From Faecousia sp. (GTDB lineage: Bacteria; Bacillota; Clostridia; Oscillospirales; Oscillospiraceae), in the NCBI GenBank assembly GCA_029258495.1, contig JARHYV010000130.1, forward strand, positions 1 through 46,093: a DNA stretch of 46,093 nt. Direction: 5' to 3'. Each line of letters begins with the position of its first letter. Within the stretch, counting starts at the first letter, position 1. The notes under the pieces were generated by a model. The model had not been told where the DNA came from, did no database searches, and was given only the letters and a program-made list of their open reading frames with translations. The position numbers and the translations under genes were made by a program. Shown piece after piece: positions 1-46,093 of the stretch.

Positions 1-30
1 AATACCGGTGCTGATTTTCTTTTGTTCCAT
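1..30 (-). CDS. 5' end of a divergent gene running off the window (MEQKKISTGI...)
   Basis: ATG at 28-30 on the minus strand, preceded by GGGGTGAGG; frame open to the window edge; only 10 codons visible. Confidence 0.35.
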   Translation of the reverse strand, partial: MEQKKISTGI

Positions 31-166
31 CCTCACCCCATATCTTGGTACCGCCAGGCGGGCTTTTGCTGAGGGGCGGGCTCCGGAAAAGTCCGGATGC
101 CGCGAAATTGCCACTGCACTATGCAAAATATACAAACATTACGCTGTTTTTCGGGAAATTTGTCAA

Positions 167-195
167 TTTACAAAACTACGCAAACTCTGTATAAT
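167..195 (+). promoter_or_regulatory. sigma-A promoter for the LacI operon
   Basis: TTTACA (167-172), 17-nt spacer, TATAAT (190-195). Confidence 0.7.
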
Positions 196-293
196 TCCAT
201 ACACAAAATTTGAGGAAACATTTGCGTAAAATTTTTCGTAAAACATTTAAGCAATCTTTTACGATGCGCAGATGTTCAAATGAGGTGTAACAA

Positions 294-1364
294 ATGGCAG
301 ATAAAGTCACCCTGAAGCAAATCGCCGAACAGGCCGGTGTGTCCCTGACAACGGTACACCGTGTGCTCAACAACAAGGAGGGCTGCAGCGAGGCTCTGAA
401 GGAGAAAATCCTTGCCATCGCCAAGGAACAGGGCTACACAGTCAATCTGGCAGCGGCATCTCTGCGCAAGCAGACCACCCACATTGCACTGCTGTTTCCC
501 CTGCGGGTGAAGGAGGCACAGTATTTCCGCGATCGGATCTTGGACGGGTATTTTCAGTTCCGGAATGAAGTTTCCCAGTTCAATGTCATGTTCCACGAAT
601 ACTATGTCCCCGGCACGGATATGGAAACCTTCAACGACAACACCCTGAGCACTCTGAAAAACATCTACCGGGATCGTCCGGTGCATTTTGACGGAGTGGT
701 GGTCTATGGTCTTGTGCTGGACGAGGCATCCGAAACCATCGTCAACCGGATCATCGGCAGCGGCACACGGGTCATCGTGGTGGAGAGCTGTCCAAAGAGC
801 CTGTCCGACATCTGCAATGTCACGGAAAACGAAGAGCTTGCCGGAAAAATGGCAGGTGAGATGCTTGCAAAGGCGGTGCATCGCCCGGGCAAGGTGGTGA
901 TCCTCAGTCAGGACACTCCCGGCGGCGAAATCAACACCGACGCATGCATGCAGACCCTTGCCGAGCTGTGCCCCCAGCATCAGGTCATCAACCAGCTGCT
1001 GGCATGGGACATCAAGCAGAACAGCAGCATCTTCGCCGAGATCCTTGCCATGCCGGATCTGGTGGGCATCTACAGCACCTGCGCCCGCCACACCAAGTCC
1101 ATGGTTCGGGCACTGAACCGCACCGGCATCCGTCCGGATGCCGTCATCGGCAGCGAGCTGTTCGAGGAGAGCTATCAGGCATTGCAAAACCGCACCATGG
1201 ACGCAGTCATCGACAAATGCCCTGCGCTCATCGGCTACAAGGCTGCACAGATGATCTTCAACGATCTGATTAAGGGTGAAAAACTGCCAAAGGAGCACAA
1301 GGTCACACCGCGCATCATCCTGCGCTGCAACAGTGACCTGTACTACGAAACACAGGAAGATTAA
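294..1364 (+). CDS. LacI-family transcriptional regulator
   Basis: N-terminal LacI HTH (VTLKQIAEQAGVSLTTVHRVLN), hinge YTVNLAAASL, sugar-binding-type C-domain; RBS GAGGTG. Confidence 0.95.
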   Translation: MADKVTLKQIAEQAGVSLTTVHRVLNNKEGCSEALKEKILAIAKEQGYTVNLAAASLRKQTTHIALLFPLRVKEAQYFRDRILDGYFQFRNEVSQFNVMFHEYYVPGTDMETFNDNTLSTLKNIYRDRPVHFDGVVVYGLVLDEASETIVNRIIGSGTRVIVVESCPKSLSDICNVTENEELAGKMAGEMLAKAVHRPGKVVILSQDTPGGEINTDACMQTLAELCPQHQVINQLLAWDIKQNSSIFAEILAMPDLVGIYSTCARHTKSMVRALNRTGIRPDAVIGSELFEESYQALQNRTMDAVIDKCPALIGYKAAQMIFNDLIKGEKLPKEHKVTPRIILRCNSDLYYETQED

Positions 1365-1397
1365 CAAAAAAGAAGAGAAACAAGGAGTGTAGAGATC

Positions 1398-2855
1398 ATG
1401 GCAAACACTGTCAAGCTCAACGAACAGTACGCCCACAATGTCCAAAACGCCCCTGCCTTCGGCATGAAGGACAAAATCGGATACATGCTGGGTGACTGGG
1501 GTTTCAACAGCCTTCAGGTCATCGTCAACAGCTATCTGATGCTGTTCTGCGTCAATGTCATGGGGATCAAGGCGACCCATTTCGCCACCATCGTATTCCT
1601 ATGCAAGGCACTCGATGCGCTGAACGATACCTTCATCGGGCGCACCGTAGATAACCGTCCCGCCACAAAATACGGCAAAATGAAACCGTATCTGAAATGG
1701 TTCGCCATTCCGTACATGCTGTTCACCATGGTACTGTTCGTGAATGTCACCGCAATGCCCTATGCCCTGCGGATCGCATGGGTTCTGGTGATCTACTTCA
1801 TCTGGGGTATCGTGGGCACCTTTATCAATGTTCCCTACGGCGCCATGTCCAACATCATCACCACCGACCAGATGCAGCGCACCGAGCTTTCCAACTTCCG
1901 CTCCATCGGCAGCTTTTTGGGCATGATCATTCCCACCACACTGGCTCCCATGCTGCTGTTCGATCAGAATGAGGATCCCATCGCAAGCCGTTTCATCCTG
2001 CTCAGCCTGATCATGGGCACCTTCTGCGTGGTATGCCTGTTCCTGTCCCACAAGCTCATCAGCGAGCGCGTTCTGGTGACTCCCGACAGCAACATCTCCG
2101 CAGGCGGCGAAAAGATCAACTACCTTCAGGTCGCCAAGGGTTTCCTGAAGAACCGCATCATGATCGCCGTGGTTCTGGCATATGTGTTCTCCAAGCTGTT
2201 CATCCAGCCCGTTGCCATGATCAATCAGTATGTGTTCATGGTCTATTTCCAGGATACCTCCATGCTGTCCTGGGCATCCCTGAGCACCATGGTGCCTCTG
2301 GTTCTGGGCATGCTGCTGGTCAAACCTCTGGTCAAGCGGTTCGGCAAGAAGAACCTGGTCACATGGCCCTCTCTGATTGCTGCCGGCTGCTATGCCGTGA
2401 CTGCATTTGCTCCTATGACTCCCACCTCTTGGGTTCTGGTACAGCTGGGTGCATCCTGCTTTACCACCTCCACCACACTGCTTTTGTGGTCTTTGATCGC
2501 CGATGCCGTTGACTATCAGGCATACATCACCGGTCAGCGCAACGACGGCACCGTATACGCAACCATCACCTTCTTGGTATTCTTCGCCGCATCCGCATCC
2601 ACCTCCATCATCGCTCTGGTTCTGGAGGCTCTGGGCTACGACGCAACCCTCGGCTCCATGGGTCAGCTGCCCGGCGTTGCCGAACGGCTGAAGCTCTTCG
2701 GCGGTCTGTGGCCCACCGTTGGCTGCATCCTGGTGTTCATCTGCTACAAGATCATCTACAACCTGTCGGATGAGGAAATGAGCAAGATCAGCCAGAAGGT
2801 CTTGCAGATGGGCAAGGAAAAGGAAGCCGCTGCACTGAAAGAACTGGATAAGTGA
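1398..2855 (+). CDS. MFS glycoside-pentoside-hexuronide (GPH/MelB-like) cation symporter
   Basis: KDKIGYMLGD, DALND..IG..D, PYGAM, IADAVDY motifs; about 12 hydrophobic segments; RBS AAGGAG. Confidence 0.92.
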   Translation: MANTVKLNEQYAHNVQNAPAFGMKDKIGYMLGDWGFNSLQVIVNSYLMLFCVNVMGIKATHFATIVFLCKALDALNDTFIGRTVDNRPATKYGKMKPYLKWFAIPYMLFTMVLFVNVTAMPYALRIAWVLVIYFIWGIVGTFINVPYGAMSNIITTDQMQRTELSNFRSIGSFLGMIIPTTLAPMLLFDQNEDPIASRFILLSLIMGTFCVVCLFLSHKLISERVLVTPDSNISAGGEKINYLQVAKGFLKNRIMIAVVLAYVFSKLFIQPVAMINQYVFMVYFQDTSMLSWASLSTMVPLVLGMLLVKPLVKRFGKKNLVTWPSLIAAGCYAVTAFAPMTPTSWVLVQLGASCFTTSTTLLLWSLIADAVDYQAYITGQRNDGTVYATITFLVFFAASASTSIIALVLEALGYDATLGSMGQLPGVAERLKLFGGLWPTVGCILVFICYKIIYNLSDEEMSKISQKVLQMGKEKEAAALKELDK

Positions 2856-2898
2856 GCCGAAAGACGCTCATATCGTCCCCAAGGAGTATGAATTACAC

Positions 2899-3753
2899 AT
2901 GCTAAAACACGAAGTTACACAGATCGCACCCCACACCTGGTGCATCAGTGAGTTCCGTCTGGTCAATGCCTTTCTGGTGGAAGGCCGGGACAAGGCGGCA
3001 CTGATCGATACCGGCTGCGGCATCGGCGATCTGGCACAGATCGTCCGGGAATTGACCGACAAGCCCCTTATGGTGCTGCTCACCCACGGACATTTCGACC
3101 ACAACGGCGGCATCTTCCAATTCCCCGGCTGCCCCGTCTATCAGCATCCTGCCGATGCCCATCAGCAGGAGCAGACCATGAAGACCGTGGAAAAGCTCAC
3201 CGGCACACGGGATGAAAACAAGCTCCGCGCCTACTACATCACAAGCCGCGCTCCTATTCGCTGCCCGGATCTGGATGTAAACGAGCTGCTTTCTCTGGTT
3301 CCCACGGAGATGACCCCGGAGGATTACCACTGGCTGCCCATGGAGGACGGCACGGAATTTGATCTGGGCGGACGGATCCTTCGGGTGATCCACACCCCCG
3401 GCCATACCGACGGTGAGGTGTGCATTCTGGACAAGACCAGCCGCACCCTGTTCAGCGGCGACACCGCAAATGTGGGCATCATCCTCATGCGTCAGCCCAA
3501 CAATGATCCTTCCCTGATCCGGACATGCCGCCAGACCATGGCAAAGCTGTGGGCGCTGGAGGCAGACTATGACAAGCTTGGGGTCGGCCACGATGCCGTC
3601 ACCATCGACAAGCAGATCATAAAGGATTATCTGGATCTCACCACCGGACTGCTGGACGGCAGCATCGTGGGAAACTACGAGGAAGTGGGTTTCCGCAAGG
3701 GCGATGTGGCCCGCCTTGGGATGGCAGAGCTCTGGTATCAGTGCGATGCCTGA
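2899..3753 (+). CDS. Metallo-beta-lactamase-fold hydrolase (glyoxalase II/lactonase-like)
   Basis: LIDTG, THGHFDH (HxHxDH), TPGHT, FSGD, GH motifs; no signal peptide. Confidence 0.9.
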   Translation: MLKHEVTQIAPHTWCISEFRLVNAFLVEGRDKAALIDTGCGIGDLAQIVRELTDKPLMVLLTHGHFDHNGGIFQFPGCPVYQHPADAHQQEQTMKTVEKLTGTRDENKLRAYYITSRAPIRCPDLDVNELLSLVPTEMTPEDYHWLPMEDGTEFDLGGRILRVIHTPGHTDGEVCILDKTSRTLFSGDTANVGIILMRQPNNDPSLIRTCRQTMAKLWALEADYDKLGVGHDAVTIDKQIIKDYLDLTTGLLDGSIVGNYEEVGFRKGDVARLGMAELWYQCDA

Positions 3754-3780
3754 TCCGGTTTTTCGTTCCTCTCTATAAAC

Positions 3781-3826
3781 AAAACGCTTACCCCTGTGAA
3801 TTCAGGCGGTAAGCGTTTTGCTTTTA
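3781..3826. terminator. Bidirectional rho-independent terminator
   Basis: AAAACGCTTACC-CCTG...CAGG-CGGTAAGCGTTTT between convergent genes. Confidence 0.8.
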
Positions 3827-3836
3827 TAAACCGGGA

Positions 3837-4418
3837 CTATAAGAACAGATAGATCAGTCCTGCAGCCATCACTACAATCAGCAGGACGAATATGCACAGT
3901 ATGGCAACGGTGGTCTTTACCAGATGCCGCTCCTTCAAAGTCAGGATCATCATGGAGATCACATCCGCCACAAAGAAGAATTGGCAGATGCCGCACAGGA
4001 TGCAGACAGCCTTGGAATGGACGCCCTCCTTGCGGCTCTTGGCAAGATAGGCGATGGCATAGGGGGTCGTGCCCACAAACACCCCATAGCCGAATGCTGC
4101 CAGCACCACCACAACGATCCCAAAGAAGATCATCAGCGGCAGCGGGAACACAGAGGCAATGAATGCCATGGCAATGGTTTCGCCGCCAACCAGATAAAAG
4201 GGGATCAGCCCGTATTTGAGGATCAGGCTGGCATTGAGCAGCGTCTTCCTGTCCCATTTCCTGCCCACCGCCAGAACGGTGATCAGTTCCACAAGCCCCA
4301 TGACGATGGGGAAGAGGAAACACAGCCCCTGCATCACCAAGCTATCGTGAAATCGGAGAAACAGCAGGGAAAACACATAGGTGAGCACCACATGCAGGAT
4401 CGGCAGAACATATGCCAT
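3837..4418 (-). CDS. Hypothetical integral membrane protein (about 193 aa)
   Basis: Several hydrophobic helices; start moved to ATG 4418 after RBS GAAAGGAG; own promoter-like TGATATAAT near 4519-4527. Confidence 0.75.
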   Translation of the reverse strand: MAYVLPILHVVLTYVFSLLFLRFHDSLVMQGLCFLFPIVMGLVELITVLAVGRKWDRKTLLNASLILKYGLIPFYLVGGETIAMAFIASVFPLPLMIFFGIVVVVLAAFGYGVFVGTTPYAIAYLAKSRKEGVHSKAVCILCGICQFFFVADVISMMILTLKERHLVKTTVAILCIFVLLIVVMAAGLIYLFL

Positions 4419-4547
4419 CGGGCATTCTCCTTTCATTTATCTGTATCGTCGAGCCCTCTTGTCCGTCTTAGCAGGTCATGTCCGCATATAACGCACATCT
4501 GTCCTGCTTTGTGGAGTCATTATATCAGATCTCTCTGCCGATGTCAC

Positions 4548-5189
4548 CTATTTCCTGGAAGTTTTCCGATTTGTTTGTCTGAGCATCAGAGAACCTGCCG
4601 AGCCTGCGCCCACCATCAGCAGGATCAGACTGCCGATCCCACGGCTGCAATCGGCTGTATCCGGTATATGAGAGCCGTCAGGGATCTCCTCTGCCTGAAA
4701 TTGCCAGTCCAAGCTGCCTGACGCCTGCTGAAATTCATTGCCCATGGTGATAGGCACCTGCAGGGTCAGATCCAGGATCGCCTCTGCTCCGGGATAAAAT
4801 GTCCCCAGATATGCCCAATCCGTCAGCTGTGCCGGTTCATCCGCCGGCGCATCAAACAGCAGCTGCTGTGTATGAGCCGTCACCGTCAGCTCCAACTGAT
4901 GCAGGAAATCCGCGCCCTCAGCCTGAGCTCCCAGAGAACGGAGATACAGCTTTACGGGGTTCGTCCCATGATTGCAGATACGGATCTGCTGGGTCAGGCT
5001 GTCGCCGGGCATCACCTCCTTGAACCCATCAAACAGATCCGTGGGGGACTGATCGCTGCCGGGGCTGAATACAAACGCATCGCTGTGCCCCTGATATTCC
5101 ACCGTGCCATGGGCATGCGCTGTCACCGCAGCACCCAGCACCACCAGTACGGCAGTCACTCCGGCGAGATATCTCCGAAAAATGCCCAT
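4548..5189 (-). CDS. TasA/camelysin-like protein with Sec signal and C-terminal sortase-B-type sorting signal (putative pilus anchor)
   Basis: Signal peptide ending AHA; FKEVMPGDSLTQQIRICNHG resembles the PG..I.V.N.G motif of the neighbours; IPDTAD + hydrophobic helix + RKTSRK tail; TGATG overlap with upstream stop. Confidence 0.75.
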   Translation of the reverse strand: MGIFRRYLAGVTAVLVVLGAAVTAHAHGTVEYQGHSDAFVFSPGSDQSPTDLFDGFKEVMPGDSLTQQIRICNHGTNPVKLYLRSLGAQAEGADFLHQLELTVTAHTQQLLFDAPADEPAQLTDWAYLGTFYPGAEAILDLTLQVPITMGNEFQQASGSLDWQFQAEEIPDGSHIPDTADCSRGIGSLILLMVGAGSAGSLMLRQTNRKTSRK

Positions 5190-5791
5190 CAGCACAAGCC
5201 TCCTTCCCGGATCTGCTGCGGATCGATGCCCCATGCATCTGCCACTGCCGCGATCCCCGAGGCTGTAAGCCCCTGCGCCTGAATTGCCTCAGCAGCCACC
5301 TCGATCACCTGTCTGCCGCCGTCCGGATCCGTGTAGAAGGCAAGTGGGATCCCTTCCGCGCCGATCAACGGCGATTCCGGCTGTTTTCCCGGCTCCACCG
5401 GATATTTGTAGTAATAGCAGTTCCCCTGCGCAAACCAATCCTTTCCCAGAGGGAACGCTGCCACGGGCGCACTGCCCCCGATCCGCTCATCTGCTCCATT
5501 TACACGATAGCTTATAAGCTTTACCCGTATATAGGCCGGGGTGCTGCCTGTATTGGTCACATTCACATCGCGCTTGACGCTGCCGTCAAAACATTCATCC
5601 ACCCGGCAGTCCACCCGTGCAGGCATCAAAACATTCAACAATGGGTCGGATGCCGTTTGGAGCCACGCCGCCGTCGTACCGACAGCGATCCCCACTGCCG
5701 CACATACGGATGCCGCTGCCGCAGTGATCCTGTACCGGACAGTGCGTTTTCTGCTCCGGATACTCCGGTGCCAGTCATACTGACCGTCCAT
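5189..5791 (-). CDS. SipW-dependent signal peptide protein, TasA/BsaA-like subunit 3
   Basis: GTTAA|WLQTASDPLLNVL SipW-class motif; VNVTNTGSTPAYIRV, YYY..PVEPG, AEAIQ..AW shared with paralogs. Confidence 0.85.
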   Translation of the reverse strand: MDGQYDWHRSIRSRKRTVRYRITAAAASVCAAVGIAVGTTAAWLQTASDPLLNVLMPARVDCRVDECFDGSVKRDVNVTNTGSTPAYIRVKLISYRVNGADERIGGSAPVAAFPLGKDWFAQGNCYYYKYPVEPGKQPESPLIGAEGIPLAFYTDPDGGRQVIEVAAEAIQAQGLTASGIAAVADAWGIDPQQIREGGLC

Positions 5792-5809
5792 CGCAACCGC
5801 CTCCTTTCC

Positions 5810-8800
5810 TTATGGATGCCCTTTGGGCAGCCGAGCAACATTCTGTACCACATCGCTGAACCCGTTGAGCCAGGATGTCCTCCTGCCGGAATTAACGCAG
5901 GTGATGCACCCCCGGGGATGGCCGCTGTCAAGACAGACCCCTGTACCGATGCGGATATCCGTATACCGCCATGCCCACTTCGCATCCTCCTGAATGGTAT
6001 ATTGCCCCACCGGAAGTTCATAGATCACAGCTTGATCGCTGCCGATGATCGTCAGTTCCGTATACGGCTCGCCATCCTTGCAGACCGTAAAGACATAGGG
6101 TTCTCCTGCTTTGCCTCCCTGTTTCTCAATGGTCAGGCAGCAGGTCTGAACATGCAGCAGGAAGGTTCCCTCCTCTGCGTGAAAACCGCAGTCCGGCTCA
6201 CAGGGCTTGTGGAGGAAATGCACATATTCCCCGATCTGCTGACCGGACAGCTGCACATCCACCTGAACCGGAATATCCGCCTTTGTCTGCACGATGCCGT
6301 CCTGCGTCCCTGCACCGAGCCGGTAGCTCAGCTCCAGCTGAGGCGGTATCCCCTGCATGGTCACATCCTGATCCAAGCTCTCACCATGCCTCCACACCGT
6401 ATCCAGATGGTTGGCATCAAAGCCATCCGGCACAGGCGCGCCATAGAAAACGCTGCTGTCCCGAAAGGTAAGCTCCGGCAGAAAAACTCGGATCTTCCCG
6501 GTGCCCGTTCCGATTTTTTGTACAGCCGAACCTGCTGATTTGGGAGTGATCCGGGCTGAAACCGTATAGGTCTGATCTTGGGTCAGTCCCGTAAGGGCTT
6601 GCCCCTTGCAGATGGTCACCTCGGCATAGGCCGTCTGCCACGGCTCAAGCTCCTTCAGCAGATCCACACCGCCTGCATGGATCGTCACTCCCTGCATCAA
6701 TGCGTCTTGGGATGCATCAGCCAGCAGGTAGAAATTGTGATCCTTGGTCTGAACCGTGATATCCGGGATGGGCAGATCCACGCTGGGGATCTCGAAATGC
6801 GCGACCGGCCCGTCCTTGGTATATAAGCCGGACTCTGCCCCATTGGTGGGCACACCGTTACCGCCCAGAAACCCCTGACGCATCTGGATGGGAATGGTAA
6901 CCACCAGCTTTCTGCCCCTGTACACGGTATGTCCCTGTTCTGTTACTGTGCCGACCCAGTTTTCCGAATAGTCAAAATCCGTCACGGTTATGGTTTTTCC
7001 GTCCGGAGATATCTGCACATCGGCCGCAAATTCCTCCGGCTGTGCAAAGCTGTCATCGCCAATGTAATCGGCTGTGCTGACCCGGATATCCCGTTGGTCT
7101 GCTCCCTCAGGCAGCCGGAAGGCATCCCCGATCACATCTGCCAGAACGGTTTGCTTTCCCAGCTCTATGGCACTTCCTCCGATCTGGATCTGATCCGAGA
7201 TCGTCTGGAAGATGTTGTTCAGCGCATGGGCATCCGCTGCCGAAAGGTAATAGCTCGGCTCCTGAACCACCCCATTGTTGCCGGATATATTCTGCATGAA
7301 CCAGTTGCTTTTTTCCGTTGTGGAACCATATTCTGATCCGGCTGAGGCAGCATCGGCCCCCTCAAAGATCCCCACGGAATACACCGATGCACCATAGGTA
7401 TCCTTTGTTGCCTGCGCCGCACGGATCGCCGACTCCGCAACCGTTTCATCGTATCCGGAGGCTCCGGGCTGTCCGTCTGTAAAGACGATCATCACCCGGT
7501 TCCGTTTCTGTCCGACGGGTACCGGATTGTTCTGCCAGATCCTGTTTGCCAGCTCCACACCCAGATCCACATAGGTCGCACCTTTTGCCTCAAGACTCCG
7601 GATCGAGCTTTGGATCTGCATCAGACCATCGGGATCCTTCATATCCTGAAATGCCTCTGCACATACCGCATCCGTCACCGTATCATACCGATGCTGCACA
7701 TCTCCTACGAGGATCTCGGTATTTCGGTACATGCCGGAGGAGCTGTCCCGTGCGGATGCAAAGCCCACCATCGCGATCCGATGATCCACATCATCCGCCG
7801 TACCTGCTACTGCATCTGCGCCTCTGGCTTTCTCGGCCACCGCATCCGAAAAACGCGCCACAGCTGTTTTCAGTGCCTCCAAACGACTTGTTGACGATGT
7901 CTGCTCCGCCGTATAAAATGTCCAATCCGGTGCCGGCATATTCTGGGGCACACATACCTCATTCATGGTGCCATCGCTCCGAAGATAGGAGAACCGATAG
8001 CCTTCCACCACCTCTTCCCTGTAAAATGCATCCGAAAAAGCCGGAATATTCCTGCCGCCGAAGTCCCTGCCGAGGCTCCCGCAGGCTTGACATGCATAGC
8101 TGTATTCGCCCAAAAACTGGGTGACAAAGACTGCACCATATGTACCGTCGGCACAGCGATGGAAAAACGCCCCGGATTCGGCGGCATACCTTCGGTTCGT
8201 ATGTCCGGAATACGGCACATAGGTACCGGCAGGCAGTTTTTCCTTCACAGCTGTCACCGGCGCATAGGCTCCGTCCGTCCGCTTGACATACAGATTTTTC
8301 CGCCGACGATACAGCTCTTCCGGTGTGCCGGTGAAGGGTGTGTAGGTGTAGGATGCAAACTCCCGATCCATAGAGCCGGACTGATCCAAAACCAGAATGA
8401 TATCCGTGGGGATCTGGGTCTGCTGATGGATGATGGTCTGTTTTCCCGTGACCCAAGCCTCCAGGGTCAGGGTGTACCGACCGTTTGCATCCGGATGGGA
8501 CACATGCTTTTCAGTCCGGATGCCGCTGTCCGGTTTTTCCGGCATTGCGCGTCCATCTTCCTCTGTATCCCCGATCCCCGTTACAGGCGGCAGGAAGGGC
8601 GCTGCATCCGTCACATTTCGGGATGGATGCAGCACCTCCCGATCCTCCGGCGGTTGTGTTCCCTCCGGCTCCGGCTGATGGGCATCAAATGCCCGTGATG
8701 CCCGCTCAAGCTCCTGCCGCTGCTGCTGGGTCAGTGCCGATGCAAAGGACTCTCGGCTGCTGCCATCCAGCTCCTCCAGCAGTCTGTCAAATTCCTCTGC

Positions 8801-9007
8801 ATCTGCCGCCTGTATCAGTGCCTGATACAGCTGCTGCACCTGCTCCGCAGTCATGCCGGAGGACTCTGTTTCCTCCGAGTGCAGAAGGCCCGTCTGTTCC
8901 GCAGTTGTGCTGACGGAGCCTTCCTCCCCGGCAGCCGCCAGAACGCCATTGCCCATGGACATTGCCAAACTCAGGCACAGCAGGAGCGATATCAGTCTTC
9001 TTGCCAT
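5810..9007 (-). CDS. Large secreted vWA-domain adhesin (1065 aa), tip-pilin-like
   Basis: Sec signal; MIDAS DQSGS...GAT...FTDG; Ig/Cna-like segments; C-terminal LTIEK...LPVGQYTIQE...VN domain; no LPxTG or TM anchor. Confidence 0.85.
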   Translation of the reverse strand: MARRLISLLLCLSLAMSMGNGVLAAAGEEGSVSTTAEQTGLLHSEETESSGMTAEQVQQLYQALIQAADAEEFDRLLEELDGSSRESFASALTQQQRQELERASRAFDAHQPEPEGTQPPEDREVLHPSRNVTDAAPFLPPVTGIGDTEEDGRAMPEKPDSGIRTEKHVSHPDANGRYTLTLEAWVTGKQTIIHQQTQIPTDIILVLDQSGSMDREFASYTYTPFTGTPEELYRRRKNLYVKRTDGAYAPVTAVKEKLPAGTYVPYSGHTNRRYAAESGAFFHRCADGTYGAVFVTQFLGEYSYACQACGSLGRDFGGRNIPAFSDAFYREEVVEGYRFSYLRSDGTMNEVCVPQNMPAPDWTFYTAEQTSSTSRLEALKTAVARFSDAVAEKARGADAVAGTADDVDHRIAMVGFASARDSSSGMYRNTEILVGDVQHRYDTVTDAVCAEAFQDMKDPDGLMQIQSSIRSLEAKGATYVDLGVELANRIWQNNPVPVGQKRNRVMIVFTDGQPGASGYDETVAESAIRAAQATKDTYGASVYSVGIFEGADAASAGSEYGSTTEKSNWFMQNISGNNGVVQEPSYYLSAADAHALNNIFQTISDQIQIGGSAIELGKQTVLADVIGDAFRLPEGADQRDIRVSTADYIGDDSFAQPEEFAADVQISPDGKTITVTDFDYSENWVGTVTEQGHTVYRGRKLVVTIPIQMRQGFLGGNGVPTNGAESGLYTKDGPVAHFEIPSVDLPIPDITVQTKDHNFYLLADASQDALMQGVTIHAGGVDLLKELEPWQTAYAEVTICKGQALTGLTQDQTYTVSARITPKSAGSAVQKIGTGTGKIRVFLPELTFRDSSVFYGAPVPDGFDANHLDTVWRHGESLDQDVTMQGIPPQLELSYRLGAGTQDGIVQTKADIPVQVDVQLSGQQIGEYVHFLHKPCEPDCGFHAEEGTFLLHVQTCCLTIEKQGGKAGEPYVFTVCKDGEPYTELTIIGSDQAVIYELPVGQYTIQEDAKWAWRYTDIRIGTGVCLDSGHPRGCITCVNSGRRTSWLNGFSDVVQNVARLPKGHP

Positions 9008-9576
9008 TGCGAACCATCCCTTTCTCCGTCCATGGGCCAGCCTGCCGCATGCAGGGCATCATCCCCGTTGTTGGCAGTCTGTGTCGCCTGAGCTGCCACA
9101 TGAATGGCAGCGTTTGCCTGCTGATACAGCTCGTCCATATCACCGGAGAAGGTCACAGCCGTAAACAGCGGCTCGGTTTCCTCTCCGGGAGCCAGTGGGG
9201 TGTTGTAATAATACGCGCCGTCCTTCTCCGTCCAGCAAGCCGTGTTCAGCTCCAGCTCCATCATAGACGGATCTGCCTGCCGGTGTCCCTGCAGGGTGAT
9301 CTCCCGATCGACCAGCAGCCGCACATAGGCCGCACTGCTGCCTACATTTGCAACGGTGACGATCTTGCTGATCCGCTGCCCCGGCAGCACCTTTCCTGGC
9401 TGCTCATAGGGAACCAGTGTGCCGTCATCCAGACGGGCATTTTCCTTCAGCCGGATCCGGACACTGCCGGCTGTGATCACATTTCGTGCAATGCCCGTGC
9501 CGCTGAAACAGGCCAATGTCCCGGGTACTGCTAGGCAGATCACCAAAACCGCCAGGACTGCGATCTTCTTTTTCAT
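8992..9576 (-). CDS. SipW-dependent signal peptide protein, TasA/BsaA-like subunit 2
   Basis: MKKK...GTLA|CFSGTGIARNVITAGSV; LPGQRISKIVTVANVGSSAAYVR; YYYNTPLAPGE; RBS AAGGAG before ATG 9576. Confidence 0.88.
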   Translation of the reverse strand: MKKKIAVLAVLVICLAVPGTLACFSGTGIARNVITAGSVRIRLKENARLDDGTLVPYEQPGKVLPGQRISKIVTVANVGSSAAYVRLLVDREITLQGHRQADPSMMELELNTACWTEKDGAYYYNTPLAPGEETEPLFTAVTFSGDMDELYQQANAAIHVAAQATQTANNGDDALHAAGWPMDGERDGSQWQED

Positions 9577-9595
9577 TCCGAACACTCCTTTGATA

Positions 9596-9635
9596 CAGCA
9601 GCAAGCCGGGGCATGCCCCGTGGCTTGCTGCGCTG
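9596..9635 (-). promoter_or_regulatory. Intercistronic GC-rich stem-loop without U-tract
   Basis: CAGCAAGCC-GGGGCATGCCCC-GT-GGCTTGCTG between subunit 1 and subunit 2 genes. Confidence 0.55.
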
Positions 9636-9712
9636 TGCTTACGCCTGTCCTTCCGGCTTTGCGCAGCCGCTCCGGTCGCTACGATCCCTGAACAAATGGC
9701 ACAGGTGCATCT

Positions 9713-10309
9713 TTACGCGCCAAATCCGCCTGCTGCCCATGCCTCTGATGCCGTGGTGAACCCTTCCGACTGGATCGCATAAGCGTTTACAAGGATCTGC
9801 TTGCCCTGATAGCCAGCCAAAGTGTCCTGATCCACGGCAGCCGCAATCGAAAAGCTCTCAAATACCGGGATGTCCTGCCCTGCATTTGCGATCTGCTGAT
9901 AGGCATAGACCTGCTCCGCACCGTCCACCTTAGACCAACCCAGACGACTCATCTGGGCATCGATGCTCTGAGCAGCCGGTGATTCAATGGCGGCAATATC
10001 GTTCGCGATCTGCACAAACAGCCAGCAGTTTTCACTGGCTGCATCCACATGGATCACCGGATCCTTGGTATAGCTGTGCCCGGGCAGCAGGTGATATTCA
10101 TTGGTCTGGACACGATTGGATTCATCTGTTACATATGTACCATCCGGAGCAACCGCAGCCTCGTCCAGTGTAATGGCGACCCTGCCCACCGTAAAGGTAT
10201 TTGTTACATGATCCTGAGCAGTCAGGTATGCAACCGTACACATGACAGAGGATACCACCAAAGCCGCACCGCACAGTGCAGCAACCACTGTTTTTTTCAT
10301 TGTTTTCAT
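9713..10309 (-). CDS. SipW-dependent signal peptide protein, TasA/BsaA-like subunit 1 (probable major subunit)
   Basis: CTVA|YLTAQDHVTNTFTVGRV SipW-class motif; LLPGHSYTKDP; AYAIQ..AW; RBS AAGGAGG before ATG 10309. Confidence 0.88.
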   Translation of the reverse strand: MKTMKKTVVAALCGAALVVSSVMCTVAYLTAQDHVTNTFTVGRVAITLDEAAVAPDGTYVTDESNRVQTNEYHLLPGHSYTKDPVIHVDAASENCWLFVQIANDIAAIESPAAQSIDAQMSRLGWSKVDGAEQVYAYQQIANAGQDIPVFESFSIAAAVDQDTLAGYQGKQILVNAYAIQSEGFTTASEAWAAGGFGA

Positions 10310-10310
10310 T

Positions 10311-10910
10311 TTAGAAAACCTCCTTAGATGATATATGGGAAGCCTCTTCGGCATTGCCCCAAGATCGTTGTCCGGCAGAGCCTGCCTTGCTCTGTCGGGA
10401 TGCACCGGGAGCCTTACGACGATCGGTGAACAGCTCCGGAACAAAAATGAGTATCAAAAGGATCGCTCCCCCTGCACAGGAACACAATCTTCCGGACGGA
10501 GTCTGGATATAGCTGGCCGCATACCCCAGATACGGTACCATGAATACCGGCTTGCCGATCACATTCTCTTCCTGTACCGGCTCGATATCTGCCGAGGTGT
10601 TGGCATCGCCTTTCGTTCGGTAGCAGATGCCACCATCCTGCTGTATGATCTCCACCACCCGATGCGTCGCTGCGGTATGCTCATTGAGCATAAAGGTGAT
10701 AGGGTCACCGGGATTGATCCCGCTGCGGTCTGTCCGCTGAACATAGATCAGCGACCCCACCGGATATTCCGGCTCCATAGAGCCCGACCGCACGGCAAAG
10801 GCCTGCAGACCCACCAGTCGTCCGCCTGCCAGCAGTACCGCCATGATCGCCACTGCCGCCACCAAAACCGTTGTGACGGCATCCCAAACTTTTCTCACTT
10901 TTCCATTCAT
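10311..10910 (-). CDS. sipW: ER-type (S26B) signal peptidase I
   Basis: SGSMEP (Ser), THRVV (His), TKGDAN..D motifs; N- and C-terminal TM helices. Confidence 0.95.
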   Translation of the reverse strand: MNGKVRKVWDAVTTVLVAAVAIMAVLLAGGRLVGLQAFAVRSGSMEPEYPVGSLIYVQRTDRSGINPGDPITFMLNEHTAATHRVVEIIQQDGGICYRTKGDANTSADIEPVQEENVIGKPVFMVPYLGYAASYIQTPSGRLCSCAGGAILLILIFVPELFTDRRKAPGASRQSKAGSAGQRSWGNAEEASHISSKEVF

Positions 10911-11062
10911 CTGTCATTTCCCTTCATTTCATTACACTTCCTTGTGGAAGGGGATCAAAATGGGTTTTGCCTGTATATTCTACCCAACTGTGGCTGTCGA
11001 GTTTTATCAAATACAAGTCCTGCACAAAAATTTTTCACCTCCGGTATCCCGTTGGAGCCGAC

Positions 11063-11100
11063 AAAAAAATCGTCCCTTACCGAAGTAAGGGACGATTTTT
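11063..11100 (-). terminator. Terminator after sbcC
   Basis: AAAAATCGTCCCTTAC-CGAA-GTAAGGGACGATTTTT perfect stem with U-tract. Confidence 0.9.
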
Positions 11101-11106
11101 CTACGA

Positions 11107-13794
11107 TCAGCAGGTGATCTTGCACACGCTGCCATCTTTTGTCTTGGAGATTTGGATCTTGGCGGGAATGGTTTCCGCCAGTCGTTCCACATGGGAGATG
11201 ATGCCCACCATGCCGGAGCTGCGCCGGATGCCGTTCAGGATCTCCAGTGCATCGTCAATGGATTTGCGATCCAGAGAGCCGAACCCCTCATCGATGAACA
11301 TCGCCTCCAGTCGGACTCCGCTGCCCTGCGCCTGAACCACGGTGGAAAGCCCGATGGCAAGGCTCAGCGACAGCAGGAACTTCTCGCCGCCGGACAGGGT
11401 GGTCACGCTCCTGCGTCCGTTGTGATCGGCAACCTCCAGCTCCAGACCGCGCTTTCTGGCAGAGCCCGACGACTCATTGGTGCGGTAGAGCTGATACCGA
11501 CCGCCGTAGACTGTCCTGAGCAGCTGATTGGCGGCAGCGGTGATGGAGGTGAGCATGACGCCAAGCACATACCGCTGCAGGCTGATGCCGTAATCCCCTC
11601 GGATGCGCTTTGCAAAGACCACAGCCTCATCGCACTTTGCCCGTTTTTCGCCGTAAGCTTTGGTGCGTTTTTCCAGATCCTCTGCATCCTTTTCCATGGT
11701 CTTCCGGCGGCTGTTTCTGAGCACATAGACCTCGTTCAGGTCGCTCTGCTGCTTTTGCGCCTGCTCCAGTCGCTGCTTTGCCCCCTGCACATCCGGCTGC
11801 TGCCGGTCTTGGAGCTGCGCCTGCTTTTCCGCTACTTCTCTTGCGGCATTGGCAAGATCGGTGCGGAACTGGATCAGTGCCGTTCTGCGCCGCTGAAGGG
11901 CCGCCGTATCCATGCAGGCTGCCTGATACTGGGCATCGTTTTGGAACCCTGCATCCGTCCGAGCCTGCTCCCATCTGCATCTATGCTCGTCAAACTCTTC
12001 CGACGCAGCCTCCAGGTTCTTCCGGCTGCGCTCAAGCCCCATACGGGATGCTTGCAGATTGCCCTGAGCATCCTGCATCCTCTGCTGCAGCTCCGTTTCC
12101 GTCCGCTCAAAGTCACCGATCGCCTTTTCAAGTCCCTGTGCCGCTGCAAGCAGCTGCTGCAGATTGTCGATCCCCGGGATCCGCTGGGCTTTGACCTGCT
12201 TGTACTCCGTCACTGCCACCGCATAATCCTGCTGTTTCTGGGTGAGCACGCTCTGCGCAGATTTATAGTCTTCATCTGCCTCCATATAGCCTTTTCGGGC
12301 AGCATCCTCCTGTCTGATGGCAGCCGTCCTGTCTTGGGCGCAGCGTTTCAGCTCGTCCTCGGTCACATGCCCCTCCGCAGGGCGCGCCGGTGCCGGATGG
12401 GACAGGCTGCCGCAGACCGGACAAGGTGCTCCGTCGGTGAGCTTTTCCGCCAGAATGCTGCCGATACCGGACAGATACAGCATCTGCACATGCTCAAATG
12501 TTTCCGATGCCTGCTGCTGCATCCGGATCGCCTGCTCCCACCGGCTGCGTGCGTGGCAGCGCTTTTCCTCCGCCTTATCAGACCGGATCTTGGCATCCTG
12601 TAAGGCAGCCTTCGCCTGATGCCCCTGCTGCTCCTTCTGCCCGAGGGCTTGATAGACCCCCTCGGCATTGTTCAGCAGCACCAGATCCTGCGTATTCCGC
12701 AGGTGACGCTGCCGGTCATTTTCGTGGCATGCCTGCCGCTGCTGAACCTCCTGCGCGGTGCGCTGTGCGCCCAGCACCGCCTGCTGCGCTTTTTCCACTT
12801 CCTTCTGCTCACGCAGCAGCTTTTGGTGCGCCAGCTCATACTGATGATAGTCCCCGGTGATCCGCTCTGCCGCATCCGCCCAATTCAGGATGACCTCCTC
12901 CTGATCGGCAGCGGACACCTTGGGCAGCAGGGCATTCAGCCGTTTTTTCAGCTCATCCAGCTGCTCAAATTCCCGATTTTCCAGCAGCAGCTTATCCCAT
13001 TCCTGCTTGCAGTCCTGAACCTCTTTGGTCAGCGCATTCAGCCGCTGCAAAAGCTCTTCCACCTGAACCGACTCCTCCGCGGTCATCTCCCGGAGCTGCT
13101 CAAGCCCCTGACAGCCATAGCCGTTCAGCTTATCCTGAATGAGCATCCGCTCCTGATCCAGCTGCTTGCTCTCGGCATCCGCCTGCTCATAGAGCCTGAC
13201 GGCGATCTTCTGCCATCGCTGCGCATGGAACAGGGTCACAAGGATCTTTTCCTTCTCCTCCGAGCCGGAGACCAACAGCCTTTCAAACTGCCCCTGAGGC
13301 AGGATGATGACCTGCCGGAACTGCTCATAGGTCAGCCCGATGAGCTGATTTGCCATCTCATTGAGAAAGGACGGCTTATCCTTGGCATCCGGCAGCGGGA
13401 CAAATGTCCCATCCTTCAGGATCTGACATTCACAGGTGGCATTGTATTCCGACAGCAGCTTTTTCTCCGGAGTTTCCACCGCCTTGCGTCTTTTCTTCGG
13501 CTTGAACCCCCGATAAAAGCGATAGCGCTCTGCGCCGCTTTCGAAGATGTACTCCACAAAGGTTTCGTCCGTATCCGCCGCCTGCTTGCAGCGCATCACC
13601 GGCAGCTCTCCGCGCAGTCCGCCGCTGGATCTTCCATAGAGGGCATAGCACATGGCATCCAGAATGGTGGTCTTGCCGGCTCCTGTTTCGCCGCAGATCA
13701 GGAACAGACCGTTCTTTTCCAGTTTGGTAAAATCCACGAATTGTTCCTGCATATACGGGCCGAAACACTGAAATCGCACGGAAATCGGTTTCAT
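11107..13794 (-). CDS. sbcC: SMC-like nuclease ATPase subunit SbcC
   Basis: Walker A GETGAGKTT, Q-loop LPQGQF, coiled coil, zinc hook CPVC, LSGGE, IDEGFGSLD; ATGA overlap with sbcD. Confidence 0.95.
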   Translation of the reverse strand: MKPISVRFQCFGPYMQEQFVDFTKLEKNGLFLICGETGAGKTTILDAMCYALYGRSSGGLRGELPVMRCKQAADTDETFVEYIFESGAERYRFYRGFKPKKRRKAVETPEKKLLSEYNATCECQILKDGTFVPLPDAKDKPSFLNEMANQLIGLTYEQFRQVIILPQGQFERLLVSGSEEKEKILVTLFHAQRWQKIAVRLYEQADAESKQLDQERMLIQDKLNGYGCQGLEQLREMTAEESVQVEELLQRLNALTKEVQDCKQEWDKLLLENREFEQLDELKKRLNALLPKVSAADQEEVILNWADAAERITGDYHQYELAHQKLLREQKEVEKAQQAVLGAQRTAQEVQQRQACHENDRQRHLRNTQDLVLLNNAEGVYQALGQKEQQGHQAKAALQDAKIRSDKAEEKRCHARSRWEQAIRMQQQASETFEHVQMLYLSGIGSILAEKLTDGAPCPVCGSLSHPAPARPAEGHVTEDELKRCAQDRTAAIRQEDAARKGYMEADEDYKSAQSVLTQKQQDYAVAVTEYKQVKAQRIPGIDNLQQLLAAAQGLEKAIGDFERTETELQQRMQDAQGNLQASRMGLERSRKNLEAASEEFDEHRCRWEQARTDAGFQNDAQYQAACMDTAALQRRRTALIQFRTDLANAAREVAEKQAQLQDRQQPDVQGAKQRLEQAQKQQSDLNEVYVLRNSRRKTMEKDAEDLEKRTKAYGEKRAKCDEAVVFAKRIRGDYGISLQRYVLGVMLTSITAAANQLLRTVYGGRYQLYRTNESSGSARKRGLELEVADHNGRRSVTTLSGGEKFLLSLSLAIGLSTVVQAQGSGVRLEAMFIDEGFGSLDRKSIDDALEILNGIRRSSGMVGIISHVERLAETIPAKIQISKTKDGSVCKITC

Positions 13795-14921
13795 TGGACA
13801 TCCTCCTTCTGGGTCTGCGCAAGTGCCTGAGCAAATCTCTCCATTTCCTCCTCTGAGGGGGCATATTGGTAGCACTCGGCAAAGAATTTGCACATGATAT
13901 CGGTTTCATCCAGACTTTCCAGTTCTTCAACGGACAAAGATGAGGTTTCCTCCTCCGAGTCCACACGCTTTCCGATCAGCTCCAGAAGATAGGGAAAACG
14001 CTCCTTCAGATCCGCCTGCAGCTCCAGACCTGCATAGCGGTCGGTCACATGCAGCCGGAGATAATCCTGCTGCAGATCCGTTCTGGCGATCAGCTCCTCA
14101 TAGGTTCCTGTCGCGCTCTGCCGATCCCTGAGCAGGGGCAGCTCCACAAAGGTCTGCTCCATGGTGTCGGTATCCACCAGAACGACGCCCTTCTTCTGGC
14201 TCTCCTCCGCACCGAAGGAGTACTTGATGGGGCTGCCGCTGTAACGGATATGGGGTGCGATCACCTGAGGCTTGTGGATATGCCCCAGTGCCACATAGTC
14301 AAAGCCTGCAAACACATCCTTGGAAACCGCCGTGGCAGAGCCGACCTTTGCCGATCGGTCTGAGTCGGAAAGCTCCGCATTGACGATATAGGCATGGCTC
14401 ATGACGATGTTTTTTCGGCGGGTGTCCATATTCTCACGAATGTTCCGGCAAACCACCTGATAGGCATCCTCCTGCGAGCGGATCTGCTCCTGATCCTCCG
14501 GAAACAGGGCGATGACCTCGTCCCGGGTGAAATAGGGCAGGCTGTAAACCGCCGTCTTTCCGCCGTCCAGCAGGATCGGCTCCGGATCCCGCTCCAGTCT
14601 GCCGGTGACATACATGCCGGATCCCCTCAGCAGCTCCCGGCAGGACGAGAGCCGTGCCGCACTGTCGTGATTTCCTGCGATGAGGATGAATTTTACCCCC
14701 AGTCGGGCGCACAGTGTGGTGGCAGCATCGTTGAACAGCCGGATGGCATCGGCATTGGTGACGCTGCTGTCGTAGATGTCCCCTGCACACAGCACCGCCT
14801 CCACCTGCTCCTTCCGGATCAGCTCATACAGCCTGTCGAGGAAGTATCTCTGGCTGTCCTCATAGCTGCCAGAGCCCAGCGGCATGCCAAAATGCCAGTC
14901 GGATGTGTGAATGATTTTCAT
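13791..14921 (-). CDS. sbcD: Exonuclease SbcCD nuclease subunit D
   Basis: HTSDWH, AGDIYD, GNHD, SH, LGHIH metallophosphoesterase motifs. Confidence 0.95.
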   Translation of the reverse strand: MKIIHTSDWHFGMPLGSGSYEDSQRYFLDRLYELIRKEQVEAVLCAGDIYDSSVTNADAIRLFNDAATTLCARLGVKFILIAGNHDSAARLSSCRELLRGSGMYVTGRLERDPEPILLDGGKTAVYSLPYFTRDEVIALFPEDQEQIRSQEDAYQVVCRNIRENMDTRRKNIVMSHAYIVNAELSDSDRSAKVGSATAVSKDVFAGFDYVALGHIHKPQVIAPHIRYSGSPIKYSFGAEESQKKGVVLVDTDTMEQTFVELPLLRDRQSATGTYEELIARTDLQQDYLRLHVTDRYAGLELQADLKERFPYLLELIGKRVDSEEETSSLSVEELESLDETDIMCKFFAECYQYAPSEEEMERFAQALAQTQKEDVQ

Positions 14922-15032
14922 AGCCTGTCCCCTTTCCCCAAGAAAAACACAAATCTGCAAATATCTTCTCAAAATCAGAATAAACAGCAAAAAATCCCGT
15001 ATTCTTGTTTTCTATTATACTGTTCCGGCAGG

Positions 15033-15139
15033 AAAAAGTAAAGCCGGAAGGTTCCGGTTTCCCGGGATCTTCCGGCTGTGCACGGACTGATCCGGCACGC
15101 ACATGCAAAAAAGCAGCCGTCCCCACCGGAAACGGCTGC
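15033..15139 (-). terminator. Two tandem terminator hairpins after nagD
   Basis: GCAGCCGT...ACGGCTGC + U-tract (15107-15139) and AGCCGGAAG...CTTCCGGCT + UUACUUUUU (15033-15077). Confidence 0.7.
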
Positions 15140-15147
15140 AAGCTGAT

Positions 15148-15957
15148 TTACTTTGCAGGGGGTGCTTTTTTCTGGAGCTGTGCCTGCTTGACGATGTCGC
15201 CCACACCATCGAGAACTACGGTAGGACGGTAGGCAAATGTCCTGAGGGTTTCCATCGTGGATACACCGGACAGCACCAGAATGGTGGACATGCCGCTTTC
15301 CATGCCGGAAACGATATCCGTATCCATCCGATCGCCCACCATGACGGCCTCGGAAGAATGGCAGCCCAGCAGACGCAGACCCGTGCGCATCATCAGCGGA
15401 TTGGGCTTGCCGCAGAAATATGCCTGCGTGCCCGTTGCCTTTTCGATGGGAGCGACCAATGCCCCACAGGCAGGTGCGATGCCGTTTTCGATGGGGCCGG
15501 ACAGGTCGGAGTTGGCGCCGATCAGCTTTGCGCCCCTCATCACAAGATTGGTAGCTTTGGTCAGGGTGTCCAGAGAATATGCCTTTCCCTCGCCCATGAC
15601 CACATAGTCCGGGTTCACATCGTTCATGGTGATGCCTGCATCATACAGGGCATTGAACAGACCTGCCTCGCCGATGGCATACACCGAACATCCGGGAGAT
15701 TGCTCCTTGAGGAAGGCAGCCGTTGCCAGCGCACTGGTATAAAAATGCTTTTCCGGCACATCCAGACCCATGCGCGCCAGCTTTTGCTGGAGCTCTCTGG
15801 GGGTGGAGCCGCTGTTATTGGTCAGGAACAGGAATTCCTTCTTCTCACGGTGCAGCCAGTCGATAAACTCCGCAACACCGGGTAAAATCTTATTTCCATG
15901 GTAGATGACTCCATCCATATCGCAGATAAAGCCCTTTTTTTCTTCAAACTGAATCAT
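15148..15957 (-). CDS. nagD: HAD-IIA family phosphatase (NagD-like)
   Basis: DMDGV, LTNN, GKP, VGDRMDTD motifs. Confidence 0.9.
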   Translation of the reverse strand: MIQFEEKKGFICDMDGVIYHGNKILPGVAEFIDWLHREKKEFLFLTNNSGSTPRELQQKLARMGLDVPEKHFYTSALATAAFLKEQSPGCSVYAIGEAGLFNALYDAGITMNDVNPDYVVMGEGKAYSLDTLTKATNLVMRGAKLIGANSDLSGPIENGIAPACGALVAPIEKATGTQAYFCGKPNPLMMRTGLRLLGCHSSEAVMVGDRMDTDIVSGMESGMSTILVLSGVSTMETLRTFAYRPTVVLDGVGDIVKQAQLQKKAPPAK

Positions 15958-16087
15958 ATAGAATCCTTTCTATTGATATATTCCTTAGATATTCTCATTA
16001 CAAGATTATTATATCGGACACATCTGCCAAAACAATCAAAGACATTTGAATTCTATGTAAAGTTTCGGTAAACTGCCGTCCCATGGG

Positions 16088-16891
16088 TCACTGGGCTTTG
16101 GGTGTATCCGTCACCCGATCAAGCTGTTTCAGCGACCCTACCACCAGATAACGGGCATCCTGATATTCATAAGAGCAGGTGGACAGCAGCACAGAGTGTT
16201 CCACCGTGCTCAGATCCGTTTCGATGGGATATACCGACCGATCCTGCACATCCTCCAGGAATTTCCGATATGCGTCCTCGGAATAGGGGAACCGATAAAT
16301 ATCCGAGTCTGCATCCGTCTGGAGGACACCGATCACATCCACCCGATAGTCCGCATCCGGTGTGAGCAGGTACATGACCGGGTGTTCCTTGTAAAATTCC
16401 TCGCTCTGATACTCTGCAAGCACCGCAAACATGCTGTCGTTGTTCATATTGTGCCCGTAGATGATGCTGTTGTGATCCTTGAACTCCCCATCGCTGCGAT
16501 AGTCCATAAAGATCGAGCCGGAGTGATTGTAGTTGCCGTCGAGCATCCGGCGCAGGTAATAGTCGTTGTCCTGTGCCTGAACAATGGGATAATTCAGCGT
16601 GGTATCCGGGCAGTAGATCCATCCCACCACATCCTCATTCTCCTGAAGCAGTGCGTCAAAATCCACCTCAATGGGAGCCGTTTCCTTGGGAACCGAAGGC
16701 TCGGTGGCATCGGGAGCGGGCTTTTTTGTGTCGGACTGCTTGACAAATTTGTCTGTTGTCGCGGCATAGACCTTTTCCGCCTGAGAATACGCGCTGTAAA
16801 TGGAGTAGATCTGATAGCCGGAATAGCACATCACACCCAGACAGATCACCAACAGAACACTTCTTAAAAACTTTTTCATATCGTATTCCAT
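16088..16891 (-). CDS. srtB: Class B sortase
   Basis: N-terminal TM; YPIVQ..DNDYYL, GSIFMD, IYGHNM (His), LSTC (Cys), ARY (Arg). Confidence 0.92.
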   Translation of the reverse strand: MEYDMKKFLRSVLLVICLGVMCYSGYQIYSIYSAYSQAEKVYAATTDKFVKQSDTKKPAPDATEPSVPKETAPIEVDFDALLQENEDVVGWIYCPDTTLNYPIVQAQDNDYYLRRMLDGNYNHSGSIFMDYRSDGEFKDHNSIIYGHNMNNDSMFAVLAEYQSEEFYKEHPVMYLLTPDADYRVDVIGVLQTDADSDIYRFPYSEDAYRKFLEDVQDRSVYPIETDLSTVEHSVLLSTCSYEYQDARYLVVGSLKQLDRVTDTPKAQ

Positions 16892-17040
16892 CTTTCAGAC
16901 GGAAACCTCCTATTTGATTATAGCTGCATTATATCACACCGCTGCGGAAAATAACAAATGAATTTATTGTGATTTTATCACGGAAGGGATCGGATCTCCG
17001 GGTTATACTAAAGGCACTTAAACGGAAGGAGCTATTGATT

Positions 17041-17364
17041 ATGGCTATCATGGAATTGAACAACGAACTGTTTCAGCAATCTGTAAATGAGGGCGAAAAG
17101 CCCGTTCTGGTGGACTTCTGGGCACCTTGGTGCGTCTACTGCCGCCGTATCGCTCCGGCATACGAGAAGATCGGCGATCAGTACTCCGATGACATCGTGG
17201 TTGCAAAGGTGAACATCGACGAAAATCCCGAGCTTGCCGCCAAGGAGCATATCGAGGTCATTCCCACACTGGTGCTCTACCACAAGGGTCAGGCTCTGGG
17301 CTCCATTGTGGCACCCGAGTCCAAGGCAGCCATTGAAGAATTCATCCAAGAGCATATGGGCTGA
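17041..17364 (+). CDS. trxA: Thioredoxin
   Basis: VLVDFWAPWCVYC, cis-Pro IPT; RBS GGAAGGAG. Confidence 0.9.
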   Translation: MAIMELNNELFQQSVNEGEKPVLVDFWAPWCVYCRRIAPAYEKIGDQYSDDIVVAKVNIDENPELAAKEHIEVIPTLVLYHKGQALGSIVAPESKAAIEEFIQEHMG

Positions 17365-17378
17365 GCCCGGGAGGATAT

Positions 17379-18305
17379 ATGGATCACATTTATGACATGA
17401 TCATCGTCGGCGGCGGGCCCGGCGGCTACACGGCGGCGCTGTACGCCGCCCGTGCAGGACTGGACACCCTGATCGTCGAGCGGCTCTCCGCCGGTGGTCA
17501 GATGGCTCTCACCGCTCAGATCGACAACTACCCCGGATTTGACGAGGGCGTAGACGGCTTTACTCTGGGGCAGAAGATGCAGGCAGGTGCCGAGCGTTTC
17601 GGCGCCAAGTCCGAGATGGCCGATGTGCTGAAACTGGATCTCAAATCCGAGATCAAGGTGGTGGAAACCTCCGAAGGCACCTTCTACGGCCGCACCGTCG
17701 CCATCTCCACCGGTGCCGCCCATCGGGAACTGGGTCTGCCCAACGAGCAGTCCCTCATCGGCAGAGGCGTCAACTACTGCGCCGCCTGTGACGGCATGTT
17801 CTATCGGGGCAAGACCGTCGTGGTGGTCGGCGGCGGAAACACCGCTGCCGCTGATGCGCTGCTGCTGTCCAGAGTGGCAAAGAAGGTCATCCTTGTCCAC
17901 CGTCGGGACACCATGCGCGCCACCAAGATCTACCACAAGCCCCTGTTGGAGGCAGAAAATGTGGAATTCCACTGGAACAGTGCCGTTTCCGAACTTTTGG
18001 CTGAGGAAAAGCTCTATGCCGTAAAACTTCGGGATGTGAACACCGGCGAAGAAACCGTGGTAGAAACCGACGGTATCTTCGTGAGCATCGGCAGAAAGCC
18101 CACCACCGCTCTGGTGGAAGGACAGCTGGAGCTGGATGCCGCAGGCTATATCGTCGCCGGAGAGTCCACCCAGACCAACATCCCCGGTGTATTTGCAGTG
18201 GGTGATGTGCGCACCAAGCAGGTTCGTCAGGTGGTGACTGCCGTTGCAGACGGCGCCGTTGCCGTGCATCAGGCGGAGGAATATCTAGCCAGTCTTCATG
18301 ACTAA
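17379..18305 (+). CDS. trxB: Thioredoxin-disulfide reductase
   Basis: GGGPGG, YCAACDG, GGGNTA, HRRD, FAVGD. Confidence 0.95.
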   Translation: MDHIYDMIIVGGGPGGYTAALYAARAGLDTLIVERLSAGGQMALTAQIDNYPGFDEGVDGFTLGQKMQAGAERFGAKSEMADVLKLDLKSEIKVVETSEGTFYGRTVAISTGAAHRELGLPNEQSLIGRGVNYCAACDGMFYRGKTVVVVGGGNTAAADALLLSRVAKKVILVHRRDTMRATKIYHKPLLEAENVEFHWNSAVSELLAEEKLYAVKLRDVNTGEETVVETDGIFVSIGRKPTTALVEGQLELDAAGYIVAGESTQTNIPGVFAVGDVRTKQVRQVVTAVADGAVAVHQAEEYLASLHD

Positions 18306-18318
18306 ACTCATTTGTCTA

Positions 18319-18360
18319 TAAAGGAACACCGTCCATCTTCCGATGGGCGGTGTTTCTTTT
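18319..18360. terminator. Bidirectional terminator
   Basis: AAAGGAACACCGTCCATC...GATGGGCGGTGTTTCTTTT between convergent operons. Confidence 0.8.
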
Positions 18361-18380
18361 ACGGTCGGATGCCTCTGGCA

Positions 18381-18551
18381 TCAGCTTTGTTTCATTTCGT
18401 CGATGGCTTTGGCAATGGTGCAGTTTCCGTGGAATTTGCAGCTTTCATAGCAGCAGTCCACCTCCGTCACTTCCCCCTGCTCCACAGCCACCTCCACCAG
18501 TCGGCTTGCATCCAGCTGTCTGCAATATCCGGTCAGATATCTTTCTTCCAT
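18381..18551 (-). CDS. Small Cys-rich hypothetical protein (56 aa)
   Basis: RBS GGAGGAG + ATG 18551; MEERYLTGYCRQLD...DCCYESCKFHGNCTIA; fills the space up to the terminator. Confidence 0.75.
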   Translation of the reverse strand: MEERYLTGYCRQLDASRLVEVAVEQGEVTEVDCCYESCKFHGNCTIAKAIDEMKQS

Positions 18552-20392
18552 GGCTCCTCCACTACGCAGTATCCCATATGCCCCAGACGCACTCCGTCCC
18601 CGGCTACATCCAGAAGATTGTGCCCCAGCAGCACCCTGCCTGCCGGAATGTCCCAGTTGTCCGAGCTGCGGTTGATATAAATTTTCAGGGTCTTTCCCTG
18701 ATAACTTCTGGTAAAGCCCAGTTGAAGATTGGCGGCTCGGAAGAATTGGATGTCCCCCAATCTCAGCACCGGACTGTCCTTGCGGAGCCTGCCCAGACGG
18801 CGGTAGTGCTCGTGCAGCTGCTGCTCCTGTCTTCCCCATGGGAAGGTGCGCCTGCAAAAGGGATCTCCATAGCCTTCCATGCCGGCCTCGTCCCCATAGT
18901 AGATACTGGGTGCGCCGGGCAGCATGAATTGCAGGAAGGAGGCTGCCTGGAGCCGCTCCATGGCGGTGATCCACTGGCTCCTGCTCAGGCGGCGCGCCGC
19001 CTTCTCCTCCCGATCCCCGTCGAAATCATCCATCAGCGCCGTGAGGATCCGCGGGGTGTCGTGGGTGCCCAGTAAATTCATGGTGCATGCCATCACCTGC
19101 GGCGGATAATTCTCCACAATGCCCATGACCGTATCCTTCAAGCCCCGTCCATCGTCCATTTTTCTGAAAAAGTTGATGATCGCCCTTCGGAACGGGTAAT
19201 TCATGGGCGAATCCAGTTCGGCATCTACAAAATACCGCCTTCTGGTATCATAGGCGATTTTGTTGGAGGCATCCTCCCACACCTCGCCGATCAGCAGTGC
19301 CTGCGGATCGATCGCGCGGATCCTGTTTTTCAGCCGCAGGACAAACTCATCCGGCAGCTCGTCCACCACATCCAGTCGGAACCCGTCTGCCCCCAGTTTC
19401 ATCCAGTGGGCAACCACGCTGTCTTCCCCGTCGATCACATACTCCATAAAGCTCGGGGTCATCTTCTTTATGGTGGGCAGGGTATCAAAGCCCCACCAGC
19501 TGTGGTAGGAATCGGGGTAGTCGTAGAAGGTGTACCAGTCGTAAAAGGGCGACTGCTGGGACTGATACGCTCCCGTCCCGGGGAATGTCCCCTCTTTGTT
19601 GAAATACAGGCTGTTGGAGCCGGTGTGGGAATACACCCCGTCCAGAACCACCTTCATTCCCCGCTTGTGGGCTGCCTGACACAGGGCTGCAAAATCCGCC
19701 TCCGTCCCAAGCATGGGATCCGGGGTCTTGTAATCTCCTGTGTCGTAGCGGTGAGAGGAGAAGGATTTGCTGATGGGGTTGAGATAGAGGATCTCCACCC
19801 CGAGATCTGCCAGATAATCCAGTTTCTCGGTGATCCCCTGAAAATTTCCCCCGTAAAAATCGTTGTTCAGCACCTCGCCATCCTCCGTGGGCTGCCAGAA
19901 GACCTCCTCGTTCCAGTCCTTGTGGAGGATATACGGCTCCAGTTTTCCCGTCAGATCCACCTGTCCGGACTTGCAGAACCGATCCGGGAAGATCTGATAG
20001 ATCACAGCCCCCTTCGCCCAGTCCGGCGTGGTGAACTCAGCAGGGATGCAGCTGATCTGCCACAGATCCCCTGCCTCCATATTGGTATCGCTGCCCTGCC
20101 GGAACAGACGGAAACCTCCGTCCGGCTTGGAGATGTAGAAATAGTAAAAATACAGCCCCGGCTCATCAATGCACATATCGCCGGAATAGATCTCATATGC
20201 TCCATCCCTGCCCGAAAGCTCCAAGGGGAACTGTCTGCATGCCTCGCCGTTTTCCCTCTGGAGCAGGCACTGCACCTGCGTGGTGGGAACCGTGACCGGG
20301 ATCTTGATATGCAGTCGGCATCGCTGCCCCGGTGTCAGCGTACCGAAGGGGTCTTTATACTGCAACTGCTTGCTGTCGAACAGAATTCGCAT
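18533..20392 (-). CDS. GH13 neopullulanase/amylopullulanase-like glycogen-degrading enzyme
   Basis: YQIFPDRF, DGVYSH, GFRLDV, GEVWE, GTHDT, YYGDEAG. Confidence 0.92.
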   Translation of the reverse strand: MRILFDSKQLQYKDPFGTLTPGQRCRLHIKIPVTVPTTQVQCLLQRENGEACRQFPLELSGRDGAYEIYSGDMCIDEPGLYFYYFYISKPDGGFRLFRQGSDTNMEAGDLWQISCIPAEFTTPDWAKGAVIYQIFPDRFCKSGQVDLTGKLEPYILHKDWNEEVFWQPTEDGEVLNNDFYGGNFQGITEKLDYLADLGVEILYLNPISKSFSSHRYDTGDYKTPDPMLGTEADFAALCQAAHKRGMKVVLDGVYSHTGSNSLYFNKEGTFPGTGAYQSQQSPFYDWYTFYDYPDSYHSWWGFDTLPTIKKMTPSFMEYVIDGEDSVVAHWMKLGADGFRLDVVDELPDEFVLRLKNRIRAIDPQALLIGEVWEDASNKIAYDTRRRYFVDAELDSPMNYPFRRAIINFFRKMDDGRGLKDTVMGIVENYPPQVMACTMNLLGTHDTPRILTALMDDFDGDREEKAARRLSRSQWITAMERLQAASFLQFMLPGAPSIYYGDEAGMEGYGDPFCRRTFPWGRQEQQLHEHYRRLGRLRKDSPVLRLGDIQFFRAANLQLGFTRSYQGKTLKIYINRSSDNWDIPAGRVLLGHNLLDVAGDGVRLGHMGYCVVEEPWKKDI

Positions 20393-20424
20393 CGCATGTT
20401 CTCCTAGGGTTTGTTGAAATTTTT

Positions 20425-20466
20425 CCAAAAAGACACCACAAAGGGTCTGTTTCCAGACCCTTTGTG
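20425..20466 (-). terminator. Hairpin (partial terminator) between glgA and the GH13 gene
   Basis: CACAAAGGGTCTG-TTTC-CAGACCCTTTGTG, followed by a displaced U-run on the minus strand. Confidence 0.6.
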
Positions 20467-20474
20467 TATCTGTC

Positions 20475-21923
20475 TTATGATTTGCGGCACATGGTCTTGA
20501 ACAGCTCCATGTACTTGTCCGCAGGCACATCCCAGCTGAAATCCGTGGTCATGCCCCGATATTGCAGATTTTCAAATGCCGGACGATCCTGCTCATACAG
20601 TTTCAGGCACCGTTTCAGCGCCCACAGGAAATCGTCGCCGTTATAGCTCTGGAAACTGTATCCCAGACCGTTCAGACCGTGGTCATCCACTCCGGGAACC
20701 GTATCCTTCAGTCCTCCGGTGGCATGCACCACCGGCACCGTGCCATAGTGCATGGCATTCATCTGGCTCAGACCGCAGGGCTCGGATTTGGAGGGCATCA
20801 TATAGATATCGCCGCCGGCATACATCCGGGAGGCCAGTGCCAGATTAAAGGTGATCTTGGCGCAGACCCGATCGGGATACTCTGCCTCCAGCCCCCGGAA
20901 GAAACTCTCGTACTGGGCCTCGCCGGTGCCGAGAATGGCGATCTGGACAGTTTCCTCGTTGAGGAGTCTTCTTGCAATATAGCACAAAAGATCCAGTCCT
21001 TTGTGACCTGCAAGCCGGGTGACCATCACCAAAAGCGGCACATCCGGCTCCACCGGCAGTCCAAGCTCCGCCTGAAGAGATGCCTTGCACTTTGCCTTGC
21101 CTTCCCGGAAGGTGTCGGCATTGTAGTGGGCAGGCAGGGCAGGGTCTTTCTCAGGATTGAAGGTGTTCACATCGATGCCGTTGGTGATGCCGGTCAATTT
21201 CCACGCATTTCCGGCGATGACGCTGTCGAGTCCGTGGGAATAATAGGGGTACATCAGCTCCCGGGAATAGGTCTCGGACACCGTGGTGACCATGTCACAG
21301 GTTTCGATGGCCCCCTTCATCACATTCACCGAGCCATTCATATCCAGACAGCTGCGGTACGCCCACGGCAGCTGGAGCACATCGTCAAAGAAACCGGCAT
21401 CCGCCCATCCCTGATATTCGATGTTGTGGATGGTGTACATGCACTTGGTATCCGGGAACATGGGACGGTACACGGCCTTGAGATAGGTGGGAACCATGCC
21501 GCACTGCCAGTCGTTGCACTGGATCACATCAGGGATCAGTCCCATGGTGGACATGGCATCCAGACAGGCCTTGGAGAAGAAGGCAAACCGCTCGCCGTCG
21601 TCCCCTTCGCCGTAGATCGCACCCTCACGGGCGCCGAAATAGTACTCGCTGTCTATAAAATACACCGTGACACCGTCATGACGGTTGGTCTGGCGCAGGA
21701 CACCTGCATACTGTTTCCGCCAGCCCAGATGCACCTGGAATTCAGCCTCCAGAGCAACGGTATAGTTGGGATTTTCCTTGATCTTTTTGTAATAGGGCAG
21801 CATCAGGAATACCTGATTGCCCTCGATCCTGGAAAGCGCCGCAGGCAGCGCCTCCATCACATCCCCCAGACCGCCGGATTTTACATATGGTGCGCCTTCC
21901 GACGCTAAGATGGCAATTTTCAT
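20475..21923 (-). CDS. glgA: Glycogen synthase
   Basis: KSGGLGDV, NDWQ, TIHNIEYQG, EPCGLSQM, TGGLKDTV. Confidence 0.97.
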   Translation of the reverse strand: MKIAILASEGAPYVKSGGLGDVMEALPAALSRIEGNQVFLMLPYYKKIKENPNYTVALEAEFQVHLGWRKQYAGVLRQTNRHDGVTVYFIDSEYYFGAREGAIYGEGDDGERFAFFSKACLDAMSTMGLIPDVIQCNDWQCGMVPTYLKAVYRPMFPDTKCMYTIHNIEYQGWADAGFFDDVLQLPWAYRSCLDMNGSVNVMKGAIETCDMVTTVSETYSRELMYPYYSHGLDSVIAGNAWKLTGITNGIDVNTFNPEKDPALPAHYNADTFREGKAKCKASLQAELGLPVEPDVPLLVMVTRLAGHKGLDLLCYIARRLLNEETVQIAILGTGEAQYESFFRGLEAEYPDRVCAKITFNLALASRMYAGGDIYMMPSKSEPCGLSQMNAMHYGTVPVVHATGGLKDTVPGVDDHGLNGLGYSFQSYNGDDFLWALKRCLKLYEQDRPAFENLQYRGMTTDFSWDVPADKYMELFKTMCRKS

Positions 21924-23035
21924 ACCGTTTCGCCTCGTTTGATAATAATCGGGTTCTGAGGTGTGCCGATGAGCTTGGAGCCCGGGCGAACCGTGACATT
22001 TTTATCAAGGATCACACATTTCAGCTCGCTGTTTTCACCGACCACCGAGTCATTCATGATCAGGCAGTCCGACACATCCGAACCTGCTCCCAGAACCACC
22101 TGACGGAACAGGACGGAATGCTTTGCCGTGCCCTCCAGCAGGCAGCCATCCGCCACCACGCAGTTTTCGATGTGGGTATTCTCCCCGTAGTAGCTGGGAA
22201 CACGGTCGCGAACCTTGGTGTAGATGGGACGATCCCGGAACAGTCCGTCCCGCACATCCTTATCCAGCAGTGCAAGGTTTGCCTTGTAATACTCCTCCGT
22301 GGACTCCACAAACAGGGCGACCCCGTCGAATTCATAGACATTCACGCTGAGTTTCTTCTGCTGCCACAGGGGCAGGATCAGATCCCGCTCAAACCGGTAG
22401 CAGTTGCGGGCAACCAGATATTCCACATGCTCGATCAGCAGTTTCTTCTGGATGATGAACATCGCCATGGATGCATCGTATTCCTCCGATGCGGCATAAT
22501 CCACAGCCATATCCTCGATCTCGCCGTTTTCGTCCAGTTTAATGGCAAGATCCAGCTGTTTTTTTCCGTTTGCAATGCCTTTTTTGGCAATGATCGTCAT
22601 ATCTTTTCCGCTGGCGATATGGGCCTCCACTACCTTGTTGAGATCCATATTGCACAAGACCCCTGCATCGGACAGCACCACATAGCTGTCGTCAGAGCCT
22701 TTTTCCAGATAGCTCATGGCGGCATGGAGTGCCTCCATCTTGCCCCGGTAGCCGGAGGTCGCACTGAGGGAGAAGGGCGTCAGATACTCAAGTCCGCCGT
22801 CCTGCAGCTCCAGATCCCACTCCTCGCCGGAGCCGATGTGTGCCATCAAAGACTGGTAATTGTATCGGGAAATGATGCCGATGCGGCGAATATTGGCATT
22901 GGACATATTCGACAGGGTGAAATCGATCTGGCGGTAGCGGCCGCCGTAGGGAAGGCTCGCAATGGTGCGCTTGTTGGTCAGCTCGCCAAGGGAGCTGTCA
23001 TAGATATTGGCAAAAATAATTCCCTGAATGGTCAT
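21920..23035 (-). CDS. glgD: ADP-glucose pyrophosphorylase non-catalytic subunit
   Basis: ASLPYGGRYRQIDFTLSN, HIGSGEEWDL; left-handed beta-helix C-terminus. Confidence 0.95.
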   Translation of the reverse strand: MTIQGIIFANIYDSSLGELTNKRTIASLPYGGRYRQIDFTLSNMSNANIRRIGIISRYNYQSLMAHIGSGEEWDLELQDGGLEYLTPFSLSATSGYRGKMEALHAAMSYLEKGSDDSYVVLSDAGVLCNMDLNKVVEAHIASGKDMTIIAKKGIANGKKQLDLAIKLDENGEIEDMAVDYAASEEYDASMAMFIIQKKLLIEHVEYLVARNCYRFERDLILPLWQQKKLSVNVYEFDGVALFVESTEEYYKANLALLDKDVRDGLFRDRPIYTKVRDRVPSYYGENTHIENCVVADGCLLEGTAKHSVLFRQVVLGAGSDVSDCLIMNDSVVGENSELKCVILDKNVTVRPGSKLIGTPQNPIIIKRGETV

Positions 23036-23049
23036 ATCCGCTTACCTCC

Positions 23050-24246
23050 TTATAGCATCTCGCCGGGCAGGAGCACTGAACCGGCAGCCACAACGGCATT
23101 CTTGTGGGTGACGCTGATCTTCTTCTTTTCGTCAGGGCCGAATGTTCCGCCCACCACGGCGCCGCGGCAGATCTGGGTGCCTTCACCGATGATGGCATGA
23201 CGGACAACGGCACCGGGGGCAATGGAAACACCGGGCATGATCACCGAGTCCTCCACCAGAGCCCCTTCGCCCACGGAGCATCCCACGGAAATGATGGAAT
23301 GGCGGACGGTGCCATAGACCTCAGAGCCCTCTGCAATAAAGCAGTTGACGGTCTTCGCAGCCTCATCTATGTAGGAAGAGGGCAGGGCGCTGTTTCGGGC
23401 ATAAATCTTGAATTTCTCGTCGCCGCGGATGTTGAATTCCGGTTCCCTGCCCAAAAGCTCCATATTGGCCTCCCACAGGGAGTCGATGGTGCCCACATCC
23501 TTCCAGTAGCCGTTGAAGGTATATGCCATCAGCTTGTGGCCGTCTGCAAGGAGCTTGGGGATGATGTTCTTGCCGAAGTCATTGGAGGAGGTGGGATCCT
23601 CTTCGTCGTTGATGAGTGCCTCGCGCAGGACTTTCCAGTTGAACACATAGATGCCCATGGAGGCATTGGTGGACTTGGGCTTGGCAGGCTTTTCCTCAAA
23701 TTCATAGATGGAGCAGTCCGGATTGGTGTTGAGGATGCCGAAACGGGATGCCTCTGCAAGGGGCACATCCCGGACGGCGATGGTGCACGATGCCTCGCTC
23801 TTTTCGTGATAGGCGATCATGGCTGCATAGTCCATCTTATAGATATGGTCGCCGGAAAGCACCACCACATAATCCGGATCGAACCGATCCACAAAATCGA
23901 TATTCTGGTAGATGGCATTGGCAGTGCCCTTGTACCAGCCGCTCTTTTTGTCGTGACGCTCATAGGGCGGCAGGATCTGGGCGCAGCTGTGGGTCTTGTT
24001 CAGACCCCAGGGCTGTCCGTTGCCGATGTATTCGTTCAATTCCAAAGGCTGATACTGGGTCAGGATGCCCACGGTATCGATGCCGGAGTTCACGCAGTTG
24101 CTCAGTGGGAAGTCGATGATGCGGTATTTGCCGCCAAAGGGTACCGCAGGTTTTGCGGTTTTCTCTGTAAGGACCTTCAGTCTGCTGCCCTGGCCGCCGG
24201 CCAGGAGCATTGCGATGCATCGCTTTTTATGGAAGTACATGGTCAC
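23050..24246 (-). CDS. glgC: Glucose-1-phosphate adenylyltransferase
   Basis: [37 protein letters not shown]; start may be ATG 24240. Confidence 0.97.
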
Positions 24247-24271
24247 AGCTCCTTTGTTTGTTGTTTTTCAT

Positions 24272-26158
24272 TTACTTCTGTGGATCCGGATCTTCGCGGA
24301 CATAGAAGGCCGCACTCATGGGAGCCACCCGGAATTTGCCGGAATAGGTATAGGCTCCATAGGGGGCTTTTTCTGCCCGAACCGGAGGCAGTTCCGTGGC
24401 ATTGCCGCCGTATTTCCGATCATCCGATGAGAAAACGCAGCGGTATGTGCCCTGCTCCGGCAGACCCAGACAATAGTCCTGACGGACGACTGGGGTAAAA
24501 TTGAGAATACAGATCAGCTCCTTGCCCTGCCGGTCGATCCGTCGGAAGGACAAGATGCTGTGATCTCTGTCATCAGGCTGGATCCAGACAAAGCCGTTCC
24601 AGCTGCGATCGTCGCTCCACAATGGAGCATTGCGCAGATAAAAGTGGTTCAGATCCCGGGCATAGGCCTGCATCTGGCGATGGCGGTCATAGCCAAGGAG
24701 CATCCAATCCAGACTCTGGTCTGCATTCCACTCGATAAACTGACCGAATTCGCCGCCCATGAACAGCAGTTTCTTGCCTGGGTGCGCCATCTGATAGCCC
24801 AAAAGCAGCCGCAGGTTGGCAAACTGCCAGTCGTATTCTCCGGGCATTTTGCTCAGCAGCGAGCCCTTTCCGTGCACCACCTCGTCATGGCTCAGGGGCA
24901 GCACATAGTTTTCCGCAAAGGCATAGCTCATGGGGAAGGTGATCTTGTCATGGTTGTGCTTGCGCCGCAGGGGATCCAGACGGAAATATTCCATGGTATC
25001 GTTCCGCCATTCCATGTTCCATTTGAACAAAAAGCCCAGTCCGTCCACAAAATCCGGCTTTGTCACCAGAGGATATGCGGTAGACTCCTCGGCGATCATG
25101 ATGACGCTGGGGCGCATCTGGAAACATGCCTTGTTCAGCTGGCGCAGAAAGGCGATGGCCTCCAGATTTTCGTGTCCGCCGTAGCGGTTCGGCTTGTAGT
25201 TGGGCCGGTCGTAGTCCAGATACAGCATGGAGCTGACCGCATCCACCCGAAGTCCGTCGATATGGTATTCCTTCAGCCAGAAAACGGCATTGGAGATCAG
25301 GAAATTCTTCACCTCCGGACGGCCGTAATCAAAGATCCGCGTGCCCCATCTGGGGGACTCGTTCATATCGGGATCCGAAAGCTCATAGGTGCATGTCCCG
25401 TCAAATTCATACAGACCGTATTCATCCTTGGGGAAGGATGCCGCTGCCCAATCCAAAATCACCCCGATGCCTGCCCGGTGCAGGGTGTCCACCAGTGTCA
25501 TCAGATCCTTGGGCGAGCCGAACCGAGAGGTGGGCGCATAGTAGCCCGTGACCTGATAGCCCCAGCTTGGGCCATAGGGATATTCGGCAATGGGCATCAG
25601 CTCCACATGGGTGTAGCCCATATTCTTTGCATAGTCGGCGATCTGGGGTGCAAGCTCTGCATAGGAATACGCAGATCCATCCTTCTTCCGCCGCCATGAC
25701 CCCAGATGCAGCTCATAAACATTCATGGGTGCATCCAGTGCCGAGCTCTGCGCCTGCCGGGCAAAGTAGCCCTTGTCATGCCATGCAAACCCCGACAGAT
25801 CGCAGATCACACTGGAGGTATCCGGCGCACGGCAGGTACGAAAGCCCACAGGATCCGCCTTGTAAACGGAAGTCCCGTCATGATGCTCCACCAGATATTT
25901 GTATGCATCGCCCTCTTTGGCATAGGCAGACCAGACCTCCCACACACCTCGGGCAAATTTGATCATGGGCAGATCGGAGCCATTCCAGAAATTGAAATCG
26001 CCCACGACGCTCACCGATCTTGCATTGGGCGCCCAGACCCGAAATACAAATCCGTCCTGTCCGTTTCTGCTCTGCCGGTGGCAGCCCAGAAATTCATATG
26101 CGTATGTATTGGTACCGGTGTGGTACTCCTCTAAAAAGGTGCGAAGCTGATCGTTCAT
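24272..26158 (-). CDS. glgB: 1,4-alpha-glucan branching enzyme (divergent at several conserved sites)
   Basis: FRVWAPNA, YELHLGSW, SWGYQ, GLRVDAV, AEEST, LSHDEVVHGK. Confidence 0.92.
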   Translation of the reverse strand: MNDQLRTFLEEYHTGTNTYAYEFLGCHRQSRNGQDGFVFRVWAPNARSVSVVGDFNFWNGSDLPMIKFARGVWEVWSAYAKEGDAYKYLVEHHDGTSVYKADPVGFRTCRAPDTSSVICDLSGFAWHDKGYFARQAQSSALDAPMNVYELHLGSWRRKKDGSAYSYAELAPQIADYAKNMGYTHVELMPIAEYPYGPSWGYQVTGYYAPTSRFGSPKDLMTLVDTLHRAGIGVILDWAAASFPKDEYGLYEFDGTCTYELSDPDMNESPRWGTRIFDYGRPEVKNFLISNAVFWLKEYHIDGLRVDAVSSMLYLDYDRPNYKPNRYGGHENLEAIAFLRQLNKACFQMRPSVIMIAEESTAYPLVTKPDFVDGLGFLFKWNMEWRNDTMEYFRLDPLRRKHNHDKITFPMSYAFAENYVLPLSHDEVVHGKGSLLSKMPGEYDWQFANLRLLLGYQMAHPGKKLLFMGGEFGQFIEWNADQSLDWMLLGYDRHRQMQAYARDLNHFYLRNAPLWSDDRSWNGFVWIQPDDRDHSILSFRRIDRQGKELICILNFTPVVRQDYCLGLPEQGTYRCVFSSDDRKYGGNATELPPVRAEKAPYGAYTYSGKFRVAPMSAAFYVREDPDPQK

Positions 26159-26377
26159 CGGGAGATTTCCTCGCTTTCGTTGTCAGGTTTTGTGTACCAA
26201 AATGAACACACCCTGTGTGTAAAAGGGTTAAATGAACCCATGAATAACATAACACATTTTTTTCCAATGTGGAAGAGTCATTTTATCTAAAATCGTTCGT
26301 CCGTTTTCGTCATTTCCCACATGCACCCTGCATAAAGCTACGAATAAACAGCTGTTTTTACACATTTTTGGCAAAAA

Positions 26378-26926
26378 TCATGTCAAATTCTGTATACACG
26401 CCGTCCAGTTTTTCGGCAGTGTTTCGGGCACATCCAGAGGATTGAGCTGCTTTTCGTACCAGATCACGCCAAGCCAGCGTCCCATTTTGTATCCGCAGTT
26501 TTCAAATGTAGTGCGGTAGGTATAGCCCATCGCCTGATGGAAATCAGCAGACGGACGGTTCTCCGTGGTGATCAGCGCATAGATCATCCGGTAGCCCTGC
26601 CGGGTCAGGATCTGCTCCAAGACCCCGTAAAGCGCCCTGCCCACGCCTCGTCCCTGCGCCTGAGGTGCCAGATAGATGGACACCTCCGCACACCAGCTGT
26701 ATGCCATGCGCTCCCACGGAGCCCCTGCATAGGCATAGCCCAGCACTGCGCCGTCCTCTTCCCACACAAGCCACGGGAACTGCGCCACATGCTGCCGGAA
26801 CCGCTGCAAAAATTCCTCCTCGGTGGGAACGGTATATTCAAAAGAGTATGTGGTATTTTCCACATAAGGTGCGTAGATCCTGCGCATTTCGGGCAGGTCT
26901 GCCTCCCGAGCCGGTCGAATGGACAT
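26378..26926 (-). CDS. GNAT N-acetyltransferase, phosphinothricin acetyltransferase/YncA-like
   Basis: SFEYTVP, GYAYA, EVSIYL, QGRGVG, N..S..FH..GY, GYK.GRW. Confidence 0.9.
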   Translation of the reverse strand: MSIRPAREADLPEMRRIYAPYVENTTYSFEYTVPTEEEFLQRFRQHVAQFPWLVWEEDGAVLGYAYAGAPWERMAYSWCAEVSIYLAPQAQGRGVGRALYGVLEQILTRQGYRMIYALITTENRPSADFHQAMGYTYRTTFENCGYKMGRWLGVIWYEKQLNPLDVPETLPKNWTACIQNLT

Positions 26927-26965
26927 CTGGTTTCCTCCTCGTATCGTGTTTGTTCTGTTACCCTC

Positions 26966-27025
26966 ATTTTATCTGCACAGGCTCCCTGCGTCAAGGTTGA
27001 CACTGCCGGAAAATTTGCTTAAAAT
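26966..27025. promoter_or_regulatory. Back-to-back divergent sigma-A promoters (GNAT / dapF)
   Basis: Minus: TTGACG(26994-26989)-17-TAAAAT(26971-26966); plus: TTGACA(26997-27002)-17-TAAAAT(27020-27025). Confidence 0.75.
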
Positions 27026-27117
27026 AAATTTCAATACACCGCACCCGGACAGGGCTGCATCCCCTGCGGATGCCTTCCCCCTGCTGCGGATGCATGGATC
27101 TACTGGGGAGGTTTTTT

Positions 27118-27894
27118 ATGGAATGTCTGCATATGAGCGGCGCCGGAAACGATTTTATGGTCATCGATGCCCGAGGCTGCGATCCGGATTTTTCGCATCT
27201 GGCATTGACCCTGTGCGCCAAGACGGGTGCCGACGGCTTTATGGCGGTGGACACATCGGACAAGGCGGATTTCAAGCTGCATTTTTACAATTCCGACGGC
27301 ACCCGAGGAGAAATGTGCGGCAACGGGAGCCGCTGCATCAGCCGTTTTGCCTATGACCACGGCATTGCCGGTGCGGAAATGACCATCGAAACCGATGCCG
27401 GCATCCTCTCGAGCCTGCGTCTGGACGAGGATCACTACCGGGTCATGCTCAATCTGCCGGGACTGGTGGATCTGCACCGGCAGGGCGACATTGCCTATGT
27501 GGAGCTGGGCGATCCCGGAGTCCCCCACGGGGTGTACCACTGCAAGGGACTCAGCTGGGATCAGCGGGAGCAGCTGCGTCCGCAGATGCGCGCCCTGCGC
27601 CATGCCCCCTGTTTCCCCAAGGGCGCCAACATCAACTACTACGACTGGGTAGACGACTCCACCATCCGCATCCTCACCTTTGAGCGCGGTGTCGAGGACT
27701 TCACCCTGGCCTGCGGCACCGGCTCCGGCAGCGCCGCCGTGGTGCTGTGGCTGACCGGTCAGCTGCCGGATGGAAGGCTCACCGTGGAAAACCCCGGCGG
27801 CACGCTGAAATTTGAGATCACGGGAACCGATAAGCAGATCCGCTCCATCGGCATGTCCGGCCCTGCTCAGGTGATCGGCAGGTACGAGATCTGA
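27118..27894 (+). CDS. dapF: Diaminopimelate epimerase
   Basis: GAGNDF, GADG, NSDG..EMCGNG, GVPH, ERG..TLACGTG, ENPGG. Confidence 0.93.
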   Translation: MECLHMSGAGNDFMVIDARGCDPDFSHLALTLCAKTGADGFMAVDTSDKADFKLHFYNSDGTRGEMCGNGSRCISRFAYDHGIAGAEMTIETDAGILSSLRLDEDHYRVMLNLPGLVDLHRQGDIAYVELGDPGVPHGVYHCKGLSWDQREQLRPQMRALRHAPCFPKGANINYYDWVDDSTIRILTFERGVEDFTLACGTGSGSAAVVLWLTGQLPDGRLTVENPGGTLKFEITGTDKQIRSIGMSGPAQVIGRYEI

Positions 27895-27901
27895 CAGACA
27901 T

Positions 27902-27933
27902 AAAAAAGCCATCCATGAAAATGGATGGCTTTT
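27902..27933. terminator. Bidirectional terminator
   Basis: AAAAAAGCCATCCAT-GAAA-ATGGATGGCTTTT. Confidence 0.85.
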
Positions 27934-27987
27934 CAAAATTCTTTCCACAGGTTGTTCCTAAGCTGTGGAGGAATTAAGGAGGCTGTA

Positions 27988-29199
27988 TCAGTTTTTCAGC
28001 AATGGCAGGAAACTCTCGCCGTTTTGAGGCGCATCCACACCGAAGAAATCGCAGACCGTTGCGCCCACATCGGAAAGGCTCCGGCGCAGTCCCAGATCCA
28101 CTCCGGAAACACCCTTGCGGTATACCAGAAGGGGGACATTTTCCCGGGTGTGCTTGTTGTGACCGATATCCGGATCGTTGCCGTGGTCTGCCATAACAAG
28201 CAGGATATCGTCTTCATCCAAAAGCGGCAGCATCCTGCCGATCTTTTCGTCGGCGATCTGCAGCAGCTGCTGATACCAGTTGGAGTCCTGACTGTGTCCT
28301 GCAAGGTCTGTTTCCTGAACATTGGTGCAGATGAACCCCTGCTCCATGTTCCGGATCTCCTCGATGGTCATGTCCAGAACCTCGTCCGTAGGCACGCAGG
28401 ATACGCTCTTGCCCCCGTCGTTTGCAACGATGTCCGCCACCTTGCCCATCAGGGTCACGGGGATGCCTGCATTGGTCAGGATGGTGGGAGCCTGAACGCT
28501 CTTGTCCACGCCATAGCCCAGATGCAGGCAGTGGTAGCCCTGCACATAGGACTTGGATTTCACCGCATGGATACCGATGAACTTCCCTTCCCGGGTCTCC
28601 TCGGCCGCAAGAACATCCTCGATGGTGTTTCCGGTGCCGCCGAAGGGAATGACCCGGTTCACGGTTGCCACCTCCCGGACGAGCCGCCCGATCTCCAGTT
28701 CCTTTTCAAAGGAGATAAAATCCAGCGGTGCGGTGCAGTTATAAGCCATGCCGAAATCGGCATCGATATTGTCCGCTACGGTCACATAGTCATCCACCAG
28801 CAGATAGCGCAGCCCGTCGGTTTCCCGAACGACTACCTTATGCCCGTGCTGCTGCAGATGCTCCTTGATGGCATCCACCTTTTCCTGAAAGGGCTGCACC
28901 ACGGGACGCTTGGGCAGGGTGCCCATGATCTCCTGATGCCCCATAAAGGTATCGGCACCCCAGTGCATCAGCTCCGAGCGGCCTGCATTGGCAGTGGGCG
29001 AGAACTTCATCTTCCCGCTTTCCTTGCCGAAGGCATTCATCAGCCCCAGTTTTTCCAAGGTGGGAAAACTGCTGTCGGGATAATCCGCCAGAATGCTGCC
29101 CAGTGTGCTGGCCACCTCGTCACCGGGTCTTGCCTCCTTGGCGTCGGCCATGGCGCCCATTCCGAATCCGTCTAAAACAATTACGATAAATCTTTTCAT
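27988..29199 (-). CDS. yhfW: Phosphopentomutase-like protein YhfW
   Basis: VLDGFG, ADTFMGHQE, TDLAGH, ADHGNDP, HTRE metalloenzyme motifs; cluster context. Confidence 0.88.
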   Translation of the reverse strand: MKRFIVIVLDGFGMGAMADAKEARPGDEVASTLGSILADYPDSSFPTLEKLGLMNAFGKESGKMKFSPTANAGRSELMHWGADTFMGHQEIMGTLPKRPVVQPFQEKVDAIKEHLQQHGHKVVVRETDGLRYLLVDDYVTVADNIDADFGMAYNCTAPLDFISFEKELEIGRLVREVATVNRVIPFGGTGNTIEDVLAAEETREGKFIGIHAVKSKSYVQGYHCLHLGYGVDKSVQAPTILTNAGIPVTLMGKVADIVANDGGKSVSCVPTDEVLDMTIEEIRNMEQGFICTNVQETDLAGHSQDSNWYQQLLQIADEKIGRMLPLLDEDDILLVMADHGNDPDIGHNKHTRENVPLLVYRKGVSGVDLGLRRSLSDVGATVCDFFGVDAPQNGESFLPLLKN

Positions 29200-30350
29200 T
29201 TCTCATTCCCCAGGCTGTCATAAACGCCTACGATCTCCGGCCGACCGCCGGCAATGCCGTCGATCAGCACCACATCACTACGAGTTACAAAAATCTGAAA
29301 GCGGAACGCCATGACCACGGTTTCGCCCACGGTGCAAGGCTGATCCAGACCAAAATGATAATCGATGCTCTCCATACTGGGCGCAATGACCCGCATGGGG
29401 CGCATGGATGCTGCATCGGTGCCCACCAGTGCATGCTCCACATGGCTCCTGCGGTAGAAACCGCCGCCGTAGCAGTAGCCCAGTCCGTCAAAATTGTGGG
29501 AAACCTCGCTGATATAGGCAACGCAGCTCTTTTCCGGAAGATCCTGATGGACATGTGCAGGGGTGGTTCCGGTGAGTCCATGACCGGGCTCGCCGCAGTT
29601 GCAGCCATACTGTGCCATCAGCTCCAGTGTCCGCACACAGGTGGCAGAGGGGGTATTGACGATCTCCGGCTCGATGCCCCTGTCCCGAAGGATCTGGCGA
29701 GCCTTCAGCACCGTTTGCAGATTGGCGGTGGGCAGGATGTCCCCCGCCTGCTCATCATACAAAAAACAGGGGAAGGAGGTGATGCCTGCCACACGGATCC
29801 CGGGCAGATCCCGGATCTCCTCCAGAAATTCCGGCAGCTGCTCCAGACAGATGCCTGCCGTCTGACCGGAATAGATCATGTCCCCCTCACCGTAGACCCG
29901 GACAAGGATCTTCTGCTCCCTGCCCAATTCCGCCGCTGCGCGGCTGATGGAGCGCACCTTCTCGGCGGTATAGACCGTGATGACCTCCGGCCCGTATTCC
30001 ACGACCCTGCGGATCATGGCCTCCGGGATCTGAACCAGATGTCCCACATTCCCGATGGGGATATGGTGGCGCATCATGACCTGAGCCTCTTTGAAATCCA
30101 CCACCACCGCACCTGCATAGCCCATCTGCACGAGCTCCCGTGCAAGCACCGGATTGCGACCGATCTGCTTGAGCATGAAGTACAGGCGGATGCCCTTTTC
30201 ATTGGCAGCCTCTACGATTGCCCTTGCGTTGGCACGGAACTGCTCCAGATCCACGACATAGGAGTCCGGCAGGAGCCTGTGCTGCTGATGCAGGGTCACT
30301 GCTGCCTGCAAGAGCCGAGGGTTGTCCCTCTCCAGTTTGTTCAGGAACAT
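29196..30350 (-). CDS. yhfX: YhfX PLP-dependent alanine-racemase-like protein
   Basis: PDSYVVD, FMLKQIGRNP, GNVGHLVQIP, EPGHGLTG, GGGFYRR. Confidence 0.88.
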   Translation of the reverse strand: MFLNKLERDNPRLLQAAVTLHQQHRLLPDSYVVDLEQFRANARAIVEAANEKGIRLYFMLKQIGRNPVLARELVQMGYAGAVVVDFKEAQVMMRHHIPIGNVGHLVQIPEAMIRRVVEYGPEVITVYTAEKVRSISRAAAELGREQKILVRVYGEGDMIYSGQTAGICLEQLPEFLEEIRDLPGIRVAGITSFPCFLYDEQAGDILPTANLQTVLKARQILRDRGIEPEIVNTPSATCVRTLELMAQYGCNCGEPGHGLTGTTPAHVHQDLPEKSCVAYISEVSHNFDGLGYCYGGGFYRRSHVEHALVGTDAASMRPMRVIAPSMESIDYHFGLDQPCTVGETVVMAFRFQIFVTRSDVVLIDGIAGGRPEIVGVYDSLGNEK

Positions 30351-31444
30351 GAAATCACCCTTTCCATGGATTCCTTCAGAATACGGATCACGGTATCGTC
30401 ACCGCTGCGCATGGGATTGATGCGGATCATCCGCTTGGTAATGGTGGGATCCGTCGCCCGGAAGGTGCCGGACACCCGATAGAACATGGGTACCAGCTCA
30501 TAGCGGGACTCTGCGCCGATGGGATTGGGGGCTGCCCCCAGTTTCTCCGCCTCAAGGAGCACCTGCTCGGCAATGGGCTGCTCGAATTCCACCAAAAGCA
30601 CCTTGGACTGGGCATTGGCAAGGAAGGCATCCTTGATGCCCGGGAGCTCTCCGTCCAGAAGACGCTTGACCAGACGGTCGTTGACCTGCGCCTGGATCGC
30701 CAGTGCCACCGGCGCATAGACCATGCCCCGAAGGACTTCCAGTGCCTCGTGACCCTGCGTCTGGCTGCCGCCGGAGTAGTTGAGCTTTACCAGCTCGTCG
30801 ATATATTCCTTCTTGCCCACGATGCAGCCGATCCCCTCCGGTCCTTGCAGCTTGAAGGTGGAGAAGCAGGCAAGATCCGCGCCGCACTGGCTGCCGTTTT
30901 TCGCCACCTTCATCACTGCATAGTTGTCATCGGTGACGATGGGGATGTTCCGGCAGGTCTTGATGACGGCGATGACCTGCTCCATATCATAGGAGTCGGT
31001 CATGCTCTGGCGGGTATACTGCACCAGTGCCGCGGTGATCTCCGGATGCTCCTGCATCACCCGGCGAATGTCCTCCGGATCATTGAAATCGGCGCAGACG
31101 GTCTTCAGCCCCTGCCGCTCGATGGTGGTCTGGGTGGTGCTGTAAATGGGACTGGTATGGACAAGCAGGGTCTGCCCTGCCTTGATGACGGAAAAAAGGG
31201 CGTCTGCAATGGCGTCGGTACCGGCGCCGCGAACCAGCATGGCTGCCTCGGCATCGAATACCCGGGCGATGACCTTCTCGGCTTTCATGGTGGTGACCGG
31301 CTTGTTCAGCCCCGGCACCACGCCCAGATCGCCTCTGGTGAGCATCTCGTGACCGGGAAATTCCTTTGTGATGCAGTCGATCACCTTGAATTGCAGCGCC
31401 ATAGCCTCCTCTAAGGAGATGGAGTGCAAAGGATATGTAATCAT
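30341..31444 (-). CDS. yhfS: YhfS PLP-dependent aminotransferase-class-V-like protein
   Basis: YPLHSISLEEA, RGAGT, TDDNYA, FSTFKLQGPEG, RINPMR. Confidence 0.88.
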   Translation of the reverse strand: MITYPLHSISLEEAMALQFKVIDCITKEFPGHEMLTRGDLGVVPGLNKPVTTMKAEKVIARVFDAEAAMLVRGAGTDAIADALFSVIKAGQTLLVHTSPIYSTTQTTIERQGLKTVCADFNDPEDIRRVMQEHPEITAALVQYTRQSMTDSYDMEQVIAVIKTCRNIPIVTDDNYAVMKVAKNGSQCGADLACFSTFKLQGPEGIGCIVGKKEYIDELVKLNYSGGSQTQGHEALEVLRGMVYAPVALAIQAQVNDRLVKRLLDGELPGIKDAFLANAQSKVLLVEFEQPIAEQVLLEAEKLGAAPNPIGAESRYELVPMFYRVSGTFRATDPTITKRMIRINPMRSGDDTVIRILKESMERVISCS

Positions 31445-31480
31445 AGAAATCTTCCTCCTGTTGGGATATCTTCGGTCGGC

Positions 31481-32350
31481 TTACAGACCCAGAATGCGGG
31501 CAGGATTGTGGATCAGCATTTTGTCAAGACTCTCCTGTTTCAGTCCGGCAGCCTTCAGCATGGGGATGAAGGTATCGAACAGATAGCAGTAGCCGATGCC
31601 GCCCTTGAACCCCAGATGGGACTTTCTCGTCAGATCCTCGGACAGGACGATCTGATCCATCCGTCCCCGCTGCTCCAGCTCCAGTAAAAATTCCACCCGC
31701 TTTTCATCGGGGAAGTAGTTGTTCTTGCCCACGGTGTCAAAGCCGACACAGATGCCGCTGTCCAAGACCCGGCAGATATACGAAAGATCGCCGCTGAGAT
31801 CGATATGCCCCAAAACGATGCGATCCATGGGAAGTCCGGTCTGTGCAAAATATGCCGCCTGCTCCGGCGCATAGGTGCCCAGTGTGGTGTGGGTGTAGAT
31901 CGGCTTTCCGGTTTCCCGGGCTGCGATCACCGATGCATCGAACACCTTCTTCTCCATTTCGGTCATGGTGTTCTTACTGGTGCCGATTTCGCCGATCATT
32001 CCGGCTTTGGGGCCGCAGCCGTCAATGCCCGTGCGGATCTCTGCGATCATCCAGTCTGCCATCTCCTGAACGGTCTGGGTGTAGACCCGCTCCGGCAGGA
32101 AGGGCTCTTTATAGAAACCGGTGGACTGTACGATCCGGATCCCGGTCTTATTTTCAATTTCACAGACATAGGCACTGTTGCGGCCCATGCCGTCGTTGGT
32201 AACATCTACAATGGTATCCACGCCCAGTTCATGGAGCCTGCGATACTCGCTGAGGGTTTCTTCAAAGCAATCCAGACGGCAGTCCATATCCTTCTTGACG
32301 CCGCTGAGATCGATGGTGGTATGCTCATGCATCAGTGTATAACCGTTCAT
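31481..32350 (-). CDS. php: Phosphotriesterase-homology protein (amidohydrolase)
   Basis: MHEH, STGFY, GEIG, THT, GH, FDT, SED, NPARIL. Confidence 0.9.
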   Translation of the reverse strand: MNGYTLMHEHTTIDLSGVKKDMDCRLDCFEETLSEYRRLHELGVDTIVDVTNDGMGRNSAYVCEIENKTGIRIVQSTGFYKEPFLPERVYTQTVQEMADWMIAEIRTGIDGCGPKAGMIGEIGTSKNTMTEMEKKVFDASVIAARETGKPIYTHTTLGTYAPEQAAYFAQTGLPMDRIVLGHIDLSGDLSYICRVLDSGICVGFDTVGKNNYFPDEKRVEFLLELEQRGRMDQIVLSEDLTRKSHLGFKGGIGYCYLFDTFIPMLKAAGLKQESLDKMLIHNPARILGL

Positions 32351-32395
32351 TGTGTTCTCCTTTTTTCGACAGCAGGTCTTTGCCGTCCGGGGATC

Positions 32396-32425
32396 AAAAA
32401 AAGGGGGACCGCAAAGGTCCCCCTT
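32396..32425 (-). terminator. Intra-cluster terminator after yhfT
   Basis: AAGGGGGACC-GCAAA-GGTCCCCTT with a 7-nt U-tract on the minus strand. Confidence 0.75.
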
Positions 32426-32459
32426 CGCGTGCTAAGGGAATGTTACATGGTTTTTGGAA

Positions 32460-33779
32460 TTAGGCCACGGGAATTGCTGCCAGACCGATCACCATCAGGA
32501 TGTTCACCAGCAGGCCGAACAGGATGCAGGCCACAGGGCCGATCGCCATTTCGACGATGGGTTTCTTGGAACGGCGGTTCAGCAGTACACAGCCGATGAC
32601 GAACATGGCGCCCACACCGGTCATGCCCACGGCGGCAGCGATCTTCTCGGCACCCACAACGGCGCCGATGGTCAGGGTGATCTCGATGACCTTGGTCATG
32701 GAGGTGCGGATGTGCTCGCCCATGTCCTTGACACCGGGGAACTTATCCATGCCCTTTGCAAAGACATTGATCAGCAGCAGCTCCACAACGATCAGTGCAG
32801 CACCCACGATCAGTGCAAGGACAGGGTAGTTGTGCAGCGCCAGACCTGCAACGAATACAAAGGTGCAGCCTGCCGGTGCATAGACACCGGTGACGATGGA
32901 GGTGGTGAACACCAGAGGCACGAAACCGATGGCACGAGCCAGAGCGATCATGCTTGCACCGGACCATTCGCCCTCGGAAACGGCTGCCAGAGATGCAGGG
33001 TCACCGGCAACGATGGCCAGAGAGGTGCCCATGGCAAGCAGACCGCCCATGATGGTCAGCAGCAGCCAGTTCTTGCGGATACGGGCAAGCTTTGCAGAGA
33101 ACACCTGCGTCAGGGCTGCATTTGCGTTGCCCTCGCCCTTGACCTGAGCGGCAAAAACGAGCATCATGATGACACCCACCAGCATTGCCATGCCGTCTGC
33201 ATTCAGGGTGAAGGTGCGGTCTGCGCTGATGTGGAAGGTGCCGAATTTCTTGAACAGGAACCATGCGATGATGGTGATGACTGCGGTGATGGCGCCCTTC
33301 TTGAAGTTATGCTGATAGGCAACTGCCACAGCGGGGAAAATCGCAAAAGCGATGGTCATGTACATGGAAACAGAGCCCAGATCGCTGAGGAAGTTGTAGG
33401 GCAGATAGCCAAACAGCTTGACCACAGCCTCCAGACCCACCAACAGCAGCAAGCCGTAAATGCCGCCGATGACGCCGGACATGATCATGCCCTTCTTGCT
33501 GTCGGGACACCAGGTACCGATGATATCGGTGGTCAGCAGCAGCGCATGGATCAGGATGATGGTAGTACCGATGGATGAGGGGATACCGAAACCGATCACC
33601 AGACCAAAGCTGATGGAAAAGCTGATGGTTGCCATCTCTTTTCTGGAGATCTGGCCGTCGTAGTACTGGGGAACGATGGCACGGAATCCATCGTTGAACA
33701 CTGCAATGCCGCGGTTGGACAGAATGGATGCCAGCGCGCCGATCGCAATGATGACCAGATACTTCATAAGAATACTCAT
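32460..33779 (-). CDS. yhfT: YhfT-family membrane protein (putative transporter)
   Basis: AVFNDGFR, SFGLVIGFGIP, LLLTTDIIG, GEHIR; highly hydrophobic. Confidence 0.88.
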   Translation of the reverse strand: MSILMKYLVIIAIGALASILSNRGIAVFNDGFRAIVPQYYDGQISRKEMATISFSISFGLVIGFGIPSSIGTTIILIHALLLTTDIIGTWCPDSKKGMIMSGVIGGIYGLLLLVGLEAVVKLFGYLPYNFLSDLGSVSMYMTIAFAIFPAVAVAYQHNFKKGAITAVITIIAWFLFKKFGTFHISADRTFTLNADGMAMLVGVIMMLVFAAQVKGEGNANAALTQVFSAKLARIRKNWLLLTIMGGLLAMGTSLAIVAGDPASLAAVSEGEWSGASMIALARAIGFVPLVFTTSIVTGVYAPAGCTFVFVAGLALHNYPVLALIVGAALIVVELLLINVFAKGMDKFPGVKDMGEHIRTSMTKVIEITLTIGAVVGAEKIAAAVGMTGVGAMFVIGCVLLNRRSKKPIVEMAIGPVACILFGLLVNILMVIGLAAIPVA

Positions 33780-33798
33780 TGAAATCTCTCCTTATTTG

Positions 33799-34161
33799 TT
33801 ATTTTTCCAGAATTGCCTTCAGCAGCACGGGCAGAACCTGCTCTGCATGCTGCGCTGTAAAGCCGAATGCCTTCTTGCCGCCGGTGACGGCAGCGATGAT
33901 CTCTTCGTCGGGCAGGATCTTGCCGGGCATGGAAACCGTTGCGCAGTTGGGCGCACCCAGAAGTGCGATGGCCATTGCCAGTGCTCCGCCGCCGCCTGTG
34001 TTGCATGCGCCGATGTAGTAATCGTACTGACCTGCCTGCATTGCCATAACCGCATCCAGATCGTTCTTCACATCGACGGTTGCCTTGTCCCCTGCAAATT
34101 TCTTGGTAAATTCACAGATCTCCTGCTTGTTGATCTGTCCGCCTATAACGATACGAACCAT
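33799..34161 (-). CDS. yhfU: YhfU / DUF2620 family protein
   Basis: IGGQINK, YYIGACNTGGGGALAMAIALLG, GKKAFGFT. Confidence 0.88.
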   Translation of the reverse strand: MVRIVIGGQINKQEICEFTKKFAGDKATVDVKNDLDAVMAMQAGQYDYYIGACNTGGGGALAMAIALLGAPNCATVSMPGKILPDEEIIAAVTGGKKAFGFTAQHAEQVLPVLLKAILEK

Positions 34162-34245
34162 GTAAAGTCCTCCTTATGGAATGGTGATTTTATCTGTAAC
34201 GCTGCACCCTGCCATGCAGGATGCAGCATTGCATTTTGTCTGACA

Positions 34246-35736
34246 TCAGATGCCCAGCTGCTCCCGAACGATCTCGTTCATGTTCTTGGAAACAAAGGCA
34301 CTTGTATTATAGTAGTTGCTGACATCCTCATCGGCACCGTTTGCGGTGGACTTGCGGAAACCTGCCTGCATCTTGTTGGTCAGGCAGATGAAGATGTAAT
34401 CGTTCTCGGGGTCTGCAAACACGGTGGTGCCGGTAAAGCCGTCGTGACCGAAGACCTTTTCCGTGGCATTTGCTCCCATCCAGCTCTGATCCAGCTTGAA
34501 CCCATAGCCGAATTCCTCGCCCAGAGCGGGCTTGCCTTCCTTATCGTTGTGGTTTTCCTGATAAGTGGTGTGCTTGGTGGTGAACAGGTCGATGGTGTCC
34601 TTGCTATACAGACGGACGCCGTTGTATTCGCCGCCGTTGAGCATGCACTGCAGCAGGATGCTCAGATCGTGAGCCGTGGAGTAAAGACCTGCATGACCTG
34701 CAACACCCTTGCCGCCCATGCCTGCATTGCCGTCGTTCACCTCACCGATCAGCGTGTGATCCCGCCAGCCGGTGAAAGCCTCGAATGCCTCTGCATCGCC
34801 TGTGCAGTCATAGCCGACGCCTTGCCAGTTCTTTTCGTCCACCATTCTGTATTCATAGGGATTGCCCAGAGAGGTGGCCGCGATCTGCTCCTTGGTAAAG
34901 CCGTTTTCCAGAGGCTTGTAGGTGGTGGAGGTCATGCCCAGAGGCTCATAGACATTTTCCTTGACGAAAACATCCATATCCTGTCCGGTGACGGCCTCCA
35001 CGATAAAGCCGAGGGTCATAAAGGAGAAGTCCGAATACTTGGGCTCGGAGCCGTCGGTCTTGTATTCCGGGTTCAGCTCCAGACCCTTGATGAATTCCAG
35101 CTGCTCTTCCTTGGAGTCGCAGTACAGGAAGGTGGGTGCCCACTGGGGCAGACCGGAAGAATGAGTCAGCAGCTGGGCGATGGTGATGTCGCCCTTGCCG
35201 TTGGCCTCAAAGCCGGGCAGGTAGTCGGCGACCTTGTCCTCTACACGGATCTCACCCCGATCCACCAGGATCATGATGGACTGAGTGGTTGCCATGACCT
35301 TGGTGACCGATGCCAGATCAAAGAGGGTATCGGTGGTCATCTCCCGGGGATGCTCGGTCTTGACATAGACGGGGTTTGCGTAGCTCGAACCCTCTGCATC
35401 GTAGTCGGCGTCAAAGTAGTGGGCATAGCCGTATGCTTTTTCAAAAATCACCTTGCCGTCCTTCACCGCCAGAACCACGGCACCCATGCCCTGATTTCCG
35501 GCAGGATAGCCGGCTTCGTTTTTCAGCTGGGCATCCAGACCATTCCAGTAAGCGTCCATTTTTTCCTCCAGAGCCGTCTGATCCTGGGTGGATCCGGCAG
35601 TCGTTTCAGTGGCGGACGGTGTTGTCGCCACCGTGGTTTCTTCCGTTCCGGCAGTGGTTTGTGTCGGTTGATCGGCACCGCAGCCTGCCAGTGCCAGCAT
35701 GCCGGCTGCCAATACAAAAGCGATCGTCTTTTTCAT
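34246..35736 (-). CDS. Lipoprotein serine hydrolase of the beta-lactamase/PBP superfamily (AmiE/YbbE-like)
   Basis: Lipobox LAGC, Thr-rich linker, FDLASVTK (SxxK), LLTHSSG, YSD, GEVNDGNA, GHAGLYS, GHDGFTG; RBS AAGGAGG. Confidence 0.85.
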   Translation of the reverse strand: MKKTIAFVLAAGMLALAGCGADQPTQTTAGTEETTVATTPSATETTAGSTQDQTALEEKMDAYWNGLDAQLKNEAGYPAGNQGMGAVVLAVKDGKVIFEKAYGYAHYFDADYDAEGSSYANPVYVKTEHPREMTTDTLFDLASVTKVMATTQSIMILVDRGEIRVEDKVADYLPGFEANGKGDITIAQLLTHSSGLPQWAPTFLYCDSKEEQLEFIKGLELNPEYKTDGSEPKYSDFSFMTLGFIVEAVTGQDMDVFVKENVYEPLGMTSTTYKPLENGFTKEQIAATSLGNPYEYRMVDEKNWQGVGYDCTGDAEAFEAFTGWRDHTLIGEVNDGNAGMGGKGVAGHAGLYSTAHDLSILLQCMLNGGEYNGVRLYSKDTIDLFTTKHTTYQENHNDKEGKPALGEEFGYGFKLDQSWMGANATEKVFGHDGFTGTTVFADPENDYIFICLTNKMQAGFRKSTANGADEDVSNYYNTSAFVSKNMNEIVREQLGI

Positions 35737-35808
35737 GGTATCCTCCTTATTATGTTTGCCGTTATCTTCACATGGGCGGGATATCATCCGCCTGCATGCA
35801 ATCTGCAC

Positions 35809-36156
35809 TCAGGGCTCCAGCATGCTGCAAATGTGCAGCACAATGAAGTCGCTTTCGCTCTTGGGGAAGGGAATGGGGCTGTATTCCATCATTTTATTGC
35901 GGAATTCCTCTGCCACGGGAAATTCGGGTGTTTCTTGGATCTGCTGCCAGCAGAACTCGTCCATGGCATCCACGATCTCGCCCTTTTTGATCCGCTCCAC
36001 CGCCATCGCCAGATGGGTGGTGAACATGGTGGCATGATCCGGGTCGATATCGGGGTAGTCCGCATGCATCATATCGATCACCCGGTTGAGAAACTGGGCG
36101 GTATCCGCTCCGATCACACCGCCGGTCTGTAAGATCTGAATTCGTTGTTTCAGCAT
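35809..36156 (-). CDS. yhfY: YhfY PRD-domain-like protein
   Basis: LKQRIQIL..GGVI, FTTHLAMAVERI, E..FIVLH. Confidence 0.8.
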   Translation of the reverse strand: MLKQRIQILQTGGVIGADTAQFLNRVIDMMHADYPDIDPDHATMFTTHLAMAVERIKKGEIVDAMDEFCWQQIQETPEFPVAEEFRNKMMEYSPIPFPKSESDFIVLHICSMLEP

Positions 36157-36197
36157 AAAATTCTCCTTGTTGCATATAAATCATAGGGGTTTGCTTA

Positions 36198-37118
36198 TCA
36201 ATAATCCGCGCCGATGGTGCCCTGACGGACATCCTCTTGGATCCTGCGGATCTTCTGCACATCCAGACACTGCCTCAGCACCTGTCCCAGTGCCGGCTCG
36301 CCCTTGCGTACCACCACCACGGCGGAGGAAAAGCGGCTGACATCCACGATCCCGTCCAGAGGCACCACATTCAGCCCCTGATATCCGGACTCCACGATCT
36401 CATCCAAATTCCAGACACCGGCATCGATCAGTCCCGACCGGATGGAGTGCACGATCTGGTGGGCACGCATCTGTACCAAATGCACATCCGGGATATGGTC
36501 ACAGATCATTTTCGTGATGTTGCGATGATCCACGGATGCCCGGTCATAAGCCACACGCATACCGCTCGTGATCTGCTTGGCATCGGGATCCCGCAGGACA
36601 AGGACATGCCGGCTCAGATATGTGCCCGGGCCCAGATCCGCAACGATCTCCACCTCTTCGCCGCTTTCGATGGCCTGCTCTGCCGCATAGCGGCTGCATT
36701 CATAGAACTGGCACACACCGGACTCGATCAGCCGAAGGCGGCTTTCGGCGCCTCTGGCATAGATCAGATTGAAGGCAAGCGGCTCAAACGCCTGAAACAG
36801 TGCCGTAGCAAGACCCTGATAGCAGGCCGAGTAGGGCAGCGGCATGGCACCCAGCAGCTCCTTGTTGAAGGAACATTCCTGCAGCCGCCGGACATTCAGC
36901 GTTTCGATGAATGTTCCCATGTGACCTCGGCTGACCAGTGTGATGGCACCGTTGTCCTTCAGGTAAGCAAGGCTGTTCTGCACCGTGCCCCGGGAAACAC
37001 CCAAAAGCTGCTGATATTCGGATATGGAGGGGATCCGATCCCCGACCTTTCGGCTCAAAAGATCCTGCGCAAGCAGATTGACCGCAATTCCGATCTTCTG
37101 GTACAGCAATTCGCTCAT
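36198..37118 (-). CDS. yhfZ: YhfZ GntR-like regulator with periplasmic-binding-type C-domain
   Basis: GDRIPSISEY..VSRGTVQ HTH; MPLPYS..YQGLAT; RGA; DAGVWN. Confidence 0.88.
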   Translation of the reverse strand: MSELLYQKIGIAVNLLAQDLLSRKVGDRIPSISEYQQLLGVSRGTVQNSLAYLKDNGAITLVSRGHMGTFIETLNVRRLQECSFNKELLGAMPLPYSACYQGLATALFQAFEPLAFNLIYARGAESRLRLIESGVCQFYECSRYAAEQAIESGEEVEIVADLGPGTYLSRHVLVLRDPDAKQITSGMRVAYDRASVDHRNITKMICDHIPDVHLVQMRAHQIVHSIRSGLIDAGVWNLDEIVESGYQGLNVVPLDGIVDVSRFSSAVVVVRKGEPALGQVLRQCLDVQKIRRIQEDVRQGTIGADY

Positions 37119-37168
37119 AATTCAGCCCGCCTTTGATCATCGTCATCTTTCATCGTCGTAAGTGCCGC

Positions 37169-37233
37169 TCAATATACAACTTTTTGTATATTGAATGCAT
37201 AAATAGTTTATTACGATTTCTCAGGACTGTCAA
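37169..37233 (-). promoter_or_regulatory. yhf promoter with downstream 11-4-11 palindrome (candidate operator)
   Basis: TTGACA(37233-37228)-17-TAAACT(37210-37205); TCAATATACAA-CTTT-TTGTATATTGA at 37169-37194. Confidence 0.7.
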
Positions 37234-37396
37234 GTGGGCGGCAGACGATTTGTTAGGAACGATAAATTGCCCTTTGGATTTTTGTAGATAATGTCCATAG
37301 CCCTGTACCGCCCCTGATTTTGACTTCTCCTCCCCAATTCTGCAGGGGAAACAGAAAAATCCCCGGAGAAATCCTCACTTTTTTGTCCGGATATGC

Positions 37397-37480
37397 AAAA
37401 AGCCCCTTCCAACCGGAAGGGGCTTTTGGATGCAGCAAAAGATGACAAAAAGCTCCGATACCCAAGGTATCGGAGCTTTT
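37397..37480 (-). terminator. Two tandem terminators after the tRNA pair
   Basis: AAAAAGCCCCTTCC-AACC-GGAAGGGGCTTTT and AAAAAGCTCCGATACC-CAA-GGTATCGGAGCTTTT. Confidence 0.85.
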
Positions 37481-37483
37481 GCT

Positions 37484-37558
37484 TGGTGACCCGTACGGGA
37501 ATCGAACCCATGTTACCGCCGTGAAAGGGCGGTGTCTTAACCGCTTGACCAACGGGCC
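37484..37558 (-). tRNA. tRNA-Glu (UUC)
   Basis: GGCCCGTTGGTCAAGCGGTTAAGACACCGCCCTTTCACGGCGGTAACATGGGTTCGATTCCCGTACGGGTCACCA cloverleaf, encoded CCA. Confidence 0.97.
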
Positions 37559-37634
37559 TGGTAGCGGCAATCTGATTTGAACAGATGACATACCGGGTAT
37601 GAACCGGCTACTCTACCAACTGAGTTATGCCGCC
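37559..37634 (-). tRNA. tRNA-Met (CAU), elongator type
   Basis: GGCGGCATAACTCAGTTGGTAGAGTAGCCGGTTCATACCCGGTATGTCATCTGTTCAAATCAGATTGCCGCTACCA; no C1:A72 mismatch and no three G-C anticodon-stem pairs, so not an initiator. Confidence 0.92.
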
Positions 37635-37677
37635 AAGTGTGGTCAATAGATTTCGGGTTTCCGAAATCAGCTTTGTC

Positions 37678-37706
37678 ATTATACCCGCTATTTTCCCTTT
37701 TGTCAA
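37678..37706 (-). promoter_or_regulatory. Consensus sigma-A promoter for the tRNA operon
   Basis: TTGACA-17-TATAAT with upstream A-tracts (UP-like). Confidence 0.9.
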
Positions 37707-37769
37707 GAAGTTTTTTTGAAATTTTTTTGGATATAATCAAAGCATCTGATTTTTGGAAGGGATTTTTGT

Positions 37770-38183
37770 ATGCAGCTGAAAAAAGATCTGTGTTTATTCG
37801 CCATCGGCGGCGGATGCTATGTGGGCATTGAGCTGGCATATCGGGGTTTCAGCCACTGCACCATGTTTTTTCTGGGCGGCCTCTGTTTCTGGCTGATCGG
37901 CACTCTGGGCAGGCTGCGCCCCAGACCCAGTCTGCCCGTGCAGATGCTGCTGGGAGCCGTCATCTGCACCGCAGGAGAGCTGATCTTCGGGCTGATCTTC
38001 AACCGGGACTTCACCATCTGGGACTATCGGCAGCAGCCGTGGAATATCGCCGGACAGATCTGCCCGGTGTTCACCCTGCTGTGGATCCCCCTCAGCCTTT
38101 TGGCCGCTCTGGTCTTCGATCGGTGCGACGCACTCCTCAGCCGTCCCCTGCCGAAAACCGTCCAAAAGGAACGGCTGTCCTGA
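37770..38183 (+). CDS. Small membrane protein, putative ABC permease (CmpB-like family)
   Basis: GG..Y..IE, MF.LGG, ELIFG, WDY...WNI.GQIC..F..LW. Confidence 0.75.
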   Translation: MQLKKDLCLFAIGGGCYVGIELAYRGFSHCTMFFLGGLCFWLIGTLGRLRPRPSLPVQMLLGAVICTAGELIFGLIFNRDFTIWDYRQQPWNIAGQICPVFTLLWIPLSLLAALVFDRCDALLSRPLPKTVQKERLS

Positions 38184-38215
38184 AAAGACCCCCGATGCCG
38201 CGGCATCGGGGGGTC
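38183..38215. terminator. GC-rich hairpin between convergent genes
   Basis: GACCCCCGATGCCG/CGGCATCGGGGGGTC with AAAA on the left. Confidence 0.7.
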
Positions 38216-38219
38216 GCAG

Positions 38220-38699
38220 TTATTCCGTTTCTTTGTTTTGGTCTTCCTGCTCCAGCTGCGCGCTCCGCTTTTTATAGGCACTGCTCACCAGACTCAGCAG
38301 TCCGAAACACAAGGCAGAAACCACCAGAAACATGAGCACAAACAAGGCGACGGAGCCTGCCGGCTTGTGATAATTGCGGTAGCTGTTGATCCCCCAAACC
38401 AGACCCACCACTGCACCGCCGCCCATGCTGAACAGTGCATTGGTCTTTGCATTGGGTTTGAGCCTGCGCTCCCAGATGCCGTTTTTGACGCATGCCGTCA
38501 CCATATAGACGGATACGCACATCAAAATCAGACATTCCCCTGCAATGGAGGGAAAATCTCCGTTCCCCATTGCGATCTGGATCATAATGGCTGCGATCAG
38601 CCCCCAGAAGGCAAGCTGATAACCCATTTCCTCGATCTTCAGCAGCTTGAGCTCCTGCATTTCGTCCAGATTGCTCTGATTACGCTTATTCCGTTTCAT
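38220..38699 (-). CDS. Membrane protein (DUF6773-like) coupled to XRE regulator
   Basis: LDEMQELKLLKIEE.G...AFWGL, KNGIW, 4 TM segments; overlaps the HTH gene. Confidence 0.75.
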   Translation of the reverse strand: MKRNKRNQSNLDEMQELKLLKIEEMGYQLAFWGLIAAIMIQIAMGNGDFPSIAGECLILMCVSVYMVTACVKNGIWERRLKPNAKTNALFSMGGGAVVGLVWGINSYRNYHKPAGSVALFVLMFLVVSALCFGLLSLVSSAYKKRSAQLEQEDQNKETE

Positions 38700-38901
38700 C
38701 TTCATCATCCTCCCAAAATAATTCGTCCAAGCGCTTGCCCAGAACACGGCAGATGCTGCGGCACAGCCTGATGGTGGGATTATACTCTCCCTTTTCGATG
38801 GCATTGATGGTCTGGCGGGAAACGCCCACTGCATCGGCAAGCTCCTTCTGCGTCATGTCCTTTTCCGCCCGAGCCACCTTGATCGCAAGATTTTTCGGCA
38901 T
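38686..38901 (-). CDS. XRE/Cro-family HTH regulator (71 aa)
   Basis: MTQKELADAVGVSRQTINAIEKGEYNPT; RBS GGAGGAG. Confidence 0.95.
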   Translation of the reverse strand: MPKNLAIKVARAEKDMTQKELADAVGVSRQTINAIEKGEYNPTIRLCRSICRVLGKRLDELFWEDDEDETE

Positions 38902-38926
38902 CATTTCTCCTCCTTTCGGCAAGCAC

Positions 38927-38989
38927 ATGCTATCATTTATTTTACATTTTGTCAAGTATATATTACATAAGATAATACAAATTTTACAT
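38927..38989 (-). promoter_or_regulatory. XRE promoter with three phased TTACAT boxes
   Basis: TTGACA(38955-38950)-17-TGnTAGCAT; TTACAT at 38942, 38963 and 38984. Confidence 0.65.
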
Positions 38990-38994
38990 TCTAT

Positions 38995-39035
38995 AAAAAA
39001 TGGACGCTGCCGGATCACTCCGGCAGCGTCCCTTT
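38995..39035 (-). terminator. Terminator of the ymfF-ymfH-lgt operon
   Basis: GGACGCTGCCGGA-TCAC-TCCGGCAGCGTCC with U-tract on the minus strand. Confidence 0.85.
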
Positions 39036-39057
39036 GCACCTGCTGCTGAGGATCACC

Positions 39058-39342
39058 TCAGCCCAGATCTTCAAAATCCTCTTCAAAGGCATAGCCTGTC
39101 ACATCCTTGCGGCTGCGCAGCTGCTTGATGCGTTTCATGTGCATCTCGATCTTGCGGCACTGGTCGGCAAACTCCAAGCCCTCCGGCTCTCTGCCTGCAC
39201 GCTTTGCCCCAAAATACAGCTTGCCCAGCAGCTGATAGGCCTCCCGGATCTTCTGCTCCTCGGCTGCCACATTCACTTCCGTTGCAACGGAGGTGGCTGC
39301 ATGTTTCGTCACGGCGCAAATCTTATCAATGATCTCATTCAT
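39058..39342 (-). CDS. Hypothetical helical protein (94 aa)
   Basis: RBS AAGGAG, start overlaps the lgt stop, LGKLYF coiled-coil pattern. Confidence 0.7.
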   Translation of the reverse strand: MNEIIDKICAVTKHAATSVATEVNVAAEEQKIREAYQLLGKLYFGAKRAGREPEGLEFADQCRKIEMHMKRIKQLRSRKDVTGYAFEEDFEDLG

Positions 39343-40204
39343 GGCTTTCTTCTCCTTGTTCTGTCTGTTTTGCAGCGACCCGGTTCACAAAGAGGTTCTC
39401 TTTGGACGGACGCTTCATTGCGAAATATATAAGCAGGATCACCGCCGCTGCGCAGGATGCAGCCGCCAGCAGCTGGCTCACCCGGATGCCGGTGGAGCCG
39501 ATATACAGGCTGTCGGTGCGAAGTCCCTCGATCCATGCTCTTCCCAGACCGTACCAAGCCATGTACCCCAGAGCGATCTGCCCGTCATATCTGCGGTGCT
39601 TGGAGGCAAAATGCAGCATCACAAAGCCTGCAAGGTTCCACACGGACTCATACAGGAAGGTGGGATGGTGGTATTCCACGGTCTGTGTCACCGTATTGTA
39701 CAGTCCCATTCTCAGGAAATTGGCGGTTTCGGCACCGAATGCCTCCCGATTGAAGAAATTGCCCCATCTGCCCATGGCCTGACCGATCAAAAAGCCCAGT
39801 GCCACAATATCCAGCACCGCACCCACGCTGATCTTCTTGCATTTACAGTACACCAAAATTCCGATGACCGCGCCCAGTACGCCGCCATAGATGGCAAGTC
39901 CGCCTTCCCAGATGTACAGGACGGAAATGGGATTGTCCGCATACTGCGGCCACGAGAAGATGCAGTAGTAGGCTCTGGCGCACAGGATGGCAAAGGGTGT
40001 CACATACAGCACGCCGTCGAGGATGTGATCCTCGGTGAGACCGAACTGCTTTGCCCGTTTCATGCCGTAGACCGCGGCAAGGATCAGACCCGTGGCAATG
40101 ATCAGCCCGTAAAAATGGATGGTCAGCGGCCCCAGCTCCAAAACACGGGGTGGATCCATCTCCAAGCCCAGACTCGGGAATGAAATAGTTGTGTAACGAT
40201 ACAT
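39335..40204 (-). CDS. lgt: Prolipoprotein diacylglyceryl transferase
   Basis: FYGL, ARAYY, EGGLAIYGG, GRWGNFFNREAFG, HPTFLYES, IEGLRTD. Confidence 0.97.
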   Translation of the reverse strand: MYRYTTISFPSLGLEMDPPRVLELGPLTIHFYGLIIATGLILAAVYGMKRAKQFGLTEDHILDGVLYVTPFAILCARAYYCIFSWPQYADNPISVLYIWEGGLAIYGGVLGAVIGILVYCKCKKISVGAVLDIVALGFLIGQAMGRWGNFFNREAFGAETANFLRMGLYNTVTQTVEYHHPTFLYESVWNLAGFVMLHFASKHRRYDGQIALGYMAWYGLGRAWIEGLRTDSLYIGSTGIRVSQLLAAASCAAAVILLIYFAMKRPSKENLFVNRVAAKQTEQGEESHE

Positions 40205-41490
40205 CAGATATCCTCCTTTTGTTCCAGCGGCTCCACGATGGCAAGGGAGCAGTTGTCCTGCCGGATGTGTTCCCGCAAAAATTCCCGAACTTCCTCTGAT
40301 TTCAGCCCCTCAAAGGACTCAGGGAACCGGAAATAATCAAATCCTTCAAATTCATAGGCGCACAGGCGGAAACAGGTGGACTCAAAGCTGTCCAGATCCT
40401 TCACCCTGCGTCCCAAAAAGCTCTTTTTCATTCGGGCAAATTCCGTTTCGTCAATGCCCGTTTCCCCAAGGCGGCGAGCCTGTGCAATGATGGCATCGCG
40501 AACACGCTCCGGTGCATCGCTGTCGCCGCCGCAGGTGATCATGGCGGTACCTTCCACGGTTTCCACTCCGCCGCCGAAGGACGAGTCGATCAGCCCCTGT
40601 TCGTACAGTTTTAGATACAGACCGGACGACTCCCCGAACAGTGCCTCGGAGGCAAGCTCCGCCACCATCTCCCAGTGGGCAAATTCCGCTCCGGTCAAGC
40701 CCGCCGGACACTTGAACCCCAGCTGGAACATGGGCATGGAAACATCCATTTTCCGCCGGGAGATCGGACGAAGGACTTGCATTTCCTCCTCAGCCCCCAG
40801 ATCCGGGAGCCCCACGGACTGTCTTTCCCGGGGAAGTACCTCCTGAGCAATGGCAGCCACAGCCTCTGCATCCACATCTCCCACCACGCACAGCATCATA
40901 TTGGCGGGGGCATAAAATGCCCGATGGCACTGCATGAGGGTCTGCGGTGTGATGGCTTGGATGCTCTCCACCGAGCCTGCGATGGGTACACGGATGGGAT
41001 GATGGGCATACAGGTTCTCCGCCAGATCCTCAAACACCCGGGACTCGGGACTGTCTGCATACATCAGGATCTCCTGTGCGATGATGCCCCGCTCCTTTTC
41101 CACACTTTCCTGAGTAAAATACGGGGTAGAAACAAATTCCAACAGCAGTTTCAGGCACTTTTCAAAGTGGTCTGTGCAGGTGAAGTAGTAGGCGGTGGTA
41201 TCATAGGTGGTAAAAGCATTGGGATTGGCGCCCAGTGCGGCAAATTCCTCGGTCACATCCCGATCCGGCAGATCGAACATCTTGTGTTCCAGATAATGGG
41301 CAACGCCGTCGGGCGTCGTAAACGGCTGTGCGTCCAGCGTGAATTTTGTGTGGATCGAGCCGTAGTCCGTCACCAGATATGCCGCTTTTCTGGTGAAATC
41401 CTTCTTCGGCACCACGCAGATCCGCAGCCCGTTGGGCAGGGTCGTGCGCCAGACGGTTTCGTCCAGTCGGTCATAAATCGTCTTGTTCAT
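40204..41490 (-). CDS. ymfH: M16 zinc peptidase, catalytic subunit
   Basis: GVAHYLEHKMF (HxxEH), NAFT, KERGIIAQE. Confidence 0.9.
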   Translation of the reverse strand: MNKTIYDRLDETVWRTTLPNGLRICVVPKKDFTRKAAYLVTDYGSIHTKFTLDAQPFTTPDGVAHYLEHKMFDLPDRDVTEEFAALGANPNAFTTYDTTAYYFTCTDHFEKCLKLLLEFVSTPYFTQESVEKERGIIAQEILMYADSPESRVFEDLAENLYAHHPIRVPIAGSVESIQAITPQTLMQCHRAFYAPANMMLCVVGDVDAEAVAAIAQEVLPRERQSVGLPDLGAEEEMQVLRPISRRKMDVSMPMFQLGFKCPAGLTGAEFAHWEMVAELASEALFGESSGLYLKLYEQGLIDSSFGGGVETVEGTAMITCGGDSDAPERVRDAIIAQARRLGETGIDETEFARMKKSFLGRRVKDLDSFESTCFRLCAYEFEGFDYFRFPESFEGLKSEEVREFLREHIRQDNCSLAIVEPLEQKEDI

Positions 41491-42761
41491 GCGCTGACCC
41501 CCTTCAAAAAGAATGTGGTGTGGAGCTGCACCGTGGAGGCGCATCTTGCCACATCCTGCACCGTGACAGCCTCTACCGCCCGGATATACTCATCAATATC
41601 CATGGCCATGCCGCTGATCGCCGAGGTGACATAGTAGCTCTCCAGTGCCCCCGGGGAGTCCGGTGTGGAGCGCAGACTGGAGATCAGCGCCTGCTTGGCG
41701 CTGTTCAGCTCCTCCTGCGTGATCTGCCCCTGAACACATGCCTGCAGCTGATGCAGGATCTCTGCCTTGGCGGTTTCGTAATTCGCCTCGTCGATGCCGC
41801 TGGATACGGTAACGATCCCCTTGGAGCCGTAATAGCCGGAGTTTGCATAGTAGCAAAGGGACAGCTTTTCCCGAACATTCATAAACAGCTTGCTGGTCAT
41901 GCCGCCGCCATACACCGAATTGAACACCTGCATCGCCGCAAAATCCGGATGGCGGTTGTTCACCGGCGTGGTAAAGCCCATGGAGAGCTTTCCTTGGTTC
42001 ACATCCATCTGCTCGCTGAATTCTCTGGGCGGCACCGTTGGCACAAATCTCGTCTGCGTGGGAGCCGCCGTGCCGTGGCTGCCCAGAGCCGCTGCCATGG
42101 GCGCAAGCAGCTGCGCCACCTCCTCCGCCGGCGCACTGCCCACATAGAAGATCTCCACAGGGCTTGTGCGCAGGATGCTGCGGTAATGGTCATACAGGGA
42201 CTTGGGCGTGATGGCCGCCACGGTTTCCCTGGTGCCGATCCGGGGGCAGGCAAAGCTGTCCCCCTGGCACATGTATCGGATCATCTGCGCCGCCGCATAG
42301 GTGCGCTTGTCGTTGCGCTCGGACTCGATGGCGCTGATCAGGTTCCGCTTTTCGCTCTCCACGAAGTCCGGATCAAAGGCACCCTCTGCCACCACCGGCT
42401 CGAGCAGCAGCTGCCGGAGGAATTCCACCGTGGGGCTCAGCACCCGATCCCCGGGCAGAGCAAAGCGATCCTCGATGAAATTCATGTAAAAGCCCACGGT
42501 CTGCACATCTCCCACCCGACGCACAAGGGTAGAGATCGCCGCTCCGTAAAGCTCATCCAGACGCCAAGTGATGCGCCTGAGGTCGGGACACGCCGCACTG
42601 CCTCTGAGCAGCACCGCCACCAGAAGTGCATTTTTTGCCGCCTCTTCCTGACACATGGGGCGCAGCAGCTGCACGCTGAGCGCACCCTTTTTGAATCTGC
42701 TGTCGGGATAGTGGCGAAGTACCACATGCTCCGACAGATGAATGGTCTGAATCATTTCCAT
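41487..42761 (-). CDS. ymfF: M16 peptidase non-catalytic partner
   Basis: RFK, LDELYGA, SKLFMNVREKLSLCYY; no HxxEH. Confidence 0.88.
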   Translation of the reverse strand: MEMIQTIHLSEHVVLRHYPDSRFKKGALSVQLLRPMCQEEAAKNALLVAVLLRGSAACPDLRRITWRLDELYGAAISTLVRRVGDVQTVGFYMNFIEDRFALPGDRVLSPTVEFLRQLLLEPVVAEGAFDPDFVESEKRNLISAIESERNDKRTYAAAQMIRYMCQGDSFACPRIGTRETVAAITPKSLYDHYRSILRTSPVEIFYVGSAPAEEVAQLLAPMAAALGSHGTAAPTQTRFVPTVPPREFSEQMDVNQGKLSMGFTTPVNNRHPDFAAMQVFNSVYGGGMTSKLFMNVREKLSLCYYANSGYYGSKGIVTVSSGIDEANYETAKAEILHQLQACVQGQITQEELNSAKQALISSLRSTPDSPGALESYYVTSAISGMAMDIDEYIRAVEAVTVQDVARCASTVQLHTTFFLKGVSA

Positions 42762-42921
42762 CTCCTAAAAAATCGGTTTCTTAGGCTGTATTATATCGCA
42801 ATCCCCGGCAAATAGAAAGACTATTTCAAAAAAATTAAAATTTTCCACATGGATTGCGGTTGTCTTTCCCGGGCATTTGCGGTAAAATGGGAGAATCACG
42901 ATAATAGGGGTATTGTACACC

Positions 42922-43899
42922 ATGGATTATTTAGAAGTTACCATCCAGACCGCCTCGGCAGGCATCGAGATCGTTGTTTCTGCACTGACCGCCGGTGGTT
43001 TTGACAGTCTGGTCGTGGAAGATCAGGCGGAATACGAAACTTTTTTAGAGGACAACCGGGCTTATTGGGACTATATCGACGAGGATTTCCAGCAGCAGCT
43101 GGAGGGACTGTCCCGCATCAAGCTCTATCTGGAGGCTGACGGCACCGAAAAGCTCCGACTGGAGCAGCTGGAAACACTGCTTTCGTCCCTGAAAGATCGC
43201 TCTGCCGGGAAAAATCTCGGCACACTGGAGATCTCCTCTCAACTCCTGCCGGAAACCAACTGGGAGGAAAGCTGGAAAGACAGCTATCCCCCTCAGCCCG
43301 TGGGCGAGCGGCTCATCGTCCTGCCCTGCTGGAATGCCGATGCCTCAGACGGCAGGATCCCCGTCATTCTGGATCCCGGTCTGACCTTCGGCACCGGCGC
43401 GCACCCCTCCACACAGATGTGCATGGAATTCATGGAGCAGCTTGTGACCCAAAATTCCCGGGTCATCGACCTTGGCAGCGGCAGCGGCATCCTGTCCATC
43501 GCAGCCCTTCGTCTGGGCGCTGTCTCCTCCGTGGGTGTGGACATCGACCCGAAAGCCGAGTCCATCGCCCGGGAAAATGCCGCCTACAACGATTTCGGCG
43601 CCGATCGGTTCTCGGCATACACCGGCAATGTCACCGAGGATGCCGCCCTCATGGGCAGGCTCTGCGCCGGAGGCTACGATCTGGTGCTTGTGAACATCGT
43701 TGCCGATGTGATCATCGGGCTTGCCCCCGTTCTGGGGCAGTTCCTCCGGGAGGATGCACGATTTATCTGCTCCGGCATTCTTGATACGCGGCTTGCCGAT
43801 GTGGAGCAGGCACTCAGCAATGCCGGTCTTGAAATTCTGGAACGCAAGGAAAAGGAGGACTGGCGATGCGTATGCGGAAGAAAGAAAAGAAACAGCTGA
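42922..43899 (+). CDS. prmA: Ribosomal protein L11 methyltransferase
   Basis: NWEESWK, LDPGLTFGTGAHPST, DLGSGSGIL, NIVAD, SGIL. Confidence 0.95.
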   Translation: MDYLEVTIQTASAGIEIVVSALTAGGFDSLVVEDQAEYETFLEDNRAYWDYIDEDFQQQLEGLSRIKLYLEADGTEKLRLEQLETLLSSLKDRSAGKNLGTLEISSQLLPETNWEESWKDSYPPQPVGERLIVLPCWNADASDGRIPVILDPGLTFGTGAHPSTQMCMEFMEQLVTQNSRVIDLGSGSGILSIAALRLGAVSSVGVDIDPKAESIARENAAYNDFGADRFSAYTGNVTEDAALMGRLCAGGYDLVLVNIVADVIIGLAPVLGQFLREDARFICSGILDTRLADVEQALSNAGLEILERKEKEDWRCVCGRKKRNS

Positions 43900-44939
43900 A
43901 TTTTACCATGACCTACCGCACCCGGCGCCGCCTGCACCGCTTTGGCGTATTCTTCGGCTATCTGTTCGGCGCAGCAGCACTGGTGTGGGTATGCTGGTTC
44001 ATGTGGCTCAACCGCTTTGTGGTCTACTCCGGCAGCGAGGCAAAGCTGGATTTCAACTGGGTATCCCATGCGGATCAAGCCGTGGTCGCCACTGCACCGG
44101 AGGAGCAGACCGTTGCCGTGCGATACAACGAAGGTCGGGACAAGATCAACACCTCCACCGAGATGACCAAGATCTCCGGCTTTTATGTGACCACCGACGA
44201 TCTGATCGACAGTGTGGACGGTGTGAATGCCGCCGTCCGGCAGCTGCCCGAGGGCTCTGCCGTCATGCTGGATCTGAAAAGCCCCTACGGCACCTTCTTC
44301 TACTCCACCAAGCTGGATGACAGCGTCAAATCCGACAAGGTGGATCTTGCCGCCGTGGACAAGCTGATCCAGACCGTCACCAAGGGCAGCTATTACGCCA
44401 TCGCCCGTGTCCCTGCATTCCGGGATCAGCACTACGGTCTTGAAAATGCGCCCTACGGCACCGTTCTGCCCCACAGCAGCGGCGGCTACATGTGGGCAGA
44501 CGACGACGGATGCTACTGGATGAACCCGGCATCCTCCGGCGCCATCGCCTATGTCATGTCCATTGCCAAGGAGCTGTACGATCTGGGCTTTGACGAGGTG
44601 GTCTTCACCGATTTCCGGTTCCCTGCCACGGACAACATTCTGTTTGAAGGGGATCGGGCATCCACCATCGCCAAGGCTGCCGAGGCTCTGGTCGCCGGAT
44701 GTGCCACGAACAATTTCACCGTGAGCTTTGCCAGCAGCGATACAGGCTTTGCCCTGCCTGCCGGTCGGAGCCGGCTGTATCTCACCGATGTGGATGCAGC
44801 TAAGGCACAGTCCGCCGCCGATGCCACTTCCGTCGCCGACAAGCAGCTCAATCTGGTGTTCCTCACCGATACCAACGACACGAGATTTGATACCTTCAGT
44901 GTCATCCGTCCCATGCCTGCTGCGGAGATCCCCCAATAA
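43866..44939 (+). CDS. Membrane-anchored putative glycoside hydrolase (DUF4015-like TIM barrel)
   Basis: N-terminal TM; AVMLDLK, YAIARVPAFRD, WMNP, LGFDEV.F..FRFP; start uncertain (43866, 43872 or 43908). Confidence 0.7.
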   Translation: MRMRKKEKKQLNFTMTYRTRRRLHRFGVFFGYLFGAAALVWVCWFMWLNRFVVYSGSEAKLDFNWVSHADQAVVATAPEEQTVAVRYNEGRDKINTSTEMTKISGFYVTTDDLIDSVDGVNAAVRQLPEGSAVMLDLKSPYGTFFYSTKLDDSVKSDKVDLAAVDKLIQTVTKGSYYAIARVPAFRDQHYGLENAPYGTVLPHSSGGYMWADDDGCYWMNPASSGAIAYVMSIAKELYDLGFDEVVFTDFRFPATDNILFEGDRASTIAKAAEALVAGCATNNFTVSFASSDTGFALPAGRSRLYLTDVDAAKAQSAADATSVADKQLNLVFLTDTNDTRFDTFSVIRPMPAAEIPQ

Positions 44940-44946
44940 ATCCACG

Positions 44947-45030
44947 AAAAAACAAGCCGTCACCCCGTGTAACGGCTTGTTTTCTGTACAAAATCCCCCT
45001 GCAAGGTCATCTTGCAGGGGGAACTTTCTA
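44947..45030. terminator. Two tandem hairpins between convergent genes
   Basis: AAAACAAGCCGT...ACGGCTTGTTTT and TCCCCCTGCAAG-GTCAT-CTTGCAGGGGGA. Confidence 0.8.
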
Positions 45031-45091
45031 TTTGGGATGCAGATCATTCATCCTGAACTGCCATCAGACCATCCCATTTGACGGCACAGTT

Positions 45092-46093
45092 TTACAGCTT
45101 GTCCGCCCGATGCAGAAAAGCCACGATCTGCGCTCTGTCGCAGGAGTCCTCGGGGCTGAACCTGCCCTCTCCGGTGCCTTCGGTGATCCCGTTGGCGACC
45201 GCCCAGAGCACCGCTTTGCCGTACCAGCTGTCCAAGTCCACATCCGTGAAGGGATTTGCAGCCGATGCCGGCTCCGGACGGCCTGCGGCTCTCCACAGGA
45301 ATGCCACCACCTGCCGGCGCTCACAGGATTCGTCCGGGCTGAATGTGGTATCAGAGGTACCCTTGGTAATGCCGGTTTCCACCGCCCAGAGCACCGCCTT
45401 GCCGTACCAGCTGTCCAAGTCCACATCCGTGAAGGGATTTGCAGAGGAGGTGGGGTTCGGACGGCCTGCGGCTCTCCACAGGAAGGTCACGGCCTCGGCA
45501 CGGGTGCAGGTAAGCTCCGGGCTGAATTCGCCGTCGCCGGTACCGAAGGTGATGCCTCTTGCGACTGCCCACTTCACCGACTTTGCATACCAGCTGTCCT
45601 CAGGCACATCGGTGAAGGTGATGTCCGGAACGGGAGGCTCGGGAACAGGGGGCTCGGGAACAGGGGGCTCGGGAACGGGAGGTTCCACAGGCTGAGCCGG
45701 CTGGAGCTCCACCCAATCCACCGTATTTTTCACCGTGATATTGCGCACCGCTTTCACCACATTGCCGTCGCTGTCGGTGACGGAGTAGACCGCCTGCTGC
45801 TCTCCCGGCTGCGCCGTATCGATCTTCTGCTCCACGGTGATCCGGGTAATGGGGCCATCCTCGGTATCCGTGACGCTGATACCGCTCAGGTAATCCACGG
45901 CATCCCCCTTATAGACGGTCAGATCCGTAAGACCGTCAAATTTGGGGGTATAATTGCTCACAAAGATCTCTCTGGATGCAAATGTTTCGTTTCCGTTGGT
46001 ATCCACGGCACGGTAGCGGATGACAAAGGTCTCCTCCGTATCCGGGGCAGGCTTGTGAATGGTATCGGTGGTTTCCACGGTCACATGCTCGTC
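45092..46093 (-). CDS. Surface protein, 3' part: Ig-like (DUF5011-type) domains, Pro-rich linker, three SLH domains
   Basis: V.D.EDG...Y.VTDSDGN Ig motif; FTDV..WY.KAV.WA..GIT.G..F.P...RA x3; start lies beyond the window. Confidence 0.9.
   Translation of the reverse strand, partial: DEHVTVETTDTIHKPAPDTEETFVIRYRAVDTNGNETFASREIFVSNYTPKFDGLTDLTVYKGDAVDYLSGISVTDTEDGPITRITVEQKIDTAQPGEQQAVYSVTDSDGNVVKAVRNITVKNTVDWVELQPAQPVEPPVPEPPVPEPPVPEPPVPDITFTDVPEDSWYAKSVKWAVARGITFGTGDGEFSPELTCTRAEAVTFLWRAAGRPNPTSSANPFTDVDLDSWYGKAVLWAVETGITKGTSDTTFSPDESCERRQVVAFLWRAAGRPEPASAANPFTDVDLDSWYGKAVLWAVANGITEGTGEGRFSPEDSCDRAQIVAFLHRADKL
45627..45686 (-). repeat. 15-bp tandem repeat x4 encoding EPPVP
   Basis: GGAAC(A/G)GG(G/A)GGCTCG units. 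Confidence 0.9.

What the first reader, a model, noticed from the sequence alone, without database searches (positions are those of the whole stretch)
4548..10910. Candidate SipW-dependent, donor-strand-assembled, sortase-anchored adhesive pilus
Seen: six co-oriented, closely packed genes. They encode sipW, three TasA-like paralogs with SipW-class signal peptides, a 1065-aa vWA adhesin with no membrane or LPxTG anchor, and a TasA-like protein with an ordinary Sec signal plus an IPDTAD-TM-basic sorting signal. Established: Bacillus TasA polymerises by inserting its SipW-released N-terminal strand into the next subunit, and C. perfringens has a sipW-bsa-srtB biofilm operon. Inference: such a filament has one free-strand end and one free-groove end. 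The sortase substrate (groove, no strand) would cap and anchor one end, and the adhesin (strand mimic, no groove) would cap the other. That would give a polar pilus with base, shaft and tip, distinct from sortase-C covalent pili and chaperone-usher pili.
Basis: partly seen in the sequence, partly recalled or inferred. Interest (0 to 1): 0.9.

Follow-up and report, generated by a model that had tools for sequence, protein, structure and literature searches.

The report
Strand-locked pilus with plug-in adhesin tip
Six neighbouring genes of an uncultured clostridial bacterium likely build a hair-like surface fibre whose subunits are predicted to lock together by swapping protein strands, with a sticky tip protein that would plug in through a copy of that strand at its own tail and a base protein that would be stitched to the cell wall; related designs have been proposed or shown elsewhere, but the tail-plugged tip was not found in the papers searched.

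Summary
Observation confirmed. The locus is a conserved SipW/BsaA(TasA)-family operon; 62 related clostridial loci were read. (2) The three SipW subunits keep the Asn-Glu-Lys isopeptide triad of C. perfringens BsaA (91-98%). (3) They differ in role: P3 always follows the adhesin and co-diverges with it; P2 co-diverges with the anchor P4. (4) P4 has a TasA-like fold without the strand and carries swappable anchors (PxTGD, LxxTG plus adjacent sortase, SLH). Likely order: adhesin-P3-(P1)n-P2-P4-wall. No complex model could be run, so all contacts are inferred. srtB lies 5 kb away, outside the operon. The design is partly in print: BsaB anchoring (speculated), Tafi and AbpX tip/anchor models, and the Elr pilus (donor strand plus sortase, shown). 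The C-terminal-strand tip was not found in my searches. This scan reported the same system earlier on other DNA (e1-3870514, e1-2984743). Verdict: new variant of a known kind.

The parts
10311..10910 (-). sipW, dedicated ER-type signal peptidase I (199 aa)
   Evidence: TIGR02228 103.8 bits over cut-off, NF046067 below cut-off; Ser42 and His82-Arg motifs; only SipW-profile gene with a strong hit in the genome
9713..10309 (-). P1, predicted major shaft subunit (198 aa from ATG 10309); SipW-class signal, donor strand with N37, E50, K82
   Evidence: TIGR04088 over cut-off; shaft family N/E/K 97/98/98% of 67; 1-7 such genes per related locus; own group in the tree
9595..9633 (-). RNA stem-loop in the 136-nt gap between shaft and minor genes; inferred to set subunit ratios
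   Evidence: local fold z -2.39, 5 of 200 shuffles as stable; whole gap z only -1.0 in the window; gap before P2 has z < -2 in 47 of 50 loci
8992..9576 (-). P2, predicted base adaptor (194 aa); N32, E45, K71
   Evidence: TIGR04090 below cut-off; directly precedes P4 in 24 of 63 loci; partial correlation with P4 0.50, permutation P 0.002
5810..9007 (-). Sec-exported vWA/MIDAS adhesin (1065 aa), pilus-tip-adhesin architecture, no wall anchor; last domain SpaA/CnaB-like with conserved K962, E1007, N1039
   Evidence: Pfam; AF2 mean pLDDT 85.1; Foldseek top hits SpaC, PitA, Mfa5, RrgA, GBS104; invariant columns
5834..5872 (-). C-terminal donor-strand-like tail of the adhesin (aa 1046-1058, with N1056)
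   Evidence: W-L-x-x-[FY]-x5-N in 120 of 120 database homologues; strand motif in 29 of 34 locus adhesins vs 0.96 in shuffles; pLDDT < 50 in the monomer model
5189..5791 (-). P3, predicted tip adaptor (200 aa); N53, E66, K73
   Evidence: preceded by a large anchorless adhesin in 34 of 34 loci; partial correlation with adhesin C-module 0.63, permutation P 0.002
4548..5189 (-). P4, predicted base/anchor subunit (213 aa from ATG 5189): TasA-like fold without donor strand or N-E-K triad, C-terminal sorting signal
   Evidence: AF2 pLDDT 76.5; Foldseek ranks 1-4 TasA; VIA Z 9.0 to 5OF1, rmsd 3.3, 135 aligned, model 23-171 on TasA 37-235; HHalign to P2 and P1 families 97.5% and 95.6%
4650..4667 (-). 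I-P-D-T-A-D sorting motif of P4, variant of family P-x-T-G-D
   Evidence: 23 and 14 of 58 family members hit TIGR01167 and TIGR03063, the window copy hits neither
16088..16891 (-). class B sortase, candidate anchoring enzyme, outside the operon
   Evidence: TIGR03064 211.6 bits over cut-off; the only class B match among three sortases in this 81.5%-complete genome

Best explanation
The operon likely builds a polar, wall-anchored pilus of the BsaA/TasA family, predicted to run adhesin - P3 - (P1)n - P2 - P4 - cell wall, in which each subunit would insert a beta-strand into the next one and a spontaneous Asn-Lys isopeptide bond would lock the joint. Shown by sequence and comparison: the parts list, the strand-like tail on the adhesin, the conserved N-E-K triad in P1/P2/P3, the strand-less TasA-like P4 with swappable anchors, and the pairings adhesin~P3 and P2~P4 in gene order and co-divergence. 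Inferred from TasA and BsaA biology: the Sec-exported adhesin supplies the first strand (the role TapA plays for TasA) from its C-terminus to membrane-tethered pre-P3; SipW then cuts P3's signal peptide and frees its N-terminal strand; many P1 subunits are added at the membrane end; P2 ends the shaft and donates its strand to P4, which has none to pass on; a sortase, probably the class B enzyme 5 kb away, links P4 to peptidoglycan. The P2-P4 joint is probably non-covalent or uses a different lysine, since P4 lacks the triad.
For: Tail: full strand motif in the last 45 aa of 29 of 34 adhesins (shuffle mean 0.96, max 5), 2 of 165 other ORFs, 0 of 64 P4 ORFs; 0 of 34 adhesins have a C-terminal TM. 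A profile trained only on subunit strands scores 22 of 34 locus tails and 120 of 120 database tails above the 95th percentile of controls. The tail is conserved yet unfolded in the monomer model, after a complete last domain. Test not selected on P4: among 59 proteins with this last domain, 0 of 23 with a TM sorting tail have a TasA-like neighbour and all 19 with such a neighbour lack a TM tail. Triad: N/E/K at 97/98/98% (shaft), 94/94/94% (P2), 97/91/94% (P3), in the same motif context as BsaA in the published alignment (by eye); BsaA's N35-E56-K74 lock was shown by mutagenesis (PMC11580942). Roles: P2, P3 and shaft genes form three separate groups (support 100, 99, 95); the gene before P4 is P3 in 33 and P2 in 24 of 63 loci, and in L050 adhesin+P3 moved as a unit leaving P2-P4 adjacent; partial distance correlations adhesin~P3 0.63 and P2~P4 0.50 (P 0.002 each) against adhesin~P2 -0.06 and the adjacent pair P3~P4 0.08 (similar). 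Base: all of mature P4 maps on TasA from residue 37-39, after the donor strand 28-38 (PMC9674648); SipW-type cleavage motif in 3 of 62 P4 and 1 of 34 adhesins against 140 of 145, 50 of 53 and 26 of 34 subunits; anchors alternate between PxTGD-TM, LxxTG[QKR]-TM with a sortase gene next door in 10 of 11 cases, and SLH repeats in 5 loci. Ratio control: structured gap before P2 in 47 of 50 loci.
Against: No inter-chain model and no experiment exist for this locus. The window's own tail ends in Ala at the last motif position and meets only the short motif; the subunit-trained profile finds the tail as best site in only 11 of 34 whole proteins, and 12 of 34 tails do not exceed the control threshold. 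Co-divergence of adhesin and P3 could reflect exchange of the two genes as one cassette. P4 has Gln or Glu at the acceptor-Lys column (58 of 61), so the base joint is not locked in the BsaA way; BsaB was not covalently bound to BsaA oligomers and srtB deletion changed nothing in C. perfringens strain 13, whose BsaB lacks LPXTG (PMC11580942; PMC7395162). The window's sorting motif is a minority variant and hits no sorting-signal HMM; srtB lies within the fetched stretch in only 6 of 63 loci. P4's fold match to TasA (Z 9.0) ties with unrelated jelly-rolls (Z 8.5), and in the wide search 8AUR ranks fifth. P1-P3 were not folded; their profile gave no significant PDB hit (none; AbpX, E 0.41). Several strand-tailed adhesins have no TasA-like neighbour, though 4 of 5 such genomes checked encode TasA-like genes elsewhere.
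Confidence: 0.68

Rival explanations
1. A released biofilm-matrix fibre like C. perfringens BsaA: P1 polymerises and is shed, while the adhesin and P4 are co-expressed accessory surface or matrix proteins that are not ordered end-caps.
For: BsaA polymers are mostly extracellular, need neither BsaB, BsaC nor SrtB, and BsaB is not cross-linked to them (PMC7395162; PMC11580942). P4 lacks the triad. srtB is unlinked.
Against: Does not explain the strand copy with its Asn on heterologous adhesins, the adhesin-P3 and P2-P4 couplings or three interchangeable wall anchors on the same strand-less domain. Strain 13's BsaB is described as a rearranged allele without LPXTG.
Confidence: 0.15
2. Same chemistry but a short display stalk: one adhesin, P3, few or no P1, P2 and P4 form a fixed small complex that holds the adhesin on the wall, not a long pilus.
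For: Most genes are single-copy and tightly coupled; some related loci have as few as four parts (adhesin, sipW, one subunit, anchor: L073, L102); one locus has P3 directly after the adhesin with no P2 seen (L024).
Against: The structured gap after the shaft genes in 47 of 50 loci fits an excess of P1; shaft genes expand up to seven copies; BsaA forms long ladders.
Confidence: 0.09
3. Polar pilus with the adaptors the other way round or unspecific: the adhesin plugs into P2 or P1, and P3 donates to the neighbouring P4.
For: P3 is adjacent to P4 in 33 of 63 loci and the two are fused into one ORF in L016; four-part loci need no dedicated adaptor.
Against: Loci without the Sec adhesin keep P2-P4 and lack P3 (23 of 24 within the stretch read); L050 moves adhesin+P3 together; P3~P4 partial correlation 0.08 (P 0.26) and adhesin~P2 -0.06.
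Confidence: 0.05
4. The adhesin's tail is an intramolecular element or an export signal, and the adhesin is not part of the fibre.
For: Some tailed adhesins have no TasA-like neighbour; BsaC secretion depends on type IV pilus genes in C. perfringens (PMC11580942).
Against: The last domain is complete without the tail and the tail is unfolded in the model; its pattern matches the subunit strands including the Asn.
Confidence: 0.03

Closest known systems
Clostridium perfringens sipW-bsaA-bsaB-bsaC (+ adjacent srtB): Obana 2020 PMC7395162 (passages read); Kivimaki 2025 preprint PMC11580942 (parts 1-4 of 8 of the text, passages, and supplement parts 1 and 11 read)
   Same: SipW, BsaA-family subunits with the N-E-K triad, a triad-less paralogue that carries LPXTG in most strains, a vWA protein and a class B sortase nearby. 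The paper already speculates that the LPXTG-bearing BsaB anchors BsaA oligomers via SrtB, and notes LPxTG, SpaA and sortase neighbours and possible heteropolymers across the family.
   Different: Described as a biofilm matrix, with BsaC's role stated as unknown; no tip model, no C-terminal strand and no dedicated adaptors are described in the parts read. I could not test whether BsaC itself has the tail.
Bacillus subtilis tapA-sipW-tasA fibre (PMC9674648, passages read; PDB 8AUR, 5OF1/2)
   Same: SipW processing, jelly-roll fold (P4 model), N-terminal donor strand, initiation by a strand-donating accessory protein (TapA, predicted).
   Different: No isopeptide triad (per PMC11580942), no large tip adhesin, no sortase or SLH base.
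Haloarchaeal Tat-fimbriae, Tafi (PMC11821415; passages and most of section 15 read)
   Same: Predicted order tip (TafC) - adapter (TafE) - core (TafA) - anchor/terminator (TafF), joined by donor strands, with the tip giving the first strand.
   Different: Tat export, membrane anchor rather than sortase, and the tip donates an N-terminal strand from its own pilin-like domain; here the tip has no TasA-like domain and the strand is at the C-terminus.
AbpX-like loci of the TasA superfamily (bioRxiv 10.64898/2026.01.04.697558; section 9 and passages read)
   Same: Bacterial loci with minor subunits, predicted tips, signal peptidase and LPXTG or SLH anchors that AF3 predicts to join the fibre by donor strands.
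   Different: A separate cluster with calcium-dependent strands and a ten-helix peptidase; no C-terminal-strand tip or isopeptide lock in the section read.
Enterococcus faecalis Elr (WxL) pilus (bioRxiv 10.64898/2026.10.17.759780; abstract and passages read)
   Same: Gram-positive pilus built by donor-strand exchange with a modular tip adhesin and sortase-dependent wall retention.
   Different: WxL fold, membrane chaperone, no SipW, and opposite polarity: there the tip carries the acceptor domain and the LPxTG base donates the strand.
Sortase-assembled pilus tip adhesins SpaC, PitA, RrgA, GBS104 and type V tip Mfa5 (Foldseek hits)
   Same: vWA/MIDAS head on a stalk of CnaA/CnaB-like domains (domain class names recalled).
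   Different: The sortase-pilus adhesins attach through a sorting signal and a class C sortase (recalled); this one has no sorting signal and ends in a strand copy.

Membership tests
BsaA/TasA SipW-dependent fibre operon | dedicated SipW-type signal peptidase in the operon | tested here: met
   TIGR02228 over cut-off, first gene of the block
BsaA/TasA SipW-dependent fibre operon | subunits with SipW-cognate signal peptide and family profile match | tested here: met
   P1 over TIGR04088 cut-off; P2 and P3 below or without own hits, but 52 of 52 and 31 of 34 family members hit TIGR04090 at E<=0.01
BsaA/TasA SipW-dependent fibre operon | TasA jelly-roll fold | tested here: inconclusive
   P4 model: TasA is top hit but ties in Z with unrelated jelly-rolls; P1-P3 not folded, linked to P4 by HHalign over about 85 columns that include signal peptides
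BsaA/TasA SipW-dependent fibre operon | polymerisation by donor-strand exchange | not testable with these tools
BsaA isopeptide-locked subgroup | Asn-Glu-Lys triad | tested here: met
   91-98% conservation in three families, window residues all present; same motif context as BsaA in the published alignment, by eye
BsaA isopeptide-locked subgroup | heat- and SDS-stable covalent polymer | not testable with these tools
   needs expression
Sortase-assembled (class C) pilus | class C sortase in the locus and sorting signals on every pilin | tested here: not met
   no sortase in the block; only P4 has a C-terminal hydrophobic segment; the genome's class C sortase sits in a separate locus on contig C29
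Tafi (Tat-fimbriae) | tip subunit donating an N-terminal strand from a pilin-like domain | tested here: not met
   adhesin N-terminus lacks the SipW-type motif (1 of 34), is disordered then helical in the model; strand copy is C-terminal
Tafi (Tat-fimbriae) | Tat export of subunits | not tested
   no Tat-motif scan was run
Elr/WxL chaperone-guided pilus | WxL domains and DUF916/DUF3324 chaperone | tested here: not met
   no such Pfam match for any of the six proteins at E<=0.1
Class B sortase substrate (P4) | motif + hydrophobic segment + basic tail, and a cognate sortase in the genome | tested here: inconclusive
   layout present and family motif P-x-T-G-D strong; window copy is a T-A-D variant with no HMM hit; srtB present; processing untested

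The most novel reading that the evidence does not exclude
A widespread clostridial pilus class that needs no polymerising sortase and no chaperone: tip adhesins of the sortase-pilus type have swapped their sorting signal for a C-terminal copy of the TasA donor strand, which a dedicated adaptor captures and locks by a self-formed isopeptide bond. One conserved plug then displays interchangeable heads (vWA, Listeria-Bacteroides repeats, a GH20 enzyme) on a covalent fibre with interchangeable wall anchors, and may also explain what BsaC does in C. perfringens.
Probability: 0.5. Interest if true: 0.78.

Novelty: new variant of a known kind. Interest (0 to 1): 0.62.

Why it matters
If true, many uncultured Clostridia (P4-profile matches in 54 of 401 genomes sampled from the order) have an adhesive pilus that annotation lists as hypothetical proteins. 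It would give concrete, testable roles to the vWA and LPXTG members of bsa-type operons, whose functions the C. perfringens papers leave open, and would add a third way of fixing a tip adhesin in Gram-positive bacteria: neither sortase cross-linking nor an acceptor pilin domain, but a C-terminal strand with a self-forming isopeptide bond. A 13-residue tail captured covalently by a 160-residue adaptor would also be a natural tag-and-catcher pair for surface display.

Tried and rejected
The search of the 1.84-billion representative set was not available either. The Atlas did not hold P3. No RNA holder was listed for the locus; no evidence either way. Rfam: no match at E<=1 in 3500-17500. HHalign of the adhesin C-module against the P3 family found nothing (probability 0.2), so the strand likeness rests on motif and profile tests, not on profile-profile homology. 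Profile searches of PDB sequences: none for the shaft family, AbpX at E 0.41 for P2. A search of 399 class genomes with TIGR04090 gave no locus that I could name as C. perfringens, so BsaC's tail was not examined. The longer starts of the ORF list for P1 (243 aa) and P4 (228 aa) were rejected on ribosome-binding sites and family alignments. The idea that P4's first strand is itself a donor strand (suggested by the HHalign register) was set aside because mature P4 maps onto TasA from residue 37-39 onward and has no strand Asn; it is not excluded. A classical sortase-C pilus reading was rejected (membership table). srtB as an operon member was rejected: three unrelated genes, a terminator-like site at 15139-15113 and promoter-like sites lie between.
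Full report
OBSERVATION. The six genes are present as described, on the minus strand, with gaps of 1, 136, -16, 18 and -1 nt. In transcription order: sipW; P1 (198 aa); P2 (194 aa); a 1065-aa vWA protein; P3 (200 aa); P4 (213 aa). Family scans support SipW and a SipW-cognate signal on P1 above cut-off, BsaA-family similarity for P2 below cut-off, vWA for the large protein, and nothing for P3 and P4 alone. At family level 55 of 66 shaft, 33 of 52 P2 and 4 of 34 P3 members hit TIGR04088, and 35, 52 and 31 hit the BsaA model TIGR04090 at E<=0.01. The window is contig C292 of a 1.9-Mb, 81.5%-complete genome. Named relatives are Oscillospiraceae, Lachnospiraceae, Eubacteriales and Acutalibacteraceae MAGs; no call shows the habitat. 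The class B sortase is 5.2 kb upstream, beyond sbcC, sbcD and a HAD hydrolase, and is the only class B match among three sortases in the genome.

RELATED LOCI. A P4 profile matched 37 of 301 family genomes at E<=1e-5, the weakest of them only over the sorting signal, and 54 of 401 order genomes at E<=1e-10. I fetched the 20 best-scoring places and 40 places, favouring those with upstream sequence, plus four loci, two of which duplicated others and were dropped. That gives 63 loci with the window; three genomes contribute two loci each. The gene before P4 is a P3 orthologue in 33, a P2 orthologue in 24, and something else in 6 (contig ends, a fused ORF, miscalled ORFs). P2 and P3 orthologues were defined by clear gaps in profile scores and form separate groups from the shaft genes in a quick IQ-TREE tree (support 100, 99, 95; 115 rows from P3-containing loci; partly circular because the labels came from profiles). 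Type I loci read sipW - 1 to 7 shaft genes - P2 - large Sec protein - P3 - P4. Type II loci read sipW(s) - SipW-class subunits, many with long extensions - P2 - P4 and have no P3 in the stretch read (23 of 24; some are cut by contig ends). L050 has the adhesin and P3 moved ahead of sipW as a pair.

THE TIP. The adhesin model is confident (mean pLDDT 85.1) and its best structural matches are pilus tip adhesins: SpaC, PitA, Mfa5, RrgA, GBS104. Its last domain is SpaA/DUF5979/DUF7601-like (20-25 of 34 members) with invariant K962, E1007 and N1039, the pattern of an intramolecular isopeptide bond (inference). After it comes a conserved tail that is unfolded in the monomer (pLDDT < 50 for 1046-1049 and 1051-1065). 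All 34 P3 genes follow a 511-1807-aa protein; none has a C-terminal TM; 29 carry aromatic-hydrophobic-x7/8-Asn-x-hydrophobic in the last 45 residues, against 0.96 in shuffles, 2 of 165 other ORFs and 0 of 64 P4 ORFs; 32 carry the shorter form, the window among them. This is the pattern of the subunits' own mature N-termini (207 of 234 matched). A profile trained on those N-termini alone is a weaker discriminator: 22 of 34 locus tails and 120 of 120 close database homologues exceed the control 95th percentile, and the tail is the best site in 11 of 34 whole proteins. The heads differ (vWA, Listeria-Bacteroides repeats, GH20) while the last domain and tail are kept. To avoid selecting on P4, I searched phylum and class samples with the last-domain profile (15 of 401 and 45 of 400 genomes) and read 56 stretches (all 16 contigs; 40 of 49, five being already held and four left out). 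Of 59 proteins, 23 have a TM sorting tail and none of these has a TasA-like neighbour; 19 have such a neighbour and none has a TM tail (10 match the motif in the last 45 residues, 9 do not); 12 have neither, and 5 run off contigs. The profile includes the tail, so it favours tailed proteins.

THE LOCK. C. perfringens BsaA polymerises by donor-strand exchange and an N35-K74 bond catalysed by E56, shown by mutagenesis (PMC11580942). The shaft, P2 and P3 families keep Asn, Glu and Lys at 91-98% in the same motif context as BsaA in that paper's alignment (by eye). The adhesin tail keeps the Asn. P4 lacks the Asn and has Gln or Glu at the Lys column in 58 of 61, like BsaB, which the paper says lacks the triad.

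THE BASE. The P4 model (pLDDT 76.5) has TasA as Foldseek ranks 1-4 (E 6.5e-5 to 2.3e-4) and VIA Z 9.0 to monomeric TasA, model 23-171 on TasA 37-235, tied within 1 Z with unrelated jelly-rolls; in the wide search 8AUR is fifth at Z 7.3. TasA's donor strand is residues 28-38 (PMC9674648), so mature P4 has no residues left for one. Its family ends in P-x-T-G-D-type motif plus TM in most loci, in LxxTG[QKR] plus TM with a sortase gene directly downstream in 10 of 11, or in SLH repeats in 5. Three unrelated wall anchors on the same domain argue that anchoring is its job. The window's own motif is a minority T-A-D variant.

WHO BINDS WHOM. Across 23 loci with all parts and sipW as a control, rank partial correlations of pairwise distances are 0.63 for adhesin C-module with P3 and 0.50 for P2 with P4 (permutation P 0.002), against -0.06 for adhesin with P2 and 0.08 for P3 with its neighbour P4; thinning near kin to 20 loci changes little (28 loci without sipW agree). 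Adjacency does not explain P2~P4. Cassette exchange of adhesin+P3 could produce the other signal, and kin are not independent, so this shows coupling, not contact. The gap before P2 is longer than most other gaps and folds better than shuffles in 47 of 50 loci; in the window the whole gap is not significant (z -1.0) but a local hairpin is (z -2.39). I read it as a step-down from shaft to minor genes (inference).

MECHANISM. Likely tip-first assembly at the membrane: the adhesin's tail primes pre-P3, SipW frees P3's strand, P1 repeats, P2 hands over to P4, and a sortase fixes P4 to the wall. The membrane-tethered exchange-then-cleave step follows the BsaA model, and the need for a first strand follows TasA/TapA. 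Confidence 0.68. Rivals: released matrix with loose accessories (0.15), short stalk (0.09), other adaptor order (0.05), tail with another role (0.03).

WHAT IS KNOWN. Kivimaki et al. already list LPxTG, SpaA and sortase neighbours, suggest heteropolymers, and speculate that LPXTG-BsaB anchors BsaA through SrtB; Obana et al. found no srtB phenotype in strain 13. Tafi has a predicted tip-adapter-core-anchor order with an N-terminal strand on the tip. AbpX loci have predicted tips and LPXTG or SLH anchors. The Elr pilus combines donor-strand exchange and sortase anchoring with another fold and opposite polarity. Eight full-text searches returned no paper describing a C-terminal donor strand on an adhesin of a SipW operon or dedicated adaptors in this family; I saw most hits only as listings, the library lacks most subscription papers, one supplement of PMC11580942 (a slide file) could not be read, and bioRxiv supplements are closed, so Fig. 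9C and Fig. S16-type neighbourhoods may show more. Earlier notes of this scan reached the same reading on other genomes (e1-3870514, e1-2984743); I had noted the tail before seeing them, they are not independent support, and other notes there pointed me to the Tafi and AbpX papers.

VERDICT. A real, conserved system and a likely member of the BsaA subgroup; a new variant of a known kind. The surprise lies in the plug-in tip and the adaptor pairs, both inferred and directly testable. Interest 0.62; 0.78 if the covalent plug is confirmed.

Noticed in passing
genome contig C29, 3938-13212 (loci L005, L006, L009): A separate classical pilus-like locus: signal peptidase, 1659-aa and 487-aa proteins with LPxTG-type ends, a class C sortase over cut-off, an ancillary protein and a second small sortase.
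   Followed up: partly
L004, L039, L040, L042, L045-L048 (type II subset), L052-L056, L059-L065: A second architecture: often two sipW genes, SipW-class subunits with C-terminal extensions up to 1753 aa, then P2-P4, then another conserved ~215-aa SipW-class gene; no Sec adhesin or P3 in the stretch read. Payloads may ride along the shaft.
   Followed up: partly
L031:6073-10209: The plug-in module carries a glycoside hydrolase family 20 catalytic domain instead of a vWA head.
   Followed up: no
L071, L089, L090, L094, L099, L101: Strand-tailed adhesins with no TasA-like neighbour; 4 of 5 genomes checked encode TasA-like genes elsewhere, which would allow tips supplied in trans.
   Followed up: partly
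L091 (G1427:C54): Two 2,200-2,300-aa tailed adhesins flank a single P3-like gene.
   Followed up: no
L016:2479: P3 and P4 read as one 586-aa ORF, while the same genus has them separate in L017; natural fusion or assembly error not resolved.
   Followed up: no
L014, L018 (P4 homologues): P4 extended by 2-4 Cna_B repeats before an LxxTG motif, with a small unclassified sortase directly downstream.
   Followed up: partly
genome contigs C39, C89, C138, C231: Four other large proteins end in P-x-T-G-D plus TM and basic tail, likely further SrtB substrates.
   Followed up: no
genome contig C162: Two overlapping ORFs in different frames each hit the adhesin last-domain profile; a possibly frameshifted surface protein at a contig end.
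   Followed up: no
window 3837-4436 (-): Multi-helix membrane protein with no Pfam or NCBIfam hit and its own strong promoter-like site at 4547-4519, so probably not part of the operon.
   Followed up: no
window 11107-15957 (-): sbcC, sbcD and a HAD-IIA hydrolase separate the operon from srtB.
   Followed up: no

What the first reader, a model, noticed from the sequence alone, without database searches (positions are those of the whole stretch)
5810..5872. Adhesin C-terminal tail mimics the pilin N-terminal donor strand
Seen: the vWA protein ends WLNGFSDVVQNVARLPKGHP. The predicted mature N-terminus of the next gene product (W43, 5663-5665) is WLQTASDPLLNVL. Both match W-L-x3-S-D-x3-N-V with identical spacing. 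The other subunits begin YLTAQDHVTNTF and CFSGTGIARNVI (same pattern, one residue shorter). Inference: the tail is a C-terminal donor strand that docks an anchorless adhesin onto the filament tip. It could act as a general cargo-display tag.
Basis: partly seen in the sequence, partly recalled or inferred. Interest (0 to 1): 0.85.

Follow-up and report, generated by a model that had tools for sequence, protein, structure and literature searches.

The report
Adhesin tail plugs into pilus tip
A large surface adhesin of a Clostridia bacterium ends in a conserved 20-residue tail that copies the linking strand of the neighbouring fibre subunits and is predicted to slot, likely with a covalent lock, into a small adaptor subunit, which would put the adhesin at the tip of a TasA/BsaA-type pilus built the opposite way round to the donor-strand pili compared here.

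Summary
The vWA adhesin ends in a W-[LF]-x7/8-N-x-[FW] tail after a complete CnaB domain, and the tail does not fold back in the model. It is conserved across Clostridia on adhesins with many different cargoes. The operon is a SipW/TasA-BsaA fibre locus. The next gene's pilin (P3) is the likely acceptor: the predicted complex scores 0.80 against a best control of 0.00, and P3 loses its catalytic Glu in 5 of 8 loci whose tail lacks the Asn, against 1 of 55 otherwise. That points to an Asn-Lys isopeptide lock. A donor-less TasA-fold subunit with a sortase or SLH anchor likely forms the base. BsaC-type proteins, whose role is unknown in print, carry the same tail. Nothing is shown experimentally. 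My literature searches found no description, but this scan noted the same idea earlier on other genomes.

The parts
5813..5872 (-). C-terminal donor-strand-like tail of the adhesin (W1046-P1065); predicted isopeptide donor N1056 at 5840-5842
   Evidence: conservation; free in monomer model; matches pilin N-termini; residues L1047-N1056 in predicted interface; co-loss
5885..6142 (-). last CnaB-type Ig domain of the adhesin, complete without the tail (K962, E1007, N1039 in the pattern of an internal isopeptide triad); WxWxY signature at 5963-5977 predicted to pack on P3
5810..9007 (-). 1065-aa vWA adhesin with an ordinary (non-SipW) signal peptide and no C-terminal membrane or LPXTG anchor; BsaC-like
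5189..5791 (-). P3, predicted tip adaptor pilin: mature start W43 (5663-5665), donor N53, E66 (5594-5596), K73 (5573-5575), hairpin 5468-5515 that contacts the CnaB domain in the model
4548..5186 (-). P4, predicted base subunit: TasA fold without donor strand, ordinary signal peptide, IPDTA + hydrophobic stretch + basic tail (4653-4667 for IPDTA); start codon chosen by eye (first ATG of the ORF is 5234)
8992..9576 (-). P2, minor BsaA-like pilin with N-x-I donor strand and E/K; guessed to link shaft to P4
   Evidence: gene order
9713..10310 (-). P1, likely major pilin with SipW-type signal and N10/E23/K55 triad
10311..10910 (-). SipW-type signal peptidase
16088..16891 (-). class B sortase 5 kb upstream; candidate enzyme for anchoring P4 (untested)

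Best explanation
The adhesin's last 20 residues are a conserved copy of the pilins' N-terminal linking strand and likely act as the first donor strand of a SipW-dependent TasA/BsaA-type pilus, predicted to fill the open groove of the adaptor pilin P3 and probably to lock there by an Asn-Lys isopeptide bond. Steps: (1) shown in sequence: adhesin = donor only, P1/P2/P3 = donor plus acceptor, P4 = acceptor only with a wall anchor. (2) Predicted: the CnaB domain packs sideways on a P3-specific hairpin through its WxWxY face while the tail enters the groove; this would be needed because a C-terminal donor leaves the protein body at the opposite end of the strand from an N-terminal one. (3) Inferred from BsaA chemistry and co-loss: N1056 bonds to P3 K73, catalysed by E66. 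(4) Inferred from the published base-growth model: SipW frees P3's own N-terminal strand, which enters the next membrane-tethered pilin; P1 subunits are added at the base. (5) Weakly inferred: P2 ends the shaft and donates to P4, which sortase (or SLH domains in other species) fixes to the wall; P4 lacks E/K, so this last joint would be non-covalent.
For: Tail conserved: 120 of 120 listed homologues (of 184 hits) have WLN[GW]FSx4N; among the best 150 of 5773 representative clusters 87 end in the tail, 37 in a membrane/LPXTG anchor, 26 other; 0 of 369 internal CnaB repeats are followed by the motif. Tail free in the monomer model (pLDDT 51-56 against 82-97 for the domain). Complex P3(15-158) + CnaB-tail: score 0.80, best of 3 controls 0.00; the mark was reached by 116 of 157 solved and 2 of 215 mismatched pairs; runs agree in at least 89% of contacts, partner pLDDT at least 81; tail residues 94-103 and P3 residues 16-22, E24, K31 and 120-129 are in the interface. 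Co-loss: P3 lacks the Glu in 5 of 8 loci with an Asn-less tail and 1 of 55 with Asn (Fisher p 4.6e-5; 7 label changes on a quick tree, at least 4 forced); in L043, L069 and L120 other pilins keep their Glu. BsaA N35/E56/K74 align with N/E/K of P1 (26/26/26 of 27) and P2 (16/15/15 of 16); P4 has K in 0 of 14. Adhesin and P3 stay adjacent when the operon is rearranged (L027, L054, L120). P4 model: top three Foldseek hits are TasA (best E 1.1e-5) and it aligns to the TasA fibre from residue 43, past the donor strand 28-38; P4 homologues end in sortase signals or SLH domains. Published model: newest subunit is membrane-tethered and accepts the previous subunit's strand (PMC11580942 discussion), which leaves an open groove at the far end.
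Against: No experiment. The 25 best-resolved pairs of the complex are all CnaB-to-P3 contacts, not tail contacts, and the register of N1056 against K73 is not given; only P3 was tried as partner, and a TasA fibre structure exists that the model may recall. hhalign does not see tail-donor homology. In a joint alignment P3's Lys sits one column before BsaA K74 (K in that column in 3 of 19). 3 of 8 Asn-less tails (L040, L063, L064) sit beside a P3 with intact E/K, and most co-loss loci are on long branches, so relaxed selection could contribute. L062 has a tailed adhesin and no P3-type gene, so the acceptor is not always P3. This window's tail has Ala, not an aromatic residue, two after the Asn. 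BsaC was found as a free 70-kDa band in strain HN13, although that strain has its two bsaB genes fused. VIA-align gave TasA only Z 6.8, rank 14.
Confidence: 0.72

Rival explanations
1. The tail is a donor strand, but works as a TapA-like primer or binds the major pilin directly: it starts polymerisation and the adhesin is later displaced or only loosely held.
For: TapA is proposed to give the first donor strand (PMC9674648 passages; PMC10151520 passages). A P1-trained matrix also finds the tail (13 of 26 and 9 of 21). BsaC is secreted as a monomer, and bsaC mutants make less polymer. L062 has no P3.
Against: Asn conserved in 55 of 63 tails and lost together with P3's Glu; adhesin-P3 adjacency survives rearrangement; a second, CnaB-P3 interface is predicted.
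Confidence: 0.13
2. The adhesin binds P3 mainly through the CnaB domain and the P3 hairpin, as a side decoration wherever P3 is built in; the tail is an accessory strand or a relic.
For: All 25 lowest-error pairs are CnaB-P3 contacts. WxWxY is as conserved as the tail. Tails are cut short in L043 and L048 and lack Asn in 8 of 63 loci.
Against: Tail residues 94-103 touch with error under 8 A together with the groove-lining strands and E24/K31. Distant families lack WxWxY but keep the tail. Co-loss of Asn and Glu.
Confidence: 0.1
3. The tail folds back into the adhesin itself and the likeness to pilin N-termini is coincidence.
For: Only the last 109 residues were modelled, so docking on an earlier domain was not tested; hhalign finds no homology.
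Against: The last domain is complete with its own last strand; upstream domains differ freely between tailed proteins; 0 of 369 internal CnaB repeats carry the motif; co-variation with a different gene.
Confidence: 0.04

Closest known systems
Clostridium perfringens srtB / sipW-bsaA-bsaB-bsaC operon (PMC11580942: abstract, sections 8, 12 and 15 and passages read; PMC7395162: passages)
   Same: SipW, TasA-like pilins with the N-E-K triad, an LPXTG-bearing paralogue, a vWA protein and a nearby class B sortase. In 4 of 5 loci fetched with the paper's BsaC peptide (the fifth contig ends before the C-terminus) BsaC ends ...YFYDNKEKINDF..., in register with BsaA's WFTSSDSVTNPF; the two bsaB genes score as P4-type and P3-type.
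   Different: The papers call BsaC's role unknown, mention no C-terminal donor strand or tip in the text searched and call BsaB anchoring speculative. This locus has an extra pilin (P2) and a WxWxY-type last domain; hhalign did not link that domain to BsaC's.
Bacillus subtilis TapA-SipW-TasA (PMC9674648, PMC10151520: passages; PDB 8AUR, 5OF1/2)
   Same: Same subunit fold and donor-strand pattern; TapA is a donor-only protein with a complete Ig fold proposed to give the first strand.
   Different: TapA's strand is N-terminal and SipW-released; here it is C-terminal on a 1065-aa adhesin with an ordinary signal peptide. TasA has no isopeptide triad and no donor-less wall-anchored subunit in its operon.
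WxL/Elr pilus of Enterococcus faecalis (10.64898/2026.10.17.759780: abstract and sections 9, 14, 15 read)
   Same: Gram-positive donor-strand pilus with a modular tip adhesin (constant C-terminal attachment module, variable cargo) and a sortase-anchored base.
   Different: Opposite polarity: ElrA is acceptor-only at the tip and ElrB donor-only at the base; a membrane chaperone is needed; different fold; non-covalent.
Type V pili (PMC13655056: passages) and chaperone-usher pili (recalled)
   Same: Donor-strand assembly with growth at the base; type V uses C-terminal donor strands.
   Different: Their tip subunits lack donor strands; here the tip protein is predicted to be the donor.
SpyTag/SnoopTag split-CnaB pairs (recalled; PMC5333627 seen in a search listing only)
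   Same: Peptide strand completing a partner's sheet with a spontaneous Asn/Asp-Lys bond.
   Different: Those are engineered from one domain; this would be a natural pair between two genes, with a jelly-roll acceptor.

Membership tests
SipW-dependent TasA/BsaA fibre operon | SipW-type signal peptidase gene in the cluster | tested here: met
   TIGR02228 above cut-off; NF046067 SipW E 4e-32 but below its Bacillus cut-off (111 of 190 bits)
SipW-dependent TasA/BsaA fibre operon | subunits with SipW-type signal followed by an N-terminal donor strand | tested here: met
   P1 TIGR04088 21 bits (cut-off 19); P2, P3 show the pattern but do not hit that model
SipW-dependent TasA/BsaA fibre operon | TasA jelly-roll fold of the subunits | tested here: met
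   P4 model: TasA top three Foldseek hits; P4~P2 97.3%, P3~P2 99.3%. P1-P3 not modelled alone; P1 profile found no TasA by sequence
BsaA subfamily | N-E-K isopeptide triad | tested here: met
   for P1 and P2; P3 has N and E in register and a conserved K one column off
BsaA subfamily | TIGR04090 score above curated cut-off | tested here: not met
   P2 41.6 bits of 60; P1, P3 no hit
BsaA subfamily | SDS/heat-resistant polymers form | not testable with these tools
   needs bench work
BsaC-type accessory adhesin | secreted vWA protein without LPXTG in a sipW-pilin operon | tested here: met
BsaC-type accessory adhesin | homologous C-terminal CnaB+tail module | tested here: inconclusive
   tail aligns through intermediate families and is the top window of 619 with the P1 or all-pilin matrix but not the P3 matrix; hhalign of the domain 0.4%
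TapA | N-terminal, SipW-released donor strand | tested here: not met
   no TIGR04088 hit on the adhesin; the donor-like stretch is C-terminal
TapA | donor-only protein whose Ig domain is complete | tested here: met
   for the last domain; no pilin-type domain detected in the adhesin
WxL / chaperone-usher / type V pili | tip adhesin is acceptor-only (lacks donor strand) | tested here: not met
   adhesin carries a donor-like tail and a complete last domain
WxL / chaperone-usher pili | dedicated chaperone gene | not tested
   no such family hit among the six cluster genes; the genome was not searched for one
Sortase-assembled pili | LPXTG signal on tip and shaft pilins | tested here: not met
   only P4 has a sorting-signal-like C-terminus

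The most novel reading that the evidence does not exclude
Clostridia build a pilus with reversed polarity: a donor-only adhesin starts it by covalently plugging its C-terminal strand into a dedicated adaptor pilin (a natural SnoopTag-like pair), SipW cleavage drives growth at the base, and an acceptor-only subunit with an LPXTG or SLH anchor ends it. The CnaB+tail module is a swappable coupling for vWA, thioester, InlB-B, RCC1 and beta-helix cargoes, and it explains what BsaC and the two BsaB proteins do.
Probability: 0.55. Interest if true: 0.82.

Novelty: new variant of a known kind. Interest (0 to 1): 0.72.

Why it matters
It gives a full tip-to-base plan for a fibre system found in about a tenth of the Clostridia genomes sampled here (P3 profile: 41 of 401 in the order, 34 of 399 in the class), and a testable role for BsaC, which the papers read leave open. 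It predicts that the tip protein is the strand donor, the reverse of the WxL and type V pili as described in the papers read. It names three residues for a spontaneous bond between two gene products, which could serve as a covalent display system on a self-assembling fibre.

Tried and rejected
The search for related loci with P3 alone found no relative, and alignments A1 and A3 were too diverse for it; the genome search was used instead. hhalign of CnaB+tail against P3 and P1 alignments: not significant. P1 profile against PDB sequences: one unrelated hit, no TasA. hhalign of the module against the BsaC-type C-terminus: not significant. Read-through or fusion of adhesin and P3 (same frame in this window) rejected: 21 of 61 loci share the frame, as chance gives. 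P2 as the model for the tail: rejected, P2 matrix finds 1 of 26 and 1 of 21. The careful tree did not finish; the quick tree was used. Rows left out of the co-loss count: L038 (P3 broken by unread bases), L048, L062, L065, L067, L070, L108-L112 (no P3-type best hit), L066, L068 (no module detected upstream of the hit), L050 (LPXTG protein, no pilins), six loci repeating genomes already counted, and 12 matches that were not fetched; L040 and L072 were added by hand. In one search the printed tail window is wrong for L031, L049 and L078, but their labels agree. Literature searches that found no description of a C-terminal donor strand in this system; subscription journals and the supplements and figures of PMC11580942 were not seen and may bear on novelty.

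Full report
Observation. They lie in a six-gene cluster on the minus strand: sipW (10311-10910), P1 (9713-10310), P2 (8992-9576), the vWA adhesin (5810-9007), P3 (5189-5791) and P4 (4548-about 5186). Family scans give a SipW-like peptidase, a SipW-type signal on P1, a sub-threshold BsaA hit on P2 and a vWA domain on the adhesin. A class B sortase lies 5 kb upstream.

Conservation. All 120 listed close homologues (of 184 hits) end in WLN[GW]FSx4N. In the same family 24 of 300 genomes matched the last 106 residues. Their loci show the same cluster, with the tail as W-[LF]-x7/8-N-x-[FW]. A second set was found with the P3 profile, so independently of the tail (34 of 399 genomes of the class, 41 of 401 of the order, 8 of 401 of the phylum; weaker matches include other pilins). 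Most adjacent adhesins there also end in the tail. A profile search gave 5773 clusters at E up to 0.001, many of them plain CnaB repeats. Of the best 150, 87 end in the tail, 37 in a membrane/LPXTG anchor and 26 in neither by my rule; none of 369 internal repeats is followed by the motif. The profile was built from tailed proteins, so the share of tailed hits is inflated. Cargoes in front of the module include vWA, InlB-B repeats, thioester domains, RCC1 repeats, a PMP-type repeat and DUF5979 stalks (27 proteins scanned).

Is the likeness to pilin N-termini real? A matrix trained only on pilin N-termini places its best window of the whole protein at the C-terminus in 18 of 26 first-set proteins (P3 matrix; P1 13, P2 1; 1.5 expected) and in 8 (P3) or 9 (P1) of 21 second-set proteins (0.8 expected) (ranks). 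Kin are not independent, but the excess is large. Profile-profile comparison did not detect it.

Fold-back test. The model of residues 954-1062 has a complete eight-strand domain (pLDDT 82-97) matching CnaB domains, then an unstructured tail (pLDDT 51-56). The domain's own last strand ends at N1039, six residues before the tail. The full-length protein was not modelled.

Partner. P3 without its own strand was folded with the CnaB+tail fragment: score 0.80, best of three controls 0.00; the mark was reached by 116 of 157 solved and 2 of 215 mismatched pairs; runs agree in at least 89% of contacts; partner pLDDT at least 81. The interface holds tail residues L1047-N1056 and, on P3, its first and last strands with E24 and K31 (mature numbering). 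The 25 best pairs, however, are between the CnaB domain and P3 residues 51-63 and 124, and the invariant WxW lies in the interface. That motif is in 84 of 87 tailed terminal domains and 9 of 448 others. My reading (inference) is that a C-terminal donor leaves the protein body at the far end of the strand, so the CnaB domain lies along P3 and turns the cargo outward. The tag is then about 110 residues, not 20. Only P3 was tested, and a TasA fibre is in the PDB.

Isopeptide. In BsaA the donor N35 bonds to K74 with E56 as catalyst, supported by mutants (PMC11580942, sections 8 and 15). These positions align with N/E/K in P1 and P2; P3 has N and E in register and a conserved K one column earlier; P4 has K in 0 of 14. 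Across 63 adhesin-P3 pairs, 8 tails lack the Asn. P3 lacks the Glu in 5 of these 8 and in 1 of the 55 others, that one looking like a one-column slip (p 4.6e-5, not corrected for kinship; 7 changes on a quick tree, at least 4 forced). Three of the five also lack the Lys. Other pilins in L043, L069 and L120 keep their Glu. Against this: three Asn-less tails have an intact P3, and most co-loss rows are on long branches.

Base and polarity. P4 is homologous to P2 (97.3%). Its model has TasA as top three Foldseek hits and aligns to the TasA fibre from residue 43, after the donor strand (VIA Z only 6.8). Its homologues end in sortase-type signals, often with a sortase gene near, or in SLH domains (those proteins were picked by eye). 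The published BsaA model has the newest, membrane-tethered subunit accept the previous subunit's strand, which leaves an open groove at the distal end and a free strand at the base. A donor-only adhesin and an acceptor-only anchor fit these two ends. In rearranged loci (L027, L054, L120) the order is adhesin, P3, P1s, P2, P4, with sipW moving about. The P2-P4 link rests on this order alone.

Link to the studied system. A pattern from the paper's BsaC peptide fetched five records; residues V33, N35, F37, E56, K74 of the first pilin match the paper's BsaA numbering. In the four complete ones BsaC ends YFYDNKEKINDFGILKLN, in register with BsaA's N-terminus and close to tails such as WFRDKKEKVNTF. 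One bsaB gene scores as P4-type with VPKTG, the other as P3-type with N/E/K. The paper reports that strain 13 has these two genes fused; on my reading that removes adaptor and anchor, which would explain free BsaC and membrane-only anchoring there. This is inference; if BsaC could lock straight onto BsaA it should not be mostly monomeric, and hhalign did not link the last domains.

Comparison and novelty. The locus works like, and by most tests belongs to, the SipW/TasA-BsaA fibres. The adhesin works like TapA (first donor) but is not one. WxL tips are acceptor-only and bases donor-only; type V tips lack donor strands; chaperone-usher tips likewise (recalled). Nine searches found no account of a C-terminal donor strand in this system; figures, supplements and subscription papers were not seen. 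Earlier AI notes of this scan reached the same idea on other genomes; I had the reading before opening them, and they are not evidence. Verdict: real, new variant of a known kind, mechanism predicted with several agreeing lines, untested at the bench. Interest 0.72.

Noticed in passing
L070:1809-8381: A sipW locus with no tailed adhesin or P3; instead three large proteins (526-986 aa) begin with a SipW signal and N-terminal donor strand, an alternative way to carry cargo.
   Followed up: no
L059:4360-6486: P3-type domain fused to a C-terminal DUF285/LRR region (708 aa) right after a tailed adhesin; P3-like matches in 578- and 537-aa frames also in G706 and G914.
   Followed up: partly
L048:8323-12195 and L043:6774-8321: Tails that stop before the Asn position; L048 has no pilin gene detected in 19.5 kb, a possible relic.
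   Followed up: partly
L030, L040, L047, L049, L056, L071 (P4 genes): The base subunit carries SLH domains in place of a sortase signal.
   Followed up: yes
window 8992-9576 and 4548-5186: P2 donors keep Asn and have Ile two after it, while P4 has no Glu/Lys in register, so the predicted base joint would be non-covalent; why the Asn is kept is unexplained.
   Followed up: partly
L061, L066, L119, L121: Loci with two or more large adhesins, each with a tail-like end, around one pilin set; the L061 adhesin is over 3300 aa.
   Followed up: no
window 4519-4547 (-): An 11-of-12 sigma-70 consensus directly after the P4 stop, ahead of an unannotated 199-aa membrane protein (3837-4436); 4 sites found against 4.9 expected in the region.
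   Followed up: no
window 18533-26158 (-): Glycogen genes: glgB, glgA and a debranching/glucosidase gene by NCBIfam, below equivalog cut-offs for some.
   Followed up: no
window 11107-14990 (-) and 294-3753 (+): By eye, an SbcC/SbcD-like pair directly upstream of sipW, and a LacI-type regulator, MFS transporter and metallo-beta-lactamase-fold gene downstream; labels recalled, not scanned.
   Followed up: no
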